UHGV virus genome: UHGV-0197997
Source of the DNA: a virus
Direction: 5' to 3' (one strand)
Length of the DNA: 52,500 bases
Shown here: positions 1 to 52,500 of the stretch, in pieces
Layout: the number at the start of each line of letters is the position of its first letter
Numbering within the stretch: the stretch's first letter is position 1
The notes under the pieces: generated by a model
Told to the model about the DNA's origin: nothing
What the model saw: the letters and a program-made list of their open reading frames with translations, nothing else
Database searches by the model: none
Position numbers and translations under genes: made by a program

Positions 1-2
1 GG

Positions 3-1091
3 GTGGAGAACTCGGCGACGAACTATGCACTGAGTGCGCTCGATCAGACCGCCGCGAACTATGTGCCGTCGGGCCTGACTGTATCCGCGCCAGCTGCCGG
101 GTGGTGTACCCTCACGGAAAGCACCATGAATGAAGCGCATGTGCTCATGGATAACCAGAGCACGATTGATCCGACCCTGTATAACGTGGTGTCCCTGTTT
201 GCTAAAGCCGGGTCAGCACAATACCTGCAGATTCAGGTTTTAGGTGCCGGGGCTCAGGCGTTCGCTAACTTTGACGTACGCAATCAGAAGGTAACCAAAA
301 TGGGCCGTCTTGCCGTCAGGGCCAACATCTTCCAGGGTTTCAATGAGAGCGCCCGGTGTGTGTTGTGTGTGAAAGGAAGCGGGAATACTGTCGGCTCGGT
401 TAAATACAGCCTGATTAACGATCCGCTGGCAGAGCCTGATGTCGCCTACGTCGGAACCGGGCGGACCATGCAGGTCAGTCTGATGCAGATCGAGAAGAAT
501 ACCTATCACGCCAGCTCCGCGTTCTTTCCTGATGGCGCGGTAGGTGGTACTGCCAGCGCGAACCGCCAGGCAGACGCCGCTCGTCTGCTGGATATTCCTG
601 CGGGCGTGAAATCAAACTTCTCTGTGTTTGTGAAGGGGATAATGACCCCGGCGGCACTCGGCAATGCTGGCGGCAATATCCTGTTCTCTCTGCTGAATAA
701 CACGGCGCTGAAATACATTGGTTTCGGTCTGGGCGCGGCTGACAGCTCCAATGCGTTCCAGTCCCTGGCTGCGCATAACATTAACGCCGGCAGCACGCTG
801 GCGGGCATTCCGTTCACCGGAAAAATGTTCTCTCAGTACGGTGAATATGCGCTGATGATCACCCTGAACAACGGGGTGCTGAAAGTATACAGCGGCATGA
901 CCGATAGCCCGGAAACTCTGCTGACCGGATGTCCGGCATTTGATTACGTCATGCTGGGCAGAAACAGCTCGGTTTCTGGGTCTACAGTGTCAAACTCTGG
1001 CTTCTGGGGTGGCTGGCTTCAGAAGGCCGTACTGTTCGATTCGGCGCTGAGTGACGCGGATATGATTGTTCAGTTTGATTTGCTCGCATAA
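3..1091 (+). CDS. Tail fiber-like protein, 5'-truncated at window edge
   Basis: ORF open to the window start; Gly/Ser/Thr/Ala/Asn-rich fibre-like composition; convergent with the minus-strand tail genes and sharing a hairpin terminator. Confidence 0.4.
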   Translation: MENSATNYALSALDQTAANYVPSGLTVSAPAAGWCTLTESTMNEAHVLMDNQSTIDPTLYNVVSLFAKAGSAQYLQIQVLGAGAQAFANFDVRNQKVTKMGRLAVRANIFQGFNESARCVLCVKGSGNTVGSVKYSLINDPLAEPDVAYVGTGRTMQVSLMQIEKNTYHASSAFFPDGAVGGTASANRQADAARLLDIPAGVKSNFSVFVKGIMTPAALGNAGGNILFSLLNNTALKYIGFGLGAADSSNAFQSLAAHNINAGSTLAGIPFTGKMFSQYGEYALMITLNNGVLKVYSGMTDSPETLLTGCPAFDYVMLGRNSSVSGSTVSNSGFWGGWLQKAVLFDSALSDADMIVQFDLLA

Positions 1092-1107
1092 AAGCATCTT
1101 GTTAGTA

Positions 1108-1140
1108 CAAAATAAAATCCCCCGGATAAGGCCGGGGGAA
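1108..1140. terminator. Bidirectional hairpin terminator between convergent tail-fiber genes
   Basis: Stem CCCCCGG (1119-1125) / CCGGGGG (1132-1138) with 6-nt loop; A-rich run 1110-1118 gives a T-run for the minus strand. Confidence 0.6.
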
Positions 1141-1218
1141 ACTAATTAATAACTTTAATTCCGCTTGTATATGAGTCTGTGTTGCATTCTTTGGCTTCAG
1201 GATTCAGGGCAATTTGAG

Positions 1219-4200
1219 TTACGCGCCTGACACCCTGCCTTTTGCAATCTGGTGTACAAAATAAGATGACAACATCTCAATCATCACTTTGTTATGACTT
1301 GAGATAGTCGTTGGTATGCCAGACGCCAGGCGTGGGGAGAAACCATAGAAACGTCCGGACGAATACGGATTGGTAAGATAATCTTTTTCGTAGGCCTGAA
1401 CACAAGCCAGCAGAGCATTTCCGGTTGATACCCGTCGGACCAGCATCATCGTCAATGCAACGCTAACCGGAGTCGAAATGATCCCCCTTCGGCTTTCAGA
1501 AATAATGAAATCAATCCCCCGCAACCTGCCATCACCGCACAATCCCTGAAGTCCATAGTTGACGTTGTTAAACAGGGGCGTTCCGCCGAGTAACTCCGTC
1601 ATCATGAGGTATTCAGGCGCGAGGTCCATATCGTAGTTGTACCACCGGCTCCTTGCCAGGGAGGTGCTGACTGGCATCGAATCCAGCATGCTTGGCAGAT
1701 ATCGACCAATGGTGCTGCTATTGGTCAGATTCGTCATCACCGTGTTATAGCATGACTGGTAAGCTCCGCCAGTATCCATCCCGGCGTGTATTGCCAGCGC
1801 GACAAGCAGCATGCCGTAGATATTAATATTCACGGCGGCACTGACTGAAGATGGCGTATAGGTGTTCGGCACACCTCCTTTTGCTGCGACTGCTGTAACC
1901 ATTGCGTCAGCCCACGACTTAATATAAGGCTGCATTGCCGCCATTGTTGCAGTGTCACCCAAAAACTCAGCCGCACGATATACAGAAACACATGGCTTGA
2001 GTACCGGAGTGACCAAATCAGCAACATTAATAACTCCCTCCAGATAGCGGGCTCCGATATTAGTGCTTCGCCAGTTATCATCCCAGCACCGTTTAAACCT
2101 GGCCCATACTGCCGCAATATTAGGTGAGGGCTTTTGCAGTTCACGATACGCAAGATAACCCCACGGGGTATTAATATCATATGGCCCGGCATTCGAATCC
2201 ATACCGCCTATTCCAGCTGAGTCTCCATTCATCCAGAAGTCAGCAACCCCATCAAGCAATACTCTCAGCTTATTCTCAGCTTCTTTTACTGCAAAGTTAG
2301 GAAGCCTCCCGCCACGCGCAAAACCCACAGGCCGATTGTAAACTTTCTTCGCAAGCGTTAACGGGTCTGTTTCAGTTTCACTGGCATTCAGCCAGGCTTC
2401 AATGGTCCATGTCCAGTTTTTCTCAACCGGCCAGTTAAGAAATGAATAATCCGACAGGGATGAATATTGCCAGCCTGTGGTTACGCCCAGCGTAAACTCT
2501 GACGCGGCATTCGTCATCGTGATGCCTGTCGGTCTGGTTGGGCCCGCAGAGGTTCCATCCCTGTGAATATCCCCGTTTACAATGGTCGGCACATAGGAAA
2601 ACCTGCCGTTACCGGCTGTATTTCCGGTTGTGATTGCTGCAGCAGCGGTACCGGAATAGGCTGGAGTCGTCCCGTTTTTATAAATAACATTAGAGCTAAT
2701 AGTTGCTCCACACATCTTACCAACAGGAATATCCTCCAGGGCAGTCACCATGTTTTTCACAACGACGATTCCGTTTTTAAAAATGCGGAAGCGAGTGGTG
2801 GCCTTAATAATGCCTGCCGAATAAACGGCACTGGCGGCATTGTAGCCTGTGCGCTCAATCTCGGTAAAAAGCGGGCCGGTATTGATGACCTTCAGCGTAA
2901 CGTTGTAGGTGAAATACTCGATAACCTGAGCGCCTGCAGTCACGTAGCGATGCTGCGGGCTCAGCGTGCATCTGATACGGTTGATATCATCATTTTTAGC
3001 AGCATCAATGGATGTGAGGCCATAGGCTCCACCGGCAAAACCAAAGCGGTAATACAAATCACCCACTTTAATGTTATAACGCTTCAGGGCATCAGAAGGC
3101 GCGTAGTACTCCAGGCCTTCGGAATAGATCGTATCATCATAGCGATAACCAAAAACATCCACGTTATAATATTTTTTTTGTCCCGCCGATACGGAATCGA
3201 CGATCCACACGGCCCCCGTTTTGAATGAGCCATCAGGGTGATAACCTTCAGTTGACTGAAAGCGAAGGTTCACGAAATCATCTGCAGAAAATTGCGCATC
3301 AAACACGTTTCCTTCAGCGTCAGATACCTTAATGCAGTTGTGACCAAACACCATTCCTGCAGGGAAACTCACTTTTAACTCGACAGGACCACTGTAGTCG
3401 GTAGCCATGTCATTTACTACATCAGCAACAAAACGGGTAAAAGGGTTATTGTCAGTGTTCTGCCTGGAAATTCCGTTGTAATAAAGAATATCTGCGTCAA
3501 TGGTCAGATAATCGTTTACAGAAATTGTCGCAGGTTCGGCGCTTAATTTGGCAAGGTAAGCCGTTTTATATACTGATACATCGGTACTTCTGTAATAAAG
3601 ATGTACATCATCAAATGAGGCATAGAAATAGTTTTTAACGCCATCATCAGTAATGCTAAACCCTGCCCCCGTAATATCAGAATAGGGGAATGTTAGCTGG
3701 ATTGAGGTTGAGCCGTCAGGGTTAGAGTAAAGCGTGCAATATTTACCATCTGAGCCATACGCACCGGTGTTACCGGAAATAAAATCACCGGACTTGTCGA
3801 TAACGGCATAGGCAGTGATCGATTTATAGGTATTGATAAGCGGAACATTGGTAAATATTGCTCGGGCAACTGAATTTGTCTCATCAAACAAAACTGTTGC
3901 TGGTCTTAACTTTGCCAGTTGAACAGAGTGATATGGAGAGTTAAGTACATTATCAGCAAAGTATTCAGCCGGAAGTAGTTCTGCAATTACTGTTGTGACA
4001 CCGCTTTGCAGATGGGTTACTTTTAGTGTGTTTTTCTGGTTTCGGGCGTCAGAAGTTTCAGCAGCTGACAGGGAGTTAATGCGTAAAACAGATTCTTTCC
4101 CGACATTGACTACAGTGTCACCAGGCATTGAGATACTGGTAAACTTAGTTAGCGGAAGTGATGAGATTTCGCTAAGCAAAACATTAATGGTGCCAATTTT

Positions 4201-4572
4201 ATCATTTATGTATTCATATAAAGCACTTACTTTTGCATCAACCCCCGCACCTGAAGGCATTTTCCTTCCAGTTTCCTCAAGTGTACCGCCGTTATTGATC
4301 ACTTCGACGGCAAGAGCACTATCATCCGGGCTGCGGTAATACGTTGTCGAGCCAACAGGGATATTCACGATATCTGCCTGCGCATCTGCTAACGTCATGT
4401 ATTGCTTGCTGAGCGGGATCAGATTTTGATGGATGCCACGCCAGGTGTAAAGCAATTCGCCTGCGCGGTCAGGGAAGACCAGCGCCAGGCTATTCAGCAG
4501 GTTATCCAGGCGAGTGGCGTTATCGAGCAGCACCGCGGGCGAAGTGCTCCCCAGCTCCGGGTTAAAGGCCAT
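1219..4572 (-). CDS. Tail fiber / tailspike (putative receptor-binding protein), 1117 aa
   Basis: Last and largest gene of the tail module, directly downstream of the tip protein; assignment by size and position only. Confidence 0.55.
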   Translation of the reverse strand: MAFNPELGSTSPAVLLDNATRLDNLLNSLALVFPDRAGELLYTWRGIHQNLIPLSKQYMTLADAQADIVNIPVGSTTYYRSPDDSALAVEVINNGGTLEETGRKMPSGAGVDAKVSALYEYINDKIGTINVLLSEISSLPLTKFTSISMPGDTVVNVGKESVLRINSLSAAETSDARNQKNTLKVTHLQSGVTTVIAELLPAEYFADNVLNSPYHSVQLAKLRPATVLFDETNSVARAIFTNVPLINTYKSITAYAVIDKSGDFISGNTGAYGSDGKYCTLYSNPDGSTSIQLTFPYSDITGAGFSITDDGVKNYFYASFDDVHLYYRSTDVSVYKTAYLAKLSAEPATISVNDYLTIDADILYYNGISRQNTDNNPFTRFVADVVNDMATDYSGPVELKVSFPAGMVFGHNCIKVSDAEGNVFDAQFSADDFVNLRFQSTEGYHPDGSFKTGAVWIVDSVSAGQKKYYNVDVFGYRYDDTIYSEGLEYYAPSDALKRYNIKVGDLYYRFGFAGGAYGLTSIDAAKNDDINRIRCTLSPQHRYVTAGAQVIEYFTYNVTLKVINTGPLFTEIERTGYNAASAVYSAGIIKATTRFRIFKNGIVVVKNMVTALEDIPVGKMCGATISSNVIYKNGTTPAYSGTAAAAITTGNTAGNGRFSYVPTIVNGDIHRDGTSAGPTRPTGITMTNAASEFTLGVTTGWQYSSLSDYSFLNWPVEKNWTWTIEAWLNASETETDPLTLAKKVYNRPVGFARGGRLPNFAVKEAENKLRVLLDGVADFWMNGDSAGIGGMDSNAGPYDINTPWGYLAYRELQKPSPNIAAVWARFKRCWDDNWRSTNIGARYLEGVINVADLVTPVLKPCVSVYRAAEFLGDTATMAAMQPYIKSWADAMVTAVAAKGGVPNTYTPSSVSAAVNINIYGMLLVALAIHAGMDTGGAYQSCYNTVMTNLTNSSTIGRYLPSMLDSMPVSTSLARSRWYNYDMDLAPEYLMMTELLGGTPLFNNVNYGLQGLCGDGRLRGIDFIISESRRGIISTPVSVALTMMLVRRVSTGNALLACVQAYEKDYLTNPYSSGRFYGFSPRLASGIPTTISSHNKVMIEMLSSYFVHQIAKGRVSGA

Positions 4573-4649
4573 GTTTTTTGCTCCAAAAAAGGTGTTCGCC
4601 TAAACGAGGGTTTGTGCGAAAGAAATGTTGAAAGGGGTTTTAGTGGGTG

Positions 4650-7600
4650 TTACGCGACGTTGCCGGGGTATGTGGCGTTGTCGTAGTCGTAAAATTCAGC
4701 GCGGTATTGCCGAGCGGTGACTTCGCATGTCCCGTCATCCTGCGGGACGACTTCGGACACAATGGCGTCGTAGAGGTCACTCTCTGAGCTGCTGAAAATT
4801 AACCGGGGCGGTTCGATTATCGGATCGTCCATCAGGATATCGGCAAACTCGGATTGATACGGAACGGATACCTGATAGTTGTCTCCCGTCGGTGATGCCT
4901 CAAACAGCCGTGACGCCGTACCATCCTGATACCGTAGAAAGATTCGCGGATTTGCAAACGTCCAGTCCAGCGGCTCCGATACGTCGAATATTGTCACCCC
5001 ACCAGCAGTAGCCATTGACTCAATCAAACACGAAATGGTGTTACTGCCGGGAATGTCATCCGTCAGCACAATACGATCCCCGACGTTGTAGCAGAGCGCG
5101 TCCAGCTCCGTCGTCGTTTTATGCGTCATGCGCTGCAGCTGGTATTTTCGCAATCTGCGCATACCAATCTGGTACGCGTGATCGGGATTGCCTACCCCAT
5201 CAGCCCGATATGCCTCTATTTTCTGAGGTGTCGGGTTGTCCGGTGTCCGGCATTGCACCGTTTCTTCTGCCCACGTCGTGCCGTTGATATAGGTGACATC
5301 AACACCATCGTAATCATCGTCGGTCACCGTGCTGAAATCGGTCTGCAGCTCGGACACCATCTCATGAGGGGTGATAGCCCCGGTCCAGGGTTTAACCCCT
5401 TCCCGGCCAACTGACGCAACAGATTGGGTATTCAGCAGAAAATAACTCTTACCTGCGGCAGCGATTTTTTGCAGCATTTCCAGTGCGGAGATACTGTCTC
5501 CCGTAAAATAATCGAAGGTTTCGCCGTTCGGGGTCCAGTACGCCTGCTCCAGCGCATCAATCGCTACCGTGTCCATCTCCATATCCAGAGAGCGACCGAC
5601 GTGGTAGAGCGCGCCAGAAATACTACGGGCAACGCCAGAATCATAAATCCGCGTGGCTACAACGTTTACGCGGCGGTCAGACTGCGCCGCCAATTTGCCG
5701 CCCGTCTCAACCGTAACGCCCATCAGGGTGACGCCAGCATAGGATGATGGCCGAGCCAGCAGCCGACCGCGTAGCGCCTGCCAGTACATCGAGTCGCGTG
5801 CGTTGTTCGACCCCTGCTCGTTCAGACGCCTACAGCGAACTTCGACGAGACCAGGTGAAACCAGATTGAATCGCTCCGTGAAGCCGAGGCCGTTAACGTT
5901 CTTCAGCGCATAGACGCCCTGCTTGCTCGTCCAGCCAGCACCCGATCCATATACACGGTACTGAATTTCCCATTCGCAATGGCGAATTCTTTTTTTGCCT
6001 TTGCTGTCAAACCCACAAATGCCAGACGGAAACGAGAAATTCACCTCGAAAGCGTCCACTACTTCATTTTCCGGACAGACAAGGAAAGGTCCCATCCAGG
6101 TGTTGTTGTCGCTGATCCCCGTAGCCTGGTAGTCAATCATCGTGCGCGGTGAGAATCCAGGCCAGGAAGGATCAACCGCCCCATCAATGACTCGCTGGAC
6201 CATTGCTGTAGTGCCGTCTGCATCAGCAATGCGATATTCGTTACCACGATGTGCCAGAGAAAGCCGCTGCGAGCCTTCCGGGATGCCCGAGAATGCAGCC
6301 CCGGTGACACTGCCATACGCCAGCGTGACGTTTGCAGTAATTGCAGGGCTCCCACCACTCGATGCTGTCCCGAGAGTAAACTCAGGGTCATCGCCGAAAA
6401 CTGATACAGGGAAAATTGAATCGATATCTCCGCCTTTCCACGGGCTAGAAATTTCCACGATCCGCACAACTCCGCCGTCGTCATGGGCAATCAATCCAGA
6501 CCCCGTAAGCCTGGAGTTAATTGCATCCAGCAACCCTGACATTGTGATGTAGTTATCCACAAGCTGAACGAAATAGTAGTTGCCCTGCCAGAACAGAGAG
6601 AAGTTTTCATTATTTACTGAAAAATCGTACGTGGTTGGTGCAGCATTTCCACGCACCGCAGCAGCGGTTCCCCCGACACCAGGCACTGCATCCTGTTTTG
6701 GGGTATAGGTAGCAATGAACAGATCATACTGGGCGCCGTTAATTTCTAGCGTGACCGGCATTCCTGGGCTCGGGTTAATCTCAGCGATAAGATCATTTGT
6801 CAGTACGCTATAACCCGCCGACGTCGATACCTGGAAATTAGCAGGCGCGACAATTGTCACCAGCGCGCCAGTAACCCAGGATTCTGGCAGCGAGTTCCCC
6901 TCATCATCGTCAACGCTGGAATCGACCAACCCCGAAAACGTTACGGAGGGCCCTGAAACCGTCATGCTGTCGGCAGTGATATCGGTAGAATCTGGCGAAG
7001 TCTGGGCCATATCAAGACCGCTTCCGCTGGAAGTGCCACCGACCTCTGTCGAGTTGAACCAGTTTTCACTACGCCGATCACCTGAGACATCCGAACCAGG
7101 TGCATAAACGTTGTGACTAAACGAATCCCCTAACGCCAAAATTGGAGTTGAGCCCACCCTAATATCGCCATTCGTAAACGCGAAGTTCCCTTTCCCCAGG
7201 CAAACCATCATTTCGACCGTCATTAGCGTCGGATCATCAGGGTTAAAACGGGTCACGGGTTGCACAACATAATCGGGATAGATACGGCAGCGGCCAAACA
7301 CCTCACGAATGGGATCGCCCAGCTTAGCCTGGTTCGCTTTAGCCGGGTTTAAATCCAGCCCTAAACCATTTGAGGACGAGTACCCGCCTTTATCCATGTT
7401 CGACATGGTGATCAGCACATAAACAGCAGAGGCTGCAGCAATAGCCGCTGCCGCCCATGCCGCGATTGTCGTCGCCGTCACACCCTCACCCGGGATCGGG
7501 TAGGCTTTTACGTCGCTCTCAGCCCTGATAAAACATAAAGGCCATTCTGCCGGCGGGACCGGTTTACCGTTAACCTCGAAGGAGACACGCTGCGCCATCT

Positions 7601-7715
7601 CGTTACGGTAGTTATCGACGTGCTGCAGCATCCAGTCGTGAAGCGTCGTATCCCGGTGCTCATACGTTTCCAGCGGCTCACCAGGCAGACGCGAAGGGTA
7701 TAATCGAATAGTCAC
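4650..7715 (-). CDS. Tail tip / host-specificity protein (gpJ-like position), 1021 aa
   Basis: Large ORF after the NlpC/P60 tail gene; stop overlaps start of upstream gene; contains Ala-rich hydrophobic segment TIAAWAAAAIAAASAVYVLI. Confidence 0.55.
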   Translation of the reverse strand: MTIRLYPSRLPGEPLETYEHRDTTLHDWMLQHVDNYRNEMAQRVSFEVNGKPVPPAEWPLCFIRAESDVKAYPIPGEGVTATTIAAWAAAAIAAASAVYVLITMSNMDKGGYSSSNGLGLDLNPAKANQAKLGDPIREVFGRCRIYPDYVVQPVTRFNPDDPTLMTVEMMVCLGKGNFAFTNGDIRVGSTPILALGDSFSHNVYAPGSDVSGDRRSENWFNSTEVGGTSSGSGLDMAQTSPDSTDITADSMTVSGPSVTFSGLVDSSVDDDEGNSLPESWVTGALVTIVAPANFQVSTSAGYSVLTNDLIAEINPSPGMPVTLEINGAQYDLFIATYTPKQDAVPGVGGTAAAVRGNAAPTTYDFSVNNENFSLFWQGNYYFVQLVDNYITMSGLLDAINSRLTGSGLIAHDDGGVVRIVEISSPWKGGDIDSIFPVSVFGDDPEFTLGTASSGGSPAITANVTLAYGSVTGAAFSGIPEGSQRLSLAHRGNEYRIADADGTTAMVQRVIDGAVDPSWPGFSPRTMIDYQATGISDNNTWMGPFLVCPENEVVDAFEVNFSFPSGICGFDSKGKKRIRHCEWEIQYRVYGSGAGWTSKQGVYALKNVNGLGFTERFNLVSPGLVEVRCRRLNEQGSNNARDSMYWQALRGRLLARPSSYAGVTLMGVTVETGGKLAAQSDRRVNVVATRIYDSGVARSISGALYHVGRSLDMEMDTVAIDALEQAYWTPNGETFDYFTGDSISALEMLQKIAAAGKSYFLLNTQSVASVGREGVKPWTGAITPHEMVSELQTDFSTVTDDDYDGVDVTYINGTTWAEETVQCRTPDNPTPQKIEAYRADGVGNPDHAYQIGMRRLRKYQLQRMTHKTTTELDALCYNVGDRIVLTDDIPGSNTISCLIESMATAGGVTIFDVSEPLDWTFANPRIFLRYQDGTASRLFEASPTGDNYQVSVPYQSEFADILMDDPIIEPPRLIFSSSESDLYDAIVSEVVPQDDGTCEVTARQYRAEFYDYDNATYPGNVA

Positions 7716-8098
7716 TGGTAATACTCCACTTTCAGGAACTGACGCTCAAAACGCGCCAGGGGGAGAATGGTTACGTTTCGCCGGGGGTTGCATTCGATCA
7801 CGTAAAGCAACCCCTCCATTTCGACGACTACGCCAAGATGGCCGATCATTTTCCCCATATAGCAGGCGGCCACCGCTCCGTTGCACGGCCTGCAGGGAGT
7901 CAGGTCACGCGAAAAACTCTCGCAAAATTCCCCCATCCCCGTGCTGCCTGGCTCTTTAATCACAGCCTCAAACGCAGGCCATTCAGGAAGGCCGAGGTCA
8001 CGGCGAACCTCATGCACAATGCCGTAGCAGTCGAGAATAGGAAAAGCGCGGCCGCCCATCTGCCAGCGGACAGTCAGGTATTTATCAATGTTAAGCAT
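7712..8098 (-). CDS. Tail-associated NlpC/P60-family peptidase (gpK-like position)
   Basis: DCYG motif (catalytic Cys context) and downstream GHLGVVVE His motif typical of NlpC/P60; located between minor tail genes and tip protein. Confidence 0.55.
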   Translation of the reverse strand: MLNIDKYLTVRWQMGGRAFPILDCYGIVHEVRRDLGLPEWPAFEAVIKEPGSTGMGEFCESFSRDLTPCRPCNGAVAACYMGKMIGHLGVVVEMEGLLYVIECNPRRNVTILPLARFERQFLKVEYYQ

Positions 8099-8105
8099 GG
8101 GATAC

Positions 8106-8588
8106 CTATCGGGAGTAACGAAGACCCTGGAAGTACGTGAGGGTGTAGCGATCGCGCGGCCATGCGTAATCGAGCATGTTTTTAAATCCGGCGGTCACGT
8201 TCACCGTAAGCGGCGTCCACGAGCCCCCTTTAACCGGCATGATGTAAGGCGGCTCCGCCGGTGCGGTCAGGTCAGTGGAAATGTACTTCCTGAACGTAAT
8301 GCTGGCACTGGATATGGCATCAATGGCCCTGCGTATAGCAGTGGAAACAACGCCATCGATGTTGCAAAGCATAAATTTCAGGTCCTGCGTGCCATCCTCG
8401 TTTCTGGCAGGAAGAGACAGAACAATGGCGCAGGCGATAAACGTTACGGTAGCCCCCTCTTCGGTAACGGCCGTAATATCCTCGTACCCCTCACACAAAT
8501 AATGAGACTGGCCGCCAATATCGACCTGTAACGTACCGATAATGACCTCCTCCCCGGAGGAGGCATAAAGGCGATTAATCGCTGTCAT
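8106..8588 (-). CDS. Minor tail protein
   Basis: Position between tape measure and tip genes; overlapping stop/start with neighbours. Confidence 0.4.
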   Translation of the reverse strand: MTAINRLYASSGEEVIIGTLQVDIGGQSHYLCEGYEDITAVTEEGATVTFIACAIVLSLPARNEDGTQDLKFMLCNIDGVVSTAIRRAIDAISSASITFRKYISTDLTAPAEPPYIMPVKGGSWTPLTVNVTAGFKNMLDYAWPRDRYTLTYFQGLRYSR

Positions 8589-9048
8589 GTTTAGGCCACT
8601 CCTTATTCAAGGCGATATCCAGAAGAGACTGTCCTGCAAGCCACTCTGGATATTTACCCCACCCATCAGGCGGCATTGGCATTTCCCGCACTTCCAGAGT
8701 CGCACTAAATTGCCAGTATTTTCCCCCAATTAATGTTGGCCCTTCATAGACTGCAGTAAACCGGCTTTTGTAAAACCCAATGCCAACCGGAGTTTTTAAT
8801 TTCATCATGAACCATGAACTGCCCCCGAGCAGAGAATCACGGTACCAGGCCATAAATACCTGAGCCTGGGCGTCAGAGGTAAGTATCCATCTAACCGAAA
8901 CTGAAGCTGGCGTTGAGACGAACCTTCGGCGCTGCCTGGCAAGACCGGTGACCATCTCGGTTCTTAAGAGATTATCAACAGATTTGAACCCATAGCCGTC
9001 CTGCAACGGAAGAGGAAGGTACTCATGTGGGTAATAAATATCAGTCAC
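8575..9048 (-). CDS. Minor tail protein (distal tail, immediately after tape measure)
   Basis: Position directly downstream of tape measure gene. Confidence 0.4.
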   Translation of the reverse strand: MTDIYYPHEYLPLPLQDGYGFKSVDNLLRTEMVTGLARQRRRFVSTPASVSVRWILTSDAQAQVFMAWYRDSLLGGSSWFMMKLKTPVGIGFYKSRFTAVYEGPTLIGGKYWQFSATLEVREMPMPPDGWGKYPEWLAGQSLLDIALNKEWPKHDSD

Positions 9049-9050
9049 AA

Positions 9051-12000
9051 TTACTCCTTATACCCTCTGACGTATCGACTATGAAGAGCGCGACCAAACT
9101 CATTCGATGGTTTATAAACTTGCTGCGCCATATCCCTGCGAATATCTTTCACCAGCTTTTCATTGCGTCGATCTATTGCAGCAAGAGTGGCGTCATCAGG
9201 TTTTCCTGTGTAGGAATTCTGGATATGGATATAACCTCCCGCCCCTGAATCCTGCCTGGCCTGTTGGACCTTTGTTAAGGTGTCATCCAGTTTTGCTGAA
9301 GTGCTGGCGGTCACAACTCTTTCGCCTTTTTGAAGAAGCCATGTCCCTGTTTCGGGTACACGATCAATACCATCGTGAGCCATGCCAGAAAGTGATAAAG
9401 CACCTACAGCAGCAGCAAGGGGCTCAGTAAATGCGGCGGCAACACCTGCTGCGGCTGGAGCCATCGCCGGACCAAAGACAGGAATCGCAGCTGTCGAAGC
9501 GTAAGCGGCTAACTGAGCTTGTAAGGCTGTGGCCTGAGCATTAGCAAACATTGCTGAACCAGCTGAGGCCTGTGTTGCTTTTCCTACCATCAGTTGAACA
9601 GCCTGATAAACCAGCCACTGAGCCCCCATTTTAACCAGCGTATCAATGACAACATTTCCCAATCCTTCAAATGCATCATTCAGAGATTCTGATACTGATT
9701 TGGAGCCATCAATCATGCTCTTAAATCCCTCAGTAATTTCAGATGTCGCACCGTCAAGAATTGCTGTCGTTGCATCAGCTGCAATTTGGCTTAAATTTGC
9801 AGCCTCATCAGCATAGTCAATCAATGAATCCATCATCCCCGAGCTCCAGTCCTTCTGTTGCTCATCGGTTTTTCCGTAATATTCCTCCTGTATAGCTAGC
9901 CTTTCCTCAAGGGCCGATTTCAGCGCTTCTGTTTGCTGCTTATAGAGGTCTTCCGAAATTTCACCGCGGCTGAAATCACGCTGCAGATCACGCTGCTGTT
10001 TCTGGAAGTCTGAGCGAATATCAGCCATTTCCTTCATGCGGTCGCGGGTTTTATTACCCATACCAGCACCAAGAAAATCAATATCACCGAGATCACGAGC
10101 TGCGGAATTACTGTCGGCAAGACCTTCACGGAACGTTTTTAACTGTTCAGCAATTTTTTTCTGATCGATAAGTGCGGCATTTTGCAGAAGGGTTTCTTTT
10201 TTAGCTTGCTCAAGTGAAATCAATTCCCCTTGGGAAACCTGGTATTTTACTTTTGCAAGTTCAGTATTCTGACTGCCGAGGCTTATTTGTTCCTGCTGCT
10301 GTTTAATGAGTCGCTTATAAACATCTTCTGTTTTTTCAGCCGCCTTTACCTCTTCGCTTTTTGGCGTTTTACGTACGGGTTTATTGGATTCATCATTTTG
10401 CCATTTCGCTAACCCTTGGTTAACATACAAGTCGCGATTTGTTTTGAATTGAGGTTCATCCTTAAGACCTAATTCATCAGCGGCATAGCCTAACCGAGCT
10501 CTTTCCTTTGCCTCTCCTTTAAGCTTTGATAATTCCAGGTCCTGACGGCTTTTTTCAAGGGCATTGGTTTGTTGGGATGTTAAATCAGCCTGGGGCATGC
10601 GCATTGGGACGTTAACCAAGCCCTGCCGCTCCATTAAGAGCTGATTTCCCAAACCAAGCAAACGGTTAACTTCCGAATATTTACCAGTCATCATTACAAG
10701 GTTCTGGTATTCATCATTTTGACGCCAAGCCCGATCTTTAATAAGATCGTTTCTTCTTCTCTCTTGCTCCTCGAGTGCTTTCAAAATATCACTCGACTTT
10801 GCACGCATCTGCCTGAGTTTATCTTCCTCAACAACAACTTGCTCAGTTAGAATGGCTATAGCCTTTGTGATATTTAAATCATTCTCTTGTGTAATACCCG
10901 GCTTACTTCTACTTTCATTAAGATCCTGTATTTGTTTATTAAGACCACTTACACTCTTTTGCTGTTCATCAATCAGGCGCTTTTGCTCCTGCATCGCCTC
11001 AACTGTCAGTTTTCGGTTGTTATCAACCTCAGGAAGTGACATGGATGAGGTTTTTTCTCTGATTTGATCTATTTGGCTGGCATACTCCTGAGCTGACTTT
11101 CTTGCTTGTTCCTGGCTTTGATACATAGCGTACCATGCGCCAGCACCCAGCATAACTAACCCAGGTATACCGCCGACCAACCCAAGAGCACCGCTCATCA
11201 ACCGGGTGCCAACAGATGTAACGCTGTTAAGGTTATTTTGAGCAGAAACCCTGCCTGAAATATTACGGCTAAGCGCCGCTTGCGCTGCGGCAAGTTTTCT
11301 TTCTGCAATAGCTTGTGCATCGGCATTTTTTGCAGCCACAAGCCCGGACTGGGCACGTTCGAGTGCGGTTTTAGCGCGAACTTTTTCTGTAGCCGTCCCC
11401 GTAGCGAGGGCTGTAGTCAACCGCCCCTGTGCAGCAGTAACCTTTGCTTCTGCAGCTGCTACTCTTTCCTGTTGTGCAGCCTGAACATCTGCACTTTTCG
11501 CACTCTGAAGTGCCTGTTGGGCTCGATAAACTGCAGCGCGGGAAGCGGCAACAGAAGATTGAGCAGCTTTTTCCTGAGCTACTGCAAGAGCCACCTCAGA
11601 TTTTGCGGCTGAAATAAGTGCGCCAGTGGCACTGGTTGCGCTGGTAACAATCCCGCCAAGATACCGGGCTAACCCAATGCCAACGAGTCCACCAGCAGCT
11701 GTGGTAATCAGTGACATATTATCTGCTACATCACTGAGGGCTCCGCTGACAGCAGAAGATGTAAGAGAGTCTAGAGTTCCCGCCAGCCCATCAAGACCGC
11801 CAGATAGTGCATTTGTCGCGCCAGTTGCCTGGTTCACTCCCCCGACCCATGCCATGAACGAGTTAGTTACTTTTTGCATTGATCCGGAAACTGTCGGCGG
11901 TAACGAGGAAAACTCTCCCTGTAAAACACCCAACTGACTGATTAATGCAGGAACGACTTTATCAATCGTGAGTTGCCCCTGATCCGCCATTGCTTTAAGG

Positions 12001-12635
12001 TCTTTTCGGGCAACACCCATCCCTGCCGCCAGGGCACGGATAACACGATCCCCTGCCTCGTTAACGGCATTAAACTCTTCACCGCGTAACACTCCCTGAG
12101 CAAGCGCCTGGCTAAACTGGGTAATAACAGAACCGGCCTCTTCAGAACTTGCACCAGATAGCTTAAGTCCTGTTGATACCGCCTCGGTGATTTTGAGTAC
12201 TTCATCTGAGCTGTAGCCAAATTCACGCATGGATGCAGCAGCGCGTGAAAATAAATTAGCGTTATCAGTAAAAGCAGTACCCGTACTCTGACTAATAGCC
12301 ATTAAACGAGTCTGAGATAAAGTGAAATCATTTGAGGAGACAGAGGCCTGTTTAAGCCTTGCGTTTACAGAGTTCCACTGATCAGCGATTTGAACTAATT
12401 TCCCTGTCGCGAAGGCCGCAGCGGCTGCCGTAGCGGCTCTACCAGCAGAGGCAAACCCATCAGTAAGATCGGAAAGAGCACGCTGACTTTCTTTAGCAGC
12501 AGCAGCAGCCTGACGCCCTCCATTCTGCATGGTTTTATAATAGTCTTGCCCCATACGTGATGCGCGGGCAATCTCAGTCTGGAATGATTGAGAGTTTGCT
12601 GAAACCTTAATAATAAGCTCACGTAGGGTTGCCAT
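9051..12635 (-). CDS. Tail tape measure protein, 1194 aa
   Basis: Very long Ala/Gln/Glu-rich coiled-coil protein between tail chaperones and minor tail genes; SD AGAGGT upstream of ATG. Confidence 0.85.
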   Translation of the reverse strand: MATLRELIIKVSANSQSFQTEIARASRMGQDYYKTMQNGGRQAAAAAKESQRALSDLTDGFASAGRAATAAAAAFATGKLVQIADQWNSVNARLKQASVSSNDFTLSQTRLMAISQSTGTAFTDNANLFSRAAASMREFGYSSDEVLKITEAVSTGLKLSGASSEEAGSVITQFSQALAQGVLRGEEFNAVNEAGDRVIRALAAGMGVARKDLKAMADQGQLTIDKVVPALISQLGVLQGEFSSLPPTVSGSMQKVTNSFMAWVGGVNQATGATNALSGGLDGLAGTLDSLTSSAVSGALSDVADNMSLITTAAGGLVGIGLARYLGGIVTSATSATGALISAAKSEVALAVAQEKAAQSSVAASRAAVYRAQQALQSAKSADVQAAQQERVAAAEAKVTAAQGRLTTALATGTATEKVRAKTALERAQSGLVAAKNADAQAIAERKLAAAQAALSRNISGRVSAQNNLNSVTSVGTRLMSGALGLVGGIPGLVMLGAGAWYAMYQSQEQARKSAQEYASQIDQIREKTSSMSLPEVDNNRKLTVEAMQEQKRLIDEQQKSVSGLNKQIQDLNESRSKPGITQENDLNITKAIAILTEQVVVEEDKLRQMRAKSSDILKALEEQERRRNDLIKDRAWRQNDEYQNLVMMTGKYSEVNRLLGLGNQLLMERQGLVNVPMRMPQADLTSQQTNALEKSRQDLELSKLKGEAKERARLGYAADELGLKDEPQFKTNRDLYVNQGLAKWQNDESNKPVRKTPKSEEVKAAEKTEDVYKRLIKQQQEQISLGSQNTELAKVKYQVSQGELISLEQAKKETLLQNAALIDQKKIAEQLKTFREGLADSNSAARDLGDIDFLGAGMGNKTRDRMKEMADIRSDFQKQQRDLQRDFSRGEISEDLYKQQTEALKSALEERLAIQEEYYGKTDEQQKDWSSGMMDSLIDYADEAANLSQIAADATTAILDGATSEITEGFKSMIDGSKSVSESLNDAFEGLGNVVIDTLVKMGAQWLVYQAVQLMVGKATQASAGSAMFANAQATALQAQLAAYASTAAIPVFGPAMAPAAAGVAAAFTEPLAAAVGALSLSGMAHDGIDRVPETGTWLLQKGERVVTASTSAKLDDTLTKVQQARQDSGAGGYIHIQNSYTGKPDDATLAAIDRRNEKLVKDIRRDMAQQVYKPSNEFGRALHSRYVRGYKE

Positions 12636-12647
12636 TCACTACCTCTT

Positions 12648-12675
12648 TAAAATAAAAAACCTGCCGAAGCAGGTT
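12648..12675 (-). terminator. Rho-independent terminator downstream of the secreted moron, upstream of tape measure gene
   Basis: Minus-strand hairpin AACCTGC-TTCG-GCAGGTT followed by TTTTTATTTT. Confidence 0.6.
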
Positions 12676-12695
12676 AATTTTCACAACTAATAAAT

Positions 12696-12980
12696 CTAGT
12701 TTGCATTCTGGTCTATAAAATCTCTCAGAATTTGAGATTGACCGCATAACTCTTTATCCGGTGACATTCCTGAATCCTTAGACTTTTGACAGTAATAAAA
12801 GTAATCATCATTCTCTTTGGCATATGATATAACTTTATAAAATGCTTTCACGCACAGCGTTGGGTCTAAATGCTGGGAGCAAATGGTACTTGTTAGCTTT
12901 TGCAATTCCTGAGGCTCAAGAATTTGCGTTGCATTAGCTGCTGACGTGAGAAAAACAAAACCAAATAATAATTTTTTCAC
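12696..12980 (-). CDS. Secreted Cys-rich small protein (moron), 94 aa
   Basis: GTG start preceded by SD AAGGGGGG; signal peptide MKKLLFGFVFLTSAANA; several Cys; visibly AT-rich; own downstream terminator. Confidence 0.6.
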   Translation of the reverse strand: MKKLLFGFVFLTSAANATQILEPQELQKLTSTICSQHLDPTLCVKAFYKVISYAKENDDYFYYCQKSKDSGMSPDKELCGQSQILRDFIDQNAN

Positions 12981-13034
12981 AAATCCCCCCTTTTCTTTAG
13001 TAATAGGGAATCCTAAACCGTCCTTGGTTTTTTG

Positions 13035-13340
13035 TCACTGAGAAGCGGCCAAAAGAGCAGCCTCTAATCCGGCAAATGGATCGCTGCTGTCGCTTACCTC
13101 AGCCTCTTCTGAGTTCCACTTGATCAGTGCGTCTTCAAATGTCACTTTTACGCCCTGTGATCCATACATGGCAGAAACAAGCTGAGCATTGAGAATATCG
13201 CTACGCACATCGCCGATTGGGCTGATACGGTCATACTCAGCCCACATCCTGAACTCCCCCACCGTCATAGTCTGTCGCAGTTCGCCCAGCGTGCGGCCCA
13301 TCCGGAGCGCCAGCGCCATCAGAAACTGCATGCCAGGCAT
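13035..13340 (-). CDS. Tail assembly chaperone, frameshift-extension portion (gpT-like)
   Basis: Immediately follows the G-like ORF in a different frame; classic G/GT arrangement between major tail and tape measure genes. Confidence 0.5.
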   Translation of the reverse strand: MPGMQFLMALALRMGRTLGELRQTMTVGEFRMWAEYDRISPIGDVRSDILNAQLVSAMYGSQGVKVTFEDALIKWNSEEAEVSDSSDPFAGLEAALLAASQ

Positions 13341-13342
13341 TT

Positions 13343-13747
13343 TTACTTTGCTTTAGCATCATCCGCATCACGGATGAGATCGAGAGCCTGTTTCAGCAGT
13401 CGAGAATGGATTGGACCGTAAATTGCTTCAACCTGTTCGGTATCATCGACGGTGAAAACATACTGCAGGTCGGTATCCAGCAAAATATCAATGAAAAGCG
13501 TGACATCTGCCCGCATTCCACGAAAAGCGCGTTCAGAGGGGGTGAGCTCTGGTACTTCTGGCGCTTCCTGCCCTTCCGGTGGTTTGGGTTGATCCGGACT
13601 GGAGATACTCTGCCAGCGAATCCAGGCTTCAGCCGATGGCTCGCGAATGATAACTTTGGCGTTTTCCCACTCCGGAACGATGACTTCCTTTTTGCGAAAA
13701 CCCGCCATCGGGGCCAGTGCCAGCGCTTTAAGATTCTGTTTTGACAT
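13343..13747 (-). CDS. Tail assembly chaperone (gpG-like)
   Basis: Small acidic protein between major tail and tape measure genes. Confidence 0.55.
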   Translation of the reverse strand: MSKQNLKALALAPMAGFRKKEVIVPEWENAKVIIREPSAEAWIRWQSISSPDQPKPPEGQEAPEVPELTPSERAFRGMRADVTLFIDILLDTDLQYVFTVDDTEQVEAIYGPIHSRLLKQALDLIRDADDAKAK

Positions 13748-13777
13748 TAAGTTTATCGCCGGTTTCCCGGCGCTCCA

Positions 13778-14482
13778 TTAACTGATGGTGACGGTGTGAT
13801 CAGCAGAGGTGATAACGGTGCCATCGGCATCGGTAACCACGCAGGAATAAACCCCGGCGTCACCTGATACTGCGCTGGCCTTATTAAACGTTGCGCTGGT
13901 CTGCCCGCTGACCGTAGAAGAGCCTTTTTTCCAGACGTAGGTATAAGGCGCCGTGCCGCCCTGGACGACCACACCCATTGTCAGGGCGCTTCCGGCCGCT
14001 ACCGTCTGCGATGCAGGAAGGTCTGTCGCGAAAGACAGGATGCCAGGGGCATTAATATTGGTTGGCTTGCCTTTCAGACGCAGCGAGAACGTTGCGGCTA
14101 CCACACCATTGGCTTGAGAATCCCAGGTGTGCTGACGCACCTCATTGCGCATCAGGAATCCATTACCAGACGGGAAAATAACCTTAAATCCATAAACACC
14201 GTCGTTATCGTATGCTGCACGAAGTGCATCCTGCGCCGGGTTGCGGTAGAAGTTACCAGAAAGTGACATTTCCGACGGTGCCGGAAGCCCGTTGATATTT
14301 TCTGTTTCGTCAGAGCAAAACGTCGTCACATCAATATCGGTTTTCTGACCGGCGGTAAAGCTGGCCTGTTTGATAGTGCAACTCAGGTTTAACCAGGTCG
14401 CCGTGTCCAGTTCTGCCGCAGTGACCGGTACTGAGGTAATCATTACTACCGTTTTTTGGGCGCGTTCAAATTGTGCTGACAT
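13778..14482 (-). CDS. Major tail protein with C-terminal Ig-like domain
   Basis: Start taken at second ATG (MSAQFER) preceded by SD GGAGG; C-terminal Thr/Val/Ser-rich Ig-like segment (TAPYTYVWKKG...YSCVVTD). Confidence 0.7.
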   Translation of the reverse strand: MSAQFERAQKTVVMITSVPVTAAELDTATWLNLSCTIKQASFTAGQKTDIDVTTFCSDETENINGLPAPSEMSLSGNFYRNPAQDALRAAYDNDGVYGFKVIFPSGNGFLMRNEVRQHTWDSQANGVVAATFSLRLKGKPTNINAPGILSFATDLPASQTVAAGSALTMGVVVQGGTAPYTYVWKKGSSTVSGQTSATFNKASAVSGDAGVYSCVVTDADGTVITSADHTVTIS

Positions 14483-14496
14483 TGCAGCCTCCATAA

Positions 14497-14518
14497 ATGA
14501 AAAAACCGCCTGTGGCGG
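14497..14518 (-). terminator. Hairpin plus T-run just upstream of major tail gene (possible attenuator)
   Basis: Minus-strand CCGCC-ACA-GGCGG followed by TTTTTT. Confidence 0.4.
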
Positions 14519-14538
14519 TCGGGTTTGATTGGTTTCAG

Positions 14539-14886
14539 TCAGGCAATGACAGTTATTTCAAGCGTTGCCCGATGCAGGTGGGTTGTAGTGTCGTAGCCGG
14601 GAATTTTTGTCACCTCGGTAGGTGAAAGCACTTCCAGGCGAGAAAGGGCCTCAAGGCGCAACGCTCTGGCCTCATCGTTCGTTTCTGCCCACACATCAAC
14701 CTGAATGTGCAGCGTCGATTCGGCCTGCCCGCAGAACACATCCCCGGATACGTCAGTCGGTATCGAGAAAATGATGTAGGGCGCGGGAACATCGGGAAGC
14801 CCGTCACTGCCAAGCGGCACCACATACGGATAAACCCTTCCGCCAGCCAGACGCGACAGCAGATCATAGATATCATCCTCTGTCAT
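14539..14886 (-). CDS. Tail completion / tail terminator protein (by position)
   Basis: Small ORF between HK97 gp10-like gene and major tail gene. Confidence 0.4.
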   Translation of the reverse strand: MTEDDIYDLLSRLAGGRVYPYVVPLGSDGLPDVPAPYIIFSIPTDVSGDVFCGQAESTLHIQVDVWAETNDEARALRLEALSRLEVLSPTEVTKIPGYDTTTHLHRATLEITVIA

Positions 14887-15332
14887 TTAGCCAGCACCTC
14901 ATCAATCGCCGTATTCATTCTCTGCATGGCTACCTGTGCAGCCTCTTCCAGCCGAGTATCAAACGCCGGGCGGACAAAAGGATGAGCAGGAGCTGTTGCC
15001 GTTCCCAGTTCAACAAAGCGCCAGTAGAAAGCATTCCGTTTGTTGCTGGCCTTCATGGTGTTGTCGCTGTTCCCTGTTTGCGGATTAACACCGCGAATAT
15101 GTACCCCGGATGCGATTTCACCGCGACGGCGGCTTTTCTGGGTGACGACAACAACGTTTTTCTTCAGCTTACCAGTCTGTTCCGGAGCCCGATCAATCAC
15201 TTCCTGGCGGAGCACTTCAGCCCCGGCACGAGTAGAATCCCGGAGGACTTTATTGTTTTCAGCCTTGCTGAGGGTTTGCAGGTCTCGGGCGATATCCTGC
15301 AACCCGGAGAAATCCAGATTCACATCAATCAT
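14883..15332 (-). CDS. HK97 gp10-family tail component
   Basis: C-terminal motif WRFVELGTATAPAHPFVRPAFD resembles the gp10-family signature; overlapping start/stop with neighbours. Confidence 0.6.
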   Translation of the reverse strand: MIDVNLDFSGLQDIARDLQTLSKAENNKVLRDSTRAGAEVLRQEVIDRAPEQTGKLKKNVVVVTQKSRRRGEIASGVHIRGVNPQTGNSDNTMKASNKRNAFYWRFVELGTATAPAHPFVRPAFDTRLEEAAQVAMQRMNTAIDEVLAK

Positions 15333-15667
15333 TTTTCGGTCCCCTGTTTGCAGAGAATTTCCAGGCGGGTACCTTTGCTATCTGGCACAGGAGGCCCGTT
15401 GACATTCAATGTCACTCCTTTATAGGGACCGTTCAGCACAAGAAGCCGGGATGAGGCCGAAATATCATTGCGATATCGAACCCAGACACGAACGGTTGCA
15501 TCAGTCCTTTCAGCCCCGGCAGTCAGGCTTTCCCGCCCGCTAATTCCCTTAACCTCTGCCCAGATAGTGGCACCATCAGACCACTCTTCCACTGGCTGAC
15601 CGGACGGAGTACGCGTAGCGGTAAAATTACGGATGATGATCCGGTGCCGCATCGGTCCAATCTTCAT
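15329..15667 (-). CDS. Head closure / head-tail adaptor protein
   Basis: ~110 aa ORF between connector and gp10-like genes in HK97-type order. Confidence 0.5.
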   Translation of the reverse strand: MKIGPMRHRIIIRNFTATRTPSGQPVEEWSDGATIWAEVKGISGRESLTAGAERTDATVRVWVRYRNDISASSRLLVLNGPYKGVTLNVNGPPVPDSKGTRLEILCKQGTEK

Positions 15668-15677
15668 GATCCCCCCG

Positions 15678-16016
15678 TTAAACGCCCATATCTATGCGAT
15701 AGGGATTAAGCAACCAACGCGCAGGACCAGGGATATCATGGCCCAGGTCATCCCCACGGTTTTCATACAGCCAGCCCAGAATAAGAAGAACCGCACTCTG
15801 AATGGAGGGCGTGATAATAATTGGGCGATCGCCGGCGCCTTCATTTTCAATTGCGTTATCCAGAGCGGACTGGTCTGCATAAAAACGACGGTTAAGAAAC
15901 TGCATAGCAGTATCCTCTGCAGCGGCCAGATACCCCTCCACCATCGTTTTATCGATTTCATCATCCAGCCTGAGATGTTCCATGGCTGTTTCAGTGTTGA
16001 TTACCGTCATAACCAT
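15678..16016 (-). CDS. gp6-like head-tail connector protein
   Basis: N-terminal MEHLRLDDEID...YLAAAE pattern typical of gp6-like connector proteins; position after capsid gene. Confidence 0.55.
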   Translation of the reverse strand: MVMTVINTETAMEHLRLDDEIDKTMVEGYLAAAEDTAMQFLNRRFYADQSALDNAIENEGAGDRPIIITPSIQSAVLLILGWLYENRGDDLGHDIPGPARWLLNPYRIDMGV

Positions 16017-16270
16017 TACCCTTTGGTTTCGGGGGCGCGGTTCATTTTGTTATCAGGGACTTCACCAACTATCGTCACCAGCCCATTACCTTTGAGCTCG
16101 GCAGCACGTAAGCGAGAAACGTGAAAAGGATCATCGGCTGGCGTTCTGAAAATATCGCCATCCATAAACCGCCGGACAGGTTGAACCTGAATAGTCCCGG
16201 AATCGGGTACAGGTGATAAGTTGTCGTCAACTGATGCAGTAGATTCAGCCACATTTTTCCTGGCCATCAT
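16016..16270 (-). CDS. Hypothetical small head-module protein
   Basis: ORF between major capsid and connector genes. Confidence 0.35.
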   Translation of the reverse strand: MMARKNVAESTASVDDNLSPVPDSGTIQVQPVRRFMDGDIFRTPADDPFHVSRLRAAELKGNGLVTIVGEVPDNKMNRAPETKG

Positions 16271-16312
16271 GCTCTCCTCAAAAAGAGAGGGCCGCTAAGC
16301 GGCCCTTAATTG

Positions 16313-17533
16313 TCAGCCGCCAGAAGCGGTTACATTACCGGTGACAAAAGCCTCCGGCCGATAGACCGCCAACGCCAGACGCTCTTCCGCACGAATGGTG
16401 ACCATGTTTTTAACAAAGTCGTCTTCGTTTTCGGTGGAGAGCAGGACTTCGATATCCATGCGGTCGAAGATTTGCGCCGCCATATTAAACGCCCCGGTCA
16501 GGAAGTTGTTCTGCGCCATGGCCTGTGTTTCCACAACAGGGAGACCCCAGATCCGCGGAACACCACCATTGACCGGCTGCGCGATAATATAGCGGCCTTC
16601 GTTATCTTTGGTCAGCTCGATGCCCGCCCAGTCAATCGGGTTCAGGACAAAACCAGACGCCGGATACTCCGCCAGCACCGCCTGCAGAACAGCCAGACGC
16701 AGACGATCAATCGGCGTAGCGTTGGACAAAGTGAGGGCCGGCGCAAATTCTGTTGCCTGCGGCAGAATCCCGAGGATATTCGCACCGGTACCATCCCCGC
16801 TCAGCAACTGCTGCTCCTCTTTAAAGCGAAGACCATACTGAGCGCGGCCATCGATATAGCTGGCCAGACCGGGCGCATCGTCCAGGATCTGACGGGACGC
16901 TTTAAAATAATGCGCAATGGTACGAACCGGCGCACTTTTCAGCTCAAACTTAATGTCTGATTTTGGCTTCAGGGCACCTTCTGCCACAGCTGCAGCATTA
17001 TTGGTGAACCCCGTTTCCTGAACGAATTCAATACCGTTAGATGCGGTATTACCGGGGATAAGCAGATTACGGATGGTCAGTGTACGTTCCGGCGGGGCGA
17101 TAATGCCCTGAACACGATCGGAGACCACCAGGCTATTGGTTGTGCTCACGCCAGTGCCTGTGGTCGCCGGCACGTTCATAATGTCTTTCTGCTCGAGCTT
17201 TACACGGATGCTCTTGCGGGCCGAGCTGTCCATTCCTTTGAACTCTTCACTTTCGACCACCAGCTCACCGATCGATTTTCGCTGTTGAGGTGTGTCGTTA
17301 TGACGGCGTGCACCTTTTTGCTCCAGCTCAGTAAGGCGTTCTTTCAGCTCGTTGAGTTGGTTCAGACTGTCATCAGTGCGTTCTTTCAGCTCCTGCGATA
17401 CAGTTTGGCCAGACTCCATTTTTTTCTTCACGTCTTCGCCGAAGCTTTTAACCTGCTCCATCACCGCAGAGAGCTGGGTAGAGATTTCGCCAATTGTTTG
17501 TGGCTGATCGTCAGCCGATTTTTTCTGGTACAT
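16313..17533 (-). CDS. Major capsid protein, HK97 family
   Basis: ~400 aa with N-terminal coiled-coil delta-like region and HK97-fold core; follows prohead protease. Confidence 0.9.
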   Translation of the reverse strand: MYQKKSADDQPQTIGEISTQLSAVMEQVKSFGEDVKKKMESGQTVSQELKERTDDSLNQLNELKERLTELEQKGARRHNDTPQQRKSIGELVVESEEFKGMDSSARKSIRVKLEQKDIMNVPATTGTGVSTTNSLVVSDRVQGIIAPPERTLTIRNLLIPGNTASNGIEFVQETGFTNNAAAVAEGALKPKSDIKFELKSAPVRTIAHYFKASRQILDDAPGLASYIDGRAQYGLRFKEEQQLLSGDGTGANILGILPQATEFAPALTLSNATPIDRLRLAVLQAVLAEYPASGFVLNPIDWAGIELTKDNEGRYIIAQPVNGGVPRIWGLPVVETQAMAQNNFLTGAFNMAAQIFDRMDIEVLLSTENEDDFVKNMVTIRAEERLALAVYRPEAFVTGNVTASGG

Positions 17534-17542
17534 ATAAATCCC

Positions 17543-18229
17543 TTAGAGAATTTTGGGGAGTGAAAACTGGCTCAGTTGCTGGCGCATCGCCGCAATAGCC
17601 GCTTTGGTTTCGCCGTCTTCGCCCCCGGACTCACTCCGGTCAAGCAGATAGGACAGCCCGCGGGAGGCGACCGCAGCGGACTGACTTTTCGAGAAACCTG
17701 CCTCTCGCAGGAACTTCTCAAATTCAGGTAAAGAAGGAAGGTCACCGTGTGACAGCTTCGACTTAATGACGTCAATACGCGCATCATCGTTGGCCGGCAC
17801 GGTAACGATGGAGATTTCAACCAGATCGAGCTTCGTTAATGTGCGGATCCGGGTTTTCTCATCGTAATTCGATTCCCGTACGTAATAGCCAATGGAAAGG
17901 CCTGTAATGGCACGGGTTTTCATGCCCCGCCAGGCGGTTTTAGCGTAAGCAGCGTCGTCAAGCCACAAAGCCCCTTCACCAAAAAGCCCATGTTTATCTT
18001 CTTTCAGGGTAGAGATATCCCAGTTCCCTATGGGCTCGCCGGTGCGATGCTGCCAGAGAACAGGGAACGTTCTCCCCTTCGCCCGTGTTTCCTCGATACT
18101 TTCGAGGAATGCGCCCGGCGCCACGACTTCGTTGTAGCTATCCACCACATCGAAGACAGAACCGTACCCAGAAAAAAGGCCGTCATCGTTGACGGCCTTA
18201 ATATCGAAGTCGAATGCCTTTACTTTCAT
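17543..18229 (-). CDS. Prohead protease, HK97 family
   Basis: Between portal and capsid genes; start at ATG (MKVKAFDF) overlapping portal stop as ATGA. Confidence 0.8.
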   Translation of the reverse strand: MKVKAFDFDIKAVNDDGLFSGYGSVFDVVDSYNEVVAPGAFLESIEETRAKGRTFPVLWQHRTGEPIGNWDISTLKEDKHGLFGEGALWLDDAAYAKTAWRGMKTRAITGLSIGYYVRESNYDEKTRIRTLTKLDLVEISIVTVPANDDARIDVIKSKLSHGDLPSLPEFEKFLREAGFSKSQSAAVASRGLSYLLDRSESGGEDGETKAAIAAMRQQLSQFSLPKIL

Positions 18230-19545
18230 GGCTGCGTTTTTCCGGTACATTCCGGCGTCTCCTCTGATTTAATGCCAAGCCATTCCCGCAGTGCGTATTT
18301 GGCCGATTCACTGTCGCCGGACTTGCCAAGCTGATCTATCGGCAGCAGGTTGGATTGAACGGTAAGTTGATCAGCGCCCGGTTTTGGCTGAAGGTTTTCT
18401 TTTTGCCGTGCTTCATTGCGGGTCATCAGACCGTTCTGGGTCATCGTTGAGTAAAAGGCGGCACGAGCGGCGCTGTCAGCGCGTAAGAGACCTTCGATGG
18501 AAAACTCCGCGAAGTACTTATTCCTTTCTCCCGGAGCCAGGAGACTTTTACGAACCGCCTGTTCTATACGGGTTAGCCACGGCCGAAGCGAAAAAGTTAA
18601 AAAGCCGATCAACATCTGTTCGACTCCACTCCCCCACATCGTTTGCCCCTGGGCACTATGGCCAATCAACCCCGGCCATACTCTGAACCACCGACAAATC
18701 TCTTCGATATTGAATGCCCTGGACTGCAGCATCTGGGCATCTTCCGGGTTGAGGTCAACAGGCTGAAACTTCATGCCCGCCTCAAGAACCATCATTTTCC
18801 CGGTATTCATCGAACCGGAAAATTGTTCAACCATGCTTTCCCGGACTTCATTGCGCTGCTCTTTTTTAAGGATCTGATCCATTGAGAGAACGCCGCTAGG
18901 CCGCATACCGTTTTTAAAGACTTTGGCGCTGGCTTCATCTGTTGCCATTGCCAGACCAAGCGTCTGTCGGGCATAACTAATAGGGGATAGTCCCATGACC
19001 CCATTAGTGCTGAAGGCACGGATGTGCATGACGTCTCGTTCATCAATGTTTCGGGATAAACCTGAAGGCCAGTCGCGGTAGGTATAAATGGGCGCTCCAC
19101 TGTTACTTAAATCAACCTTCATCCTTTCTGGCCTAAGAGGCACCAGCGAGGTAATACGCTTTCCGGTACGATCGATTTCCGCGTAAGCATTCCCCCATAA
19201 AAGCAGGCTGGCCATGATCATTTCCCAGAACTCTACTGCGGTCATGTCAGCATTAGGTTGATTATGGAGGAGCTCATAAAGCGGGTGCTCATTTGCACTC
19301 TGGCGACCATCGGCCGTTTTTTCGTAAAAACCAACAGGCAACGTTGCTATGGTTTCGGATAATAATCTCACGCATGACCATACCGCCGACAACTGCAGGG
19401 CTTTATCAACCGTAACGGATTTTCCTGCAGCTGACTCCCCGCCTGCATAGCCAGCCCAGAATTCGCCGTCAGTAAGTGAAATGGGTACGCCGAGCCACCG
19501 GCGAACGGCACTTTTAATCCGGCCAGGCTTCTTCTCTTTATTCAT
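18226..19545 (-). CDS. Portal protein, HK97 family
   Basis: 439 aa ORF directly after terminase large subunit. Confidence 0.85.
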   Translation of the reverse strand: MNKEKKPGRIKSAVRRWLGVPISLTDGEFWAGYAGGESAAGKSVTVDKALQLSAVWSCVRLLSETIATLPVGFYEKTADGRQSANEHPLYELLHNQPNADMTAVEFWEMIMASLLLWGNAYAEIDRTGKRITSLVPLRPERMKVDLSNSGAPIYTYRDWPSGLSRNIDERDVMHIRAFSTNGVMGLSPISYARQTLGLAMATDEASAKVFKNGMRPSGVLSMDQILKKEQRNEVRESMVEQFSGSMNTGKMMVLEAGMKFQPVDLNPEDAQMLQSRAFNIEEICRWFRVWPGLIGHSAQGQTMWGSGVEQMLIGFLTFSLRPWLTRIEQAVRKSLLAPGERNKYFAEFSIEGLLRADSAARAAFYSTMTQNGLMTRNEARQKENLQPKPGADQLTVQSNLLPIDQLGKSGDSESAKYALREWLGIKSEETPECTGKTQP

Positions 19546-19551
19546 GGTGAC

Positions 19552-21288
19552 TCACACTATGATGGGATTACTGAAAAAGTCGTCAATATCGCCGGAATCA
19601 TCCTCATATCCTTCGGAAGCACCGATCGCCATAGCTCCCGCAACAATGCCGTCGATGCGTCCTGTACTCTTTTTCTTTGCAAAAATTCGGTTTTCTTTCT
19701 GATCAGCCTCCGTCACTGCTGACGCTGCATTCCAGCGAAGGCAAGGGTTTGTCCTGATGATAATGACGCTGTCATCGAGCAACTCCTCGAACAACTCGAT
19801 CGAGTGAGGCATCCACAGCCCGGAATCTTTCGCTTTGTAATACCCTTGCCCGTGAGGAATTAAGGGAACAGAAACAGATGCCTCCTCTAGCTCCGGCTCA
19901 AGGTATTTAATACGATACTGGTCGAAGGCGATGGCCTTGATATCAAACTTCTGAGTCAGATCTGCAATGCGCTGGGCAACAAAGCCGTATTTCACCGCTT
20001 TACCAGGTGTGGTGTGGATGTGACCATCGCGCTCCCAGGCGTCATAAGGTACCCGGTCCGTTTTCGCCCGTTCCAGCAACGTATCTTTCGGGGTCCAGAA
20101 CTCCACCAGCAACTTACGTTGTTTTGGAAAAAACAACGCCAGTGCAGTCAAATCACGCGATCCGGACAGGTCCAGACCGCCATAGCATTCCTCGCCTTCC
20201 AGTTCATCTGGATCAAAGCTTTCCTCACAACCCATCCAGACATCACTGCTCATCCACGGATTAGCCGCGTCAACCCACTGACAGAAGTTAAGACGTCTGA
20301 CGATGCTCTCTTTCGATGGCATCCCGCGGGCCTGAGTCACCTGCTCACGAAGATAGCTTTCTTCAAAGGTGTGACCCAGCGAAGGGTTAGCTTTCTTCCA
20401 GCAGGACTCATCCTTGAAAGGATCGTCCCCTTCATCCAGAGAACAGATGAAGGCAAAAAAGCTATCATCATCTATCGAACCGGCAGAAACCTTTCGACCG
20501 TATTCGTGATAGTCATAGCAGACGCTGGTTTTATCGTGTCCACTGTTTGTGATCATGAAAATCAGCGCCTGCCGGCGGCCTTTGGTACCGGCACGCATCA
20601 TTTCAACAACCTGATTGCTTTTATGCTCGTGAACTTCATCAATAAGAGCGCAATGTGGTCGCGGGCCGGACTGCCCATCATCAGAACTGATTGGACGAAA
20701 GAAGGAACCTGCCTGAAGAAAAGCCAGGTTCCACTCTTTCCCGGCGCCACCAGATTTATGAATGCGCGCGGAAAGAGCCGGTGACTGATCGACCATCGCC
20801 ACCGCATCACGGAAGAGAACCATTGCCTGGTCTTTTTTCGTGGCCGCAGCATACACTTCAGCACGAGGCTCTTTATCCGCCGTTAGACAGTAAAGCCCTA
20901 TCCCGGCAGACAGGGGGGATTTGCCGGATCCCTTCCCGGACTCCACATAGGCCATTCGGAACCGGCGAAAACCGCTGGCTTTTTTCCAGCCATAAATCGA
21001 ACCGACGATGAAGCACTGCCATGGCAGCAACACGAAAGGCTTGCCTTCGAAATCGCCACCATTGAGCTTCAGAACTTTCGCAAAATAATCAATCGAGCGT
21101 TGCGCCGCCTCAACATCCCAGTGCAGACCACGAGCGTGACATGACTTCAGGTCGTTGAGATGGCGCTGGCACGAGTTACGGATGTCAGGCCCTGCCAGTT
21201 CTTTTCCCGAGGTTACATCCATCGCATATTGGGTTGCAGGATCAACCGAAGAACTTGTCGAGCGTGTCCTCTTCGGGGTCTTCGCCAT
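19552..21288 (-). CDS. terL: Terminase large subunit
   Basis: 578 aa with Walker A-like GKGSGKS and nuclease-type C-terminal region; start may be the internal ATG near 21222 because the track start overlaps terS. Confidence 0.9.
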   Translation of the reverse strand: MAKTPKRTRSTSSSVDPATQYAMDVTSGKELAGPDIRNSCQRHLNDLKSCHARGLHWDVEAAQRSIDYFAKVLKLNGGDFEGKPFVLLPWQCFIVGSIYGWKKASGFRRFRMAYVESGKGSGKSPLSAGIGLYCLTADKEPRAEVYAAATKKDQAMVLFRDAVAMVDQSPALSARIHKSGGAGKEWNLAFLQAGSFFRPISSDDGQSGPRPHCALIDEVHEHKSNQVVEMMRAGTKGRRQALIFMITNSGHDKTSVCYDYHEYGRKVSAGSIDDDSFFAFICSLDEGDDPFKDESCWKKANPSLGHTFEESYLREQVTQARGMPSKESIVRRLNFCQWVDAANPWMSSDVWMGCEESFDPDELEGEECYGGLDLSGSRDLTALALFFPKQRKLLVEFWTPKDTLLERAKTDRVPYDAWERDGHIHTTPGKAVKYGFVAQRIADLTQKFDIKAIAFDQYRIKYLEPELEEASVSVPLIPHGQGYYKAKDSGLWMPHSIELFEELLDDSVIIIRTNPCLRWNAASAVTEADQKENRIFAKKKSTGRIDGIVAGAMAIGASEGYEDDSGDIDDFFSNPIIV

Positions 21289-21706
21289 TCACTTTCACCT
21301 TCGTCCTTGCCGCTGGCGTCAGACCGAATTCAACCAGGTAACTTTTAAAACGGCGGTCGGCATCGGCCAGCATCGAAACGGCCGGGTTAGCTTTGATAAG
21401 AAAACCACCCTCGGTCTGGACGGTATAGGTTCTTCCCTCTACTGCGATGGTGTCGCGCAACTGAAGGATATCAGCGTAAATATCGCATAGCCGTTCAAGG
21501 GCTAAGGTGTCGGCAACCGTTAGCACCCCCATCCCGTCAAGGAGAACCGTCAACCTTCCCCAGGCAACCTTTCCCCAGTCGGTCAGGTGCGCCGGCGGGC
21601 TTGGAATTTCTCGCGCCGGAGTCGGTTCTTTATCGTTGAGTTTACGTTTACCCGGGTTGCCGGAGACCACTTTGAGATGGGTCGGTTTCGGGCGTCGTCC
21701 TGCCAT
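21242..21706 (-). CDS. terS: Terminase small subunit, P27 family
   Basis: 154 aa ORF preceding terL; typical HNH-terS-terL arrangement. Confidence 0.75.
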   Translation of the reverse strand: MAGRRPKPTHLKVVSGNPGKRKLNDKEPTPAREIPSPPAHLTDWGKVAWGRLTVLLDGMGVLTVADTLALERLCDIYADILQLRDTIAVEGRTYTVQTEGGFLIKANPAVSMLADADRRFKSYLVEFGLTPAARTKVKVNGEDPEEDTLDKFFG

Positions 21707-21754
21707 CGGAACCTCCCAGAAAAAATCTTTTCATTTCGCGGTTTTGTACAAAAA

Positions 21755-21815
21755 GGATGGGCGGCGGTCATTTAGGTTCAAGGTTCTGAACTTTTGACCC
21801 GCCCCTCCCCCCTCA
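21755..21815. other. Candidate cos site / packaging signal
   Basis: Between HNH and terS: GGGCGGCGGTC ... GACCCGCCCCTCCCCCCTC with internal two-fold symmetry GTTCA-N6-TGAAC. Confidence 0.3.
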
Positions 21816-21886
21816 GATGAGAGTCGATATCATTCGAATGATAATGATTTTAAATGACAATCACTTTTGAAGTGTATTGATAATGG

Positions 21887-22243
21887 TTATCCCTTAAACC
21901 AATGAGAAGCCGGGTCCAGTGGCATCCCGTTTTCATCGCAGCCGATCACGGTGCCACGCTTCTCCATTCGCTGCTTCGTTGAGTCGTGGTGCTGCTTACA
22001 CAGCCCTTGCCAGTTCTTCCGGCTCCAGAAAAGTTTTTGCGCCTTCGCTATTGCCTGACTGTCACCAGAGCGAAGAGCTTCTTTCAGTTTATGCGGGATG
22101 ATGTGGTCAACCACCGTTGCCGCTGTCACCCTGCCTTGCTCCTGGCACAGGACGCACAAGGGGTGCGCACGAAGGAAGATAAGACGTTCACGGTCCCATT
22201 TGCTGCCGTAAATACGAGGTTCGCTAATCTTATTGGAATACAT
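21887..22243 (-). CDS. HNH endonuclease (packaging-associated)
   Basis: Cys pairs CVLC...C and His-rich HNH core (VDHIIPH...QGLCKQHH); immediately upstream of terS. Confidence 0.85.
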   Translation of the reverse strand: MYSNKISEPRIYGSKWDRERLIFLRAHPLCVLCQEQGRVTAATVVDHIIPHKLKEALRSGDSQAIAKAQKLFWSRKNWQGLCKQHHDSTKQRMEKRGTVIGCDENGMPLDPASHWFKG

Positions 22244-22356
22244 TAATTCGCTTACCTCTTATAAAAATTACTTCTTATGTTTCTAACTTTAATTTAAAAA
22301 GGTTATATGATTAAGTTTACTCTTAATAGTCACCTTAGGCTATCCTCTTATATTAA

Positions 22357-22386
22357 TTGAAACATGATTTTTGTCTTTGGTATAAC
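22357..22386 (+). promoter_or_regulatory. Sigma70-like promoter for plus-strand moron
   Basis: TTGAAA (22357-22362), 18-nt spacer, TATAAC (22381-22386); AT-rich upstream region. Confidence 0.4.
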
Positions 22387-22441
22387 TGACACATTACCCC
22401 AAGACGCTTAATGAAAACTAAGTACAGCAATAAGGACAATT

Positions 22442-22903
22442 ATGGAAATTGAAAATGTTTACAAAGTATTTTCAAATATAAAAAATGAATGCTGCACGGA
22501 GATAAGCTCAACATTAAACTTAAAAAACAAATTAATATCTTATATCAACAACAATGATTTAGTAAGCACAGCAGCATCGGCTTCTATTATAGAGAATAAC
22601 CTCACCATCGACCTCTCACATTTCAATTTAAAACTTGAATGCAAAGAGTCTCTAAAGCTTTATGACTTCCCACCGATTGTTGCTTCGTGTATAGAAATGC
22701 ATTTCTTTTTTAGAGAAGATGATACATTTCACTCTGTATTAAAAATATTCATAACGCACGACGGCTATATCGTGAAAAATGTTTTCTCAAGCGATTATAT
22801 TTGCAAGACCGAAAACGAATACCGGGGGAAAAAAGTTTTCGAAGAAATAATATCATCACTTATTGATAAAGGATATATAGCGTTGACTCCAGAACAACAA
22901 TGA
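22442..22903 (+). CDS. Hypothetical protein, AT-rich moron, 153 aa
   Basis: ATG preceded by AAGGA; opposite strand to late operon; visibly low GC; no recognisable motifs. Confidence 0.55.
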   Translation: MEIENVYKVFSNIKNECCTEISSTLNLKNKLISYINNNDLVSTAASASIIENNLTIDLSHFNLKLECKESLKLYDFPPIVASCIEMHFFFREDDTFHSVLKIFITHDGYIVKNVFSSDYICKTENEYRGKKVFEEIISSLIDKGYIALTPEQQ

Positions 22904-22945
22904 CAGAGTCAAGAGTTTTAATAATAAAACAGAATTGATATTATC

Positions 22946-22968
22946 ATAGGCACTCATAGAGTGCCTAT
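22946..22968. terminator. Hairpin between convergent morons
   Basis: Inverted repeat ATAGGCACTC-ATA-GAGTGCCTAT; weak T-tract on plus strand. Confidence 0.4.
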
Positions 22969-22977
22969 TCTGCTTTA

Positions 22978-23223
22978 CTAGCTAATCTGCTCTGAGGCTG
23001 TATCAAACAGCGCCAGCGCTTCGGTGGCTTCCTGAATCGCTTTGATGGTCTTTGCAACCACTTCAGATTCGGTTACAACCCGGTTGTACTGCTGGATGAA
23101 AATCTGATATTTCAACTGACTGTCCTGTACGAATGCAATAGCCTTAGCAGCTGCTGCTGTATCGTAGTTCAGGATTGAAAGCAAGTTCAGGCGTATTTGT
23201 TCTGCTAGTGTGATGTCTGCCAT
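22978..23223 (-). CDS. Hypothetical small protein, 81 aa
   Basis: ATG (MADITLAEQ) preceded by SD GAGGAAAG; downstream of membrane-anchored moron. Confidence 0.5.
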   Translation of the reverse strand: MADITLAEQIRLNLLSILNYDTAAAAKAIAFVQDSQLKYQIFIQQYNRVVTESEVVAKTIKAIQEATEALALFDTASEQIS

Positions 23224-23352
23224 GTCTGTCTTTCCTCTATGCGATGTGGGGAGCATTATCAAAATCACTATTCGGAATGGTTTCTGAAGTGCCATTAAAA
23301 AAACCACCTGTGGGTGGCCTTTTTAATATCTAAATAAATTGCAGGGCAGTGA

Positions 23353-23907
23353 TTATTTTGAATCAAAGACAAATCGTGAAGATGTTATTTTATTAAGCAA
23401 CTGCACTAATGGTGCCTTAGTCCCTTCTCCATTGATATAATGTTCAAAGTCGTCTTCGAGTATTATCCAGTCTCTAGCAAGTTGAGTCCCATCAAATAAG
23501 TGCTCAGTAGCAAGCCAAGACGATTGGCAGGCGTCAAAGATGCTAAGAAGGTTATCAAATCTCTGCACATTCTGCTCTCCAGCATCTATCTGCTGACTTA
23601 TGAGATCGACATCTTTAAAAAGCCACCTCACAATAACCTGCTCCCTCTCTTCCTCAAGTTCATCTCGGTCAAGGTTTAGTGGCATATTTAACAAGGCGAC
23701 TCTTAATTGTTTGATCGCAAATCTAAACTCCATTTTTACTTTTGTTTTTTCTTGCTCTCGCCAGGTTGTCAGGGCTCTATAAGCAAAAATCAAAGTGACT
23801 ACGCTTGCAGTGCCACTAATAAATGCAGCAATCATTGACCAAAACGCCCACTCAGCTGCATTGCGATTAGCCACAAGCGTTTCATAAGCTATATAACTAG
23901 CATCCAT
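23353..23907 (-). CDS. Membrane-anchored hypothetical protein (one N-terminal TM helix)
   Basis: Hydrophobic segment WAFWSMIAAFISGTASVVTLIFAY near N-terminus followed by charged soluble domain; SD GAGGTGG. Confidence 0.5.
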   Translation of the reverse strand: MDASYIAYETLVANRNAAEWAFWSMIAAFISGTASVVTLIFAYRALTTWREQEKTKVKMEFRFAIKQLRVALLNMPLNLDRDELEEEREQVIVRWLFKDVDLISQQIDAGEQNVQRFDNLLSIFDACQSSWLATEHLFDGTQLARDWIILEDDFEHYINGEGTKAPLVQLLNKITSSRFVFDSK

Positions 23908-24257
23908 ATCCACCTCACATTAGTTATGAGGTTATTCTAACAAAATATATTAGGGCCGCCACCTGGTGAATGGCTCCTGCAATGCTTTGCCACTTCCCGG
24001 AGTGGCCACGCTCATGCCCTTGAGTAGCTGCCACATCATCGCCGCTTATAACTAGTGCGCGTCTGGCATTCGCGCTTCTTTACCGGAGCATGTTCCCTTA
24101 TTTACCCTCACAACGGTCTGCTATACCTGCTCGCCATTACGCGACTCGGGGCAGCATCATTACTGCTGCTCTGCCTTTCGACTGCGGTCTATCCGCTTTA
24201 ATTCTTCATGGCTGTATCCTCGGGTGGGGATAGCTGTTGGGTTATCCCTTCGTGGGG

Positions 24258-24374
24258 TTAGCGCATGGGAAAGTTGATGATGAACATAAGCCCGATTAAT
24301 GCGCACAACAACCCTACAGCGCCACCCACAACAATGAGCGCCCAAACGATAATGGTTCCTATGGTTGCAATCAT
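24258..24374 (-). CDS. Small hydrophobic peptide, 38 aa (single TM)
   Basis: ATG preceded by AAAAGG; MIATIGTIIVWALIVVGGAVGLLCALIGLMFIINFPMR; begins 20 nt after the Rz1 stop. Confidence 0.3.
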   Translation of the reverse strand: MIATIGTIIVWALIVVGGAVGLLCALIGLMFIINFPMR

Positions 24375-24394
24375 TTCGTAGCCTTTTCGGTTGG

Positions 24395-24601
24395 TTATGG
24401 GCAGTTCGCCAGCACTGATTTGTTGTGCGCCAGAATGTCGCGCTTGGTCTGCTTATCCAGCACATCGATATCGTGGTCGGTCAGGTAGATGATCCGCACC
24501 CAACTGCACGCGGTATCAACCACCACCGGGGCGGGTAAATCTTTCGCGCAGCTCCCTATCAACATCGTCATCAGGCATATGGCTAACAGTCTGCTGTACA
24601 T
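24395..24601 (-). CDS. Rz1: Outer-membrane spanin lipoprotein (Rz1-like)
   Basis: +1-frame ORF overlapping 3' end of Rz; signal plus lipobox-like LIGSC; MYSRLLAICLMTMLIGSC. Confidence 0.5.
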   Translation of the reverse strand: MYSRLLAICLMTMLIGSCAKDLPAPVVVDTACSWVRIIYLTDHDIDVLDKQTKRDILAHNKSVLANCP

Positions 24602-24791
24602 CGCTGGCCCCTTTCGTTGCATCAGCCCGGCGTTCTGCCGCGGCGACAGTAGCAGCGGCGTTTTCTTCAGTGCGTTGCTGCTTGGCTTTTTCTTCGGCTT
24701 TACTGGTACCGCGGGCATGACCAATACCGAACGCGCTAGCGATAACGCCCAGCAGGACAAACACCAGCCCGGCAATAGTTTCGATTCCCAT
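24516..24791 (-). CDS. Rz: Inner-membrane spanin (Rz-like)
   Basis: N-terminal TM helix then charged coiled-coil-like region; immediately after endolysin. Confidence 0.5.
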   Translation of the reverse strand: MGIETIAGLVFVLLGVIASAFGIGHARGTSKAEEKAKQQRTEENAAATVAAAERRADATKGASDVQQTVSHMPDDDVDRELRERFTRPGGG

Positions 24792-24793
24792 AG

Positions 24794-25423
24794 TTACCCC
24801 ACCAATACCGATTTTGCCTTCAGGAAACGGGCACGCCGATCATCAACTCCGTTCTGCCCGCCGTTGATAATCAGGGTGACGCGGACCAGGTCACCGGGAT
24901 ATTTCAGGCAGCCCTTACTGGCATAAAACCAGGCCGCACTTCGTGCCGCGTATTCGTCCTGCGCCAGTAGTTCAGGCTGGACCACCAGATCGACCTTCAA
25001 CCCGGTCCCGCAATCCCGGTAATTCGTCAGTCCGGTGATATGGATAAGACCACGGCCACGATATAGCCAGCCATCACCAGGGCCTTTGTTGCCATTCCTT
25101 TTGTTGTAGGCAAGGTTGGCGATCGCCCGCTGGCGCGCAAGCGGTAGTGACGGCTCACCCTGCCGGCGTCCGAGGGAATTGGCCTGGTCCTGCGTCAGTC
25201 GCCCGGCGCGCACAAATCCCGCCAGCCCGGTAACGCTGTAATTGAAACTCTCCACCAGTTGGGTAAACCCGACGCTTTCATGCCCGACCTGAGCAATAAA
25301 CATCGCCTGGTCGACAGGCGCCGTAATGCCGAATTCTTTCATTGCTGCAGTGATATGCGGATACCAGCGCGCAGCTAAGCCGGCGCTGATACCAGCCGCC
25401 TGCTGAAATTGTGATTGATTCAT
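24794..25423 (-). CDS. Endolysin, glycoside hydrolase family 19-like
   Basis: GH19-type motifs (QVGHESVGF, GRGLIHITG); follows holin. Confidence 0.8.
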   Translation of the reverse strand: MNQSQFQQAAGISAGLAARWYPHITAAMKEFGITAPVDQAMFIAQVGHESVGFTQLVESFNYSVTGLAGFVRAGRLTQDQANSLGRRQGEPSLPLARQRAIANLAYNKRNGNKGPGDGWLYRGRGLIHITGLTNYRDCGTGLKVDLVVQPELLAQDEYAARSAAWFYASKGCLKYPGDLVRVTLIINGGQNGVDDRRARFLKAKSVLVG

Positions 25424-25704
25424 TAGTGCCTCAGTGTATCGACCAGGCGCGCCACGTTACCCCGTGCCCACAGCACGGCGGCGCAGATAAGGATGTTTGC
25501 CAGTACCACCAGCCAGTGGGACTGTACGTAAAGACCGAAGATAAACTGGAAGGGAATGCTCGCGTAAATCAGCACAAGCACATAAGCAAGTACGGAAATT
25601 CCTGGGCGATGCCGGGAACCGCGACGTTGATAAAACATCAACGCACAGACGATAACGACACAAATAACAGCATTGGCCAGTGCAGCAGGGTCATTTATTA
25701 CCAC
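25423..25704 (-). CDS. Holin (small 3-TM membrane protein)
   Basis: 93 aa with three hydrophobic helices and charged C-terminus; overlaps upstream membrane ORF. Confidence 0.6.
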   Translation of the reverse strand: MVINDPAALANAVICVVIVCALMFYQRRGSRHRPGISVLAYVLVLIYASIPFQFIFGLYVQSHWLVVLANILICAAVLWARGNVARLVDTLRH

Positions 25705-26086
25705 TCGAACCTCCTCCCCTAAATCGGGAAAGTATTCCGAACAGGCTGCTCAGATCCTGGCTGTTGATGAAAGTCAGGACCCTGATAGTGATAGCTGATG
25801 CCACCACTGCACCGAGCGCATCAAGCGGGCGGTCTGTATAGCCTGTCCAGGCAGTAAATTTTGAGCCTAATAGTCCAGCAGCCAGAACACCGACAATAAA
25901 CGATGTCATGAAGTAGGCTATCTGCCTCCCTCGTGTCAGGTTCGCGGTCGTTGCCACATAAAACACCGCACCACCAAAGGCTCCAAACACCACACCAAAA
26001 TCGGTATGAGTAATAACGCCATAAGCGACAGAACCAATTAACCCGCCTCCAAAAATAAGGCCGGTACCAGTTAAAGGATCGGACAT
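25691..26086 (-). CDS. Holin-like Gly-rich membrane protein (holin/antiholin candidate)
   Basis: 131 aa, multiple Gly-rich hydrophobic helices; first gene of lysis cassette. Confidence 0.5.
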   Translation of the reverse strand: MSDPLTGTGLIFGGGLIGSVAYGVITHTDFGVVFGAFGGAVFYVATTANLTRGRQIAYFMTSFIVGVLAAGLLGSKFTAWTGYTDRPLDALGAVVASAITIRVLTFINSQDLSSLFGILSRFRGGGSSGNK

Positions 26087-26204
26087 AGGCCCCTCTTATT
26101 GCTGTGAGTCCTCTCAGTAATGAGGGGAAATAGAAACAGGCTTAACGGGCCGGATTTATCAACAAAGCACGTCGAGGATGATTCCCGTAAGCTTGAAAGT
26201 TAAT

Positions 26205-26258
26205 TTCCTAGTTATTAGGAATTAATAGCACTTTTGGATATTTCCTAACAACTAGGAA
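26205..26258 (+). promoter_or_regulatory. Two 17-bp palindromic operator-like sites TTCCTA-N5-TAGGAA
   Basis: Palindromes at 26205-26221 and 26242-26258 directly upstream of plus-strand two-gene module. Confidence 0.5.
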
Positions 26259-26319
26259 ATTGATAAGATGTTTTCACGGTAAGGCAACTGGCCAACCGAT
26301 AACCAACGAGGGTTTCGAA

Positions 26320-26478
26320 ATGTTCAACTCAATCAGCGATGCAAAAACTTTTCTGTTCAATCACGGTATGATCGATTTCATCGACCTTGACCGCGAGGCC
26401 GAAATTGTCGAAGACCTGTATCGCAATGCAACTGACGCCGACAGCGCTGAAGCCATCATCAACAGCTACGTCATTTAA
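26320..26478 (+). CDS. Small acidic protein, 52 aa
   Basis: ATG preceded by GAGGG; Asp/Glu-rich; the track's upstream TTG start is less likely. Confidence 0.45.
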   Translation: MFNSISDAKTFLFNHGMIDFIDLDREAEIVEDLYRNATDADSAEAIINSYVI

Positions 26479-26522
26479 AATTCTGATAGCCTCGCGTGAT
26501 GCGGGCCTAAAGGTGAGATGCT

Positions 26523-26915
26523 ATGAACAATCTGGAAAAATTACGCGCTGTTGGGGAAGCGGTATATGGGGATAAGTGGCAGTCTGCACTTTCACGCGCC
26601 CTCGGTATTTCTGACCGTACCGTGAGGAATTTCGTGTCTGGGAAGTCCCAACCGGAAAACTTATCAAATCGCTTACTCGAGGCGATGGAGCTTGAAATGG
26701 GGAAAATCAAAGCGGCCATCGACATCATCAATAGCGACAAGTTGCGTGGTGACGACATCTCTATTGAGATGATTACTCAAATTGCAGACCGCTACGAATA
26801 CTGTGATGAACAAGATCGTAAGGCTGCGATAGACGCAATGAACAATGCAGTTTACGAGGAAACATTCCTCTCCGACCTGGAAGCAATAGCGATCAGACTC
26901 GCAATACGCCATTAA
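26523..26915 (+). CDS. HTH DNA-binding protein
   Basis: HTH-like segment QSALSRALGISDRTVRNFVSG; follows small acidic ORF; hairpin 26920-26943 after stop. Confidence 0.55.
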   Translation: MNNLEKLRAVGEAVYGDKWQSALSRALGISDRTVRNFVSGKSQPENLSNRLLEAMELEMGKIKAAIDIINSDKLRGDDISIEMITQIADRYEYCDEQDRKAAIDAMNNAVYEETFLSDLEAIAIRLAIRH

Positions 26916-26930
26916 TGTTAAGCCCACGCG

Positions 26931-27161
26931 TTAACGTGGGCTTAAATTGGGGTGTGGTGCTGAGTGCCTCTCAGTAAGCCTTTGGTCAGCAACCATGACT
27001 TGCGGTCCGAGTGAATCATAAGGATTCCATTTAAGCTGTTTCCGCCCCTCCGCACAGGGGGATTCACCACGCCAATAATTTATAGCTACTTCATTCCCAT
27101 CGTCAATAGCAAGCACTCTGTCAAAGGCACCCGAAGATGCCTTTTGCACAGTGTTATTCAC
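26931..27161 (-). CDS. Hypothetical protein, 76 aa
   Basis: ORF downstream of small membrane ORF; stop lies in hairpin loop; weak support. Confidence 0.3.
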   Translation of the reverse strand: MNNTVQKASSGAFDRVLAIDDGNEVAINYWRGESPCAEGRKQLKWNPYDSLGPQVMVADQRLTERHSAPHPNLSPR

Positions 27162-27309
27162 TGGACTTAATTAACGGCCAGAGTAAAGCAATTACTCCGG
27201 CCACCAGCACGCCATCTGCCAGGATGGACATCATTTTGCTGGTGAAGTCGATGGCAACCACCAAGAACAAAAGCACCCCGGCAGCGCCCCAGCGAAGTTT
27301 GCCAATCAC
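27154..27309 (-). CDS. Small two-helix membrane protein, 51 aa
   Basis: GTG start overlapping TerB-like stop as GTGA; hydrophobic segments GAAGVLLFLVVAI and GVLVAGVIALLW. Confidence 0.35.
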   Translation of the reverse strand: MIGKLRWGAAGVLLFLVVAIDFTSKMMSILADGVLVAGVIALLWPLIKSSE

Positions 27310-27728
27310 AGATACTGATCCAGAGGAAGCTGCAGAGCCTGGGAGATTTTCTTCAGAGCCACCTCTTCTTCTTCACCAATACCATCGTTATCTGCAATAT
27401 CCAGACAGAGGCAGAGAACATCCACTGCATCAGAGGTACCGGCAACATCAGCCAGTTGACGAATAGCTTCGGCGTTAGCTGAACGCGGGGAAGCTTCGTA
27501 ACGAGCGCGAATGTTCGAACTCATCTGGGCAATTTCACCAGCGAACGGGGCAAATGCCGGCAGCGCGGAGATAGTTTTCTCCAGTACCGCAATCTCTTTT
27601 GCATCACAGGTGCCATCCGCATACGCAATCGAGTATGCGCCCCAGACAGTTGCCTCTACCGCATCGCGGTTCTCCATCTTCTTAACTTCTGCTACTGCCT
27701 TACGTGCTTTTTTACCGAATCCAAACAT
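27306..27728 (-). CDS. TerB-like (tellurite-resistance TerB family) domain protein
   Basis: Two ADG-type motifs (IAYADGTCDAKE and LDIADNDGIGEEEE). Confidence 0.55.
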   Translation of the reverse strand: MFGFGKKARKAVAEVKKMENRDAVEATVWGAYSIAYADGTCDAKEIAVLEKTISALPAFAPFAGEIAQMSSNIRARYEASPRSANAEAIRQLADVAGTSDAVDVLCLCLDIADNDGIGEEEEVALKKISQALQLPLDQYL

Positions 27729-27861
27729 AGTGACTTTCCTTTTAGCGGGTGAGCCAGCGCTCAGGAATGATCAGCCCACAGAGACAGTCACACTGACTAT
27801 TCCCTATGGCTCACCCCTGAAAGGCTCTGTGGTTAAATAACGCCGAGCGTGGCGTAGATAC

Positions 27862-27883
27862 GAAAAAGGCCCGCGAATGCGAG
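27862..27883 (-). terminator. Rho-independent terminator downstream of phage tRNA
   Basis: Minus-strand GCTCGC-ATTC-GCGGGC followed by CTTTTT. Confidence 0.55.
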
Positions 27884-28038
27884 CCTGGTGGATCCGCTTA
27901 CTGATACGGAGCGGCCAGCCTCAGCTGCCGCAGATTCAAATTGTGGCCCTGCTTTGGAGTCACTTTGCGAGCAGCTGGGACATGTATGTTTCGCATCGTG
28001 ATTGGGATTCGCTTCAGGCGCTGGCCCCACTACCATTC

Positions 28039-28114
28039 TGGTGCTGGTTGACGGAATCGAACCACCGACATCCTACTTACAAGGCAGGTGCTCTACCTAC
28101 TGAGCTAAACCAGC
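28039..28114 (-). tRNA. tRNA-Thr (anticodon UGU), phage-encoded
   Basis: Hand-folded cloverleaf: acceptor GCTGGTT/AACCAGC, D-arm GCTC-AGTAGGTA-GAGC, anticodon loop CTTGTAA, T-loop TTCGATT, encoded CCA; T-stem needs two wobble pairs; 5' end overlaps methyltransferase stop by 10 nt. Confidence 0.55.
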
Positions 28115-29154
28115 AAATTGCGCATTTCACTGACCGTCTGTTCAAACCGCTCGGTTTCCAGTTCAACGCCGATTCCACTCCGCCCGAGTAGAGCAGCTTG
28201 CTTTAGTGTGGAACCAGAACCAGCAAAGAAATCAGCTACGACCTCCCCCGGCCGACTGCTTGCAGTAATGATCTGCTGGAGCATATCGGCAGGTTTTTCG
28301 CATGGGTGCTTACCTGGGTAGAACTGAACAGGCTTATGAGTCCACACGTCGGTATACGGCACCGAGACGGAAACACTAAACGGCCTCCGCAGGCAGTGAT
28401 ACTCCTGCTGAAGTTCGCAGTATTTCCGGTTAAGAGATTGCCATGTTGCGACAAGCTGGTGATGGGGCTTAGCAAGTTCGTTTCGTGAGTGTTTATCTCT
28501 GGCAATTTGCTGGAACAACGTCTGCAATTTCAGGTAATCGGCTTCGTTCGGTAACTGCCACTGGCTAAGACCGAACCAGTGAGAAACCATGTTTTTCTTA
28601 CCTGTGGCAACTGTAATTTCTGCTGACGTTACTCCAAGAGATTCTCTGGCTTCCCGGAAATAGGAAATCAGTGGAGTCATGACATGCTGCTTGAGTTCAT
28701 TGCTCTTAGCAGCAAACCCATCATCTTTCGGATTATATGGCCCTTGATAATGATCGGCGAAAATGATGCGCTCCGTCGCAGGGAAATATGAGCGCAGGCT
28801 CTCTTTGCTGCATCCGTTCCAGCGCCCGGAAGGTTTTGCCCAGATAATATGGTTAAGCAGGTTAAAACGCTCGCGGACCAGTATCTCAATGTCCGCCGCC
28901 AGCCGGTGCCCGCAGAAAAGATACATGCTGCCCGAAGGTTTCAAAACCCGCCAGAAGTGGGCCAGACAACTATCGAGCCATCGCAAATAGTCATCATCCC
29001 CATTCCATTGATTGTCCCAACCGTTCGGCTTCACCTTAAAGTAAGGCGGGTCAGTAACGATCAAGTCGATGGAGTTATCTGGAAGCGATGGAAGAAATTG
29101 CAGGCAGTCAGCATTGATTAACTCAATACTGGATATTTTTACAGTATTTTTCAT
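28105..29154 (-). CDS. DNA methyltransferase, beta-class (N6-adenine or N4-cytosine), orphan
   Basis: DPPY motif (LIVTDPPYF) N-terminal to SAM motif DFFAGSGST; no adjacent restriction gene. Confidence 0.8.
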   Translation of the reverse strand: MKNTVKISSIELINADCLQFLPSLPDNSIDLIVTDPPYFKVKPNGWDNQWNGDDDYLRWLDSCLAHFWRVLKPSGSMYLFCGHRLAADIEILVRERFNLLNHIIWAKPSGRWNGCSKESLRSYFPATERIIFADHYQGPYNPKDDGFAAKSNELKQHVMTPLISYFREARESLGVTSAEITVATGKKNMVSHWFGLSQWQLPNEADYLKLQTLFQQIARDKHSRNELAKPHHQLVATWQSLNRKYCELQQEYHCLRRPFSVSVSVPYTDVWTHKPVQFYPGKHPCEKPADMLQQIITASSRPGEVVADFFAGSGSTLKQAALLGRSGIGVELETERFEQTVSEMRNLLV

Positions 29155-29291
29155 AGATCAGTAAGCAGGACTCTGGTAGGCTCACTATGCTTTTGCGCTA
29201 AAGCAGTGGGCCTTGGTTAGCTTGTGACCTCAAGGCATGAGCTGATGGCTGGTTGGGTGCTACAACACCCACCAGCCGCCCATTTCACAGT

Positions 29292-29319
29292 AAAAAGCCG
29301 CCATGGATATTCTGGCGGC
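29292..29319 (-). terminator. Internal terminator in late operon
   Basis: Minus-strand hairpin GCCGCCA-9nt-TGGCGGC followed by TTTTT. Confidence 0.5.
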
Positions 29320-29335
29320 ACGATTAAACTGGCAA

Positions 29336-29668
29336 CTAATTATCTAGTCTCCAGATAGAGTCATCCAATTCAATATGAATGCGCCCATCTCTAACTTCAT
29401 AATCAATCAACCCTGTATCTTCGTGGGAATCATTCATATCCTTGCATCCAGCAAAGAAATCAATTCCAACTTCATATTCAAAGTAATCTCCTCCAATGCT
29501 GGCAACTTCAAATGTACCATCAATAACGGAATATCTGGCATCACCGCCATAACCAGCAAGGAAATAATCTTTGAACAGATGGGAGTGTGACTCCAAAACT
29601 CCTTTAACAGCATCCAGGTTCGCTGGATCAACACCATTTAAATCAATTTCGTAATTTTCAACGCTCAT
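29336..29668 (-). CDS. Hypothetical acidic protein, 110 aa
   Basis: ATG preceded by GAGGTG; visibly AT-rich. Confidence 0.5.
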   Translation of the reverse strand: MSVENYEIDLNGVDPANLDAVKGVLESHSHLFKDYFLAGYGGDARYSVIDGTFEVASIGGDYFEYEVGIDFFAGCKDMNDSHEDTGLIDYEVRDGRIHIELDDSIWRLDN

Positions 29669-29808
29669 TTTTCACCTCTATATCTGATTTAGTGTGAAAA
29701 AATCTTAATCGCTGAAGAGTTATGTCAGAAATTATTTTTAAGTCAGAAACAAAAAAAACTTAAGACATTGATTTAAATAATATTATTTAGAGTTAAAAAC
29801 AGTCCCCA

Positions 29809-30000
29809 TTACTGAGGGCGCTTATAACATCCAAACTCGTATTCTGATAAACCAGCCATCACAAGTTGCGTCAGTATCAACTGGCAGCATTCGCGCGACA
29901 GGTGCGTATTCTGGGCGATCTCCCCAGCCGTTGCTGGTTCGTTGGTTAAAGTGTTGAAAACTGCCCGGGCCGTTTCCGTCATATCCTGCTGATTTAGCAT
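29809..30000 (-). CDS. Hypothetical small protein, 63 aa (first late gene after tR')
   Basis: ATG preceded by AGGAAAAAG; possible winged-helix-like segment. Confidence 0.45.
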   Translation of the reverse strand: MLNQQDMTETARAVFNTLTNEPATAGEIAQNTHLSRECCQLILTQLVMAGLSEYEFGCYKRPQ

Positions 30001-30101
30001 GTCTTTTTCCTATCAAGTTGGCGTGACACACAGATAACTCTGGTCAGCTATGCCAGCAAGAAGTAATTGAAAAAGAAGCGGAATTGCGTGACTTCAGCCC
30101 A

Positions 30102-30127
30102 TAAAAAAACCCGCACATTGGCGGGTT
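30102..30127 (-). terminator. tR'-like terminator downstream of Q
   Basis: Minus-strand hairpin ACCCGC-loop-GCGGGT followed by TTTTTTT. Confidence 0.65.
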
Positions 30128-30139
30128 AATCAACGTTGA

Positions 30140-30225
30140 ACATACAAAGCCCATCGTTATAAAAACAATACCCAATAATTTTGAATATTGCAAGTATCTT
30201 GCTGCTATTTTTCATTAAAATGTAG
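30140..30225 (-). promoter_or_regulatory. Putative late promoter (pR'-like) and Q utilisation region
   Basis: AT-rich segment between Q stop and tR'-like terminator with TTGCAA ... TATTGT candidate hexamers; exact -35/-10 not resolved. Confidence 0.3.
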
Positions 30226-30984
30226 CTATCGTGTCACTTCCTTCAGTTTCTGCTCAGCGAAGGTCTCCTCTTGCCAGCATTTTGTAACCAGAATATTGAT
30301 CACCTCGGCATATCCGCTATACCACTGATAATTGGTCATATCAGGTACCAGCCGTATTACTCGATCTTTTACCAGTGTCGTAGGCAAACGGCTGTAACCC
30401 TTGCCATTACACCGTCCACATAGTTTTTGCACAGGTACTTTATGCAACTCAGTACGTTTTTTATCGAGTACGAGGCCGCGTCCACGGCAGTCCCTGCACG
30501 CTGTACTGATCCAGCCCTTCCCTGCGCAATGACTGCATGTTGACTCAACCTCTTCAGGTTTAATCGTAGGTGGGATGCCTTTCACTCCAGGGTGTTTAAC
30601 AACGTCCTTTACCTCCCGAATGACTCGCTGCCCATTGCATTGTGGGCATGTGCTCTTGCTGGCAGCTGAACGCGCATAATCATTGAAAGCAAAAGTTGCT
30701 AAGCAAGAAGCCATTTCAATACGAATACTTTCGGAAAGTTTGGACATTACAGGGTTCTTTAATGTCATCGCGTAATTGGTTAGTTGCTCGATAGCCGGCT
30801 CGGGATCCTGAATACCCATTTTTGCGAGAAACAAATTGAAGCCAAATCGAGCCTGGGCAGACGCCATACCTTGTGCTGCCATAACATCCGTAATCGTTAG
30901 TGAAGTGCCCCCAGTAGCCGGAGTTTCATCATTAAGCTTTGGTGACTTTGGGGAATAAAATTTCGGTAATGATTCAAGTTTCAT
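30226..30984 (-). CDS. Q: Late antiterminator Q (Cys-rich zinc-binding type)
   Basis: Start MKLESLPKFYSPKSP with SD GGAG; Cys-rich CPQC...CSHC...CRDC...CGRC; upstream of late promoter/terminator. Confidence 0.65.
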   Translation of the reverse strand: MKLESLPKFYSPKSPKLNDETPATGGTSLTITDVMAAQGMASAQARFGFNLFLAKMGIQDPEPAIEQLTNYAMTLKNPVMSKLSESIRIEMASCLATFAFNDYARSAASKSTCPQCNGQRVIREVKDVVKHPGVKGIPPTIKPEEVESTCSHCAGKGWISTACRDCRGRGLVLDKKRTELHKVPVQKLCGRCNGKGYSRLPTTLVKDRVIRLVPDMTNYQWYSGYAEVINILVTKCWQEETFAEQKLKEVTR

Positions 30985-31002
30985 GTTAAGCACTCCATAC
31001 AC

Positions 31003-32061
31003 TCATGCTTTTAAAATGACGCCAATACCCATAACCCGATCCAGAAAACGAGCCCACAGCTCTAACTGAGTGCCGTATTTCTGTTCGAATACTGAGACGT
31101 CGGCATGTAATTCATCGTGATGCACTCTGCACAGCGGTATCACGAAGAGATCATGGGCCTTTGTTGCGGTACCTCCCAGACCATGCCCTATTATATGGTG
31201 TGGATCGTCTGCGGGTTGCCTACAGCATTCACATGGCTGAGTTTTTACCCACCGGGTATATTGCGGACATTCCCAACGCCGGCGCTTAGGGCGGAGCATA
31301 AACGACTCAGGGCTTTCAGGATCAATTCGAAGACTAAGAATCGGCTGAACTTCTTGCGGGAACTGGGGATCGATGTACCTGGTGTCGTCTTTAATCCAGG
31401 CGCGCTCAACAAGATCCTGGAGCATTTCAGCCGCAGGAAATGACGGGACGATATCGCTTTCTTTGTAGACCGAGAGAAAAGGCTCTACGGGTAGCCTTAA
31501 GGCATGTTGAGCCATCGTCTCTGTAATCGCATCTGCAATGCCGGATTTGACGGCCCACCAGCAAAGCTCAGCCATAGATAACTCGCGCTCTTTGTTATAT
31601 CCCAGGCCGATCAGCACGGTGTCTATTACCCACAGGACCACATTCTGGTAGGCCAGCTCGGAGAGCGTCTCTGTCGTTTGTTCACGTAATTCATTATCGC
31701 AATGCCAGCAAACAACTAATGCGCCCGGAGGATGGCGCATAGTGACGAATTCATGGTGATGGTAATGTGAATGCGGGTATTGGCATTGTTTAACGTTATG
31801 CTTCAGCCACGCCTCAAGCGCGTTAATGCCACCAGCAGCATTAATGACCCTTTCATCCCTCATGAAAAAGCGAAGAATATCAAGCTCTGCAAGGGGCTGA
31901 CGTACATCAGGGATCCGGCCCGTTGGAATAGTTTTCATCTTTTCAGGCTGACTTTCTATCAACACGCGACCACCAGCAAAAAGAGGCATGAGTTCGCGGC
32001 CAGGCTTAAACAGCACAACGCCAAGACGTGACACTATTTCCGGAGTTAGTAGCGCTCGCAC
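31003..32061 (-). CDS. DUF968-like protein with C-terminal HNH-type Cys/His motif
   Basis: C-terminal CPQYTRW...CECC...HHIIGHG...CRVHHDELH; position in nin-like region upstream of Q; family name from memory. Confidence 0.45.
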   Translation of the reverse strand: MRALLTPEIVSRLGVVLFKPGRELMPLFAGGRVLIESQPEKMKTIPTGRIPDVRQPLAELDILRFFMRDERVINAAGGINALEAWLKHNVKQCQYPHSHYHHHEFVTMRHPPGALVVCWHCDNELREQTTETLSELAYQNVVLWVIDTVLIGLGYNKERELSMAELCWWAVKSGIADAITETMAQHALRLPVEPFLSVYKESDIVPSFPAAEMLQDLVERAWIKDDTRYIDPQFPQEVQPILSLRIDPESPESFMLRPKRRRWECPQYTRWVKTQPCECCRQPADDPHHIIGHGLGGTATKAHDLFVIPLCRVHHDELHADVSVFEQKYGTQLELWARFLDRVMGIGVILKA

Positions 32062-32069
32062 AATACCCC

Positions 32070-32624
32070 CTAAACAGTGAGATCTTTAAGCTTCTGCACG
32101 GCCTTTCCAACATCAGCCATAGCATCGACGAACTCGTCAAACTTCCTGCTGGCCATCCCATACGCCTGGAGAATTTCCAACTTCAAGGGATCGAGCTGCT
32201 TCTTAATTTCTGCACGATCCCCGGCTTTTTTCTCCGCTTCCTCTGCCGCTTTGATCAAGGCGTCAGCCTGTTTACGCAATGCTTCCGGAGTTACTTCGAG
32301 CTGTTTATTCATTTTGCATTCCATCGTCGGCTGAGGAGGTGTCATAACGGGCGCCACAGAGTTGTGACCATATTTCGGGTGGTGCAAGGTTGTAGACCTT
32401 CCATCATCGATTACGCAGAGCATCCCGCTTTCCCGGATAATTTCGATCAGGGTCTCTTTGTCTTTACGATTGAGGCCACTGTACGCCGCCACTTTGTGTG
32501 TCAGATGGGTTAGCGTGGCGCCCTCGGGTTGCCTTTCAACAAAACGCTTAACCCGGGAAAGAACAGGTTGCAGGTGCGGGGGAGTCATTCTCATTTTCAT
32601 CCCCTTATTGCGTGGCAATGCCAA
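32070..32624 (-). CDS. Hypothetical protein
   Basis: ORF in nin-like region; C-terminal coiled-coil-like segment. Confidence 0.4.
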   Translation of the reverse strand: MALPRNKGMKMRMTPPHLQPVLSRVKRFVERQPEGATLTHLTHKVAAYSGLNRKDKETLIEIIRESGMLCVIDDGRSTTLHHPKYGHNSVAPVMTPPQPTMECKMNKQLEVTPEALRKQADALIKAAEEAEKKAGDRAEIKKQLDPLKLEILQAYGMASRKFDEFVDAMADVGKAVQKLKDLTV

Positions 32625-33447
32625 GTAGCTTCAAAAGCTCAGGAAACTTCGATTCGAAGAAGTGCGGCTGCATCTCACGTGGATTTGCCGGGCTGGTGAT
32701 GTTTTTCCCATACAGGCAACCTCTTGCCGTAACAGACCAGAATCTTTTTACTCCATTGATACCCGTTCGGCTGCGGCGCTCCTTCTGCTCGACTATGCCG
32801 TGGCCTGCCATAATGTGATAAGCCTGGTTCGCGGTCATTCTGATGTTATTAGCTTTAAGTAAAGCGCTGAGAGAAAGTGTTGGCCTGCTTGAACCGTCCT
32901 GCGCGCCAGCTGGCGCATCAATGGCATAAGAGGGCATTATATCAGGCAACCCGGCCACCAGCTGAAGCTTCTGATATGCCCCGAGCTTTGACGAATTGGA
33001 GAGATTGAGCATTTTGGCTGCTGACTCCAGAAGGATCACACCAGCCTGGATGCGATCGGCATTGACGGTTGCAGCGCCGGCAGTGTGCAGCGCGTCAAAC
33101 GTTCTGATGACCTTCAGATTAAAAACAGCGCTGATCCACATCGCGTAGGCATACACCAACTCACGGCAAACATATGTGCCTTGCTCATTGCCTCCACGGA
33201 TGACACTTACAGGTTCTGATATATCCGAGTTGCTATTTTGCAACTCGCCTATCAATTGCGCAGTTTGTTCGTTGCGCAGCCAGAATGCTGGCTTGTGGCG
33301 GTCAAGGGAACCGGACACACGATGGAGATCATTTAGGCAATAGCGACCAAGGACATCACGACGAACAGAAATTCCATCAATGACAAAAAAAGAGTGATTA
33401 TTGGATGCAGCAGCACCCATGACGTGGTTAGTCATAGCTTTCTCCAT
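32605..33447 (-). CDS. KilA-N domain protein (antirepressor-like)
   Basis: N-terminal FVIDGISVR...KPAFWLRNEQTAQLI matches KilA-N pattern. Confidence 0.6.
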   Translation of the reverse strand: MEKAMTNHVMGAAASNNHSFFVIDGISVRRDVLGRYCLNDLHRVSGSLDRHKPAFWLRNEQTAQLIGELQNSNSDISEPVSVIRGGNEQGTYVCRELVYAYAMWISAVFNLKVIRTFDALHTAGAATVNADRIQAGVILLESAAKMLNLSNSSKLGAYQKLQLVAGLPDIMPSYAIDAPAGAQDGSSRPTLSLSALLKANNIRMTANQAYHIMAGHGIVEQKERRSRTGINGVKRFWSVTARGCLYGKNITSPANPREMQPHFFESKFPELLKLLGIATQ

Positions 33448-33523
33448 ACATTTTTATGTAACGAAGGGCCTGCACGCCCGTTTCGTTTGCACACCTTGAG
33501 ATTAATGCTAAGTTGCATAGACT

Positions 33524-33925
33524 TCAACCTACCACTGAACAAACATCCAGCGCTTTTCTATAAGCCGATATAGTGATTTCTACCCGCCCTCCTTTAACAT
33601 TCTCGCCCCACTCTATAGCCATGCGTTTTACCTGGCTGTCGTCCTCCCAGATCCCGGCATAGGTCAAAGCATCGAGCAGGGCCTTGTTGTAATTATCCAG
33701 GTCTCGCCGGCGGTAATCCGGCGGGTAAAGAATAATTTCTACAGCTGCTGGTGCCGATGAAGGCTTTGGTATATCTCGCAATTGCTCAATGACCGCTGCC
33801 CGCACCGCATGCTTAAACTTGCGGCCTGCCGCACTGACAAGAAGCTTGCCTTTTGCGGGCCCCTTATTTGGGGATCGCCAATAGGCATTCACGCTGGGCG
33901 GAAAAGGAAGTAAAAATTTCATCAC
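33524..33925 (-). CDS. rusA: Holliday junction resolvase RusA
   Basis: N-terminal PPSVNAYW motif and ~130 aa size typical of RusA. Confidence 0.8.
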   Translation of the reverse strand: MMKFLLPFPPSVNAYWRSPNKGPAKGKLLVSAAGRKFKHAVRAAVIEQLRDIPKPSSAPAAVEIILYPPDYRRRDLDNYNKALLDALTYAGIWEDDSQVKRMAIEWGENVKGGRVEITISAYRKALDVCSVVG

Positions 33926-34395
33926 TCCTCCAGTACCATTTTAAGTTCGAAAGGCAAGTCGCCACCGCAATAGCAGAGTTGCCCCAGCTCTGACATGAGG
34001 CTCCATAGGGTCATTGACGAATAGCCATTTTCGTCAGTCGCCGGCGGCTCAAATTCACCAAATATTCCTGGCGCACGAGCTCGATTTTCATCGTGTTGGG
34101 CCTGCATAAACCTCAGGGAGATATCATTCAACTTCACCTTTACGATGCTGTTGAGGTTAACTGAAACCTCCCTGGTTAAAAGCGAAGTGGTGATGCTGAT
34201 ACCGCGGGAAACCCCGCGGGTAATCTTGATGGCCCCTTTTCTCTCCAGCGCCTTGAGGTGGGTTGCCGCCGCATTGGGGGACCGGCACCCCAACATGCCG
34301 GTCAGTTCGTAGGTGGTAGGCGGGAAACCATGCTTACGTTGGTACTCGATCAGGAGGTTCAGAACCTCCTGCTGCCTGAGAGTTAACTTCATCAT
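33922..34395 (-). CDS. LexA N-terminal-like DNA-binding protein without S24 peptidase domain
   Basis: MKLTLRQQEVLNLLIEYQRKHGFPPTTYELTGMLGCRSPNAAATHLKALERKGAI closely resembles LexA DNA-binding domain; C-terminal half lacks Ser/Lys peptidase motifs. Confidence 0.55.
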   Translation of the reverse strand: MMKLTLRQQEVLNLLIEYQRKHGFPPTTYELTGMLGCRSPNAAATHLKALERKGAIKITRGVSRGISITTSLLTREVSVNLNSIVKVKLNDISLRFMQAQHDENRARAPGIFGEFEPPATDENGYSSMTLWSLMSELGQLCYCGGDLPFELKMVLEE

Positions 34396-36479
34396 GCTGC
34401 CCGCTCCTGTTTGTTAACGCACATTTCTGGCAGATTGGCCCTAACCAGCGCCTCAGCGAACGGCGGCGGCACGGCGTTTCCGCAGCGCGCAACCTGCTTG
34501 TCCTTCGAATACTTCACGCCGCGGTAGTCCCGGTCGATGATGTACCACTCAGGGAAGCCCTGCGCGCGATAGAGCTCATGCGGTTGCAGCATGCGCATCC
34601 CGATATCAACAATTCGGAACGTAACGCCGTCAATATCCACCAGCCCGGTGCTGTCCTCCCCGCAGTATTCCCGCAGAAATGCCAGCACCTGCTGAGCGCG
34701 CTCTTCGTCGTAGTCCTCGACCGCCAGTGTCGTTTTAACCTCTCCAACATGCTGGCCCCCGGCGGTAATTGTCGGCATCGGCTCGTCAGCGCGCTGACCA
34801 TCACGACAGGTCCCACGCAGTTTGACCAGGTGGGATGAGACTATTGCGGCATCGGCTTTAGTGGTCATTGTCTGCAGCGGCTCGCTAACATCACGCGGGC
34901 GGCTCTGCCCTGCTCGCCCACCAACGCCAACAACCTGGGCTGTAACCAGTGCATGATGATCAATCGTCGTCACCGAGTGGGCGGGCTCACCCAGTCCTAC
35001 GCCGGCGCCCTGATAATTCCCGCCGTAGTGTTTAGCCAGGAACGCCCCGACAACAGCATGCTTTCCGCCACCAGCAACAACGGTACCCAGCGGTTTGTCC
35101 AGCCCTGGCACGCGAGGTGCCTGCCCTGGTCGTTCTCCGTATCCCATCTGAATCAACGTCGGCACAACCAGTTGCGATTTACCGCCGCCGCCGGCGGTGA
35201 TTGTTGCACTGGGCTCGTCGGCGCGATGACCGATGCTTGCGCCAAACTGGCGCGCAATGACCGGCGCAACGATACAGGCGCGGGACTCTTTCAGGATGGT
35301 GTGAGCAGGTTTATCCAGTGGCCGTGGCTTAGCCTGGTACTCGCTGCCACCATTTCCGGCCAGGAACGGCGCCAGCTCAGCTTCAACGACACCCAGTGCA
35401 TGACCATTCCCGCCCGGGCGTTTTGACGTGCCGGCGGTCACCGTAGGTACCGGGTCGGTAACTGGCTGCCCGGTGGCACCGGTGCGGAATTTTGTCAGGT
35501 GAGGTACCGCGATTGCGTACCCATGAGTTTTGGTAATGGTCTGTAGAGGATCGGCCAGGGCCTGCCCCCGAAAACAGTCGTATTTGCCACGGGTGGTTGT
35601 GTGGTTGCATTTCACAATGAATGGATCCGCGCTGTCGATAACGAAACGCTGAATGCCGCGGGCTATGCGTTTGAGCGTATTCTCTGCCAACGGCTTTTTG
35701 CGGTCGAATATCGACCGCGCGGAAATAGTCCAGTCGATGCATTCCGCCGCGGTGCGAAACGGCGCCAGCTTGCCTGCCTGCACCGCCGGCGATTTCGGAT
35801 CCCCGTGTGTAGCCTCCGGCCAGACAATAGGCTGGTCATCACGACGCATCACCATGAAGAATCTTTTACGGATGGTTGGGGTTCCAAGGTCGGATGCACG
35901 CAGTTCACGGCAATCCAGATCGTAACCAAGCCCCGAAATCAGCCGCTGAGCCTGCTCGCTTTCCAGCGAGAGCTCCAGAAATTCGCAGCACTCTACCAGC
36001 GCAGGATGATCAGCAGGAATGCCAGTTGTTAGCATGCCGACAAATGCCCGGAATGTTTCGCCAACGCGCGCAGGGTCTGGGCGCATTTCTGCCGCCAGCA
36101 GCGGGCCCCACGTTTTGAACTCCTCCACGTTCTCCAACATCATCACCCGTGGGCCAACATCCAGGGCCCAACGAATGACAATCCACGCCAGCCCACGGAT
36201 GGCTTTTTCTACAGGCTTCGCCCCTTTCGCCTTCGAGAAGTGGCGACAATCTGGCGAAAACCAGGCGAGACCTACAGGTTTGCCGCTGGTGGCAGCTGCA
36301 GGAGAAACATCAAACACGCTTTCGCAATAGTGCAATGTGTCAGGATGGTTAGTGCGGTGCATGGCCACGGCGTTCTCGTCGTGGTTAATAGCAATATCAA
36401 CGCTGCGCCCGATCGCCATTTCGATCCCGGTTGATGCCCCGCCGCCGCCAGCAAAATTATCAACAATCAGCTCACGCAT
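34392..36479 (-). CDS. DNA cytosine-5 methyltransferase-like, 695 aa, with repeated TAGG-containing internal motifs
   Basis: Motif I FAGGGGASTG, ENV motif, motif IV-like SPDCRHFS (DC instead of PC), C-terminal RCGNAVPPPFA; four internal repeats of the TxTAGG type. Confidence 0.75.
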   Translation of the reverse strand: MRELIVDNFAGGGGASTGIEMAIGRSVDIAINHDENAVAMHRTNHPDTLHYCESVFDVSPAAATSGKPVGLAWFSPDCRHFSKAKGAKPVEKAIRGLAWIVIRWALDVGPRVMMLENVEEFKTWGPLLAAEMRPDPARVGETFRAFVGMLTTGIPADHPALVECCEFLELSLESEQAQRLISGLGYDLDCRELRASDLGTPTIRKRFFMVMRRDDQPIVWPEATHGDPKSPAVQAGKLAPFRTAAECIDWTISARSIFDRKKPLAENTLKRIARGIQRFVIDSADPFIVKCNHTTTRGKYDCFRGQALADPLQTITKTHGYAIAVPHLTKFRTGATGQPVTDPVPTVTAGTSKRPGGNGHALGVVEAELAPFLAGNGGSEYQAKPRPLDKPAHTILKESRACIVAPVIARQFGASIGHRADEPSATITAGGGGKSQLVVPTLIQMGYGERPGQAPRVPGLDKPLGTVVAGGGKHAVVGAFLAKHYGGNYQGAGVGLGEPAHSVTTIDHHALVTAQVVGVGGRAGQSRPRDVSEPLQTMTTKADAAIVSSHLVKLRGTCRDGQRADEPMPTITAGGQHVGEVKTTLAVEDYDEERAQQVLAFLREYCGEDSTGLVDIDGVTFRIVDIGMRMLQPHELYRAQGFPEWYIIDRDYRGVKYSKDKQVARCGNAVPPPFAEALVRANLPEMCVNKQERAA

Positions 36480-37422
36480 GGCTCACCCCCTGCATGCTTT
36501 CAACCAGTCCACCAGCAATAGCGATGATTTCACTGGTGGGCATACGCTCCAGCCAGAGCTGGTTAATATGTGCTTTCAGCCTGTTTTGATGGGACAACTC
36601 CATCCCTTCAGCTCCTTCAACCTGTCGAAACAACAGCCCTACTTCCAATGGCCAGATACGTGATTCCGTCGCCGGTAATTCCACAGGCGCTGCAGGTGGT
36701 TCTACTGCCGCCGCCGGCGCTGTTACTTGTGCTGGAATATTGCCAACAGCAAACTGCGCCAGCCTCATGAATGCATGACCCTTAGCTTCCAGATCGGACC
36801 GGTGGATATAGCTGAAACGCTCGCCTCGCCATGACTTATCAAACACAACAATGGCACCAGCGAAAAATGCGCTGGTGGGCTTTTGCTTATCATCAGCAGG
36901 GATAAACCACGAAGGTAGATCGAATCCAATTCGACCACGAATAAACATGATGTGATCAGCATCTTCCGGCCACCATGTTTCGCTTGTTGCTGACTTCACA
37001 AGGTAAATGTAGCGACCGCCCTTTTCACGCTGCTCAGTGGTATAGTTCATGATATGAGCCATGCCGGTGATGGCTTGTTTTTCATGGTACTGCGAGCGAC
37101 TGTACGGCGGGTTAGCAAAGGCCGCGCCGCCGAGTTCTACCAGGCGACCTGACCAGTCCTGCGTCAGCGCATTGTCTTCAGCGGTGTACCATGCCGGGCA
37201 TTTTGCGTTGCTTTCGTCAGCGAACAGATCCAGAACCAACGGACCGAACATCGCGTTGATCCCCCAGAACAGTAGATCCGGAGTACGCCATTGATCCCCT
37301 ACATCTTTCAGGTAATGGGCGCTGCACTGGCGCTGTTCTTCAAGAGCCAGGCAATAAGGGCTGACAGTCTTAGCTTCGGTATTTTCTTCTTCGATCATCA
37401 TGTCCTGCACTTCCTGGATCAT
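36472..37422 (-). CDS. DNA N6-adenine methyltransferase (phage Dam-like)
   Basis: NPPY motif (FANPPYSRS); overlaps C5-MTase start. Confidence 0.7.
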   Translation of the reverse strand: MIQEVQDMMIEEENTEAKTVSPYCLALEEQRQCSAHYLKDVGDQWRTPDLLFWGINAMFGPLVLDLFADESNAKCPAWYTAEDNALTQDWSGRLVELGGAAFANPPYSRSQYHEKQAITGMAHIMNYTTEQREKGGRYIYLVKSATSETWWPEDADHIMFIRGRIGFDLPSWFIPADDKQKPTSAFFAGAIVVFDKSWRGERFSYIHRSDLEAKGHAFMRLAQFAVGNIPAQVTAPAAAVEPPAAPVELPATESRIWPLEVGLLFRQVEGAEGMELSHQNRLKAHINQLWLERMPTSEIIAIAGGLVESMQGVSHA

Positions 37423-37591
37423 AGATTTCCCCTGCGCTGGTCTGCTCGTACAAGTGCCCTCAGAAACCAGTAACGACGGTCAAAGCTAAACAGGCCCCTG
37501 GTGAGTAACGCAAAATTTCTGCGGAATAAAACATCGTGTCGCCACCAGGTTCGCCAGTGATTGAGCCGGAGGTGGCGGCGGATCGTTCTAA

Positions 37592-38053
37592 TTAATCGGA
37601 GCACAGGTCACCTCCGCAGTAATTACCTGCCAGCATAGAAATTCCGCTGGAATTCATCCCACTTTTGGCATTGCGTACACACTGATTTTTCATCCGCATA
37701 TAACGCTCTCTGGATTTAACGCTGCAGTTTGAATCGCACAGCTGCTGCCAGACCGTCGCCGCCCGGCGGAAGTAGCGCCGGCTTTCCAGGCTCCTCGCCA
37801 CCAGTTCCAGATTGCGCATTGCTTCGGAGGTATCCTCTGGCTGATTTTGATCATTTCCGTCAGGGTTACCGGCGACACGATAACGAAATACACTCGACGT
37901 TTGGGCGCTCGCCAGACGGCCCTCGTAATACAGGCGGTGTACCGCGTTCTTCACAGACATGGGGTTGCACTGAGGGAATGCTGCAATGATGTCCCGCATC
38001 ATCACCCCTGGGTTTTTCTCGATAAACTCGAATGCCGATTTCGCAATAATCAT
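37592..38053 (-). CDS. Hypothetical protein downstream of replication initiator
   Basis: Start taken at ATG (MIIAKSAFEF) overlapping upstream stop; no ATPase motifs. Confidence 0.4.
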   Translation of the reverse strand: MIIAKSAFEFIEKNPGVMMRDIIAAFPQCNPMSVKNAVHRLYYEGRLASAQTSSVFRYRVAGNPDGNDQNQPEDTSEAMRNLELVARSLESRRYFRRAATVWQQLCDSNCSVKSRERYMRMKNQCVRNAKSGMNSSGISMLAGNYCGGDLCSD

Positions 38054-38961
38054 CCCCGGAACCCCGCTGGAATTGTGTTTTGTACCGGACTTACTGAATT
38101 GATATCTCGTGGCTTGTTTTTGTCCCAAGCCTCTCTTGGCGGCCGGCCTTTAGCATCCCAGCGGATAGCGCTTTGCAGATAGCCTTCGAATTTTTTTGGG
38201 CCAAAGAGCGTCTCAGGTCGCATGTACTGGTATTGCTCGTCGTTTTCATGCCAGTGCTCATGCTTCAGGTCGATAACCAGTTTCAGGTCGCTGACGGCAT
38301 GTCCATCGCGTAGACGGGCACGGATGTTTTCCAGGGAGGATTTTGATTTCTGGAAACGGGAACCGCTGACCTGGTTCAGGTGGGCCAGAACTTCGATCGC
38401 ATGATCGGTAATAACCACTTCAGGATCCGTCTTATCGTCGGGATCCGCAGGAACCCGACAAGAAGGTTTTTTAGATGACGGATCTAATGACGGATCTAAT
38501 GACGGATCGCCTTCAACCATTGAGGGGTCCCCCGTCAATATTTGAGGTGGTGCAGACCCATTATTTGAGGCCTCAGATTTTGACCCTTCAAATTTTGAAC
38601 CCTCAATTTCTGAGGCCTCAAATTTTGATTGCTCCTTAGGAGGTGAATAGAAAAGTTTTGCCTCTGCAGCTGCACGCTCCAGCATGTCTACGTTGAGTTT
38701 GTAGACGTTCGAGTTATTCTTCCCACCAACCCGGCGCTCTTGTTTCTTCAGCCACCCTTTTGCTTCCAGCTTTTTAATAGCACTGCGTACGGTGTTCTCA
38801 CTCTTAGCACCGATCTGGCGCTGAATTGTCGTTACCGCGGGCCAGGACACGCCTTCATCGTTACTGAAGTCAGCCAGGCGGGCCATGACCGCTATTTCGG
38901 ATATGATCAGGCCTTTGAAAGCACATGCTTCCCAAACCAGACCGTGCAATTTACTGCTCAT
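38050..38961 (-). CDS. Replication initiator (O-like; N-terminal winged helix, conserved phage C-terminal domain)
   Basis: C-terminal LNQVSGSRFQ...IRARLRDGH...LKLVIDLKHEHW...YMRPETLFGPKKFEGY pattern; low-complexity repeat linker; SD GAGGG. Confidence 0.7.
   Translation of the reverse strand: MSSKLHGLVWEACAFKGLIISEIAVMARLADFSNDEGVSWPAVTTIQRQIGAKSENTVRSAIKKLEAKGWLKKQERRVGGKNNSNVYKLNVDMLERAAAEAKLFYSPPKEQSKFEASEIEGSKFEGSKSEASNNGSAPPQILTGDPSMVEGDPSLDPSLDPSSKKPSCRVPADPDDKTDPEVVITDHAIEVLAHLNQVSGSRFQKSKSSLENIRARLRDGHAVSDLKLVIDLKHEHWHENDEQYQYMRPETLFGPKKFEGYLQSAIRWDAKGRPPREAWDKNKPRDINSVSPVQNTIPAGFRG
38468..38630. repeat. Iteron-like direct/palindromic repeats inside replication gene (candidate ori)
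   Basis: 3 x 12-nt tandem repeat at 38468-38505 and ~5 copies of a TCAAA(A)TTTGA(G/A)G-like motif at ~21-bp spacing (38540-38630). Confidence 0.45.
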
Positions 38962-39130
38962 GGCTGCCCTCTACTTCCCTGAACTTACGTTTGAACTGAT
39001 CGAGTGGGCTAAAGCACTCATGGGGATACCCTTCTCGCAGGAAGATGACACGCTGCGTTTCTGGCTCCCAGCGGATGACCTTGACGGGCTTACCGTAGTG
39101 GTCTTTGAACTTCCGGTTAACTTCTCGCAT
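38951..39130 (-). CDS. Small ORF upstream of replication initiator (frame uncertain)
   Basis: 59-codon ORF with AAGG upstream; alternative frame ORF 38971-39318 in track; cannot decide without homology. Confidence 0.25.
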   Translation of the reverse strand: MREVNRKFKDHYGKPVKVIRWEPETQRVIFLREGYPHECFSPLDQFKRKFREVEGSHEQ

Positions 39131-39302
39131 AACGCCTTAGCCCTCCGGTTAAAGACCCCCACAACTCCACGCGCCCTACTGTGGTTACATTCGACCCACT
39201 TTCCGCCTACCATGCGCTCATACCGAAACGACGAAACACCCGGGACCGGGTACATCCGTAGTTGCGGTAAGTGAAGATTTACGATTAAATTGCTCATGCG
39301 GA

Positions 39303-39854
39303 TCATTTCTCCATACACGTTGATTTATCTGCCACGACGCCCGGAGCTGCACACTCGCGGGCGTCACTCTTTTCTGGCTGACAGAAGACGCGGAAAAGCA
39401 ACGTCAGATGTTCCTGCCATTTCGCCATCACCTGATAGCTGTTCTCCTCAATCTGCTCGCGTTCGGCCTGGTCAATAACACCGTCAGCTGTAGCTTTACG
39501 GAGATATTGCGAGTGCTTTCCGATCCACTCGATAGACTCCATCAGGCGATGGTTAATATCGGCGTTGTCCACATCATCAATATCTGCCAGCGGTACAAAG
39601 ACCCCGTTCGAGTGGCGCGCTATCGCATTGGCGATATGATTTGACCCACCAGCCCGCTGCAGGACCATTGCCCATCCGAGAGGAAAAATCTGATCTCCAT
39701 CGGCACGTAAGCGGTTAAACAATGCGTTTTCAGTAACACCCAGCCATTCCGCTGCTTCTACATAGCCGCCGTCCAAATCAGTGATCGTTTTTTTAATCGC
39801 AGCTACCAGCCAAGCCGGCTGCTTATCAACTTTCCATTCTGGTTCTATACCCAC
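39303..39854 (-). CDS. Regulatory protein at cII position (CP76/YdaT-like by memory)
   Basis: First gene after cro-like gene in early-right operon. Confidence 0.4.
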   Translation of the reverse strand: MGIEPEWKVDKQPAWLVAAIKKTITDLDGGYVEAAEWLGVTENALFNRLRADGDQIFPLGWAMVLQRAGGSNHIANAIARHSNGVFVPLADIDDVDNADINHRLMESIEWIGKHSQYLRKATADGVIDQAEREQIEENSYQVMAKWQEHLTLLFRVFCQPEKSDARECAAPGVVADKSTCMEK

Positions 39855-39882
39855 GGCTTACCCCCTACCTCTGTGGTTTCTG

Positions 39883-40113
39883 TTACACCCCTGAAGCGCT
39901 ATCGTTCTGATTAGCACCCTCGCCATAGAGCAACCAATGAGGATCGCAATGCAGGGCTGAAGATAATTCAATGATGTAACGGGGCCTCTTTGTTAAACCC
40001 GCCTCGATCGCTTGTAATGACTGCTGGGTCATTCCGACCAATTCAGCCAATTGCGCTTGTGAGAGATTCATCTCTTCACGTTTATTCTTTAATCTTTGAG
40101 AAATTGATTCCAT
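39883..40113 (-). CDS. cro: Cro-like HTH-XRE repressor
   Basis: 76 aa HTH (LSQAQLAELVGMTQQSLQAIE); divergent from cI across operator region; SD GGAGG. Confidence 0.75.
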   Translation of the reverse strand: MESISQRLKNKREEMNLSQAQLAELVGMTQQSLQAIEAGLTKRPRYIIELSSALHCDPHWLLYGEGANQNDSASGV

Positions 40114-40122
40114 AACACCTCC

Positions 40123-40181
40123 ACAGTTTTATCTGTATTTTTGAACAGATACTACTGTTTGTCAATCACAGTTTAAACTGT
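40123..40181. promoter_or_regulatory. OR-like operator cluster: three ACAG-N6-CTGT palindromes
   Basis: Sites at 40123-40136, 40145-40158, 40168-40181 (22-23 bp spacing) between cro and cI. Confidence 0.65.
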
Positions 40182-40210
40182 GACCATGAGGCCATGGGAA
40201 TGGAGGAGCT

Positions 40211-40843
40211 ATGAGCCTTGCAGAACGCGTAAAGCAAAAAAGAATCGAACTTGGTCTTACTCAAGAGCAAGCCGCTGAAAAGGCAGGAATAAGGCAACAA
40301 TCATGGGCCAGCATTGAAGATGGAAAAACTAAAAAGCCTCGCAACATTGTAGGAATAAGCAAAGCACTTAAGTGCGACCCAACATGGTTGATGAACGGTG
40401 GGCCTTTTATGGCTCTTGCCGATGTGAATTCAAGGAAAGTACCTTTGATCAGTTACGTCCAGGCTGGGGCATTAGCAGAAAAACACCCAATTGATGCATT
40501 TGATGGTAGCTTCGAATACATCATGACAGACCTTGATATTTCTGAGTTTACTTTTGCACTAAGGATAGAAGGTGATTCAATGGAGCCTGACTTTAAAGAA
40601 GGCGACATTATCATTGTCGATCCAGAGTTAGAGCCCGTTCCGGGCGAGTTTGTTGTTGCTAAAAATGGTGATAATGAGGCAACTTTTAAAAAGTACCGTC
40701 CTACATTTACCGATATTTCAGGCCGCCAGCAATATGAACTGGTCCCCCTTAATGACGACTACCCCACCATCAATAGCTCTGAATGCCCGTTGAAAATTAT
40801 CGGCGTAATGGTCGAACATAGAATTTACAGGCGAAAAAGGTAA
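40211..40843 (+). CDS. cI: CI-like repressor (HTH-XRE plus S24 LexA-type peptidase domain)
   Basis: N-terminal HTH; C-terminal GDSMEP motif and downstream Lys region typical of S24 autopeptidases. Confidence 0.85.
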   Translation: MSLAERVKQKRIELGLTQEQAAEKAGIRQQSWASIEDGKTKKPRNIVGISKALKCDPTWLMNGGPFMALADVNSRKVPLISYVQAGALAEKHPIDAFDGSFEYIMTDLDISEFTFALRIEGDSMEPDFKEGDIIIVDPELEPVPGEFVVAKNGDNEATFKKYRPTFTDISGRQQYELVPLNDDYPTINSSECPLKIIGVMVEHRIYRRKR

Positions 40844-40858
40844 ATCCTTCCTCACATG

Positions 40859-40881
40859 AACCGGCTAGCGCCGGTTTTTTT
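40859..40881 (+). terminator. Rho-independent terminator after cI
   Basis: CCGGC-TAGC-GCCGG followed by TTTTTTT. Confidence 0.7.
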
Positions 40882-40942
40882 ACGTCTTTAGTTTCATAAA
40901 AAACAATAAATTACAGTTTTTCAAGTAAACACCCCCACTCAA

Positions 40943-40990
40943 TACAGTTTTGACTGTTGACGAATTAACAGTTTTATCTGTATTATTAAT
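40943..40990 (+). promoter_or_regulatory. OL/pL-like operator-promoter region
   Basis: Two further ACAG-N6-CTGT sites (40943-40956, 40967-40980) flanking TTGACG with AT-rich -10 candidates. Confidence 0.5.
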
Positions 40991-41093
40991 CCATCAACAG
41001 CGAACAGGCAGGACGCCCACGAAGTAGCCGCCCGGGGCATACGAAGGCCGGGATGATTCGCAGGTATGAAAAAAGCGCCCCGTAGGACGCTTA

Positions 41094-41106
41094 GCTCTTT
41101 AACAAT
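41094..41106 (+). promoter_or_regulatory. boxA-like element in early-left leader
   Basis: GCTCTTTAACAAT matches rrn-type boxA core as recalled; lies in GC-rich leader downstream of pL-like promoter. Confidence 0.35.
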
Positions 41107-41145
41107 CTGGATGCCCCAACACGTTAACCAACTGAATGGAGGCCT

Positions 41146-41341
41146 TATGAAGGCAACTGAACCAAAAATCATTGCTCCTAGCAGCACCGAGGAAGAGGTC
41201 ATCTCCTGGATGGAACGGAAAATTAGTGCATCACATCGGCTTAAAACCGCAATCGCCGAAAGAGAAGCTCTTAAGCAGTCAATCGAAGTGGTCGATCAAC
41301 TCATTGACGAACTCACCATCGCTGCGGCTTTGGAATTGTGA
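41146..41341 (+). CDS. Hypothetical small protein, 65 aa (first early-left gene)
   Basis: ATG preceded by GGAGG; track start at 41066 lacks an SD and would cover the boxA-like element; no Arg-rich N-like motif. Confidence 0.45.
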
Positions 41342-41759
41342 GATACAGATCTGGATCCCACTCTTCCTCTCGTATTTCAGCGAAGTAGTGTTCAGCTCGG
41401 TCAGCTAAATAATTTTTGAGAACACGTTGAGCCAGATCCGGAAGGTTTTCAAATTTTAATTCTTCCTGAAGGAGGAATACGGACTCCTGCAGGGTCAAAG
41501 CCTTTATTTCAGATAATGGCCATTTGTACTTTTGAAGGATCAAGTGCAACAAAGCGAGTTTTCCGGGTAACGGGCTCCATAAGGTTCCGTGTTTTTCACG
41601 ATGTCGCTCAAGTAGGACTTCAAGTGCAAATACGAGTGAAGCACGATTTTTGACCTGGGAATAGCCGGGTTCAGTAACTGAACCAAACACTGCTATACCG
41701 TGTAGTTCGGAAAGATTATTAAGAATTTTCTGGAAAAATTCTTCGCTAATAACACTCAT
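41313..41759 (-). CDS. Hypothetical protein (antisense insert in early-left region)
   Basis: ATG preceded by AGAGGTG; opposite orientation to surrounding operon; direct repeats CCCCAACAAC upstream. Confidence 0.5.
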   Translation of the reverse strand: MSVISEEFFQKILNNLSELHGIAVFGSVTEPGYSQVKNRASLVFALEVLLERHREKHGTLWSPLPGKLALLHLILQKYKWPLSEIKALTLQESVFLLQEELKFENLPDLAQRVLKNYLADRAEHYFAEIREEEWDPDLYLTIPKPQRW

Positions 41760-43208
41760 AGCAACACCTCTTCGTTGTTGGGGATATCCAGATTAACCGA
41801 ATCCTTGTTGTTGGGGAATAACCAGGATCCACCTCGCCTGATGTGGTGAAAAGCAGGCACATAAAGTGGCAGGTGTCTTCGGGAGGGGTAACAGAGGTGC
41901 GGCCTGATTAACCGCAACTCATAGTAAAATTCCTACAACTGGTGGCGATACCCAAGCCAGGAATGCCGAAAACCAGTAGGAGTGTTAAGGACAAGGGCTC
42001 ATCACCACCTTAGCACCCCGCCCGAAGATACCTGAACGAACATGGCGAAAGCCGACAGCGTTGAAGGCGATTTTCTCGGTTTGCGCGCTAAACAATAGCG
42101 GGGGTGAAATCGGGGCGGAGAAGCAGAATCCGCGATGTCGGGACTTGATACTTCCGGCCATACCAACAAGCCGAATGATCGCGTAACGGTCCTTTGCATC
42201 TGCCCCGGCGAGGTGGCGCCGCCGGACCGGGGTAGATGAATCGTACCCAACATGAAAGCGCATTCCATCTTCCATCGGTCGTGGGGACTGGTTTGTCACT
42301 GAAGGAGTGCGCTTCCAGTTGTGAACGGCAATATTCGCAACCGTTGTATGGCACATGCAGCGTCAGCGGCCTGAGAGTTCCCTTTATCCATGCGCTCACA
42401 GGACAACCGGAAATGTGCAAGCTAAGTGTTTCAGGCACGACGTGCGCCCCACCAGCGCGGCGAAAAGGTGTGACACCCGGGAAGAGTTCGTTCGGGACAC
42501 AACAGGAAAGAGCACTGAAGATGCCAGGAAACGCCCTACCGCCAGGCAGACAGACGGGTTATCCCGCAAGGGGTGGCGGCAGTGCTCTTACCGTTGTGGT
42601 GTAGCTCAAATGGATAGAGCGCCCCTCGTATGGGGAGTTGAGCACTAACCAATGTTCGCAACACAGGTTATCTCATGCGGTCCGGCCGGACGTTATGCGG
42701 GTTCGACTCCCGCCACCACAGCGCACAACGATGAGGGCTCTGACGAGCAAGGCACAGAGTCTGGTTCGATTCCAGACGCCAGGATAGTTCGATATCTGGT
42801 GATGGGCAGGGAAAAGGTCCGTTCGATTCGGACACCGGCAGTGCCCTCTTCGTTGTGGTAATTGCGGCTATGCGCACCCAGCGAGCCAAACCGTTCAATG
42901 AATGCGTTTCTGGGCAGTGTACGCCTCCGGTTATGGCTTAACCCGGCAGGTGGAGGCACCACCGCCACAACCTAGTTAACTGTGCTGTGTGTAGTCTTGG
43001 CGGTTATCCAGTTTTCCACTACCCAAAGGAGGAAGAGGATAACGTTCTGATGGGTAACCGCCCTTTTTACACAAGACAAAAGAGCATCACCGGGCGACGG
43101 GCTCATAACCCAATCCACCCGGGCGGCTGCTAACCGCAGATGCTCTTCTGTGTTGTGTATGGAGAAAATTCCGGCGGTTGCAGCCGCCTTTCATGAGGGT
43201 AAAAAACC
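41760..43208. other. GC-rich ~1.45 kb region without credible coding ORFs, containing tRNA-like fragments (candidate structured RNA or decayed tRNA locus)
   Basis: Only mutually overlapping ORFs in many frames with Arg/Cys-rich translations and no SD-start contexts; tRNA-like motifs at 42595-42841. Confidence 0.5.
42595..42721 (+). ncRNA. Split tRNA-like element (acceptor and D-arm, ~75-nt insert, T-arm and acceptor)
   Basis: 5' TGTGGTG-TA-GCTC-AAATGGATA-GAGC; 3' GCGGG-TTCGACT-CCCGC-CACCACA-G with fully complementary acceptor strands; intervening region lacks a canonical anticodon arm. Confidence 0.35.
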
Positions 43209-43580
43209 ATGAGTAATGATCGCATGACAGTCGTGCCCGATTTCCTGGGCGAGCTCGATGCCGGCGTGTTCATGAATAAGATTGCGGCGGCTCTCAATAC
43301 CACCGCGCTCGGCGTTCTGAACAACGGCAATAAAGGCAAGGTAGTCCTCACCTTTGATTTTGAGCGTATGGGCAACTCCGTTGAAGAGAAGCGCGTCAAG
43401 ATTAAGCATCGCCTGAATTACAGCACCCCTACCCCACGCGGCAAAGCGTCCGAAGAGGACACCACCGAAACACCTATGTGGGTCAACAAAGGCGGCAAGC
43501 TCACCATCCTGCAGGAAGATCAGGGTCAGCTGTTCGGCATCACCGGCACGGTGGATGGAAAGCTTAAAGCGGCTCAGTGA
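43209..43580 (+). CDS. Hypothetical early protein, 123 aa
   Basis: ATG preceded by GAGGGT; first gene after non-coding block. Confidence 0.5.
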   Translation: MSNDRMTVVPDFLGELDAGVFMNKIAAALNTTALGVLNNGNKGKVVLTFDFERMGNSVEEKRVKIKHRLNYSTPTPRGKASEEDTTETPMWVNKGGKLTILQEDQGQLFGITGTVDGKLKAAQ

Positions 43581-43636
43581 TCCGCACCAACAAATTCACT
43601 GATACCACTTCGCTCATCAGTTAATAAGGAATTTCT

Positions 43637-44464
43637 ATGTCTCAGTTAGACAGCGGTACTTTTCAGCAGGTTAAAGAACTGGTGCTTTCCGGTTATCACC
43701 TGAACGATATCCCCGGCCTGGCCTGCCCGACGACTATTTTGCCGGATGGCACTACCGTAGCAAGCCTTGAACGTTTCGCCCTGGAACGTTTCCGTTTCCG
43801 TGGGGCAATGGACACGACCAGCATTGATGATTTCGTTCGCTATTCCGTCGCTTATGCCCAGGAAGAAGAAAAAGCACGTTGCTTTATCGATGCAGACAAC
43901 ATGCTGGCGCGTTCCATCTTCAATATCGGCACGCTTGATAACCCAGGCCACGCTGATAACGTAGCTTCGATCAAACTGAAAAAAACCGCCCCTTTCTGGG
44001 CATTGCTCGCAATCAATGGCGATCGCCTGAGCCAGAAACAAATTGCTGAATGGCTCGAAGACTGGAGCGATTTCTTGCTCGCTTTCGATGCTGAAGGGCA
44101 AACCATGGATATCTCCAAAGCTGCACAGGCTGTTCGTCGGGTGACTATCCAGCAGACTAATCAGGCCGACCACGAAGATAGTGATTTCGCTGGTAGAAAA
44201 TCGCTGATGCAAAGTGTAGAAGCGAGCAGCAAAGATGTAATGCCGGTCGCTTTCGAATTTAAATGCATCCCCTACGAAGGCCTGGGCGAACGCCGCTTTA
44301 GTCTTCGTAACAGCCTACTTAAAAGTGGCGAACCCGTATTTGTGCTGCGGATTGTTCAACTCGAAGCGCAGGAAGAAGAAATGGCTAATGAATTCCGCGA
44401 TTTGTTGATTGCTCAGTTCGACGACAAGCCGGTGGAAACCTTTATCGGCAACTTCAAAGCCTAA
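43637..44464 (+). CDS. Hypothetical early protein (DUF2303/YfdQ-like by memory)
   Basis: ATG preceded by AAGGA; 275 aa. Confidence 0.4.
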   Translation: MSQLDSGTFQQVKELVLSGYHLNDIPGLACPTTILPDGTTVASLERFALERFRFRGAMDTTSIDDFVRYSVAYAQEEEKARCFIDADNMLARSIFNIGTLDNPGHADNVASIKLKKTAPFWALLAINGDRLSQKQIAEWLEDWSDFLLAFDAEGQTMDISKAAQAVRRVTIQQTNQADHEDSDFAGRKSLMQSVEASSKDVMPVAFEFKCIPYEGLGERRFSLRNSLLKSGEPVFVLRIVQLEAQEEEMANEFRDLLIAQFDDKPVETFIGNFKA

Positions 44465-44605
44465 TTCAAAGCCTTATTGCTCAGCCTTAAATACCCGCAG
44501 CTGCGGGTATTTATTGAAGCGTAATCCTGTAATTAATCGCCACCTGGCGAGGGATTCCTACACCCAAAAATCAGCGCTGTGCAGGCGTAAAGTATGGAGA
44601 AAAAA

Positions 44606-45133
44606 ATGAGCTTTATTCAAACCTTTGCAGGTAAACATTTTAACTATCTCGATATCCAGCAAGATGCCATCGAGATAGAAGATATCGCTAATGCCCTCTC
44701 GAATATCTGCCGTTTCGCTGGCCACCTGCCTGAGTTTTATAGCGTTGGGCAGCACAGTGTTTTAACGAGCTATCTGGTGCCTCAGGAATTTGCGCTTGAA
44801 GCGCTGCTGCATGACGCCGCCGAGGCATATTTGCAGGATATCCCTGCCCCATTGAAACGCCTCCTTCCTGACTACCGCGCCATTGAAGATCAGGTTGATG
44901 CAGCTATTCGCCAAAAATTCGGCCTGCCAGCTGAGCAGCACCCGACCGTTAAATATGCCGACCTGGTGATGCTGGCCAGCGAACGTCGCGACTTTGAGAT
45001 CGACGACGGCACCCACTGGCCGATGCTCGACGGCATTATTCCTACCGACCAGTTTGTGATTAACCCCGTCCGCCCGGGCCAGTCTTACGGCATGTTCATG
45101 AATCGCTTTAACCAGCTAATGGAGCGGCGTTAA
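44606..45133 (+). CDS. HD-domain phosphohydrolase (YfdR-like 5'-deoxynucleotidase)
   Basis: HD signature context (GQHSV ... LLHDAAEAYLQD); start at ATG after SD GGAG. Confidence 0.55.
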   Translation: MSFIQTFAGKHFNYLDIQQDAIEIEDIANALSNICRFAGHLPEFYSVGQHSVLTSYLVPQEFALEALLHDAAEAYLQDIPAPLKRLLPDYRAIEDQVDAAIRQKFGLPAEQHPTVKYADLVMLASERRDFEIDDGTHWPMLDGIIPTDQFVINPVRPGQSYGMFMNRFNQLMERR

Positions 45134-45333
45134 TGACACATATGAAAGTGAAAGAGTTAGTTGCTGCAGCTAATGCTGCGGCACCTGACTTTCCACCAGC
45201 AGCAGCCCAATTAATGCGTGATCTCGCGTCAAGGCTGGATGTGACCTTCGTTGCCCTTACCGAGGCGATGGATCAGAACACAGCTATGGCTGCTTTGCTA
45301 TCAAACCAGAGCGGAGCTTGCAGCAATGGCTAA
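45133..45333 (+). CDS. Hypothetical small protein, 66 aa
   Basis: ATG overlapping upstream stop (TAATG). Confidence 0.4.
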   Translation: MTHMKVKELVAAANAAAPDFPPAAAQLMRDLASRLDVTFVALTEAMDQNTAMAALLSNQSGACSNG

Positions 45334-46111
45334 AAATTCAAAAGACGTATACGGAGCCAGTGGCAAGACGAACGTTCTGACGTTCGAGCCCGAAAAGCTG
45401 CACCTGGTAACCGATAAGACCCATCCGCTCTACGATGAGCGTATTCACCTGCCGATCGACGAAGGGATGGTACTGAATATCAAGGAGCTGGGTGTTCTGG
45501 AACCGATTGCTGTCTGGAAAGACCCTGAAAAGGGACTTACCTGTGTAGTTGCTGGTCGTCAGCGCGTTCGCCATACCCTGGAGGCAAATAAACTCCTTCT
45601 GAAAGAAGGCAAAGACCCACTGCTTGTTCCAGGCGTCGTTAAGCGCGGGTCAGCAAATCAGATGGCTAAATATATGGTCAGCGAAAACGAAATTCGCCGA
45701 CCTGACACACCGCTTGGGCGGGCTAAAAAAATGTCAGATGCTCTGGATCGCGGTCTTGATGAGGACGACATTGCGGTGTTGTTTGGCTGCAGCGTTCAGA
45801 CCGTGCGCGCCACCCTGTCTCTGCTTGATGCCACTCAGGCCGTTCGGGATGCGGTCGAATCTGGCACTGTCACCGTCTCTCAGGCGCGCCAGCTGGCATC
45901 AATGAAGCCAGAAGCACAGCGGGAGAAGGTAGCAGAAATCGAAGCGGCGACCGCCGGCACTACCGGACACGAAAAAACGCGCCGGCAGCGCCAGGTTCTT
46001 GGCGACGCAAAACCCCGCCTGAAAACTCGTAAAGACATAACTAAAGCACTGGAATCAGCCGAAGGAGAATTTGCCGCGGCTCTCCGCTGGGTGCTTGGGG
46101 AGAGCGTATGA
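45326..46111 (+). CDS. ParB-like nuclease domain protein
   Basis: N-terminal ParB/Srx-like region with GRQRV motif context; C-terminal HTH-like; start at MAKNSKD. Confidence 0.45.
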   Translation: MAKNSKDVYGASGKTNVLTFEPEKLHLVTDKTHPLYDERIHLPIDEGMVLNIKELGVLEPIAVWKDPEKGLTCVVAGRQRVRHTLEANKLLLKEGKDPLLVPGVVKRGSANQMAKYMVSENEIRRPDTPLGRAKKMSDALDRGLDEDDIAVLFGCSVQTVRATLSLLDATQAVRDAVESGTVTVSQARQLASMKPEAQREKVAEIEAATAGTTGHEKTRRQRQVLGDAKPRLKTRKDITKALESAEGEFAAALRWVLGESV

Positions 46112-46242
46112 ACTCTGATCCCGGACATTACAGCAAATATACGCTGCGTCGGTTTGCCGTCCTGGTCGATGTTATCTGCTGGGTAGCTGTAGTCGTAGCG
46201 GCTTGGGTCATCTGCATGATTATTGAGTGGTGGACAGCATGA
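46108..46242 (+). CDS. Small membrane peptide, 44 aa, translationally coupled
   Basis: ATGA overlaps at both ends with neighbouring genes; hydrophobic FAVLVDVICWVAVVVAAWVICMII. Confidence 0.35.
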   Translation: MNSDPGHYSKYTLRRFAVLVDVICWVAVVVAAWVICMIIEWWTA

Positions 46243-46607
46243 ACGTATACGAAATGGAAGGTTTTCTCCGTGGTAAATGCTTACCTAGTGATATCAAGGT
46301 TAATGAATCAAACGCTGAATACCTGGTGAGAAAACTCAATGCAGCAAGCGAATTAGAAGACGAAGTAACGGCTCTGGTCGCAACTCTTGAGAAGTGCCGG
46401 GAGATTACCAACTGCCCGGCTGGCGTAGACCTGCAGGACCATCTGCGACAGTTGGTGGCGGATTCAGTGCAGCAGCGGATTTCTGAGTTAGAGTCCCCCA
46501 CCTTAACATTCGAAGTCACTGTAGAGCCGTTCACCTGCCCTCGATGTGGTACCACAACAACCCATCCAGAAGGGTGGCACTATTGCCATAAGCGGGAGGG
46601 TGAGTAG
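46239..46607 (+). CDS. Hypothetical protein with C-terminal zinc-ribbon-like CPRCG...CH
   Basis: ATG start; Cys pair motifs. Confidence 0.45.
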   Translation: MNVYEMEGFLRGKCLPSDIKVNESNAEYLVRKLNAASELEDEVTALVATLEKCREITNCPAGVDLQDHLRQLVADSVQQRISELESPTLTFEVTVEPFTCPRCGTTTTHPEGWHYCHKREGE

Positions 46608-46835
46608 ATGGCCGTTACAAAAATGCAGTGCGTTAGCTCAGCCAATCCTGACTGGTTTACGCCAAGCGCTGTGTACGACTCAGAGCCACGCGGTGTTGAT
46701 ACCTGCATTTGCGGTGACAACCTCGTATCAGACCTGAACAAAGAGGACTGGTACGAAATGAGCCAGCGTATTGATGGTCTGTGGTTCTTAATCGGTTTTG
46801 AGCAGTCAATTTTGTTCCGGGGAGCCAACCAATGA
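46608..46835 (+). CDS. Hypothetical protein
   Basis: ATG preceded by GGGAGGG. Confidence 0.45.
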   Translation: MAVTKMQCVSSANPDWFTPSAVYDSEPRGVDTCICGDNLVSDLNKEDWYEMSQRIDGLWFLIGFEQSILFRGANQ

Positions 46836-47260
46836 CCAGCAAATTAACCAGAGAGCAACTTCACGAACGCGCCCGCGAAAATGTCAAAGCGTTGAAAATG
46901 GCGTCACGCCAGCATGCATTCGAAAGCGCGCGCGAAGAAATATTGGCTGACCTGCAGCTTGCCGAACTGGCGCTGGCCGCAATGGACAGCGAGCCGGTGG
47001 CGTATACCGACGAGCGCAACTTGGGCTACATCGACCGAGGGAGGGAGACGGCGTATCTGTGGGGAAAACAGAACTCAGAGCCAGCAGATGTTGCGCTCTA
47101 TCGTCACGCGCAGAAGCCGGTAGTGAACGAGGATTTATACAAACTCGCTAATCACATAGCCAGCAGCAAAAGCGGATTGCCTGATGAATGGCAGGACTGG
47201 GCCGAGGAACTGGAGACTGATATTCGCCGTGCCGCCATGCTCAACGGAGGTAAGTCATGA
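46832..47260 (+). CDS. Hypothetical protein
   Basis: Overlapping start/stop with neighbours in early-left operon. Confidence 0.45.
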   Translation: MTSKLTREQLHERARENVKALKMASRQHAFESAREEILADLQLAELALAAMDSEPVAYTDERNLGYIDRGRETAYLWGKQNSEPADVALYRHAQKPVVNEDLYKLANHIASSKSGLPDEWQDWAEELETDIRRAAMLNGGKS

Positions 47261-47640
47261 AAGACAAACTGCTTATAATCAGGAACCAGTTGAAAATGGG
47301 GCACAGGCTGTCATTCGCAGAAGCAATGCTCCTGCAGCGTGCCATCGACGTGTTTGTTTGCCAGGCTGGCAACTCTCCGGTAATTCCGGATGGTTACGTG
47401 ATGGTGCCGATGAGGTTAACCGCTGAGAACGGTGCGAAAGCAGCGCTTCTCGGGGAATTCAACCTTGAATACTCGCTGACCTGCCATGAATGTTTTGGTG
47501 AAGGGTGCGACGACTGCAGCGGCGAGGGAACATGGACAAATACTATCCCGATTGATTGGACAACCATCAAAGAAATCTGGGCTAAAGGTGTTGAGCATTT
47601 CGCAGCCGCCCTACCAGCACCGAAACAGGAGAACATTTAA
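47257..47640 (+). CDS. Hypothetical protein with Cys-rich motif (CHECFGEGCDDCSGEG)
   Basis: Overlapping start/stop; zinc-finger-like Cys/His cluster. Confidence 0.45.
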   Translation: MKDKLLIIRNQLKMGHRLSFAEAMLLQRAIDVFVCQAGNSPVIPDGYVMVPMRLTAENGAKAALLGEFNLEYSLTCHECFGEGCDDCSGEGTWTNTIPIDWTTIKEIWAKGVEHFAAALPAPKQENI

Positions 47641-47653
47641 CGTGAACCATTTA

Positions 47654-48211
47654 ATGATCGACATCGAAACTATGGGAAATAAGCCTGCTGCGCCAATTGT
47701 CGCGATCGGCGCTGTGTTCTTCGACCCAAAAAGCGGTGAGCTGGGATCCGAGTTCTATGTGGCCGTCGACCTCGCTAGCGCCATGGATCAGGGGGCAACT
47801 CCTGACGGTGACACAATTCTCTGGTGGCTGAAGCAATCAGCTGAGGCCAGGGCCGCGATTTGTACCGGCGACACTCTTCACATCGATGAAGCACTTTATG
47901 AACTGAGTGACTTCATCAGTCGAAACTCTGAAAACCCGCGTTATCTGAAAGTCTGGGGCAACGGTGCCAACTTTGATAATGTCATTTTGCGAACTGCGTA
48001 TGAACGTGCGGGCCGTATTTGCCCTTGGCAGTTCTGGAATGATAGCGACGTGCGCACCATGGTGCTGCTTGGTCTCCAGTTGGGTTTCGATCCGAAGCGC
48101 GATATGCCGTTCGATGGTGTGGCCCACAATGCGCTGGCTGATGCTCGCCACCAGGTGAATTACGTGTCAGCGATTTGGCAGCGCCTACTGCCAACCAACA
48201 CCGAAGAATAA
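47654..48211 (+). CDS. 3'-5' exonuclease (DEDD-type)
   Basis: Exo I-like motif MIDIETMG near N-terminus and downstream acidic/His motifs (HNALADA). Confidence 0.6.
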   Translation: MIDIETMGNKPAAPIVAIGAVFFDPKSGELGSEFYVAVDLASAMDQGATPDGDTILWWLKQSAEARAAICTGDTLHIDEALYELSDFISRNSENPRYLKVWGNGANFDNVILRTAYERAGRICPWQFWNDSDVRTMVLLGLQLGFDPKRDMPFDGVAHNALADARHQVNYVSAIWQRLLPTNTEE

Positions 48212-48254
48212 ACCAAAACGCCCGGGTGCAGCCGGGCTGTATGGAGGACCTGTC

Positions 48255-48464
48255 ATGGCAAAACTTATGAAAGCGAGTCAATGGGGCAAACGCGAATTTG
48301 CTAAAGACTCTATTCCTGATAATCGAACGATTAAACGTTGGGTTGAAAATGGACTCCTTACGGGAAAGATCGTCGACGGATCCGTTTTCGTCTTCGAGTC
48401 TGAAAAATGGGGTGTCGACTCAATGGTTAACCACACAGTTCGACAGCTAATAAATGAAGGTTGA
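48255..48464 (+). CDS. xis: Excisionase-like small DNA-binding protein
   Basis: 69 aa basic protein immediately upstream of and overlapping integrase start; SD GGAGG. Confidence 0.5.
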   Translation: MAKLMKASQWGKREFAKDSIPDNRTIKRWVENGLLTGKIVDGSVFVFESEKWGVDSMVNHTVRQLINEG

Positions 48465-48466
48465 CC

Positions 48467-49645
48467 ATGGCAGCAAGACCAAGAAAAAGAGAATATCGTC
48501 ATCTTCCTGAATACCTGATCTTTGATAAGGATCGAGGTGTATACAAATTCACACTCATAACGGGAAAGAAAAAGAATCTTGGTAAAGACCGAGCTATGGC
48601 GATAGCTATAGCTCGCGAATATAACCTAAGAATGAGGCCCTTTAATGCACCATCGGTTGAATTATTAATCCGAGACTCCGGGGGGATCTCTGGGGAAGCT
48701 AAACCATTTGCTGAACATGTAGATCATATTATGGCCCGAGCGATTGAAAATGAGCGCCCATCTCAAAATACTCTTGATGACTGGAGTAACGACGCACTTC
48801 GGGTGAAAGAATTCTTCGTCGGTATGCCAGCCTGCGATATCGAGCTGGAGCACGTGAACGCCTATATAAACCATTATCATGCTGATGCTTCAGCAAACGT
48901 ACAAAACAGGAAGGTCAGCTTCCTTAAGAAACTATTCTCCTATGCTGTCGATGAATCATTGATGTTTGATAACCCTGCTACACGTAAAAAAATGCGAAGG
49001 ACTGAGGAGAAGAAACGGCAGCGCCTGTCACTCGATAACTTTAAAGCCATCAGACTCGCCGCCGAACCATGGCTGCGTACCGCTATGGATTTAGCATTGC
49101 AGACGACGCATGCACGCCTCGAGGTGTCACGAATCCGATATTCAATCAGTGAGCCAAAAGATGGAGTCTGCGGGTGCGTATGGCTGGCACAGCCGGAGAA
49201 TGGGATATATGGCACGCTATACATCCACCGCCAGAAAGTACAGAAGAAAGAGGCCTCGCATGTTGCAATCCCGATCGGGGAAGAATTGAAACGGATTATT
49301 GACGAAAGCCGCGATAACGTAGCTAGCCCGTTTGTCGTTCATCGAATTCCTGAGCGGCAGGTTAAACGCAGCAAAGAGGTTTCACACCCGACACAGGTTG
49401 CGCCGGATTATCTGAGCCGGTCCTTTTCCGCGGTGCGAGACAAGCTAGGTTTATGCGACAAACTGGCAATGGATGAAAGACCAACCTTTCACGAAATTCG
49501 AGCGTTGGCCGCTCACCTCTTCGATCAGCAGGGTATAGATCCACAAGGTCGAATGGCGCATAGCGATGCAAAGTCCACCAAGATTTATACTCAAAATCAT
49601 ATAGACTGGGTCGTCGTCCCTCATGGTGAAATCAAAGCCTGTTAG
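48467..49645 (+). CDS. int: Tyrosine integrase (lambda Int family)
   Basis: C-terminal catalytic region with HEIRALAAH ... KSTKIY(Tyr); N-terminal arm-binding-like domain; start at ATG after SD GAAGG. Confidence 0.85.
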   Translation: MAARPRKREYRHLPEYLIFDKDRGVYKFTLITGKKKNLGKDRAMAIAIAREYNLRMRPFNAPSVELLIRDSGGISGEAKPFAEHVDHIMARAIENERPSQNTLDDWSNDALRVKEFFVGMPACDIELEHVNAYINHYHADASANVQNRKVSFLKKLFSYAVDESLMFDNPATRKKMRRTEEKKRQRLSLDNFKAIRLAAEPWLRTAMDLALQTTHARLEVSRIRYSISEPKDGVCGCVWLAQPENGIYGTLYIHRQKVQKKEASHVAIPIGEELKRIIDESRDNVASPFVVHRIPERQVKRSKEVSHPTQVAPDYLSRSFSAVRDKLGLCDKLAMDERPTFHEIRALAAHLFDQQGIDPQGRMAHSDAKSTKIYTQNHIDWVVVPHGEIKAC

Positions 49646-49769
49646 CAGAAAAAAACATCTTAATTATTAGTACAGACAAGATAACAACTTTACAGCACAA
49701 AGTTAGATATAATTAGAGAGTCTACTTTGTGCCGTACTAGTATTACTCACAAAGAGAATAAAAAATCAA

Positions 49770-51083
49770 TTATTCAAATTCATCCAGCGTCCCGTTAACT
49801 TCTCCTTGTTCTACAGACCCCAGACCTAATCTACCAATTAATACAGGGCATTTCATTGTTATAGAAACACTCATATCTCTCCCAGGGACTCCAGCCTCTT
49901 TATAATGTTCTCCGCTTGCATTAGCAGAAAGCTCCGCATAAAATCCGCTATCAAATCTATAATTTTCTAGTGTGATATCCTCTACCGAATCAAAAATTGT
50001 ATCGGATATCGCAATCGCTCCTGATACTCCATCACCATCAAAAATATCGTTGGGGTTATTTTCAAAAGATTCTTTGCATATTTCTGCCAAGCTGTCTCCT
50101 GATATTAATCTAAAAGGAGTATCTTCAAATAACATATCAAGATGACTGAAAATGAAATCAGCTGTAAAATCTTCATTATCCGAATTTTCATCTAACACTA
50201 TCTGGTGCAGTTCCTTTGCAAGTTCTTCATCATAATATATATACTCCACCTTCCCTAAAGTTTCATTATTGAAATTTTTATCGTTAAGTAGTGAATCAAA
50301 ATCGGCATAACCAAACAGTACTGAAACAATTGAACTTAAGGATTTAATAGAAATATATACATCATCATCCTTAAAGCTATCTGCTACTATTTGCATAAGA
50401 AAAAACGCAGATGGGAATCTATTAGAGGCAAGAGTGGCTCTTACTTTAGCACCCTCACTCTCAAATCGCAGCATTTCTAATTCTGTTTTCTTCTCTTTTT
50501 TAACAAGTTCCAGCTTTGATATTCTTTCATTATTTTCTGCTTCTTGCGTTTTAAACAGCTGCTCTTGAGTTTTAAGTGTCGACTCTGCCTTTTTAGCCTC
50601 TAAACGAGAAGTTCTCAGTGTCATATGGTCTAATATCAAATTGCGTTTATCTATATCATGTTGGACTAATTGCTCCAAAAATTTTTTATTAGGATTAGCT
50701 TTAAGCTTTTCCATATTCAACTTTTTCTGATGATCAATTTTTATCAACTCTTCCGAAATTGCTTGTTTATGAAGCTTCTCCTTAGCCCAGTGTTGTAGAA
50801 ATTTAATAAATAATGAAAACCAAGGAAAAAGGAAAAGATAAAAAGATGCAATAAGTAATGGGATAACAAAAAGTTGATTCCAACCAATCAATGGAGTTTT
50901 TTCTAAATAATTAGTAAAACCACTTACCCGTTCAGCTACCTTACCTTCTCCCCAGAAAAGTAATGCAAGTTGATTCCAATTACATACTAACCAAGAACAT
51001 ATAAAAGTACCAACGAAGGGATCATTGATTCTTGTTCTTGCATTTCCTGCTATTGAAGAGAAGAATTCTTCTAAAAATTTCAT
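49770..51083 (-). CDS. AT-rich cargo protein: N-terminal membrane helices, central Lys/Glu-rich coiled coil, acidic C-terminal domain
   Basis: Located between int and attR core; visibly low GC relative to the phage backbone; hydrophobic segments LFVIPLLIASFYLFLFPWFSLFI; start taken at MKFLEEFF. Confidence 0.55.
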   Translation of the reverse strand: MKFLEEFFSSIAGNARTRINDPFVGTFICSWLVCNWNQLALLFWGEGKVAERVSGFTNYLEKTPLIGWNQLFVIPLLIASFYLFLFPWFSLFIKFLQHWAKEKLHKQAISEELIKIDHQKKLNMEKLKANPNKKFLEQLVQHDIDKRNLILDHMTLRTSRLEAKKAESTLKTQEQLFKTQEAENNERISKLELVKKEKKTELEMLRFESEGAKVRATLASNRFPSAFFLMQIVADSFKDDDVYISIKSLSSIVSVLFGYADFDSLLNDKNFNNETLGKVEYIYYDEELAKELHQIVLDENSDNEDFTADFIFSHLDMLFEDTPFRLISGDSLAEICKESFENNPNDIFDGDGVSGAIAISDTIFDSVEDITLENYRFDSGFYAELSANASGEHYKEAGVPGRDMSVSITMKCPVLIGRLGLGSVEQGEVNGTLDEFE

Positions 51084-51556
51084 TTTTCTATCGTTAACCA
51101 AGGCTAATTTACCATCAATTTAACAGCATATACTGTAAAACCGCAATAGAATAACCCGTTGTCTATACAACATACTTGTTGTCAATGGGGACTATACTGC
51201 TCCAATCCACAGAGTACTATCCGAAGACACAAGTGTTCAAAAACCTTTCTATTCAACTCATATGCTTTTAGTCAGTTCGAATGAGTTGTAGCTTGGAATG
51301 CTTCACTCGATCATGTTAGGCCGCTAGGAAATCGAGCAGAACAAACAATCAACAAAAATGTTTGTCCGATATAATCCACTGTGCTGAAAAGGTTATGACC
51401 AGACTTAATAAATTAATCCAAATGGCATGGGGAGAAACTACCCCCTAACTCATTGATGTATATAGAGCATATTTTGCTAAAAAAGCACTGTTTGTTTATA
51501 CATACAAACATCCCTCACCACCAGCAATGGCGCGGCTTACAGCGGTTTATAAGCGG

Positions 51557-51605
51557 CGACATGGGGTGTCGGGGGTCGGAGGTTCAAATCCTCTCGTGCC
51601 GACCA
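51557..51605 (+). other. attR-like core: 3' portion of tRNA-Pro(GGG) (anticodon loop to CCA), no 5' half
   Basis: CGACATGGGGTGTCGGGGGTCGGAGGTTCAAATCCTCTCGTGCCGACCA matches the recalled 3' part of enterobacterial proL; upstream sequence cannot form acceptor/D-arm. Confidence 0.6.
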
Positions 51606-51650
51606 AATCATTCACCGGTAAGTTATCTTAACAACCGGTAACCCTTAAGA

Positions 51651-51682
51651 ACCCGCATCCTCTCTGAGCCTGCGGGTTTTTT
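51651..51682 (+). terminator. Rho-independent terminator (native tRNA terminator)
   Basis: ACCCGCA ... TGCGGGT inverted repeat followed by TTTTTT. Confidence 0.6.
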
Positions 51683-51836
51683 AATGCCCGAATCACCCCG
51701 TCGACACGGTCACGGTCCGCGGTCGAATCCATCCCCGTTTCCGCACTGCTGATGAAGAAACTCCGACCTTACTGATTGTAAATCGAAGAATAGCTTCTAT
51801 TATTCGTCGTACTTGCCTGACACCGGAACAATTAAT

Positions 51837-52500
51837 ATGAGAGTTAATGGACTTACGAAGGGATTTTTTATCCTGATTTTGCTGATGGTCAGCCTCGCCT
51901 TTTTTAATGTTCTTTCCCCCTATTATTCAGCCATACTGTGGGCCGCGATTCTGTCGGTCATCTTCAACCCGGTGAAGAACAAGTTGCGTACTCGCCTCGG
52001 TGAGCGCAATGGCCTGGCCTCGTTGTTGACCGTCGTGATTATCTGCCTGATTGTTTTCACGCCGCTGGCGATCATCATTTCATCGCTGGCGATTGAGCTC
52101 AACCTGGTTTACACCCAGCTTCAGCATAACGACACCCAGTTTCCTGTGGTGGTGGCCAATCTGTTTGCCCATCTGCCTGAGTGGGCCAGAAGCTTTCTCT
52201 CCGAACATAACCTTGACAGCGCAGAGCAGATTCAGAAACAGCTCTCTGACGCCGCTCTGAAAGGCGGGCAATATCTGGCCGGCAGCGCGTTCCTGATTGG
52301 TAAAGGGACTTTCGGCTTTACCGTTAGCTTCGGCATCATGCTGTATCTGCTGTTTTTCCTGCTCAAAGATGGCCCCTATCTGGTCATGCTCATCCTTGAG
52401 TCCCTGCCGCTGTCTAACTACGTTAAGCAGCATCTGTTTGCCAAATTTGCCGCCGTATCACGGGCAACCGTAAAAGGTACCGCCGCCGTCGCCCTCGCCC
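51837..52500 (+). CDS. AI-2E family transporter-like membrane protein (host gene, 3'-truncated by window end)
   Basis: ATG at 51837; multi-pass hydrophobic protein open to the window end; first non-phage-like gene. Confidence 0.5.
   Translation, partial: MRVNGLTKGFFILILLMVSLAFFNVLSPYYSAILWAAILSVIFNPVKNKLRTRLGERNGLASLLTVVIICLIVFTPLAIIISSLAIELNLVYTQLQHNDTQFPVVVANLFAHLPEWARSFLSEHNLDSAEQIQKQLSDAALKGGQYLAGSAFLIGKGTFGFTVSFGIMLYLLFFLLKDGPYLVMLILESLPLSNYVKQHLFAKFAAVSRATVKGTAAVALA

Follow-up and report, generated by a model that had tools for sequence, protein, structure and literature searches.

The question raised by this locus is whether a phage gene encodes a protein that carries the DNA-binding domain of LexA without its autopeptidase domain, and whether such a protein may occupy LexA boxes without being cleavable and thereby modulate the host SOS response or prophage induction, as the original prediction proposed from the sequence alone. 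The window, which is the whole 52,500-nucleotide stretch of virus genome UHGV-0197997 that was analysed, represents a lambdoid prophage of the Klebsiella type, with Klebsiella phage Kp4866-6 as its best phage match. A public database entry, DAT42148.1 ('SOS regulatory protein LexA [Caudoviricetes sp.]'), is identical to the protein encoded by the gene, which is hereafter called the window protein. The gene and its parts are located as follows.

33922..34395, minus strand: whole open reading frame, LexA DNA-binding domain plus small phage domain (157 residues plus stop, ATG start; open reading frame list)
34192..34395, minus strand: LexA-type winged helix-turn-helix domain, residues 1-68 (PF01726; 1LEA/3JSO; phrog_362)
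34240..34281, minus strand: recognition helix SPNAAATHLKALER, residues 39-52 (LexA alignments; contact residues from PMC11442139 and PMC3091678)
34171..34191, minus strand: interdomain linker, residues 69-75 (low model confidence, variable in the family alignment)
33925..34170, minus strand: small alpha/beta domain in place of S24, residues 76-157 (82 residues; family search, model and profiles)

Residues 1-65 of the window protein match the 65-position Pfam LexA_DNA_bind family (PF01726) over its full length with an E value of 3.5e-20 and a score of 72 bits, the cut-off being 23.7 bits. The runner-up helix-turn-helix family, HTH_Crp_2, gives an E value of only 0.15, and therefore a generic winged helix is excluded for this region. 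Residues 2-68 are aligned without gaps with the DNA-binding domain of E. coli LexA (1LEA and 3JSO; E value of 4e-16, range about 1e-15 to 1e-16), with about half of them identical, and residues 1-74 match the phrog_362 'transcriptional repressor' profile with an E value of 5.6e-31. The full-length model of the window protein is of moderate confidence (pLDDT 72), with the wing region (residues 60-72) below 50. These results bear out the prediction that the N-terminal 70 or so residues resemble the LexA winged helix, and the alignment to LexA indicates that this similarity is specific to LexA and goes beyond that of winged helices in general. As judged from these scores, the observation of a LexA-type head is correct and far beyond chance.

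The S24 domain, the fold of which is mostly beta, serves both dimerisation and self-cleavage in LexA. No S24 peptidase is detected in the window protein by Pfam, either in the whole protein at E<=1 or in residues 76-157 at E<=10, and PF00717 gives no match. The NCBIfam lexA equivalog TIGR00498 is matched only at model positions 1-76 of 203, and the score of 64 bits falls short of the cut-off of 110.95. When the profile of the C-terminal family is compared with a LexA profile by hhalign, the probability is 0.5%, and the predicted C-terminal fold is beta-alpha-beta-alpha-beta. The VAAG cleavage motif and the Ser119/Lys156 dyad are invariant among the full-length LexAs aligned, and no counterparts of the Ala84-Gly85 cleavage site, Ser119 and Lys156 are present in the alignment with the window protein. 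Thus, the C-terminal half lacks S24 motifs as predicted, and no cryptic S24 domain is found by profile search. The prediction that the protein is not cleavable is upheld in its structural half, because cleavage by the LexA mechanism is precluded by the lack of both the protease and the Ala-Gly site. Since the self-cleaving tail is replaced, DNA damage cannot switch the window protein off in the way that it switches off LexA. The window protein is, by its sequence, a LexA DNA-binding domain without the autopeptidase, predicted to be uncleavable by the LexA mechanism. In comparison with host LexA (TIGR00498), its DNA-binding domain is homologous, but the S24 domain, the Ala-Gly site and the Ser/Lys dyad are missing; it is not LexA itself, because it has neither the protease nor the cleavage site and scores below the equivalog cut-off.

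The domain that stands in place of S24 is modelled with a pLDDT of 94.2. No relative of this domain is found in the PDB by structure search, and no family is found for it in Pfam and NCBIfam. Its own family comprises 509 representative proteins at E<=0.001, which are mostly stand-alone proteins of approximately 85 residues from many phages, and its profile matches, phrog_29443 (in its C-terminal part; E value of 1.1e-38) and phrog_5792 (E value of 3.2e-6), are both unassigned in function. Two family alignments give the common motif N.N..VKVKL..G...L...H.EL ... P..DE.GY...LW.LM..FG....G...PFE, and structural matches in BFVD reach a TM score of 0.92. Other fusion partners of the domain are the Lar restriction-alleviation domain, coiled coils and a tandem copy of itself. 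The neighbourhoods of two stand-alone relatives contain only small unannotated early genes. Very long proteins that matched the C-terminal query in multiple repeats turned out to be thyroglobulin or Ig-repeat proteins and were rejected as false positives. Hence the original prediction was correct in denying S24 to the C-terminal half, but overlooked that this half is an independent and widespread phage domain.

Several database records of this family are unusual. P0281, P0242 and P0245 are stand-alone C-terminal-domain proteins without any LexA domain, for example from Vibrio phage 137E35-1, and nevertheless bear the name 'repressor LexA' or 'SOS-response repressor and protease LexA'; the annotation seems to have spread to them from the fusion proteins. 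P0048 (Klebsiella quasipneumoniae, 133 residues) has lost the LexA head through a natural deletion, which leaves the C-terminal domain joined to the Dam-type methylase N-terminus, and this protein carries a methyltransferase annotation.

The order of genes on the minus strand is cro, cII-like, replication, PerC-like, Dam-type methylase, C5 methylase, LexA-head gene, rusA, KilA-N, a 184-residue open reading frame, DUF968/HNH and Q. The elements of this region are as follows.

40211-40843, divergent from the cro operon: cleavable CI (HTH_3 plus S24)
39883-40113, minus strand: cro
36472-37422, minus strand: Dam-type methylase
34392-36479, minus strand: C5 methylase
34404..34408, minus strand: AGGAG Shine-Dalgarno sequence, 9-13 nucleotides 5' of the ATG, within the end of the C5 methylase gene
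34392..34395, minus strand: ATGA, in which the C5 methylase stop overlaps the LexA-head gene start
33920..33925, minus strand: GTGATG at the LexA-head gene stop and the rusA start
33524-33925, minus strand: rusA (RusA, PF05866)
30226-31002, minus strand: Q

The TGA codon of the LexA-head gene (33922-33924) lies between, and overlaps, two alternative rusA starts, GTG at 33923-33925 and ATG at 33920-33922. The overlaps of starts and stops, together with the AGGAG sequence, indicate that the gene lies inside the early rightward (nin) operon as a cistron whose translation is coupled to that of its neighbours. From this position in the operon we infer that the gene is expressed once repression is lifted and is silent in the lysogen. 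The methylase-X-rusA order, where X is the LexA-head gene, is found in 51/51 related viral contigs, a co-occurrence count that, like the others across loci, takes no account of shared ancestry. These contigs, obtained by a pattern scan of viral contigs, constitute the usable related set (L081-L131). A scan of genome contigs with an alignment pattern (HLKALE[RK]KG) yielded 80 true lexA loci (L001-L080), which were discarded, and single-protein patterns gave no matches in genome contigs. The cI/cro genes are of the window type in 20/51 loci, and at least two types of Q occur. Because the cI/cro and Q modules change around the gene, its partner site is not specific to the immunity or Q type.

The exact protein and its close relatives are found in prophages of Klebsiella and Raoultella, and fusions of the same architecture, with C-terminal domains only 44-52% identical, are found in those of Citrobacter/Salmonella and Cronobacter/Franconibacter. 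Pairwise dN/dS values against 36 distinct homologues range from 0.09 to 0.30 and are similar for the two halves. The LexA-head gene is real, and both of its halves are under purifying selection. These data bear on the reading that the gene is a decaying or mis-called host lexA remnant, or a true LexA, to which database names such as 'SOS-response repressor and protease LexA' point. This reading is hardly credible and is refuted by the lack of a protease domain, by dN/dS values of 0.1-0.2 in both halves, and by the conservation of the length (157-158 residues) and position in the 51 loci and in the prophages of five genera, Klebsiella, Raoultella, Citrobacter, Salmonella and Cronobacter.

The prophage also contains three orphan DNA methylases, which are of the N6/N4 type (28105-29154), the C5 type (34392-36479) and the Dam type (36472-37422). 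The C5 methylase, of 695 residues, is matched by Pfam at its two ends only and thus has a long internal insert.

The slot of the LexA-head gene is also occupied in other phages. SfV, mEp460 and cdtI encode a LexA-head protein of 108 residues between the Dam-type methylase gene and rusA, and SfIV encodes one in the same slot with a PerC-like upstream gene. tblastn matches under the annotations 'LexA' and 'N-6-adenine methyltransferase' suggest that a 108-residue protein occupies this slot in SfII and many Stx2a and Stx2c phages as well. The 108-residue proteins (SfV orf42, mEp460 gp46 and SfIV gp43; PHROG 362) share with the window the arrangement methylase-X-rusA-KilA-N-DUF968-Q, are 57-59% identical to the window protein over residues 1-72, and, like it, lack Glu44 and Arg28. 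They differ from it in retaining Glu45, where the window protein has Thr, and in having a short helical tail of approximately 35 residues that is unrelated to its 82-residue domain. A literature search found no experimental paper on lambdoid LexA-head proteins. By gene order and homology, the nin region of SfV-like and Stx phages thus has a conserved gene, of which the window protein represents one tail variant. The original prediction recognised the LexA look-alike, but not that it is one form of such a gene.

These relatives are also relevant to the possibility that the head is a mere tether and that the active part is the C-terminal domain, which would be delivered to LexA-type sites or to DNA generally, for example to act against a host repair, replication or restriction factor. 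The frequent occurrence of this domain by itself and its fusion to several unrelated partners are consistent with this possibility, as are the same-slot homologues with a different tail, which indicate that the tail is exchangeable. However, an exchangeable tail equally fits a simple dimerisation role, no member of the C-terminal family has a known function, and the defence-system models give no match. We regard this possibility as quite unlikely. The reading considered below is instead that the window protein itself binds LexA-type operators, for which the residues that contact DNA are informative.

In LexA, CTGT is read mainly by S39, N41, A42 and E45 (PMC11442139, a secondary source on the LexA-DNA crystal structure), and E44 is also counted among the DNA contacts (PMC3091678). 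[quoted passage not shown] Alignment with LexA shows that S39, P40, N41, A42 and A43 are kept in the window protein and that three contact residues are replaced (R28T, E44A and E45T). The residues of the window protein at the contact positions, including T28, A44 and T45, are almost invariant in its own family. Because R28, E44 and E45 are replaced, a specificity for the SOS box identical to that of LexA is not assured. Among nine truncated phage homologues aligned, S39 is conserved in 9/9, N41 in 8/9 and A42 in 9/9, despite about 45-60% divergence elsewhere. Glu44 is found in 0/9 (A, Q, H, G or V instead) and Arg28 in 1/9 (position 28 being T, N, R, I or Q), position 45 is T, E, L or D, and all four primary base-contact residues of LexA, E45 included, are kept in 4/9 truncated subfamilies. 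Among the full-length LexAs aligned, Glu44 is present in 9/11 and Arg28 is nearly invariant. We read this pattern to mean that the part that reads the TGT core has probably been retained, while two acidic residues and one basic residue at its edge have consistently been lost. It is compatible with binding to an SOS-like half-site, with altered affinity or with an altered preference for the outer bases. The absence of Glu44 (9/9) and of Arg28 (8/9) is itself a consistent signature of the protease-less LexA-head forms.

The free N-terminal domain of LexA binds SOS boxes and represses in vivo unless it is removed by ClpXP (PMC10584840). Neher et al. 2003, as cited in PMC10584840, report that latent ClpX-recognition signals become exposed when LexA is cleaved and that ClpXP clears the fragment. 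This N-terminal fragment (residues 1-84) resembles the window protein in being a LexA DNA-binding domain apart from S24. The ClpX signal reportedly consists of the new C-terminal residues (...VAA84). Unlike the LexA fragment, the window protein ends with ...MVLEE after a folded domain, and it differs at R28, E44 and E45.

The only characterised truncated phage LexA homologue is GIL01 gp6, which binds GaCACAn-nTGTGaC and activates a late promoter (PMC6182141). By description, gp6 and the window protein are alike in that each is a phage-encoded LexA winged helix without S24; gp6 is expressed early in lytic growth (PMC6182141), and the window gene lies in an early operon. However, gp6 is essentially a DNA-binding domain alone, whereas the window protein has an additional folded domain of 82 residues. 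Furthermore, gp6 is an activator with its own operator in a Gram-positive tectivirus (Bacillus thuringiensis), whereas the window protein is encoded in a lambdoid nin operon and is derived from an enterobacterial CTGT-class LexA. Another protein of this virus, the small GIL01 gp7, changes how LexA operators are occupied and thereby affects a co-resident prophage as well as the SOS response of the host (PMC6182141, PMC9700832). Its analogy to the window protein is functional only, because gp7 binds LexA itself, has no DNA-binding domain and has no homology to the window protein. By its predicted domains, the window protein belongs to the loosely defined truncated phage LexA homologues, and databases already list its sequence family as 'LexA family protein'. 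It differs from gp6 and the 108-residue proteins in that it contains a folded domain of a phage family that is widespread and has no name.

The precedent of gp6, a truncated LexA homologue with a private palindrome and late-promoter activation (PMC6182141), raises the possibility that the window protein is a phage transcription factor of the same kind, the head of which has drifted to an operator of its own phage, so that the host SOS regulon is not meaningfully affected. The change of three contact positions in the window protein fits this possibility, and the variation of positions 28 (T/N/R/I/Q), 44 (A/Q/H/G/V) and 45 (T/E/L/D) between subfamilies, while host LexA is constant, suggests diversified specificity. 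However, the start of the recognition helix (S39, N41 and A42) is conserved rather than diversified, the retention of all four primary base-contact residues in 4/9 subfamilies argues against such drift, and the variation in the immunity and Q modules is independent of the LexA-head gene. In addition, the early and nin regions contain no conserved candidate palindrome. In positions 26000-49700 (early, nin and immunity regions), no xTGT-N7-9-ACAx palindromes are found beyond two coding CTGT-N7-ACAG sequences and the OR sites; TGT-Nn-ACA counts over all loci are not enriched at N8; and an inverted-repeat scan of 29000-40250 gives the origin iterons, the OR operators and an in-gene palindrome, but no shared operator. 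We consider a private operator of this kind, the main rival to our preferred reading, rather unlikely. The binding of LexA-type operators remains our preferred reading, and two sites in the window are relevant to it.

40133..40148, no strand assigned: perfect CTGT-N8-ACAG between cro and cI, overlapping the -10 of pR
29127..29146, no strand assigned: strongest SOS-type box TACTGGATATTTTTACAGTA, at +8..+27 of the N6/N4 methylase open reading frame downstream of Q

The region between cro and cI (40121-40185) contains three ACAG-N6-CTGT CI/Cro operators (40123-40136, 40145-40158 and 40168-40181), which are 22-23 bp apart. The site at 40133-40148 was considered as a dedicated target and rejected, because it is a by-product of two adjacent operators, composed of the right half of the first and the left half of the second, and follows the cI/cro type (20/51 loci); it is probably not a target tied to the LexA-head gene. 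Since this CTGT-N8-ACAG overlaps the -10 of pR, host LexA might touch the cro/cI switch.

Two other symmetrical sequences lie within genes. A 30-nucleotide imperfect inverted repeat with iteron-like TTTGAGGCCTCA units is located at 38563-38623, inside the replication gene, and is probably the phage origin. A perfect 21-nucleotide palindrome, CAGGAGGTTC-T-GAACCTCCTG, is located at 34351-34371, in codons 9-15 of the LexA-head gene. Most homologues retain it, the subfamily with 75% identity has lost it, and one double change, GTT>GTC with AAC>GAC, which causes N13D, leaves the palindrome intact. This palindrome might conceivably be an RNA hairpin or a DNA site.

The search of the window for SOS boxes, which the original prediction proposed, gives one strong site, the box at 29127-29146. 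It scores 17/20 against the consensus TACTGTATATATATACAGTA in whole-window scoring, where the next best CTG-N10-CAG site scores 12/20; sites as good as this are expected by chance at about 0.003 per window by our own estimate. The N6/N4 methylase gene that contains it lies after Q, pR' and tR'. The box is present in 37/37 related loci with the N6/N4 methylase, and also in mEp460, SfV, Stx2a phages, phiP27, phiNP, LLS, Flotzy, Eeyore, Hafnia phage yong2 and a Providencia phage. Neither the ACTGT arm nor the CAGT of the opposite arm varies across the phages of E. coli, Shigella, Citrobacter, Klebsiella, Hafnia and Providencia, except for A or C where the window departs from ACAG. The 8-bp spacer varies, and so do the encoded residues (K/N/I, I/M/L and S/N). 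The combination of constant arms with a variable spacer and variable residues indicates selection on a DNA element and suggests that the box is a LexA operator embedded in the coding sequence. No sigma-70-like promoter is found 5' of the box on the same strand by a simple scan.

This box is not confined to phages with the LexA-head gene. It is present without the gene in phiNP, LLS, Flotzy, Eeyore, phiP27 and Stx2a EH2201, and the gene is found in about 33/60 methylase-leader records by hand comparison among the matches listed. This distribution indicates that the box is primarily a host-LexA site and provides no evidence of a dedicated pair. Most simply, therefore, the box would be a site for host LexA, which the phage protein may share.

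Other SOS boxes and conserved elements are seen in the related loci. The methylase-gene box lies just upstream of tRNAs and stx2A in Stx2 phages, and further positions of the box are 1660 in L137, 1645 in L138 and 1654 in L139, with others in L140-L147. The non-coding leader of the late methylase gene (29155-29335, minus strand) is about 80-88% conserved across many phages and contains the hairpin-forming stretches GGCTGGTGGGTG...CACCCAACCAGCC and TGCTTTAGCGCAAAAGCA; Rfam gives no match to this conserved leader. In Shigella phage SfIV (L136, 4765-4784), where rusA is frameshifted, a 17/20 SOS box, TACTGTATTTATGAACAGTA, separates rusA from a KilA-N-type gene, about 100 bp 5' of the ATG of the latter. 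This box follows the LexA-head gene closely on its downstream side and may point to an antirepressor-like gene under LexA control. One related prophage (L089) contains, at 16950-17653, an inserted pair of dinI-like and umuD-like genes, which are divergent around two SOS boxes (18/20 and 15/20) and lie beside a resolvase gene.

The computed properties of the locus are the identity of the LexA domain, the lack of the protease, purifying selection, the position in the operon, the gene order and the strong SOS-type box. To these we add, tentatively and as something short of probable, the proposal that the window protein is a RecA-insensitive binder of LexA-type operators, in which the dimerisation role of S24 is replaced and which re-occupies SOS-type boxes. 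The DNA target, the oligomeric state, the direction of regulation and the biological benefit that we infer would be as follows. The protein would be produced from the early rightward (pR/nin) transcript after CI repression is lifted, with its translation coupled to that of the methylase and rusA. Its N-terminal winged helix would read a LexA-like half-site, with S39, N41 and A42 reading the TGT core, and the unrelated small phage domain would supply dimerisation or a partner contact in place of S24. After host LexA is destroyed, the phage protein would occupy LexA-type operators and re-impose repression despite DNA damage. The candidate operators are the host SOS boxes and the phage box at the late-region methylase gene.

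This proposal is plausible because the free LexA N-terminal domain still represses (PMC10584840), because tectiviruses alter LexA-operator occupancy by gp7 (PMC6182141, PMC9700832), and because the core reading residues S39, N41 and A42 are conserved. The position in an early lytic operon and the one strong, conserved SOS-type box plausibly count for it as well. On the other hand, R28T, E44A and E45T, which include the loss of a base-specific contact at E45, would count against SOS-box binding, and the analogy of gp6, which binds its own operator and activates transcription (PMC6182141), would count against the reading of SOS boxes. The C-terminal domain could also impose a different dimer geometry and thereby change the half-site spacing. 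The functional half of the original prediction, that the protein occupies LexA boxes and modulates SOS or induction, is thus plausible.

In a stronger form of this proposal, the window protein would be a damage-proof substitute for LexA. After induction or infection, it would re-close the host SOS boxes, the LexA-controlled genes of co-resident prophages and colicin plasmids, and the late methylase gene of the phage itself while RecA is still active, and the fold of the C-terminal domain would be a new one that serves dimerisation or acts as an effector. We consider this form unlikely. If it is true, the host SOS programme and rival mobile elements would be shut down during lytic growth.

The label 'SOS-response repressor and protease LexA' in databases is wrong for many LexA-head proteins, because they contain no protease. 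The C-terminal family is large and unnamed and has a confidently predicted fold with no solved relative, and its fusion to a DNA-binding domain provides one route to the study of its function. Prophages of Klebsiella, Raoultella, Citrobacter, Salmonella, Cronobacter, E. coli and Shigella, Stx2 phages among them, commonly encode protease-less LexA-head proteins. Should these proteins occupy SOS-type operators, the response of lysogens to DNA-damaging antibiotics and the competition between prophages would be altered, and the timing of late genes near stx may be changed as well. A damage-proof substitute for LexA, if it exists, would, together with the 108-residue relatives in the Stx2-phage slot, represent a general, unstudied layer of SOS control in the lambdoid phages of pathogens.

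Follow-up and report, generated by a model that had tools for sequence, protein, structure and literature searches.

An orphan C5-cytosine methyltransferase with an eight-unit repeat array, encoded with two further methyltransferases in a Raoultella/Klebsiella prophage

The 695-residue protein encoded in UHGV-0197997, a prophage of Raoultella/Klebsiella that we analyzed as one window of 52,500 nt, is an orphan phage C5-cytosine DNA methyltransferase (C5-MTase), predicted from its motifs and homologies to form 5-methylcytosine (5mC), and it carries an array of eight repeat units at the position where C5-MTases have their target-recognition domain (TRD). We consider it probable that this array leads to the methylation of many cytosine contexts and that the enzyme serves in anti-restriction. 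Its gene is one of three orphan DNA methyltransferase genes in the genome:

36472..37422, minus strand: Dam-family (PF05869) phage N6-adenine methyltransferase, 316 aa (ORF; PF05869, TIGR01712, phrog_111)
34392..36479, minus strand: C5-cytosine DNA methyltransferase, 695 aa, orphan, 'SPDC' phage clade (ORF; PF00145; phrog_23072/phrog_116 'DNA methyltransferase')
36472..36479, minus strand: 8-nt overlap of the Dam stop and the C5-MTase start, ATGCGTGA, a putative translational coupling
28105..29154, minus strand: beta-class N6_N4 methyltransferase, 349 aa, M.EcoGII / phiP27 / ARM81ld_p56 family (ORF; PF01555)

The 695-aa protein, which matches a Raoultella ornithinolytica protein at 100% identity, scores 71.7 bits against Pfam PF00145 (cut-off 22), and the profile search thus keeps it within the C5-MTase family to which the preliminary description had assigned it from its FAGGGG, ENV, and GNAV motifs, all of which we find. 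With the stricter TIGR00675 model it scores 47.9, below the cut-off of 100.65. The AlphaFold2 model of the catalytic core has pLDDT values above 85, and all 50 of the 50 PDB matches listed by Foldseek belong to the C5-MTase family, including 3g7u, DNMT1, MET1, M.HaeIII, M.HhaI, DNMT2, and one C5-carboxymethyltransferase (8yf3). Motif conservation was scored over 81 representatives and the motif IV pattern over the top 150:

36438..36455, minus strand: motif I FAGGGG (SAM binding), aa 9-14; F9, G11, G13, and G14 invariant in the 81 representatives
36234..36257, minus strand: motif IV SPDCRHFS, aa 75-82, aligned to GPPCQGFS of PDB 3g7u
36126..36134, minus strand: motif VI ENV, aa 116-118, invariant in the 81 representatives
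35862..35870, minus strand: motif VIII RKR, aa 204-206, aligned to the R-x-R of 3g7u; R204 and R206 invariant
34464..34607, minus strand: motifs IX-X DIGMRML..QGFP..GNAV, aa 625-672, pLDDT above 90

Motifs VI, VIII, IX, and X stand in canonical order, with QGFP at aa 640-643 and GNAV at aa 667-670. In motif IV, C78 pairs with the catalytic cysteine of 3g7u, and both P76 and C78 are invariant in the 81 representatives, but the canonical Pro-Cys-Gln context is replaced by D77-C78-R79, with Asp for Pro and Arg for Gln. The preliminary description had singled out this motif as a variant; the SPDCRHFS sequence is indeed present, but it is not peculiar to this gene, being the norm of a whole clade; most of the top 150 representatives carry the hallmark SPDC[KTR]H[FH]S. 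Motif II has Asn where Glu is usual. Apart from the clade-wide motif IV and this Asn, the Rossmann catalytic core is conventional.

The repeat array lies between motifs VIII and IX:

34704..35573, minus strand: eight TRD-like repeat units, aa 303-592, defined by a PxxT[IVM] anchor and a family-trained unit HMM; boundaries (aa) 303-334, 335-382, 383-414, and 415-454 for units 1-4 and 455-490, 491-525, 526-558, and 559-592 for units 5-8

Four TxTAGG-type repeats had been noted in the preliminary description. These are real, as T[VI][TV]AG occurs at aa 346, 426, 466, and 570 and none of 20,000 composition-preserving shuffles contained at least four copies, but they fall in units 2, 4, 5, and 8 and are only half of the array. 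The more general anchor P..[TS][IVLM] is present in eight copies confined to aa 311-571 and spaced 32-48 aa apart, whereas shuffled sequences average 0.56 copies and none of the 20,000 had as many as eight; the unit HMM recovers 8/8 units at 16-40 bits apiece. In each unit (~35 aa) a P-x-x-T-[IV] strand leads into a variable loop, in many cases rich in Gly, and then into a hydrophobic strand. In the unit profile P7 and T10 are each kept in at least 90% of units, and the Thr is equivalent to T250 of M.HhaI, in which residues 250-257 read TLSAYGGG (sequence verified); the pattern of this M.HhaI recognition loop II, T250-LSAYGGG, is shared with the TxTAGGG units. The usually conserved last 'D' unit is replaced in our protein by a helix plus hairpin. 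A search of the PDB with the unit profile gave no match, and AlphaFold2 assigned the units pLDDT values of 25-67 across this protein, whose array lies at 25-55, and a minimal, 472-aa clade member. With the array left unfolded by AlphaFold2, we can only infer the link between units and specificity.

The clade to which the protein belongs is large, comprising 2,454 clusters (50% identity) at E<1e-30, whose members, roughly 450-840 aa long, occur in phages and prophages from Proteobacteria as well as from other hosts. Nearly all members contain the repeat units; across 151 proteins the unit HMM detected 1,049 units, with 1-12 copies per protein. Each unit resembles units of other proteins more than its own neighbors. 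The loop classes are discrete and conserved across distant hosts, and they recur in varying order, while the C-terminal pair is conserved in position. Among relatives of 61-96% identity we observed exact whole-unit insertions and deletions (+37, -39, -35, and -45 aa), all in register, and in one relative a four-unit deletion fuses unit 4 to unit 8, again in register. The repeat architecture, its unit-wise evolution, the family membership of the enzyme, and the synteny described below are established.

Several full-length homologues have been studied experimentally. The Paracoccus aminophilus prophage enzymes JCM7686_0772/2655 showed relaxed specificity (PMC3925955, Additional file 8), with about 16 cytosine-sensitive enzymes affected and every site protected only partially: AluI, BglI, Bme1390I, BsuRI, CaiI, EcoO109I, EcoRII, Hin6I, HpaII, HpyF10VI, MspI, NciI, PauI, PvuII, TaiI, and XhoI. 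There was no protection against 12 other enzymes, with sites including CGCG, GGNNCC, CCWWGG, and CCATGG, and the 5mC chemistry was read from restriction protection alone (PMC3925955). Two database entries from P. aminophilus, P0344 and P0345, are 68-69% identical to Pyei1_p05, in agreement with that report (PMC3925955); with SPDCKHFS as motif IV and 7-8 units, they align with aa 4-693 of our protein at 39% identity (E 1e-157 to 1e-160). The Aeromonas phage proteins ARM81mr_p29 and ARM81ld_p31, which are 41-45% identical to it and contain SPDC[KR]HFS and 5 units, are listed in the literature as m5C MTases of relaxed specificity (PMC5537653); a further homologue, Phi2LM21_p23, showed no activity in E. 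coli (PMC5537653). Among tested homologues, those nearest to the prophage enzyme have 39-45% identity to it, with E values of 1e-122 to 1e-160, and they share with it the SPDC[KR]HFS motif, the placement of a PxxT[IV] array between motifs VIII and IX, and an origin as orphan genes of temperate phages that often adjoin replication genes. They differ from it in host and in the array, with 5 units in the Aeromonas enzymes and 7-8 in those of Paracoccus compared with eight, of other loop classes, here. Because relaxed specificity has been shown, or is cited, for homologues that align over the full length of our protein and share its motif IV and array, the multispecific, anti-restriction reading suggested in the preliminary description is supported by homology. 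Repeats of this kind proved common in the clade, but the tested members that carry them are not monospecific enzymes.

The multispecific enzymes of Bacillus phages offer a second comparison. These serve several targets from a single catalytic core (PMC8936443; PMC12707154) and fully methylate their sites (PMC8936443). M.SPRI, M.Phi3TI, M.Rho11sI, and M.H2I are, like our protein, phage orphan C5-MTases, and M.SPRI, M.Rho11sI, and M.H2I contain 3-4 tandem PT[IL]T-type elements of ~40 aa between motifs VIII and IX, compared with eight units of 32-48 aa in the prophage enzyme; taken singly, the T[LIV]-containing TRDs of the Bacillus enzymes follow the same pattern as those units. However, they have a canonical SPCQ motif IV and 439-503 aa, as opposed to DCR and 695 aa, and they methylate discrete sites completely, whereas members of the SPDC clade gave partial protection. 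The M.SPRI segment GEPAFTVNTIDRHGVAV, which is the last element before motif IX, aligns with unit 6 of our protein, GEPAHSVTTIDHHALV. The alignment to the multispecific phage enzymes that had been suggested thus yields shared tandem T[LIV] elements, but the TRD similarity is weak, amounting to two short HSPs (one of 19 aa, E=0.006) with E values of 0.005-0.006; no significant overall TRD homology was found between the Bacillus enzymes and ours, and the unit HMMs gave no significant score on the Bacillus enzymes. M.HhaI and other monospecific Type II C5-MTases have the fold and the order of motifs I-X in common with the prophage enzyme, but possess one ~80-aa TRD instead of a 290-aa array, P-C-Q instead of D-C-R, and usually a partner endonuclease.

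The gene order at the locus is cII, O, Dam, C5-MTase, RusA, Q, third MTase, holin, and it is the same in Citrobacter phage phiNP. The neighbors of the C5-MTase gene encode O, the Dam-family enzyme, RusA, and a LexA-N-like protein; no partner endonuclease is among them, in keeping with an orphan enzyme. The Dam and C5-MTase genes are placed in the early-right (nin-like) operon. The Dam-family enzyme scores 150.9 bits against PF05869 (cut-off 28.1) and 188.6 against TIGR01712 (cut-off 97), has NPPY at aa 104, and bears a C-terminal extension at aa 225-316; the overlap of its gene with the C5-MTase gene had been noticed earlier and measures 8 nt. The same overlap is annotated in two enterobacterial lambdoid phages, phiNP and Escherichia phage Flotzy, whereas Paracoccus phage Pyei1 lacks this coupling.

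The third methyltransferase gene, also correctly recognized before, sits immediately after Q and ahead of the lysis cassette (holin). Its 349-aa product scores 137.6 bits against PF01555 and has DPPY at aa 35 and FAGSG at aa 310, the beta-class order of N-terminal DPPY, TRD, and C-terminal FxGxG. It is 75.9% identical to the phiP27 homologue, about 75% identical to Stx2a-phage homologues, and 53% identical to a phiARM81ld gene annotated as an adenine MTase; the phiP27 homologue is in turn 67% identical to the non-specific PhiOS31_p25 (PMC7556043). M.EcoGII, a non-specific adenine methyltransferase (PMC5778455), and its relatives share with our enzyme the length of 349 aa, the beta-class order, and a location in lambdoid or Stx-type prophages, the likeness to M.EcoGII itself being one of description and the sequence identities coming from the phiP27, Stx2a-phage, and phiARM81ld homologues. 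We assign the enzyme to the M.EcoGII-like non-specific m6A family, and its predicted activity is non-specific. Since all three methyltransferase genes lie within lytic operons, they should be silent in the lysogen, as M.EcoGII is reported to be (PMC5778455), and the methylome of the lysogen, proposed earlier as a check, would probably show nothing.

Operon position and family precedent lead us to infer an anti-restriction function. The repeat units may act as alternative or cooperating recognition elements served to one catalytic core, which would thereby methylate cytosines in many sequence contexts. When the prophage is induced or a cell is infected, the C5-MTase would be expressed from the early-right operon, its translation coupled to that of the Dam-family enzyme encoded upstream, and the M.EcoGII-like adenine methyltransferase would come later, from the start of the late operon. 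Acting together, the three enzymes could methylate the DNA of progeny phages in advance and so shield it from Type II restriction in the next host, and m6A would extend protection to Type I/III systems. Such an anti-restriction toolkit is well explained by known phage enzymes and is not a new system.

How the array might act admits other readings. The incomplete protection seen with the Paracoccus enzymes is explained by loose specificity no less well than by a set of discrete TRDs, and the array may be one composite DNA-binding domain, for example an open beta-hairpin solenoid, that provides loose base readout or processivity. Methylation of short degenerate contexts would then be relaxed through weak readout, the units being spacers that tune reach or affinity, and the enzyme would be loosely specific, not multispecific. 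That every protected site was protected only in part agrees with this, as do the tolerance of in-register deletions, chimeric units included, as in open solenoid repeats, and the fixed position of the C-terminal unit pair. We nevertheless regard it as a possible but doubtful account, as 12 cytosine-containing sites were fully cleaved, so that recognition is not simply loose, and as the varying order of discrete loop classes conserved across distant hosts, together with retention in every unit of the Thr equivalent to T250 of M.HhaI, speaks against it. It is distinctly improbable that the protein is a conventional monospecific C5-MTase whose TRD is exceptionally large and whose repeats are irrelevant to specificity: a T[LIV] element followed by a Gly-rich loop does occur in monospecific enzymes such as M.HhaI, but four tested clade members are reported to be relaxed, and 1-12 copies with unit indels among near-identical alleles are hard to square with one fixed recognition surface.

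Two further alternatives concern function and chemistry. The main role of the C5 enzyme might be regulatory, as a mark for replication, packaging, or gene expression. Its gene lies in the replication module near O, coupled to a Dam-family gene; Decewicz et al. speculate on a role in replication (PMC5537653), and P1 requires at pac the Dam methylation that its dmt provides (PMC12707154). Relaxed, multi-site methylation would, however, be a poor regulatory signal, the Paracoccus-phage homologues are located in other modules (PMC6536676), and three broad or non-specific methyltransferases in one phage fit protection better, making a primarily regulatory role unlikely. We give very little credence to the idea that the variant motif IV (D-C-R) and the motif II Asn denote an inactive enzyme or one of different chemistry. 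The departure from the near-universal Pro-Cys and the low TIGR00675 score might point that way, and natural C5-carboxymethyltransferases such as 8yf3 exist, but 8yf3 is no closer by Foldseek than other C5-MTases, enzymes with SPDCKHFS block m5C-sensitive endonucleases, and the invariance of the variant motifs over thousands of clusters suggests purifying selection. We therefore return to the many-context, anti-restriction reading as the one we favor.

The pairing of adenine and cytosine methyltransferases has a counterpart in P1 Dmt, which is reported to join a Dam-type adenine methyltransferase and a C5-type module in one fused polypeptide, whereas UHGV-0197997 encodes the two as separate, overlapping ORFs. 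P1 Dmt was absent among the matches listed (45 of 122 phage hits), and the long members of the SPDC clade that we examined are intein carriers, not Dam fusions.

The preliminary description placed three methyltransferase open reading frames in the window, and all three are present as claimed. No endonuclease partner adjoins any of them among their gene neighbors in the window.

28105-29154, minus strand: 349-aa beta-class N6_N4 methyltransferase (PF01555, 137.6 bits), with DPPY at aa 35 and FAGSG at aa 310
34392-36479, minus strand: 695-aa C5-cytosine methyltransferase, with FAGGGG at aa 9-14, SPDCRHFS at aa 75-82, ENV at aa 116-118, RKR at aa 204-206, QGFP at aa 640-643 and GNAV at aa 667-670
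36472-37422, minus strand: 316-aa Dam-family phage N6-adenine methyltransferase (PF05869, 150.9 bits; TIGR01712, 188.6 bits against a cut-off of 97), with NPPY at aa 104

The C5 enzyme has a 100% identical counterpart in Raoultella ornithinolytica, and its identity to many Klebsiella and Raoultella proteins is 90-99%. By Megablast, phages give only partial matches, at 75-79% identity, and 5,426 E. coli genomes gave almost none. An exhaustive HMMER search gathered 7,899 clusters (50% identity) at E≤0.001 and 2,454 at E<1e-30. Motif IV had been taken for a peculiar variant of this gene, but our alignments show that it is clade-wide, as SPDC[KTR]H[FH]S occurs almost without exception in the best 150 clusters. 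Across 81 aligned representatives, N32, H33, P76, C78, E116, N117, V118, R204 and R206 are invariant, and alignment of the enzyme to 3g7u shows that Asn replaces Glu in motif II. Because the motif is nearly uniform and residues such as P76 and C78 do not vary, the supposed variant, judged by these alignments, marks out a large clade on which purifying selection acts, and the same goes for the Asn-for-Glu replacement. Among the matches listed, phage records carrying the family include those of Klebsiella, Escherichia, Citrobacter, Pectobacterium, Aeromonas, Vibrio, Pseudomonas, Burkholderia, Ralstonia, Rhodobacter, Paracoccus, Nostoc and other hosts.

In C5-methyltransferases the target-recognition domain (TRD) is the region between motifs VIII and IX. 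In the C5 enzyme this region holds an array of eight units of 32-48 aa, anchored by P..[TS][IVLM] at aa 311, 343, 391, 423, 463, 499, 534 and 567, the only places in the protein where this pattern occurs; shuffled sequences contained 0.56 such anchors on average, and none of 20,000 reached eight. The four T[VI][TV]AG repeats reported initially (aa 346, 426, 466 and 570) are real, with 0 of 20,000 shuffles giving at least four, but the count does not hold, since they make up only half of the array. They represent one unit flavor, PxxT[IV]TAGG.., the other being PxxT[IVM][TL][KT]xxxxA[IL]V. An HMM iterated on the family (consensus GQSVDEPLPTVTAGGHHALVAAFLVKYYGG) recovers all eight units, at 16-40 bits each. 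At least 90% of units keep P7 and T10. The last unit, usually conserved, is replaced in this enzyme by a helix plus a hairpin. Recent duplication was considered as the origin of the array and rejected. Because the gene shows next to no direct repetition at the DNA level, and units 4 and 8 are the only pair with a detectable match within the protein, the array is by this measure ancient.

The unit HMM identified 1,049 units in 151 proteins, from 1 to 12 per protein, and protein length correlated with unit number (r=0.55 in the first HMM pass, with inteins as a confounder). Units resemble those of other proteins more than their own neighbors, and their best matches lie at different ordinal positions. 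Community clustering sorts the units into about 11 major classes, which reappear in many different orders; the C-terminal pair 'BD' is conserved, and blocks such as 'EF' are common. Compared with the C5 enzyme, relatives at 61-96% identity have gained or lost whole units, exactly and in register:

Whole-unit differences from the C5 enzyme
P0071 (family protein from the database): +37 aa
Klebsiella phage Kp4866-6: -39 aa
Escherichia phage Flotzy: -35 aa
Citrobacter phage phiNP: -45, -39 and -35 aa
P0121 (family protein from the database, 93-100% identical in aligned parts): head of unit 4 (GHRADEP) fused straight to unit 8 (MPTITAGGQ), four units lost

The initial observation is confirmed, and the analysis adds to it that there are eight units, that motif IV is shared across the clade and that the array has evolved unit by unit; the interpretation is partly supported.

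Experimentally studied homologues bear on function. Two m5C methyltransferases of Paracoccus aminophilus prophages, JCM7686_0772 and JCM7686_2655, were cloned by Dziewit et al. (2014), who ascribe to them "relaxed substrate specificity" (PMC3925955). The enzymes conferred partial protection against 16 endonucleases, AluI (AGCT), BglI, Bme1390I (CCNGG), BsuRI (GGCC), CaiI, EcoO109I, EcoRII (CCWGG), Hin6I (GCGC), HpaII and MspI (CCGG), HpyF10VI, NciI, PauI, PvuII, TaiI (ACGT) and XhoI, and 12 other sites, including CGCG, GATC, GGNNCC, CCWWGG, CATG and CCATGG, were cut completely (PMC3925955). Two P. aminophilus database proteins, P0344 and P0345, encoded on a 3.6-Mb chromosome, contain SPDCKHFS and 7-8 units and are 39% identical to the C5 enzyme over its aa 4-693 (E about 1e-157). 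They are 68-69% identical to Pyei1_p05, which has 8 units, in agreement with PMC6536676. The Aeromonas phage enzymes ARM81mr_p29 and ARM81ld_p31, cited as relaxed-specificity where Decewicz et al. 2017 (PMC5537653) mention them, share SPDC[KR]HFS, have five units each and are 41-45% identical to the C5 enzyme; another homologue, Phi2LM21_p23, was inactive in E. coli (PMC5537653). From this homology it is fairly probable that the C5 enzyme is a relaxed-specificity phage m5C methyltransferase of a known kind. A term search of PMC5537653 found no mention of repeats or TRDs for the relaxed m5C enzymes, and the methyltransferase passages of PMC3925955 and PMC6536676 mention neither; within these papers, there appears to be no description of the unit architecture or of its in-register indels.

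How might such an array recognize its targets? Residues 250-257 of M.HhaI read T-L-S-A-Y-G-G-G (sequence checked). This stretch is reportedly recognition loop II, and its T250 is said to position the flipped base. Every unit of the C5 enzyme follows the same pattern: a nearly invariant Thr leads into a loop that varies and is often rich in Gly, and a hydrophobic strand comes next. The Bacillus phage enzymes M.SPRI, M.Rho11sI and M.H2I, textbook cases of tandem TRDs that give several specificities (PMC8936443; PMC12707154), carry 3-4 PT[IL]T-type elements similar in size to the clade's units. The M.SPRI element right before motif IX (GEPAFTVNTIDRHGVAV) aligns with unit 6 (GEPAHSVTTIDHHALV) in a single 19-aa BLASTP HSP (E=0.006), and the unit HMMs produced no significant match to any of the three enzymes. 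Because the HSP is single and short and the HMM matches are nonsignificant, the likeness to unit 6 would be one of resemblance rather than demonstrated homology, and we do not claim TRD homology between the units and the Bacillus enzymes.

The best-supported model is that a single catalytic core works with an array of recognition hairpins, which either cooperate or serve as alternatives to one another; multi-site cytosine methylation would result. Its main rival, a single composite DNA-binding array that discriminates only weakly, would account for protection being partial throughout the Paracoccus assays; however, the twelve sites that received no protection at all, together with the recurrence of discrete loop classes, argue against it. 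The hairpin model can be taken further, though we regard this extension as tentative and rather unlikely: the array would consist of combinatorial cassettes, in which each hairpin unit of ~35 aa, or a short block such as 'EF', acts as an autonomous mini-TRD with its own T250 equivalent and recognition loop, and phages would tune their anti-restriction spectrum through in-register unit gain, loss and recombination. Such enzymes, with up to 12 units, would stand far above the 3-4 TRDs of the Bacillus paradigm and would carry their units on a catalytic core with a noncanonical D-C motif IV. That individual units are separable specificity modules is similarly doubtful. If units do map to specificities, the clade would offer a natural, highly modular system in which to study or engineer target recognition by C5-methyltransferases.

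Structure prediction separated the array from the core. With the 81-sequence alignment, AlphaFold2 modeled the catalytic domain (aa 1-288 and 600-690) confidently, with pLDDT mostly >85, and the array (aa 303-592; 34704-35573, minus strand) with pLDDT of only 25-55. The top Foldseek matches listed from the PDB were all C5-methyltransferases (3g7u, DNMT1, MET1, M.HaeIII, M.HhaI and DNMT2). A second model was made of P0241, a minimal 472-aa family member picked for the clean alignment of its conserved terminal units; despite that alignment, its two conserved units reached pLDDT of 42-67. A profile of 102 diverse units matched no sequence in the PDB. Given the very low confidence in both models, the units may be disordered without DNA and perhaps become ordered only on it.

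The C5 gene follows dam directly. The C5 start and the dam stop share 8 nt (ATGCGTGA), and purine-rich sequence lies immediately upstream. Phage Flotzy also has the overlapping pair, with Dam fused to a PAPS-reductase-like domain, and phiNP keeps the order O, Dam, C5-methyltransferase (same 8-nt overlap), Q, a 350-aa methyltransferase and holin. The Flotzy Dam orthologue (locus L006 2674-4008) is 444 aa long, a fusion that carries the annotation PAPS reductase (phrog_33262), and the Dam enzyme of the window has a 90-aa C-terminal extension (aa 225-316) outside PF05869 (phrog_16025). At the other end of the C5 gene, a 157-aa protein with a LexA DNA-binding domain (33922-34395, minus strand) overlaps the stop by 4 nt (ATGA). 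Phrog_29443 spans aa 1-156 of the methyltransferase plus aa 30-157 of this protein, which indicates that in some phages a deletion has joined the methyltransferase N-terminus to it.

The third methyltransferase matches M.EcoGII (PMC5778455) in length, 349 aa, and in domain order; no M.EcoGII structure was found in the PDB copy searched. Its homologues include those of phiP27 (75.9% identity), Stx2a phages (about 75%) and phiARM81ld (adenine methyltransferase, 53%). ARM81ld_p56 and PhiOS31_p25, to which the phiP27 protein is homologous, methylate adenine in most contexts (PMC7556043), and the third enzyme is probably a non-specific m6A methyltransferase. A combination of Dam-type, relaxed m5C and probably non-specific m6A methylation fits the earlier proposal of a heavy investment in self-methylation, plausibly for anti-restriction.

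The window is a lambdoid prophage. Its minus-strand order runs from a CII-like activator (the CI repressor gene diverges from it on the plus strand) through an O-like replication protein, a PerC-like protein, Dam, the C5-methyltransferase, the LexA-N-domain protein, RusA, a KilA-N protein and Q to the third methyltransferase, tRNA-Thr, TerB and then holin, endolysin and spanin. The dam and C5 genes lie in the early-right operon, and the third methyltransferase, directly downstream of Q, heads the late operon. All three should be expressed in lytic growth only, as argued for M.EcoGII (PMC5778455); an uninduced lysogen would therefore probably yield a negative methylome, making virion DNA the right sample.

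The C5 gene is a routine member of a family with homologues known for broad protection of phage DNA from restriction, and it is one example of a wider habit: in Klebsiella, Raoultella, Escherichia and Citrobacter, many temperate phages stack three broad-spectrum methyltransferases, with consequences for the host range of phages, for phage therapy and for how prophages spread among clinical Enterobacterales. Of greater interest is a by-product, the repeat architecture seen across the family, with its 1-12 TRD-like units, in-register indels and recurring loop classes, which together give a testable and moderately interesting model of modular target recognition.

Several further features of the family and the window were observed. 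Dmt of phage P1 is reportedly a Dam-C5 fusion. Clade members of 930-1113 aa were considered as fusions of this kind and rejected, as they are intein carriers: P0127, P0189, P0191, P0261, P0265, P0159 and P0202, database proteins outside the window, contain a Hint plus LAGLIDADG homing-endonuclease intein immediately before the motif IV catalytic Cys (junction ..VHN|C[KT]HFS), which doubles as the +1 extein residue. The record KY197768.1, labeled Bacillus phage phi105, contains an unannotated match to the proteobacterial-type clade (52.6% identity over 86% of the C5 enzyme), unexpected for a Bacillus host; the record may be mislabeled or chimeric. Between the KilA-N gene and Q, a 352-aa open reading frame (31003-32061, minus strand) matches phrog_96, 'HNH endonuclease' (E 6e-151), and its phiNP counterpart is annotated, in conflict, as a second antitermination protein Q. 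The 'moron' position between Q and lysis is the site of stx genes in Stx phages. Here it is occupied by tRNA-Thr (TGT; 28039-28114, minus strand), whose gene shares 10 nt, on the same strand, with the end of the third methyltransferase frame, and by a TerB-like tellurite-resistance gene (27306-27728) ahead of the holin (25691-26086).

Follow-up and report, generated by a model that had tools for sequence, protein, structure and literature searches.

The iterons of phage lambda, the Stx phages, P22 and phage L lie within the gene of the replication initiator (PMC7466680; PMC8022706). Their number differs between relatives: four are found in lambda and six in the Stx phages (PMC7466680). Gene 18 of phage L contains six imprecise 11-bp repeats, and its origin was inferred from sequence alone (PMC8022706). 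In lambda, the 19-bp units are about 20–24 bp apart and are accompanied by an AT-rich unwinding tract of about 40 bp; a P-type helicase-loader gene lies downstream of the initiator gene. In several Gram-positive phages with replisome organisers (TP901-1, Tuc2009, SPP1 G38P type), the origin repeats sit within the organiser gene, and beside the organiser gene there is usually one for a helicase or its loader. Classical iterons are about 20–22 bp apart. The unwinding elements of oriC and of P1 oriR are Dam-sensitive; these are GATC-initiated 13-mers in oriC and GATC heptamers in oriR.

The DNA analysed here is a stretch of 52,500 nucleotides from the viral genome UHGV-0197997, which we call the window. 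We propose that positions 38417–38629 are probably the replication origin of this prophage, situated in its own initiator gene, in the part that codes for the linker; an origin inside the initiator gene is the expected arrangement for lambda-like phages. A preliminary description of the DNA had named this region as probably the phage origin. The claim gains support, which is of a comparative nature, from constraint at the DNA level in two clades of relatives, from a motif copy in a shifted reading frame, and from the inheritance of a module. For the comparisons, we used 42 distinct genes of close relatives (clade A), 24–27 genes of clade B, and the genes SfII_41, YeP1 O and phiP27 L17. The gene and the parts of its product are:

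38050–38961, minus strand: replication initiator gene, 303 aa, from the list of open reading frames; winged-helix N-domain, disordered linker, Phg_2220_C C-domain
38647–38961, minus strand: N-terminal winged-helix domain, aa 1–105, the presumed origin-binding domain
38173–38391, minus strand: Phg_2220_C domain, aa 191–263, DnaD-like or replisome-organiser-like; Pfam E = 2e-23
38053–38115, minus strand: C-terminal tail KPRDINSVSPVQNTIPAGFRG, similar to the very end of DnaT, a primosomal protein of the host

Pfam assigned HTH_36 (aa 22–71) and Phg_2220_C (aa 191–263) to the protein, plus two sub-threshold families; there was no Pfam match to the lambda O family. According to PHROGs, the protein belongs to phrog_428 ('replication initiation protein') and its N-terminus to phrog_391 ('O-like'). 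The earlier designation of the gene as O-like therefore holds only loosely, with respect to function and N-terminus, but not in the sense of a member of the Pfam lambda O family. In the AlphaFold model, residues 1–105 and 180–279 are folded, whereas residues 109–183 have a pLDDT of about 30; the inter-domain linker, which holds every repeat, is thus predicted to be disordered. The model of the N-domain (pLDDT 73–91) consists of a helix-turn-helix plus a beta wing, and its top Foldseek matches are winged-helix DNA binders of the MarR, ArsR and GntR families. A Foldseek search with the whole model gave winged-helix matches for the N-domain only. This domain is 39% identical to a lambda-type O protein of an Stx phage over aa 25–101 (77 aa), of which it is a distant homologue, and about 50% identical to the N-termini of the SfII and phiP27 'O' proteins. 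The Phg_2220_C score is above the curated Pfam cut-off, and the domain also matches phrog_1701 ('DnaD-like helicase loader'); its tblastn relatives from Gram-positive phages are annotated as replisome organiser or replication initiation protein. At present, the initiator is annotated as 'conserved phage C-terminal domain-containing protein' or as 'GntR family transcriptional regulator'.

The order of genes is cI, cro, a cII-like gene, a DUF4222 gene, and the initiator gene. As in lambda and the Stx phages, the initiator gene thus follows cI, cro and cII, the usual place of O and ori in lambdoid phages. A promoter candidate precedes these genes:

40137–40165, minus strand: pR-like promoter (TTGACA-17-AAAAAT) upstream of cro, found by consensus scan only

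This promoter would transcribe cII and the initiator gene, and hence the candidate origin. Downstream of the initiator gene there are genes for a PerC-like activator and two methyltransferases, a repressor-like gene, and genes for RusA, a regulator, an HNH endonuclease and a Q-like protein; a P-type or DnaC-like helicase-loader gene was not found there. Likewise, the phage as a whole encodes no helicase, loader or primase. In the tail of the initiator, 14 of 21 residues match the PDB entry 6aep ('Primosomal protein 1'), and further profile matches support this similarity. The motif IPAGFRG is kept on SfII_41 despite a different C-domain. A more extensive homology to DnaT was considered and rejected: the hhalign alignment of the two proteins comprises the last 28 residues only, and the PDB match is the firmer result.

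The two repeat sets of the preliminary description are genuine and occur far above chance expectation; several of their details were revised. They comprise:

38475–38510, no strand assigned: three 12-nt units with one GATC each (coding strand: GATCCGTCATTA), candidates for unwinding elements or for elements sensitive to Dam/SeqA
38535–38570, no strand assigned: two further motif copies, both conserved across clade A
38571–38630, no strand assigned: four tandem 15-bp units, candidate iterons

Tandem Repeats Finder located the first array at 38475–38508 (period 12, 2.8 copies, 100% matches, unit ATGACGGATCTA), i. e. its start is 38475 and not 38468. Three perfect 12-mers had been described; what recurs perfectly is the 10-nt core ATGACGGATC, three times at a period of 12 nt, and the third copy, ATGACGGATCGC, matches the unit at 10 of 12 positions. 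Of the palindromic motif there are six copies instead of about five. Four of them form the 15-bp units, with the cores TCAGATTTTGA (38573–83), TCAAATTTTGA (38588–98), TCAATTTCTGA (38603–13) and again TCAAATTTTGA (38618–28). A further good copy, TCAATATTTGAGG, lies at 38535–47 (core 38535–45) in a different reading frame, where it encodes the peptide PQILT; a degenerate copy, CCATTATTTGAGG, lies at 38558–70 (core approximately 38558–68) and encodes SNNG. All six sites have dyad symmetry; the core measures 11 bp, or as much as 15 bp if flanks are included, the period is 15 bp, and the centre-to-centre distances are 23, 15, 15, 15 and 15 bp. The motif spacing is therefore not two helical turns, as had been assumed, but 15 bp or about 1.4 turns. 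This value sets successive sites on nearly opposite faces of the helix, which counts against an origin.

If one mismatch is allowed, TCAAAWWTTGA occurs at 9 positions of the 52.5-kb window, 5 of which are within 94 bp; relative to the background density, the Poisson probability of this cluster is about 1.6e-13. The 12-nt and the 15-nt arrays are the top-scoring tandem repeats of the entire window, and the tandem-repeat scan detected no further iteron-like array in it. The repeats correspond to codons 112–163, between HTH_36 and Phg_2220_C, and encode the peptides DPSL-DPSL-DPS and SKFEA-SEIEG-SKFEG-SKSEA. A unit of 15 nt equals 5 whole codons and one of 12 nt equals 4, so that the gain or loss of a unit leaves the reading frame intact.

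Compared with the origins of lambda and the Stx phages, the locus has in common the position in the stretch that separates the C-domain from the DNA-binding N-domain, the presence of multiple imperfect palindromic repeats, and an iteron copy number which differs between relatives. It differs from lambda-type origins by its 11-bp core and 15-bp period, by the lack of both the long AT-rich unwinding tract and the downstream P-type gene, and by a C-domain of the Phg_2220_C type in a protein outside the Pfam lambda O family. With P22 and gene 18 of phage L, it shares iterons that lie in the coding sequence of a protein distantly analogous to O; in contrast, the repeat sequence of phage L is TGTCCAACGGA, and P22 and phage L encode gp12, a DnaB-type helicase that has no counterpart here. 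A sequence relationship to gp18 was not detected in a search in which 8 of 364 matching phage records were from Salmonella phages and P22 was not queried by name. The C-terminal Phg_2220_C or DnaD-like domain is common to the Gram-positive replisome organisers, whose N-terminal domain family and hosts are different. Iteron plasmid origins have repeats of about 22 bp at approximately two helical turns, as opposed to the period of 15 bp observed here.

In order to delimit the conserved DNA, the diversity of codon positions was determined in clade A:

38417–38629, no strand assigned: block conserved at the nucleotide level, about 210 bp, the candidate ori

The third-position diversity is 0.032 within codons 111–180 versus 0.303 outside (Mann-Whitney p = 4e-19), and the diversity of positions 1 and 2 in the block is likewise 0.032. 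Variable sites of the block are distributed evenly over the three codon positions (13, 13, 14), and the ratio of synonymous to non-synonymous changes is 12:36, compared with 275:91 outside (Fisher p = 1.8e-11). The even distribution and the ratio of 12:36 indicate that the constraint acts on the DNA and not on the protein. The start of the block coincides exactly with that of the first repeat unit and not with a domain border; the 12-nt array (38475–38510) is essentially free of substitutions. This is the pattern of a cis-acting element: synonymous variation is suppressed, there is no codon periodicity, and the same is seen in independent lineages, namely clades A and B.

In clade B, which has about 62% amino-acid identity to clade A, the third-position diversity drops from 0.4–0.6 to 0.06–0.2 in the linker. 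For codons specifying the same amino acid in both clades, the fraction of identical codons is 0.70 in the linker as against 0.51 outside it (p = 6e-10; the comparisons are not independent of one another); despite differing linker peptides, codon identity between the clades is 0.70–0.80 in the repeat and GATC parts versus 0.3–0.5 in the N-domain. According to the preliminary description, repeats absent from functional homologues would refute an origin; all homologues examined carry the array in the same linker, and the proposal is not refuted by this comparison. In every gene examined, the 11-bp core is confined to the linker and present in 4–8 copies, which keep strictly to a 15-bp phase. Between the cores, the spacer triplet varies freely (A, P, V, T, L or G in the peptide), whereas Ser, Lys, Ser and Asp of the pentapeptides have fixed codons; the variable residue is the DNA spacer. 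In phiP27, one motif copy is in another reading frame and encodes LQNLD.

SfII_41 ('primosomal protein'), phiP27 L17 and the YeP1 'replication protein O' share the N-domain (about 50% identity) and an array of TCA(A/G)AwwCTGA in 15-bp phase in the linker. N-domain and linker of SfII_41 are 80–97% identical to clade B at the DNA level; homology ends at the end of the linker, beyond which SfII_41 has an unrelated C-domain, presumably resembling the C-terminus of lambda O. In phiP27 L17, the same module is combined with yet another C-domain, and DnaC-like and DnaB-like genes follow. N-domain and linker thus travel as one module between differing C-domains, as judged from these sequences. SfII and YeP1 also have the same neighbours, a methyltransferase gene and RusA; the slot of the PerC-like activator is occupied by a PerC-like gene in SfII (Pfam) and by an uncharacterised gene in YeP1. 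Neither an origin annotation in the records of SfII, phiP27 and YeP1 nor an experimental mapping of their origins was found. Among named phages, the sole near relative is the unannotated Klebsiella phage Kp4866-6 (85% identity). The hosts of the prophage group, which is related to Shigella phage SfII, are Klebsiella, Raoultella, Enterobacter, Kosakonia and Salmonella; complete genomes of E. coli gave one partial match to the C-domain only. DNA constraint, the out-of-frame motif and the co-inheritance of N-domain and linker are the signatures expected for an initiator plus its binding sites, as exemplified by phage L, lambda and P22 (PMC7466680; PMC8022706), and to this extent the comparison supports the proposed origin.

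GATC sites are concentrated next to the palindromic sites, and the phage possesses a methyltransferase gene that matches Dam-type families:

38395–38508, no strand assigned: GATC cluster with 7 sites over 114 bp; no other in the window is as dense (next best 4 per 120 bp)
38460–38490, no strand assigned: 30-mer with the lowest stability in the block (AAGAAGGTTTTTTAGATGACGGATCTAATGA), the best, though weak, candidate for a strand-opening site
36472–37422, minus strand: DNA methyltransferase gene, Dam-type families (phrog_111, phrog_33262), syntenic with SfII and YeP1

The Poisson probability of the GATC cluster is 5e-7 per window and 2e-4 to 0.03 after correction. In clade A, 5 of the 7 sites are invariant, and the three sites of the 12-nt units are identical in 42 of 42 genes. 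GATCCGTCA is kept in clade B too, where only 2–3 GATC sites exist; the excess is strong in clade A only (15 per kb vs 5.5; clade B 8.7 per kb). The gene at the same position as the methyltransferase gene is annotated as 'dam' in SfII and as 'DNA adenine methylase' in YeP1; the methyltransferase of the phage analysed here could methylate the GATC sites in the block. The locus resembles oriC and P1 oriR in that short tandem GATC units adjoin the initiator sites and a Dam-type methyltransferase is available. It differs from them because the 12-mers are not AT-rich, DnaA boxes are missing and the GATC excess is largely a feature of clade A. Composition and nearest-neighbour stability scans revealed no strong AT-rich tract of the lambda kind in the block: the GC content is 35% at 38460–38499, the lowest local value over 40 bp is 30–35%, and the least stable 30-mer falls merely within the least stable 5% of the window. 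A DnaA box within one mismatch of the consensus was not detected in the gene, and the number in the window corresponds to chance.

Could the block serve another purpose? A role as some other cis element, such as regulator or initiator sites controlling transcription through the gene, a Dam/SeqA-sensitive region, or a hairpin in mRNA or single-stranded DNA, appears unlikely to us, although the significant GATC cluster together with the phage's own methyltransferase genes is compatible with it. Moreover, the array folds as a 61-nt hairpin (dG -26 kcal/mol, z = -6.3), and most arrays of relatives fold well (z = -4 to -7). However, not a single compensatory change was observed across 19 distinct sequences, and two variable stem positions disrupt pairing in 12 and 15 of the 19, respectively. 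These positions change in parallel in units 1 and 4, which is the logic of direct repeats and not of a hairpin; in addition, the predictions for the majority subtype of clade A lack the long hairpin. A hairpin or cruciform was hence rejected as the cause of conservation in spite of the strong fold. No promoter or terminator was found inside the block, and no Rfam family matched at E <= 1 in 37000–41000. Since initiator sites within the initiator gene are what such an origin is made of, this explanation overlaps with the origin proposed here. As a separate candidate, an antisense gene (38475–38639, plus strand) was evaluated and discarded: the ATG-initiated ORF exists in all relatives, and its frame contains 7 synonymous and 23 non-synonymous changes, i. 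e. there is no coding constraint.

Alternatively, the block might be a conserved junction for lambdoid modular exchange or a recently recombined segment, its low diversity being due to recent ancestry. Low diversity at every codon position could indeed reflect a segment that has spread recently, for which a neutral-looking ratio of synonymous to non-synonymous changes is typical. Furthermore, the point at which C-domains are swapped is the linker end, and mosaicism is pervasive among these phages. Against this stands the same dip in diversity that clade B shows independently, and the codon identity between the clades, which is greater in the linker than in the N-domain. The coincidence of the block start with a repeat unit does not fit a domain junction either, and the phased palindromic motif and its out-of-frame copies are left unexplained. 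For these reasons, we assign this explanation a small probability.

An even smaller one is due to the explanation that the repeats serve the protein, the acidic serine-rich pentapeptide linker being a flexible spacer or a DNA-mimicking dock, with slippage as the source of the DNA repeats and an origin at some other place: such a linker could carry a protein-level role of its own, in-frame repeats give pentapeptides of the SKFEA or SKSDA type in all relatives, and copy number changes in 15-nt steps as is typical of slippage, but the 12:36 ratio, even over codon positions, signals a peptide without purifying selection on constrained DNA, the variable residue of the otherwise codon-fixed pentapeptide is the DNA spacer, motif copies in another frame give unrelated peptides, and the window offers no second iteron-like array. 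The initiator has the C-terminal tail of DnaT, whose acidic linker docks on PriB (PMC13377028), which is a further point in favour of a protein role.

Returning to the origin within the linker-coding DNA, its components may cooperate as follows. The N-terminal winged helix would bind the six TCA(A/G)AwwYTGA sites (38535–38628), each of them a short imperfect palindrome and five at 15-bp phase, and the bound initiators would form a nucleoprotein structure comparable to the O-some of lambda. Strand opening might then occur in the adjacent conserved segment (approximately 38459–38510), which contains the three GATC 12-mers and a short A/T tract; for the GATC sites, we infer a role of methylation. 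The host helicase or primosome may then be recruited by the Phg_2220_C domain, which is DnaD-like, together with the DnaT-like tail. Transcription from the pR-like promoter would cross the site, as in lambda, and the disordered linker peptide would tolerate whatever the DNA dictates. As a point against selection on the DNA, shared codons among tandem units can stem from recent duplication. Binding or replication experiments on the origin of this initiator family were not found in the searchable literature.

A more far-reaching idea, which we regard as doubtful, is that these phages represent a class of one-protein lambdoid origins that work without a phage-encoded loader. The DnaT tail (RDINSVS...IPxGFRG) and the DnaD-like domain would bring the host primosome or DnaB-DnaC to the tightly packed 15-bp-phased sites; opening would take place at the GATC 12-mers, and their methylation by the phage methyltransferase would gate firing. 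If this is true, the tail would be a portable docking peptide and could show the binding partner of the unresolved DnaT C-terminus.

For the biology of this widespread prophage group (Klebsiella, Raoultella, Enterobacter, Kosakonia, Salmonella), the analysis narrows the likely origin to about 210 bp. The locus is a clean case of a disordered linker whose coding sequence doubles as a cis element, where the peptide evolves neutrally and the DNA is constrained, and the test for synonymous constraint could be used for finding origins in the initiator genes of other phages. Finally, the solo initiator with its DnaT-like tail offers a testable clue to the way in which the host helicase is loaded by such phages.

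The repeats lie in the initiator gene of this prophage, and its neighbourhood is organized as follows.

Initiator gene and associated features (window positions)
40211-40843, + strand: cI-like repressor gene, preceding the initiator gene
40137-40165: pR-like promoter
39883-40113, - strand: cro-like gene, preceding the initiator gene
39303-39854, - strand: CII-like gene, preceding the initiator gene
small DUF4222 gene, preceding the initiator gene
38050-38961, - strand: initiator gene, 303 aa
38475-38639, + strand: ATG-initiated antisense ORF, 54 aa (31-100 aa in relatives)
37592-38128, - strand: gene of a PerC-like transcriptional activator (phrog_1324), directly downstream of the initiator gene

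As called, the PerC-like gene overlaps the 3' end of the initiator gene by 79 nt; the same order is found in phage SfII, and the gene occupies the place of P in lambda. Besides the PerC-like activator, the early operon codes for two methyltransferases, a repressor-like protein, RusA, a regulator, an HNH endonuclease and a Q-like protein; unlike in lambda, no helicase, loader or primase gene was found in this operon. In total, the prophage contains three DNA methyltransferase genes (28105-29154, 34392-36479 and 36472-37422, all on the - strand), one matching Dam-type families, one of 695 aa with a C5-type N-terminus, and one of 349 aa, a methylation load which is unusually heavy for a single prophage. 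A ParB-like gene (phrog_1033; 45251-46111, + strand) is located to the left of the immunity genes.

Pfam assigns HTH_36 to residues 22-71 and Phg_2220_C to residues 191-263 of the initiator. The preliminary description had called the gene O-like, which holds for the N-terminus according to PHROGs (replication initiation protein, N-terminus "O-like", C-terminus "DnaD-like helicase loader"), whereas Pfam reported no match to the lambda O family. In the AlphaFold model, computed from an alignment of 19 sequences, residues 1-105 form a winged helix and residues 180-279 a helical domain; the linker (residues 109-183) is disordered with a pLDDT of about 30. Foldseek matches of the N-domain are winged-helix DNA binders of the MarR, ArsR and GntR types. 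Every reported repeat is located in the disordered linker.

The repeats are real, although their details had to be corrected. The 12-nt array, first described as three perfect copies at 38468-38505, comprises 2.8 copies at 38475-38508, the third agreeing at 10 of 12 positions. Similarly, the palindromic motif exists, but not as about five copies at two-turn spacing in 38540-38630: four tandem 15-nt units (38571-38630) are accompanied by an extra copy (38535-45) and, at about 38558-68, a degenerate copy. The centre-to-centre distances are 23, 15, 15, 15, and 15 bp, the latter corresponding to about 1.4 helical turns. Allowing at most one mismatch, TCAAAWWTTGA occurs at nine positions of the 52.5-kb window, five of which fall within 94 bp (Poisson P ~1.6e-13), and no other tandem repeat of the window scores as high as either array. 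Read on the coding strand, the arrays specify the peptides SKFEA-SEIEG-SKFEG-SKSEA and DPSL-DPSL-DPS. Since periods of 15 and 12 nt are whole codons, the gain or loss of a unit, which occurs among relatives, preserves the reading frame.

Homologues were sampled by a protein search (1554 sequences) and by locus searches, which gave 15 bacterial and 80 viral contigs. The relatives split into two clades. Clade A, the type of the window, comprises 42 distinct gene sequences with 89-99% amino-acid identity; clade B, with about 62% identity, stems from Salmonella, Kosakonia, Enterobacter, Citrobacter, and Kluyvera. Of the named phages, Klebsiella phage Kp4866-6, which is unannotated, comes closest (85% DNA identity). 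Comparing the homologous initiator genes confirmed the repeats: the 11-bp core TCA(A/G)AwwYTGA was confined to the linker in every gene examined and kept a strict 15-nt phase, with one or two additional copies 33-48 nt downstream. An out-of-frame copy encodes PQILT in the window and LQNLD in phiP27 L17. Clade B linkers contain 3-8 SKSDA- or SKSDP-type pentapeptides, the DNA unit being nnGTCAAAATCTGAC; the codons for Ser, Lys, Ser, and Asp are fixed, and the first triplet, separating one core from the next, is free to vary (A, P, V, T, L or G).

Among the 42 clade-A genes, the mean third-codon-position diversity was 0.032 inside codons 111-180 and 0.303 outside (Mann-Whitney p = 4e-19); for positions 1 and 2, the values were 0.032 and 0.039. 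A site-by-site map placed the quiet block at gene nt ~333 to 545, i.e. window 38417-38629. Its edge falls exactly on the first repeat unit, and dense polymorphism lies immediately upstream. Variable sites in the block are distributed over codon positions 1, 2, and 3 as 13, 13, and 14, and the ratio of synonymous to non-synonymous changes is 12:36, which is roughly neutral, compared to 275:91 outside (Fisher p = 1.8e-11). Judged by these substitution patterns, the linker peptide is free of purifying selection; nevertheless, roughly 90% of mutations have been removed, whatever their codon position. Such blindness to codon position is characteristic of a cis-acting DNA element. Low diversity at all codon positions could also result from a segment that spread recently; however, this explanation does not account for three observations. 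Firstly, clade B has the same dip (third-position diversity falls from 0.4-0.6 to 0.06-0.2). Secondly, same-residue codons are identical between the clades at 0.70 of linker positions versus 0.51 elsewhere (p = 6e-10, the comparisons being non-independent), the fraction being about 0.8 across the repeat and GATC segments as opposed to 0.3-0.5 across the N-domain. Thirdly, the motif is phased and has out-of-frame copies.

A selected DNA hairpin is a less convincing reading of the block. The array is an inverted repeat with 30-nt arms (38563-38623), which can form a 61-nt hairpin in single-stranded DNA (dG -26 kcal/mol, z = -6.3), and most relatives also fold well. Among 19 distinct clade-A sequences there were 0 compensatory changes, and two variable stem positions disrupt pairing in 15/19 and 12/19. 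Units 1 and 4 undergo the same change at these positions (GAGGCC to GATGCC), as expected of direct repeats and not of a hairpin. Given the missing covariation, the hairpin probably just follows from having palindromic units in tandem. Every relative has the antisense ORF across the conserved block; its in-frame substitutions (7 synonymous, 23 non-synonymous) indicate that it is probably non-coding. Neither a sigma-70-like promoter, an intrinsic terminator nor an Rfam match was found within the block, and the initiator gene contains no DnaA box.

Seven GATC sites in 38395-38508 (114 bp) form the densest cluster of the window (P = 5e-7 per 120-bp window, 2e-4 to 0.03 once corrected). Three of them have an exact 12-bp spacing within the tandem 12-mers, and five are invariant among the 42 clade-A genes. 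In Asp-Pro pairs of the linker, Asp is encoded 173 times by GAT and 39 times by GAC, compared to 167 and 217 times in the rest of the genes. This pattern suggests Dam/SeqA sensitivity, although clade B (8.7 per kb) has less of a GATC excess than clade A (15.3 versus 5.5 per kb).

In phage records, tblastn detected the N-domain plus linker (residues 1-148) in proteins of SfII, phiP27, and several phages of Escherichia and Klebsiella that carry the annotation replication protein O or primosomal protein, the identity being about 50%; residues 25-101 are 39% identical to a lambda-type O protein of an Stx phage.

Loci of the initiator module in named phages
SfII (NC_021857), within the extracted locus: 2501-3442
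phiP27, within the extracted locus: 2501-3427

Across public records, module annotation is inconsistent ("primosomal protein", "helix-turn-helix domain-containing protein", "GntR family transcriptional regulator", "conserved phage C-terminal domain-containing protein"), and the SfII, phiP27, and YeP1 records contain no annotated origin. The N-domain and linker of SfII_41 are of the clade-B type (80-97% DNA identity); homology ends with the linker and returns only over the last ~25 nt, the unrelated C-domain in between presumably resembling that of lambda O. In phiP27 L17, the module is joined to yet another C-domain, and DnaC-like and DnaB-like genes come next. According to classical lambdoid genetics, the DNA-binding domain of O is inherited with the adjacent repeat DNA and the effector domain is exchanged; the module of the window behaves likewise. 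The same layout is known from lambda and Stx phages (PMC7466680) and, by sequence inference, from P22 and from phage L, in which an 11-bp repeat occurs in six imprecise copies (PMC8022706). Unlike lambda, the block lacks a strongly AT-rich tract (its least stable 30-mer, 38460-38490, is only within the least-stable 5% of the window, and minimum local GC is 30-35%), and the motif spacing of 15 bp is short.

The last 21 residues of the initiator, KPRDINSVSPVQNTIPAGFRG (residues 283-303; 38053-38115, - strand), agree at 14/21 positions with the extreme C-terminal end of DnaT, a primosomal protein of the host (PDB 6aep). A profile match to DnaT residues 131-179 backs this similarity, which hhalign restricts to the last 28 residues. 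SfII_41 retains the IPAGFRG tail despite its different C-domain; the tail is absent from phiP27 L17, with its DnaC-like and DnaB-like neighbours, and from YeP1 O. Recent preprimosome structures are silent on the binding partner of the DnaT tail (PMC13377028). The initiator tail may be a host-primosome docking peptide.

We infer binding, opening site, role of methylation, and recruitment route, and consider the following mechanism as a whole, with reasonable confidence, the most likely one. The N-terminal winged helix would bind the six sites and form a compact nucleoprotein complex; strand opening would take place next to these sites, in the perfectly conserved segment where a short A/T tract accompanies the three GATC 12-mers; the tail, together with the C-terminal DnaD-like domain, would recruit the host helicase-loading machinery, and transcription from the pR-like promoter would pass across the candidate origin. 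The initial proposal of a phage origin inside the initiator gene is supported by the comparative evidence: the element appears to be an origin embedded in its own initiator gene, which is a known kind, this one being new. The more novel lead is the solo initiator with its DnaT-like tail.

Follow-up and report, generated by a model that had tools for sequence, protein, structure and literature searches.

A non-coding block before the first early-left gene of a prophage, read as a possible chain of RNA modules linked to phage tRNA arrays

The window analysed here is a stretch of 52,500 nucleotides of viral DNA (UHGV virus genome UHGV-0197997). At positions 41760-43208 it holds a block in which GC content climbs to 0.56-0.58 and in which an earlier note had seen no credible genes. 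Our searches agree with the note on this point: the six longest ORFs within 41985-42968 have no match in Pfam or PHROG, and the flanking ORFs do have matches. A frameshifted pseudogene was rejected on the same grounds. The block is preceded by a repressor gene and an early control region and followed by the first early-left gene, with the following features:

40211-40843, cI-like repressor gene, matching phrog_4
40957-40986, plus strand, pL-like sigma-70 promoter (TTGACG-18-TATTAT) predicted by a promoter scan, consensus match only
40995-41061, plus strand, conserved leader of ~65 nt, aligning in nearly all of 80 loci with the same first early-left protein
41313-41759, minus strand, 148-aa ORF matching phrog_5286, the left flank of the block
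41760-41864, plus strand, Module A, common to phages SfIV, F1055 and Kp4866-6
41870-42034, plus strand, 'Y' hairpin of ~165 nt with closing stem CAGGUGUCUUCGGGAGGGG / CCCCGCCCGAAGAUACCUG and exchangeable interior
42038-42244, plus strand, Module B, common to Citrobacter phage phiNP and several other loci
42245-42325, plus strand, X-hairpin cassette H1, with stem variant AAGCGCA/UGCGCUU and an interior type present in 25 copies across loci
42326-42496, plus strand, segment between H1 and H2, which in Klebsiella phages moves with H1 as one block (42245-42521)
42497-42600, plus strand, X-hairpin cassette H2, from inverted-repeat and folding analysis
42595-42721, plus strand, tRNA-like RNA of 127 nt, from the Rfam tRNA model and covariation
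42724-42857, plus strand, X-hairpin cassette H3 of 134 nt (z = -4.4)
42852-42971, plus strand, 'S' module, GUUGUGGUAAUUGCGG ... GGCAGGUGGAGGCACCACCGCCACAAC
42988-43069, plus strand, terminator-like hairpin, GGCGGUUAUCC ... GGGUAACCGCC followed by CUUUUUA (inverted repeat I5; z = -3.6; consensus match only)
43068-43159, plus strand, X-hairpin cassette H4 (z = -6.0)
43173-43208, plus strand, small hairpin GGCGG-UUGCAG-CCGCC (43173-43188) and Shine-Dalgarno sequence GAGGG, before the start codon at 43209
43209-43580, yfdP-like ORF, the first early-left gene, matching phrog_204
43637-44464, ORF matching DUF2303

At 42595-42721 the earlier note had described two tRNA halves separated by an insert that does not form a canonical anticodon arm, and the description holds. 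With the Rfam tRNA model (gathering score 29) the element reaches 39.8 bits; its acceptor (UGUGGUG/CACCACA), D arm and T arm are as claimed, and it has 66 nt where the model expects a 15-nt anticodon-arm core. Beyond these three arms it carries an extra hairpin of 4-5 bp, an extended anticodon-like arm and a long variable arm. The tip of the anticodon-like arm is a 7-nt loop (UUCGCAA in the window, NUCAUAA in most relatives), which has U33 and A37-A38 but stands on an extended, irregular arm after the extra hairpin. Neither this position nor the length, 127 nt against 73-93 nt, is that of a canonical tRNA, and a 3' CCA is not encoded: the acceptor stem is followed by G-CGC in the window and by A-CCC, A-CUC or G-CCU in variants. 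ARAGORN, which had been proposed as a check together with an Rfam scan, called no tRNA or tmRNA gene in the block; as the sole match of the Rfam tmRNA model was an 8.5-bit fragment, the element does not qualify as a tmRNA. The suggestion of an intron-containing or permuted tRNA is not supported, since the insert consists of conserved helices, is only 66 nt long, and coincides with no match to the group I or group II intron covariance models of Rfam.

The tRNA-like fold is well conserved as a structure. Its acceptor, D and T helices covary, and in an alignment of 20 variants (24 unique ones were found) 96.7% of cells are paired, versus 37-53% in slid controls; 15 pairs show compensatory change, a value reached in 0 of 500 shuffles. 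A covariance model built in this analysis (R1) gives the element 166 bits. Viral sequences were scanned with a gapped pattern and then, because its matches were mostly due to chance, with an HMM filter. Homologues occur in P1-like plasmids, Cronobacter phage JK004 and ~30 viral contigs, and lambdoid, P1-like and JK004-type phages all keep the element at a length of 127 nt; in one locus (L145) a divergent copy lies between two hairpin cassettes.

These cassettes make up the second component of the block. H1 to H4 have in common one closing stem of ~20 bp, CACAAC.GG.AAGAGCAYUG / CAGUGCUCUU.CC.GUUGUG, here called the X stem, which is laid out as 6 bp, a bulged A, 2 bp, a U·U mismatch and ~10 bp that frequently include a U·G wobble. 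The interior is interchangeable and 30-170 nt long. In a survey of 207 phage loci, 254 X hairpins (172 unique) fell into 58 interior clusters; a few clusters are chance matches, which leaves ~55 real, mutually unrelated interior types, and the bulge, mismatch and wobble are retained across them. The X stem is 91-94% paired, versus 31-58% in slid controls, and has compensatory variants at positions 14/36 (A-U, C-G, G-C) and 8/43 (G-C, U-A). An inverted repeat reported earlier at 43081-43088 / 43139-43146 proved to be the core of such a stem: it is part of a 26-nt repeat (43068-43093 / 43134-43159, 85% complementary) that closes H4. The 12-nt direct repeat CCTCTTCGTTGT likewise exists in both copies described, at 41767-41778 and 42845-42856. 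The earlier note had roughly estimated that chance alone would give many repeats of this length. CCTCTTCGTTGT is nevertheless not a chance repeat, because it belongs to the recurring stem motif; tolerating one mismatch adds another copy, on the minus strand at 42725-42736, which makes three matches versus 0.21 expected.

The X stem also carries an indication of strand. At positions 18/32 a U·G pair is present in 28 of 49 sequences, and this frequent wobble points to an RNA of the plus strand. In the tRNA-like fold and in H3, one-sided changes give G·U pairs, where the opposite strand would have A·C mismatches. In most copies the arm duplex is more stable on the plus strand. One cassette type, however, was found in both orientations (loci L009 and L016), which is odd for a strand-specific RNA.

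Several to many cassette interiors imitate parts of tRNAs. Within H3 lie a first T arm (GUCUGG-UUCGAUU-CCAGAC, 42759-42777), a variable hairpin, the conserved run AUGGGCAGGGAAAAG and a second T arm (GUCCG-UUCGAUU-CGGAC, 42817-42833). Among 14 variants of H3 both T stems covary, and the middle hairpin comes from three or four unrelated sequences. Two units consisting of a T arm plus acceptor had been described here as minihelices; the T-arm hairpins are real, but they do not stand alone, as both belong to this single cassette, and what had been taken for an acceptor strand after the first T arm forms the 5' side of the variable hairpin. H4 was found in 77 copies (46 unique variants), and most related loci have it ahead of the first early-left gene. 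Inside H4 a stem CCGGG/CCCGG surrounds CGGGCUCAUAACCC (43098-43111) and is followed by a hairpin with a 7-nt loop (43123-43137). CGGGCUCAUAACCC is a 14-nt copy of the initiator-tRNA anticodon stem-loop, as it lies in what we take to be the sequence of tRNA-fMet; that sequence is 100% identical to a tRNA-Met gene found in 5,426 of 5,426 E. coli genomes.

The remaining modules are built differently. Module A contains a remnant resembling a 3' arm (41765-41784, including CCTCTTCGTTGT) and two copies of YCYTYGTTGTTGGGGA (41769-41784 and 41802-41817; repeat family D3), together with a conserved sequence, CCACCNCGCCUGAUGUGGUKAAAAGCAGGC (41829-41858), which takes a different position in other loci. 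The Y hairpin is closed by a 20-nt, 90% complementary and near-palindromic inverted repeat (I4). Its 96 instances, counted on both strands (60 unique), form eight clusters, corresponding to ~4 interior types each counted once per strand, at least two of them mutually unrelated; every fold lies between -66 and -77 kcal/mol. The S module is directly followed by a genuine tRNA-Arg in another locus (L172, positions 2400-2525). The terminator-like hairpin directly precedes the last cassette. Other loci have an equivalent hairpin with its U-run at this position, and in L104 the equivalent comes after tRNA-Arg. The small hairpin at 43173-43188, also noticed earlier, is kept in related loci.

How the modules are combined differs from phage to phage. 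Among 80 loci whose first early-left proteins are 98-100% identical, the leaders range from 392 to 2147 nt and contain the same modules in differing combinations. Modules reassort independently, mosaic breakpoints between related phages coincide with X arms, and the slots between cassettes are taken by genuine tRNAs, by the 127-nt tRNA-like RNA or by modules with mutually pairing ends. Elsewhere, cassettes are found beside terminase and portal genes, between head genes, past lysis genes and inside tRNA arrays, and they lie in hot spots for accessory genes. Among the carriers are Stx2a phages of E. coli O157 as well as Klebsiella, Salmonella, Shigella and Citrobacter phages. Host range was not set by our scan of genome contigs, since its pattern of 14 specified bases was too loose: of 120 rows ~5 were real hairpins and the rest chance.

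Where cassettes and tRNAs meet, they do so in a fixed register. All tRNAs near cassettes are on the same strand as the cassettes; their types are Arg-UCU, Thr-UGU, Tyr-GUA, Ser, Asn and Met. The 3' arm of the hairpin can end 2-3 nt inside a genuine tRNA-Arg(UCU); in 18 loci the overlap is 2 nt, and the arm motif does likewise in five more; in tRNA arrays the hairpin begins 1-2 nt past the CCA of a tRNA. The tRNA-like element follows the same arrangement. The last 4-6 nt of the H2 3' arm are the first nucleotides of its acceptor stem, and an X 3' arm precedes nearly all its variants. The module family is widespread and, in temperate phages of Enterobacterales, goes with arrays of tRNA genes. 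The prophage itself carries tRNA genes, including a tRNA-Thr in the late region; no X hairpins lie beside this tRNA-Thr.

We propose that 41760-43208 is a non-coding chain of independently folding RNA modules on the plus strand, a reading to which, as the best explanation of the block as a whole, we would give an even chance. Because the same hairpin modules directly adjoin genuine tRNA genes in many phages, the block belongs with phage tRNA arrays. Of the four possibilities raised in the earlier note, the decayed tRNA array therefore comes closest, although the decay itself does not stand, because both the tRNA-like element and the hairpin modules persist in different phage types, with compensatory changes. 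A large structured phage RNA was right as to structure but wrong as to a single fold, as the modules assort independently. The scar of a nested integrative element is not supported, as neither an att-like duplication nor an integrase goes with the modules, and these recur in many contexts.

The array would probably be transcribed early, as a long leader, from the pL-like promoter, because it sits between this promoter and the first early-left gene. The promoter lies directly downstream of the cI-like repressor gene, amid three ACAGTTTT..CTGT operator-like repeats, and the conserved leader at 40995-41061 is presumed to be the 5' end of a transcript running through the block. Between pL and the array sit a 91-aa ORF and a 148-aa ORF on the opposite strand, so that transcription reaching the array is an assumption. 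Upstream of the phiV10-type unit of hairpin and tRNA, the promoter scan gave one weak site only. Small stable RNAs are probably processed from the transcript. The cut by RNase P would fall where a tRNA or tRNA-like unit begins and the upstream cassette ends; nucleases that form 3' ends would act past that unit, and RNase III may cut inside the long stems. Hairpin pairing that extends up to position -1 of the adjoining tRNA could, however, be a hindrance to RNase P rather than a help.

The location of the array also suits a different role, in which the modules are never released and act in cis. Together with the terminator-like hairpin and the conserved leader, the hairpins would then govern transcription elongation or translation of the early-left operon, by Nus-factor or put-like antitermination, by shielding a long untranslated leader from Rho, or by control of the ribosome-binding site. 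Besides the position between promoter and first gene, such a role could account for the presence of H4 in most loci bearing this gene and for the terminator-like hairpin and U-run that many loci have just ahead of the last cassette. Moreover, the consensus of the 3' arm, CAGUGCUCUUUCC, includes UGCUCUUU, presumably the core of the rrn/lambda boxA element. BoxA is a GCUCUUUA-like sequence, which we looked for in single-stranded and invariant form; UGCUCUU(U) occurs often in the 3' arm, though base-paired and variable. UGCGCUU, UGCCCUU or UGCUCUC may stand in its place, and the 5' arm then differs so as to compensate; pairing is thus what is kept. Since, in addition, the same cassettes occur near terminase, portal, head and lysis genes and in tRNA arrays, and the conserved leader has no stable fold (z = +1.5), we consider a purely cis-acting leader unlikely, with a small but appreciable chance of being right.

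Conservation of the stems and breakpoints at the stems would be expected equally from recombination between repeated DNA. On this account the block is a decayed tRNA array, its tRNA-like pieces are relics of tRNA genes, and its inverted repeats are linkers that phage recombinases use as short homologies, with no function at the RNA level. Recombination between inverted repeats would also yield one cassette type in both orientations, and relics would explain T-arm sequences near the tRNA consensus and the real tRNAs that adjoin the modules in other phages. It does not explain why the tRNA-like fold has 15 pairs with compensatory change and why the T stems of H3 and the X stem show such changes too, why G·U intermediates appear on the plus strand only, why the irregularities of the X stem persist over ~55 interior types, or why the 127-nt unit is kept in three types of phage. 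We regard decay with recombination linkers as distinctly unlikely.

Constant inverted arms of ~20 bp around a variable cargo, in many unrelated genomic contexts and phage types and once in both orientations, are also what terminal inverted repeats or folded attC-like sites would look like if a transposase or recombinase moved small non-coding cargo between phages. The CACAAC ... GUUGUG ends resemble the integron attC core, which is RYYYAAC ... GTTRRRY. The cassette consensus, (N)CACAAC ... GTTGTG(G/T), departs from it in having A instead of Y at the third position and, symmetrically, T instead of R. No recombinase or transposase gene is consistently nearby, and no integron integrase was noticed in a non-systematic look among the ORFs near arrays. 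Both attC sites and MITEs resemble the cassettes in having constant inverted arms of similar length, variable centres and many contexts; a MITE, however, exists as near-identical copies dispersed through a genome, whereas the interiors here are of ~55 unrelated types. As the fixed register with tRNA ends argues for RNA processing rather than insertion, and the evidence favours a strand-specific RNA over attC sites or MITEs, we hold mobile DNA cassettes to be improbable. A single large ornate RNA of the GOLLD or ROOL kind, or a frameshifted pseudogene, would suit a long, GC-rich and strongly structured block in a tRNA-carrying prophage, but it is hardly credible, being already contradicted by the independent assortment of modules, by the failure of GOLLD, ROOL and other large-RNA models of Rfam to match up to E-value 10, and by the absence of Pfam and PHROG matches in any frame.

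If the chain of RNA modules is the correct reading, the released tRNA mimics may bind host factors that recognise tRNA. That they are decoys for tRNA-targeting defence nucleases is the most attractive possibility, though a speculative one. The 'rescue' tRNA types Thr-UGU and Tyr-GUA accompany the cassettes, as does Arg-UCU, and phage tRNAs of cassette-linked types rescue infection from tRNA nucleases (PMC12445682, PMC11555353, PMC11464382). An extended proposal, which we put forward with little confidence, is that the X hairpin is a dedicated scaffold for expression and processing, with a constant stem and hypervariable, exchangeable small-RNA cargoes; many cargoes would mimic tRNA parts, would be freed from tRNA-array transcripts by tRNA-processing enzymes and would serve in counter-defence, as decoys or sponges for the many host systems by which tRNA is recognised or cut.

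Several known systems have features in common with the block. Phage T4 has a tRNA cluster with co-transcribed small stable RNAs, species 1 and 2, and to our knowledge neither constant-stem hairpin cassettes nor tRNA look-alikes have been described for T4 or lambdoid phages. Known tRNA-linked arrays include mitochondrial tRNA punctuation, the tRNA-like and hairpin units of murid herpesvirus 68, and MALAT1 with mascRNA. There, as here, tRNA-shaped units alternate with other structured RNAs and the boundaries are tRNA 5' and 3' ends; the known examples are eukaryotic or organellar, whereas processing here is only putative. RNase III processing stems are found in rRNA operons and in T7 early mRNA. 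In the block, too, stems of ~20 bp with conserved irregularities bracket cargo RNA and are repeated along the presumed transcript, a helix of at least ~20 bp flanking the cargo. The X stem differs in that its sequence is far more conserved than its structure requires, and cleavage within it is putative.

Phage tRNA clusters and rescue tRNAs (PMC12445682, PMC11555353) occupy the same accessory positions as the cassettes, which are co-directional with and adjoin phage tRNAs; unlike such clusters, the block holds no canonical tRNA, only look-alikes and hairpins of constant stem and variable interior. H3 resembles the bacterial Y RNA YrlA (PMC4201824) in its long stem formed by the ends, its canonical T arm and a closed 'acceptor' stem-loop of variable sequence, but the place of the D arm of YrlA is taken in H3 by a second T arm. 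Y RNA families of Rfam, YrlA included, gave no match up to E-value 10 in 41500-43400, and no exact occurrence of the YrlA motif GNCGAAN0-1G was found. TROVE (Ro60) proteins, encoded by the rsr gene that is expected within a few kb of a YrlA gene, were absent from the flanking and block ORFs scanned against Pfam and PHROG, as were tandem direct repeats of the kind seen in type III toxin-antitoxin RNAs or CRISPR-like arrays from 41500-43400. Rfam scans of the whole window at the gathering threshold, and of the block and related loci at E-values up to 10, returned the tRNA as the only matching model, with no intron, tmRNA, Y RNA, GOLLD/ROOL, DicF, AgvB or AsxR match. No description of the X cassette or of the tRNA-like modules was found in Rfam or by literature searches with keywords and, in full text, with the consensus sequences. 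A preprint on Pas sRNAs (10.64898/2026.05.13.724894) was set aside as a match for the block, as it concerns late-region sRNAs at a different locus.

It has recently become clear that tRNAs are a main target of bacterial anti-phage systems, among them PARIS, retron Eco7, P2 Old, Schlafen nucleases and Cas12a3, and that phage tRNAs are the countermeasure; the nuclease VapC/MvpT cleaves initiator tRNA. The modules described here form a second, so far unannotated class of RNA in the tRNA arrays and early leader of very common prophages. Should these RNAs be processed and functional, they would add a new, RNA-only layer to phage-host conflict and explain long 'empty' stretches in many prophage annotations; should the scaffold proposal hold as well, temperate phages of Enterobacterales would possess an RNA-only system of anti-defence cassettes. 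The constant stem offers a simple sequence handle by which cargoes can be found and catalogued. E. coli K-12 annotation and transcriptomes are uninformative at this locus, since in the CPS-53 prophage the cassette upstream of yfdP is absent and iteron-like repeats stand in its place. A homologue of the tRNA-like element in a P1-like plasmid bears a label from the NCBI annotation pipeline, as a 129-nt 'tRNA-Met'.

Comparative analysis shows that the gene-free block at 41760-43208 carries a conserved, strand-specific and modular predicted RNA architecture that is tied to phage tRNA arrays. The earlier note's view that the block lacks genes is borne out: its six longest ORFs have no match in Pfam or PHROGs, and GC content rises to 0.56–0.58 within it. 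The surrounding features are:

40211-40843, + strand, cI-like repressor gene
40957-40986, pL-like promoter, among operator-like repeats
40995-41061, 65-nt leader segment downstream of the pL-like promoter, kept in nearly all 80 related loci
41313-41759, - strand, 148-aa ORF (phrog_5286), left neighbour of the block
43209-43580, yfdP-like gene (phrog_204), right neighbour, followed by a DUF2303 (yfdQ-like) gene
48461-49645, + strand, integrase-sized ORF (394 aa), last of the early-left genes

The same order, from cI through several hundred unannotated nucleotides to yfdP-like and DUF2303 genes, is seen in SfIV, phiNP, F1055, ST64B and Stx2a phage 1447; the phage nearest to the window is Klebsiella phage Kp4866-6 (~85% identity). 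For the 65-nt segment no stable fold is predicted (z = +1.5). ACGAAG occurs in it twice, and it is a possible put-like or nut-like antitermination site.

We compared 80 viral contigs that encode a first early-left protein 98–100% identical to that of the window. The distance from leader to gene start varies from 392 to 2147 nt, and the same pieces recur in dozens of combinations: 41773-41864, 42038-42245, 42245-42521, 42721-42858 and 43057-43167 are pieces of the block that are shared, in differing sets, by four phages. The breakpoints of this mosaic coincide with the arms of a recurring hairpin. Repeat search and folding identify four long hairpins in the block with the same basal stem, which we call X-hairpin cassettes (a constant stem of about 20 bp with an exchangeable interior):

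42245-42325, cassette H1, fold z = -2.4
42497-42600, cassette H2, fold z = -2.2
42724-42857, cassette H3, fold z = -4.4
43068-43159, cassette H4, fold z = -6.0

There are 111 X-hairpins in 56 unique leaders, and scanning viral contigs with the 3' arm adds at least 120 further loci. Together these give at least 254 hairpins (at least 172 unique) in at least 58 interior clusters, a few of which are chance matches; about 55 genuine interior types, of 66–209 nt, occur among the matches listed. The stem consensus is 5'-CACAAC-A-GG-U-AAGAGCAUUG ... CAGUGCUCUU-U-CC-GUUGUG-3', and its pairing of 91–94% drops to 31–58% once the partner strand is displaced by 1–2 positions. Compensatory variants are found at positions 14/36 (A-U, C-G, G-C), 8/43 (G-C, U-A) and 20/30 (G-C, C-G, A-U, U-A), while a mismatch is kept at 10/41 and a U·G wobble at 18/32 in 28 of 49 sequences. 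Three features speak for the + strand: the wobble, the one-sided G·U changes and the energies of the arm duplexes. They point to the hairpin acting as a + strand RNA rather than as a symmetric DNA site. The inverted repeat at 43081/43139 noted earlier is present. The 12-nt repeat, of a length that the earlier note expected to arise many times by chance, is not a chance repeat and is part of the recurring stem motif: allowing one mismatch it is found three times (0.21 expected), the third copy on the opposite strand.

A split tRNA-like element had been proposed at 42595-42721 (+), and the Rfam tRNA model matches there with 39.8 bits (gathering score 29), with 66 nt where the anticodon arm is expected; ARAGORN makes no call at this position. 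A homologue in a P1-like plasmid is labelled a 129-nt "tRNA-Met" by the NCBI annotation pipeline, and others occur in Cronobacter phage JK004 and about 30 viral contigs, giving 24 unique variants. The tRNA-like stems are conserved in these homologues. Across 20 aligned variants, a structure of seven helices (acceptor stem, D arm, extra hairpin, an extended anticodon-like arm whose two segments count as two helices, long variable arm and T arm) is 96.7% paired, against 37–53% in slid controls, with compensatory changes in 15 pairs against 2–4; none of 500 shuffles reaches the observed values. At the tip of the anticodon-like arm a 7-nt loop with U33 and A37-A38 is retained. Most variants read CAU as the "anticodon"; the window's group has CGC. 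CCA is not encoded. An X 3' arm precedes nearly all variants, and the next CACAAC follows most. Searching with a covariance model of this alignment identifies a single copy in the window and a divergent one in another locus (L145), the latter again between two cassettes.

Some cassette interiors also mimic tRNA parts. H4 contains CGGGCUCAUAACCC, identical to the anticodon stem-loop of the E. coli initiator tRNA; the full sequence of that tRNA is the sequence of a tRNA-Met gene carried by each of 5,426 E. coli genomes. Related motifs (GGGNUCAUAWCCC) are shared by other interiors and the tRNA-like RNA. The two T-arm hairpins described earlier are both inside H3, with tRNA-consensus T loops and covarying stems (GUCCG/CGGAC to GUUCG/CGAAC and AUUCG/CGAAU; GUCUGG/CCAGAC to GGCAGG/CCUGCC), and the hairpin between them is built from three or four unrelated sequences. 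In several further interiors a T arm is set directly against the stem. In its layout H3 is reminiscent of the bacterial Y RNA tRNA-like domain (PMC4201824); the Rfam Y RNA families have no match in the block.

The link to genuine tRNA genes is precise. Of the 120 new loci listed, 35 have tRNAs called by ARAGORN within ~3 kb, all on the cassette strand. Among the matches listed, the hairpin terminates 2 nt inside tRNA-Arg(UCU) in 18 loci, and the 3'-arm motif does so in 5 more; the terminal GUG of the arm is then tRNA nucleotides 1–3, as in L104 (100% identical to phage phiV10). In four tRNA arrays (L136, L137, L148, L172) the hairpin starts 1–2 nt past the CCA of tRNA-Thr or tRNA-Arg. Segments between one 3' arm and the next 5' arm are closed by their own end pairing, GUUGUGGUG ... 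CACCACAAC, and contain a tRNA, the tRNA-like RNA or the S module (42852-42971 in the window), which in L172 is followed by a real tRNA-Arg. Cassettes lie in pL leaders, between Q antiterminator and holin genes, beside terminase and portal genes, among head genes and after lysis genes. They are also found in JK004 and in the P1-like plasmid, adjoining tRNA-Ile and an anti-Thoeris Tad2 gene:

2870-4560 of L005 (P1-like plasmid of E. coli CH468), region with a 1.1-kb unannotated stretch that contains two X-hairpins and the tRNA-like RNA

Downstream of this stretch are small ORFs, the annotated tRNA-Ile (called tRNA-Met, anticodon CAU, by ARAGORN) and the Tad2 gene.

This range of contexts argues against a purely cis-acting leader, a reading favoured by the block's position, the terminator-like hairpin and a boxA-like UGCUCUUU in the 3' arm, the core of which, however, covaries with its partner strand. 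The same contexts, with the constant inverted arms, would suit mobile DNA cassettes, but the attC core consensus is not matched and no recombinase or transposase gene is consistently near them. Decayed tRNA relics joined by recombination linkers would account for breakpoints at the arms and for one cassette type in both orientations; covariation contradicts this reading, and with it the decayed tRNA array suggested earlier. One large structured RNA and a frameshifted pseudogene, both entertained in the earlier note, are ruled out by the mosaic and the absence of a family match (Rfam; Pfam and PHROGs). The cassette seen in both orientations is 111 nt long and has a perfect 19-bp stem; its interior is reversed between L009 (leader 380-490) and L016 (leader 774-884), as expected of recombination between inverted arms.

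On the reading as a modular RNA array, the early-left operon would have the block as its leader, transcribed from pL. Module edges match the 5' and 3' ends of tRNAs, so processing by tRNA enzymes would separate the transcript into units: the predicted RNase P site is 42594/42595, and 3'-end nucleases would act after 42721. RNase III may cleave the 20-bp stems; alternatively, these may simply stabilise the RNAs once released. Ahead of H4 lies a terminator-like hairpin with U-run (42988-43069), which is seen again after the phiV10 hairpin-tRNA unit; this suggests that the upstream array is a unit like a tRNA operon, placed in front of H4 and the ribosome-binding site. Released tRNA mimics may, speculatively, titrate tRNA-recognising host factors. 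Cassette-bearing arrays carry Thr-UGU and Tyr-GUA tRNAs, alongside Arg-UCU, Asn, Ser and Met; tRNAs of the first two types have been shown to protect phages against P2 Old and retron Eco7 (PMC12445682, PMC11555353), and PARIS offers a related tRNA-rescue context (PMC11464382). This makes a counter-defence role for the cassette RNAs attractive, if speculative.

Beyond the tRNA model at 42595-42721, the array has no Rfam match in the block or related loci, full-text searching for the consensus sequences returned no paper, and keyword searches retrieved no description of these elements. They are closest in kind to the tRNA-like small RNAs that accompany phage tRNA clusters; more boldly, they could form a hypervariable RNA cassette system that serves counter-defence. 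The element is missing from E. coli K-12, and the annotation of that model strain accordingly says nothing about it. In its cryptic prophage CPS-53 (L447, 1380-1530, upstream of yfdP), iteron-like repeats (GACGGGTCAGATTTTGA) replace the H4 cassette, indicating that the leader has been lost.

Two direct copies of YCYTYGTTGTTGGGGA (41769-41784, 41802-41817) adjoin the start of the minus-strand 148-aa ORF, and could be a protein-binding site or its promoter region. A conserved element, CCACCNCGCCUGAUGUGGUKAAAAGCAGGC (41829-41858), also occurs in the L031 and L040 leaders, and its interleaved complements (CCAC/GUGG, GCCUG/CAGGC) suggest a pseudoknot. It lies 5' of the Y hairpin (41870-42034) in the window and 3' of it in the shortest leaders. 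The Y hairpin is a second type with constant stem (CAGGUGUCUUCGGGAGGGG / CCCCGCCCGAAGAUACCUG, near-palindromic) and exchangeable interior, with at least two unrelated interiors of ~125 nt each across loci. The hairpin noted earlier at 43173-43188 is present. At the edge of L073 (12-200, - strand) lies a pair of immunity-type RNAs, C4 antisense and isrK (Rfam, 81 and 75 bits), absent from the window. The window's late region has, on the - strand:

26915-27101, - strand, STnc100 sRNA (Rfam, 72 bits)
27320-27730, - strand, TerB-like ORF
28039-28114, - strand, tRNA-Thr(UGU)

No X-hairpins lie beside this tRNA-Thr(UGU), a tRNA of the type that reportedly protects phages against P2 Old. These surroundings are the neighbourhood reported for prophage Pas sRNAs, and partial STnc100-like matches lie 3' of the cassette/tRNA arrays in L137 and L148.

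Follow-up and report, generated by a model that had tools for sequence, protein, structure and literature searches.

A UHGV virus genome of 52,500 nucleotides (UHGV-0197997; this whole stretch is referred to below as the window) carries close to its right end a fragment that looks like the 3′ part of a proline tRNA gene, followed by a terminator and by a gene of bacterial type. We asked what this fragment is and where the viral DNA ends. We conclude that the segment is almost certainly the attR formed when a lambda-like prophage, 51.5 kb long or longer, inserted in proL, the gene for tRNA-Pro(GGG), on a chromosome of the Raoultella ornithinolytica type. From left to right, the boundary region contains the following features:

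51102-51559, plus strand: P arm, the phage side of attR, of which 51427-51559 is homologous to the P arm of the Flotzy/Eeyore attP
51560-51605, plus strand: att core, 46 bp that reproduce proL exactly, anticodon loop through CCA
51614-51639, plus strand: native downstream hairpin of proL, from RNA folding
51647-51681 (stem), plus strand: intrinsic terminator with a U run to 51682, from RNA folding
51837-52500, plus strand: 5′ part of a host gene for an AI-2E family transporter (Pfam PF01594, 67.8 bits), which continues past the window end

The core, 51560-51605, reads CATGGGGTGTCGGGGGTCGGAGGTTCAAATCCTCTCGTGCCGACCA. When it is aligned to the intact proL genes of R. ornithinolytica, R. planticola and K. 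pneumoniae, no position differs between 51560 (CATGGGG...) and the CCA that ends at 51605, and the intact tRNAs at loci L003, L005, L015 and others match it exactly. The sequence-only reading had proposed a 49-bp match to proL at 51557-51605, and we found 48 of these 49 positions identical, with the 46 bp from 51560 exact. Positions 51557-51558 also match the host, and 51559 is an A where all aligned hosts have a T. Left of 51559, the multiple alignment shows the window to be unrelated to the 5′ half of the host tRNA. A single copy of the 43-nt core GGGGTGTC...GACCA stands in the window (51563-51605); the number expected from shuffles is 0. Judged from these alignments, 51560-51605 is the host-derived, displaced 3′ part of tRNA-Pro(GGG); as in an attR, the segment equals the 3′ portion of a host tRNA gene and terminates at the CCA.

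To the right, the window follows a host chromosome. Window positions 51557-52500 are 99.4% identical to 9720-10664 of L003, the unoccupied yejM-proL-AI-2E locus of R. ornithinolytica NBRC 105727, in which the tRNA-Pro(GGG) is an intact 77-nt gene; the comparison shows the window to be host sequence from 51560 rightward. The 9.7 kb upstream of proL in L003 have no other match anywhere in the window. The first 221 residues of the AI-2E protein are 100% identical to those of NBRC 105727, and the tRNA-to-AI-2E spacing is 232 bp in the window as in L003. At least 14 genomes of Raoultella and Klebsiella have an intact 77-nt tRNA-Pro(GGG) about 232 bp before the AI-2E gene, and yejM, proL and the AI-2E gene are contiguous in the majority of the R. 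ornithinolytica contigs. The Raoultella tRNA is identified as proL because yejM is the gene upstream of it; the E. coli annotation likewise places yejM beside the tRNA, in the order narP-yejO-tRNA-Pro-yejM.

The two hairpins between the core and the AI-2E gene, taken together with U6, fold with a ΔG of -27 kcal/mol (z -5.1), and none of 200 shuffles was as stable. A simple terminator scan missed the stem at 51647-51681 because its outer loop is above the 8-nt limit of that scan. The terminator region is near-identical to the unoccupied loci of R. ornithinolytica and R. planticola, and both hairpins are present there, so the terminator is native. The outer flank of the segment is that found downstream of the intact tRNA at the unoccupied locus, and the terminator and host-like gene noticed earlier from the letters both belong to the Raoultella chromosome.

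The DNA left of 51557 is a complete lambdoid gene set, with tail fibre, J and tape measure first, then terminase and the lysis and replication genes, and exonuclease and int last, and the prophage is of a type with an HK97-type head and a lambda-type tail. Head genes, terminase, lysis, Q, replication regions and cI/cro-like genes follow the tape measure. The genes that matter here are these:

1219-4572, minus strand: tail fibre, 1117 aa
4650-7715: J-like protein
9051-12635: tape measure
47486-48211: exonuclease, among the last early genes before the ORF in the Xis position
48255-48464, plus strand: 69-aa ORF, candidate excisionase or directionality factor by its position alone
48467-49645, plus strand: lambda-type tyrosine integrase of 392 aa, with transcription running towards att
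49770-51101, minus strand: cargo ORF, 443 aa, about 33% GC, between int and the P arm

The inner flank of the core is element DNA with an integrase, which lies 1.9 kb upstream of the tRNA fragment. The N-terminus of this integrase matches the arm-binding domain Arm-DNA-bind_1 (PF09003) with 28.1 bits against a cut-off of 22, and its catalytic domain scores 20.9 bits for PF00589, below the 27.1 cut-off. The protein aligns nearly full length, through the HxxR box, with the lambda integrase structures 5j0n and 1z1g (E ~3e-12), and a candidate catalytic Tyr (KIYTQ) was read by eye only. Its amino-acid identity is 77% to the Flotzy Int and 90% to the Int of a prophage in E. coli F467. At loci L074-L076 the exact integrase protein adjoins the same AI-2E gene, and at L074-L077 the same 69-aa gene is called upstream of int. 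The sole family match of the 69-aa ORF is a weak one to the helix-turn-helix family DUF4817 (16.2 bits, below the cut-off).

The cargo ORF accounts for a GC content of 0.328 in the 50001-51000 bin. It has no match in Pfam, NCBIfam or PADLOC, and its PHROGs matches are all of unknown function. Flotzy is without it, and there attP lies within about 140 bp after int. Variants of 437 aa occur in the sibling prophages L074-L078, and a place between int and attP is typical of moron or defence genes. The late-regulatory/lysis region of the prophage also carries two RNA genes on the minus strand, an STnc100 sRNA at 26915-27101 (Rfam 72.3 bits) and a tRNA-Thr(TGT) gene at 28039-28114.

The phage side of the boundary has counterparts in free phages. 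In blastn, 51427-51607 is 82% identical to the DNA just downstream of int in the Escherichia phages Flotzy and Eeyore. In Flotzy the match includes an exact 50 bp, equal to window 51558-51607 with the phage-type A at 51559 (GACATGGGG in Flotzy), and this block is followed by a strong terminator of its own (ΔG -19.5, z -6.7) and then by P′-arm DNA. DNA 95% identical to the Flotzy P′ arm adjoins intact proL at L085 and L086. By its sequence and layout, the Flotzy region downstream of int is the attP of this phage, so that a free phage attP holds the same core block as the window. Since the window joins a Flotzy-type P arm to the core and then to host DNA, it is an attR by definition. The attR in the 3′ part of a tRNA gene that had been proposed from the letters is thus borne out by the proL match, the native flank, the nearby integrase and the Flotzy-like P arm. 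Within the P arm, GGGGAGAAAC/ACCCCC at ~51429-51445 may be an arm-type site; it is similar to repeats of the GGGGAAT type that relatives carry in their P′ arms.

These comparisons also bear on a different explanation, in which the fragment arose by chance or is a decayed tRNA pseudogene unrelated to site-specific integration. Just one copy is visible in the window, as a pseudogene would have it, but 46 bp are exact where none would be expected by chance, the break point falls where phage homology ends and host synteny begins, and the same block stands in a free phage attP. The Flotzy attP block, the proL alignment and the 99.4% host synteny refute this explanation, to which we assign a very small probability.

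The attR would have been produced as follows. The phage attP would carry a tRNA copy that starts at the anticodon stem-loop and runs through the CCA, with the phage's own terminator behind it, and a lambda-family tyrosine integrase would recombine this block with the identical block of the host gene. At attL, the far end to the left of the window, the host 5′ half and the phage copy would together make up an intact tRNA gene, and the original 3′ part of the host gene, with its native terminator and the AI-2E gene, would be left behind the integrase end. This matches the standard model for temperate phages that target tRNA genes: they carry the 3′ part of their target near int, which restores the gene after insertion, so that one junction holds the fused gene and the other the 3′ end that originally belonged to the bacterium (PMC1635311). 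Because the A at 51559 is phage-type, strand exchange is placed to the right of 51559, and its most probable place is within the anticodon loop or right next to it. The core-type sites could be the two arms of the anticodon stem (CGAC/GTCG), which in the phage version form a perfect inverted repeat.

The window itself contains no second copy of the core, no other tRNA-Pro and no yejM flank in its 52,500 nt. Since there is a single core copy and no yejM flank, these data are consistent with an attL and a reconstituted tRNA to the left of position 1, as the sequence-only reading had expected. The predicted attL/attR layout is present in two relatives. In the complete genome of E. coli F467 (NZ_OY754409.1), a 38-kb lambdoid prophage lies between yejO and proL-yejM and has the 46-bp core exactly twice: the int-side copy is not called as a tRNA, and the far copy is the 3′ part of an annotated intact tRNA-Pro, beside yejM and the SRAP/UmuDC end of the element. 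The 40-kb IMG/VR contig UViG_3300029450_000003 begins inside the tRNA and ends with an int (93% identical) and the core.

The int gene, the cargo ORF and the tRNA fragment could, in principle, form a separate satellite or island in tandem with the lambdoid prophage. Tandem insertion would suit a hotspot such as proL, where a P4-like integrase island or a fimbrial island is found (L098, L100) and where extra DNA separates the tRNA or attR from the AI-2E gene at four loci (L009, L013, L027 and L075). We nevertheless regard a second element as very improbable. The same integrase type is the sole integrase of the complete phages Flotzy (42.7 kb) and Eeyore, in which int has the early-gene neighbours (exonuclease, YfdP/YfdQ-like) that it also has in the window. 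The F467 element is a single lambdoid prophage bounded by both core copies, and the window has no internal core copy to mark a tandem junction.

Essentially the same prophage at the same locus is found in the metagenome scaffold ENA ERZ28649978 scaffold_23. The two are 100.000% identical over window 38467-52500 and 99.95% identical over window 4566-18098, and divergence is confined to the tail-fibre module left of 4566. The scaffold_23 element extends for at least 57 kb from attR via tail fibres, a DNA invertase, DinI and UmuDC to a SRAP gene; as read to about 70 nt past SRAP, the last gene on the P′ side, it reaches no tRNA. The tail-fibre protein, the cargo protein and int in its long-ORF version were each looked up as exact sequences, and no record matched. 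A homologue of the left-edge ORF (P0001) led to unrelated prophages and the SRAP homologues P0134 and P0139 to other loci. YejM look-ups (P0010, P0007) returned only unoccupied loci or other islands, and DNA patterns from the end of L072 had no match in viral contigs or metagenome contigs.

An SOS/translesion cassette of DinI, UmuD, UmuC and SRAP (YedK-like) lies directly beside attL at the P′-arm end of these proL prophages (L072 20053-22967; L104 38883-41236; L088). The tail-fibre module in window 1-4566 differs from L072 13144-19490 despite the 99.95-100% identity of scaffold_23 elsewhere. In siblings, convergent pairs of tail-fibre genes stand beside a gene of the Resolvase/HTH_7 type (Hin/Gin-like). 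This points to a host-range segment that can invert, and a similar layout is seen in the convergent ORFs of the window (one ending at 1091 on the plus strand, the other at 1219-4572 on the minus strand). The gene for the 1117-aa fibre has 78% DNA identity to genes of the Klebsiella jumbo-type phages BIS47 and DP.

A further question is raised by the sequence just upstream of the core, which the sequence-only reading had judged unable to form the 5′ half of a tRNA. This view needs amending: a 7-bp acceptor-like stem and a weak D-like hairpin do form, and ARAGORN calls a 78-nt tRNA-Pro(GGG) at 51528-51605. In the ARAGORN cloverleaf the acceptor strand TGGCGCG pairs 7/7, two G-U pairs included, a single nucleotide replaces U8-N9, the D stem is the A/T-rich CTTA/TAAG, and 27/43 is a G-G mismatch. 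When the upstream sequence is shuffled or random, ARAGORN makes the call in 0.2-0.85% of trials, and because the call is so rare the resemblance to a cloverleaf is not trivial.

That rarity, the 7-bp acceptor stem, the D-like arm and the true anticodon and T arms would be expected if 51528-51605 were a complete, functional tRNA-Pro(GGG) gene, as ARAGORN predicts, but several observations make this highly improbable. In a permissive search, the Rfam tRNA model (RF00005) scores 51529-51601 at 22.6 bits, short of its gathering score of 29, and three consensus positions are missing behind the acceptor stem; the scan at the gathering threshold finds no tRNA at 51528-51605. The fold energy of 51528-51605 equals that of shuffles (z 0.01). 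The 5′ part is P-arm DNA homologous to the Flotzy attP and unlike the host 5′ half at the empty site. In a comparison of 21 related P arms, pairing in the D-like helix reaches just 54%, and the shuffle control is not exceeded by any measure, covariation included. ARAGORN makes no call at the equivalent site of F467, Flotzy or L130. On the sub-threshold Rfam score, the defects at U8-N9 and 27/43, a fold no better than shuffles and a D helix that is not kept, we reject a functional gene. Because of the Rfam score and because the D arm is not maintained across the family, 51528-51605 is a pseudo-tRNA, in which a conserved P-arm motif happens to complete a cloverleaf in this lineage.

The motif in question, TGGCGCG(G), with TGGCGCG at 51528-51534, is conserved in the P arm of this integrase family and complementary to the 3′ strand of the tRNA acceptor; it recurs at the same offset in L104, L002 and L114-L181. 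TGGCGCG is identical to the host acceptor CGGCACG at 5 of 7 positions and lies 32 nt before the anticodon loop, compared with 31 in the real tRNA. Over 21 distinct P arms of the family, the acceptor-like 7-mer makes a mean of 5.9/7 pairs at the exact offset against 0.9-4.5 elsewhere. The motif may be left over from a whole tRNA gene that an ancestral attP contained, or it may be a protein-binding site. If it is a relic, the whole tRNA gene could have been captured, for example, by a small aberrant excision at attL. We consider it doubtful that the core-proximal P arm is a decayed 5′ half of tRNA-Pro, in an attP descended from a whole tRNA gene. In primary sequence, with the anticodon stem set aside, the P arm has no significant similarity to the host 5′ half (p 0.03-0.4), the acceptor-like 7-mer being the one part that stands out, and the more distant tRNA-Pro-associated phages Alteromonas P24 and Paraburkholderia IPK contain no 5′-half-like sequence.

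The closest known systems are Flotzy, Eeyore and the F467 prophage, prophages of the P22 type in tRNA genes, and lambda. Flotzy (PP925827) and Eeyore (PP925821) have a homologous integrase and P arm, and the Flotzy attP has the 50-bp core; the F467 prophage likewise shares integrase and P arm, has the 46-bp core at both ends and occupies the same target, proL beside yejM. The window prophage differs from these three in its Raoultella host, in its length (more than 51.5 kb versus 38-45 kb), in the extra cargo ORF between int and attP, in its tail-fibre modules and in a P arm that scores as a tRNA in ARAGORN, whereas theirs do not. In tRNA-gene prophages of the P22 type, a tyrosine integrase likewise adjoins attP; one prophage end regains a whole tRNA, and the other keeps the host 3′ part that was displaced, together with its native terminator. 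Here the target is proL and a 1.3-kb cargo ORF separates int from the P arm, but nothing essential differs. An att site in the anticodon loop is an arrangement known for P22 at thrW and for similar phages, and the sublocations of att sites within tRNA genes were reportedly classified by Williams in 2002 (as cited in PMC1635311). With lambda the window shares the arm-binding domain, the near-full-length alignment of Int, an int gene transcribed towards att and a small ORF before int in the Xis position. The two differ in their targets, since lambda has an intergenic attB (gal-bio) and a 15-bp core and the window prophage uses a tRNA gene with a core of ~46-50 bp.

A separate similarity was seen in Gifsy-2 (NC_010393), in which 44298-44334 matches window 51571-51607, the T-arm and acceptor part of the core, over 37 nt with 97% identity. 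The match sits near the end of the record and is possibly a tRNA-like att remnant in Gifsy-2.

In Raoultella and Klebsiella, proL is an integration hotspot. One R. ornithinolytica strain carries at the same tRNA an island with a P4-like integrase, a primase (Toprim/DUF927) and AlpA, and another has a fimbrial operon island there (island loci L098 12111-21761 and L100 11762-21761). In several species (L009, L013, L027 and L075), the AI-2E gene is separated from the tRNA or attR by an additional 1.7-2.5 kb.

An attR in a tRNA gene is textbook, already-known biology, and what the present analysis adds is correct annotation. The right boundary is now given to the base, with phage DNA up to 51559, the shared core at 51560-51605 and host DNA after it, and the host locus is identified as yejM-proL-AI-2E of R. 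ornithinolytica, together with the integrase family. For annotators, the ARAGORN tRNA-Pro call at this site is a false positive, and the real proL is expected at the other end of the element. If the relic reading of the P-arm motif were true, it would be a rarely documented trace of how a tRNA-targeting attP originates. For the Raoultella and Klebsiella chromosomes, proL adds one more tRNA hotspot.
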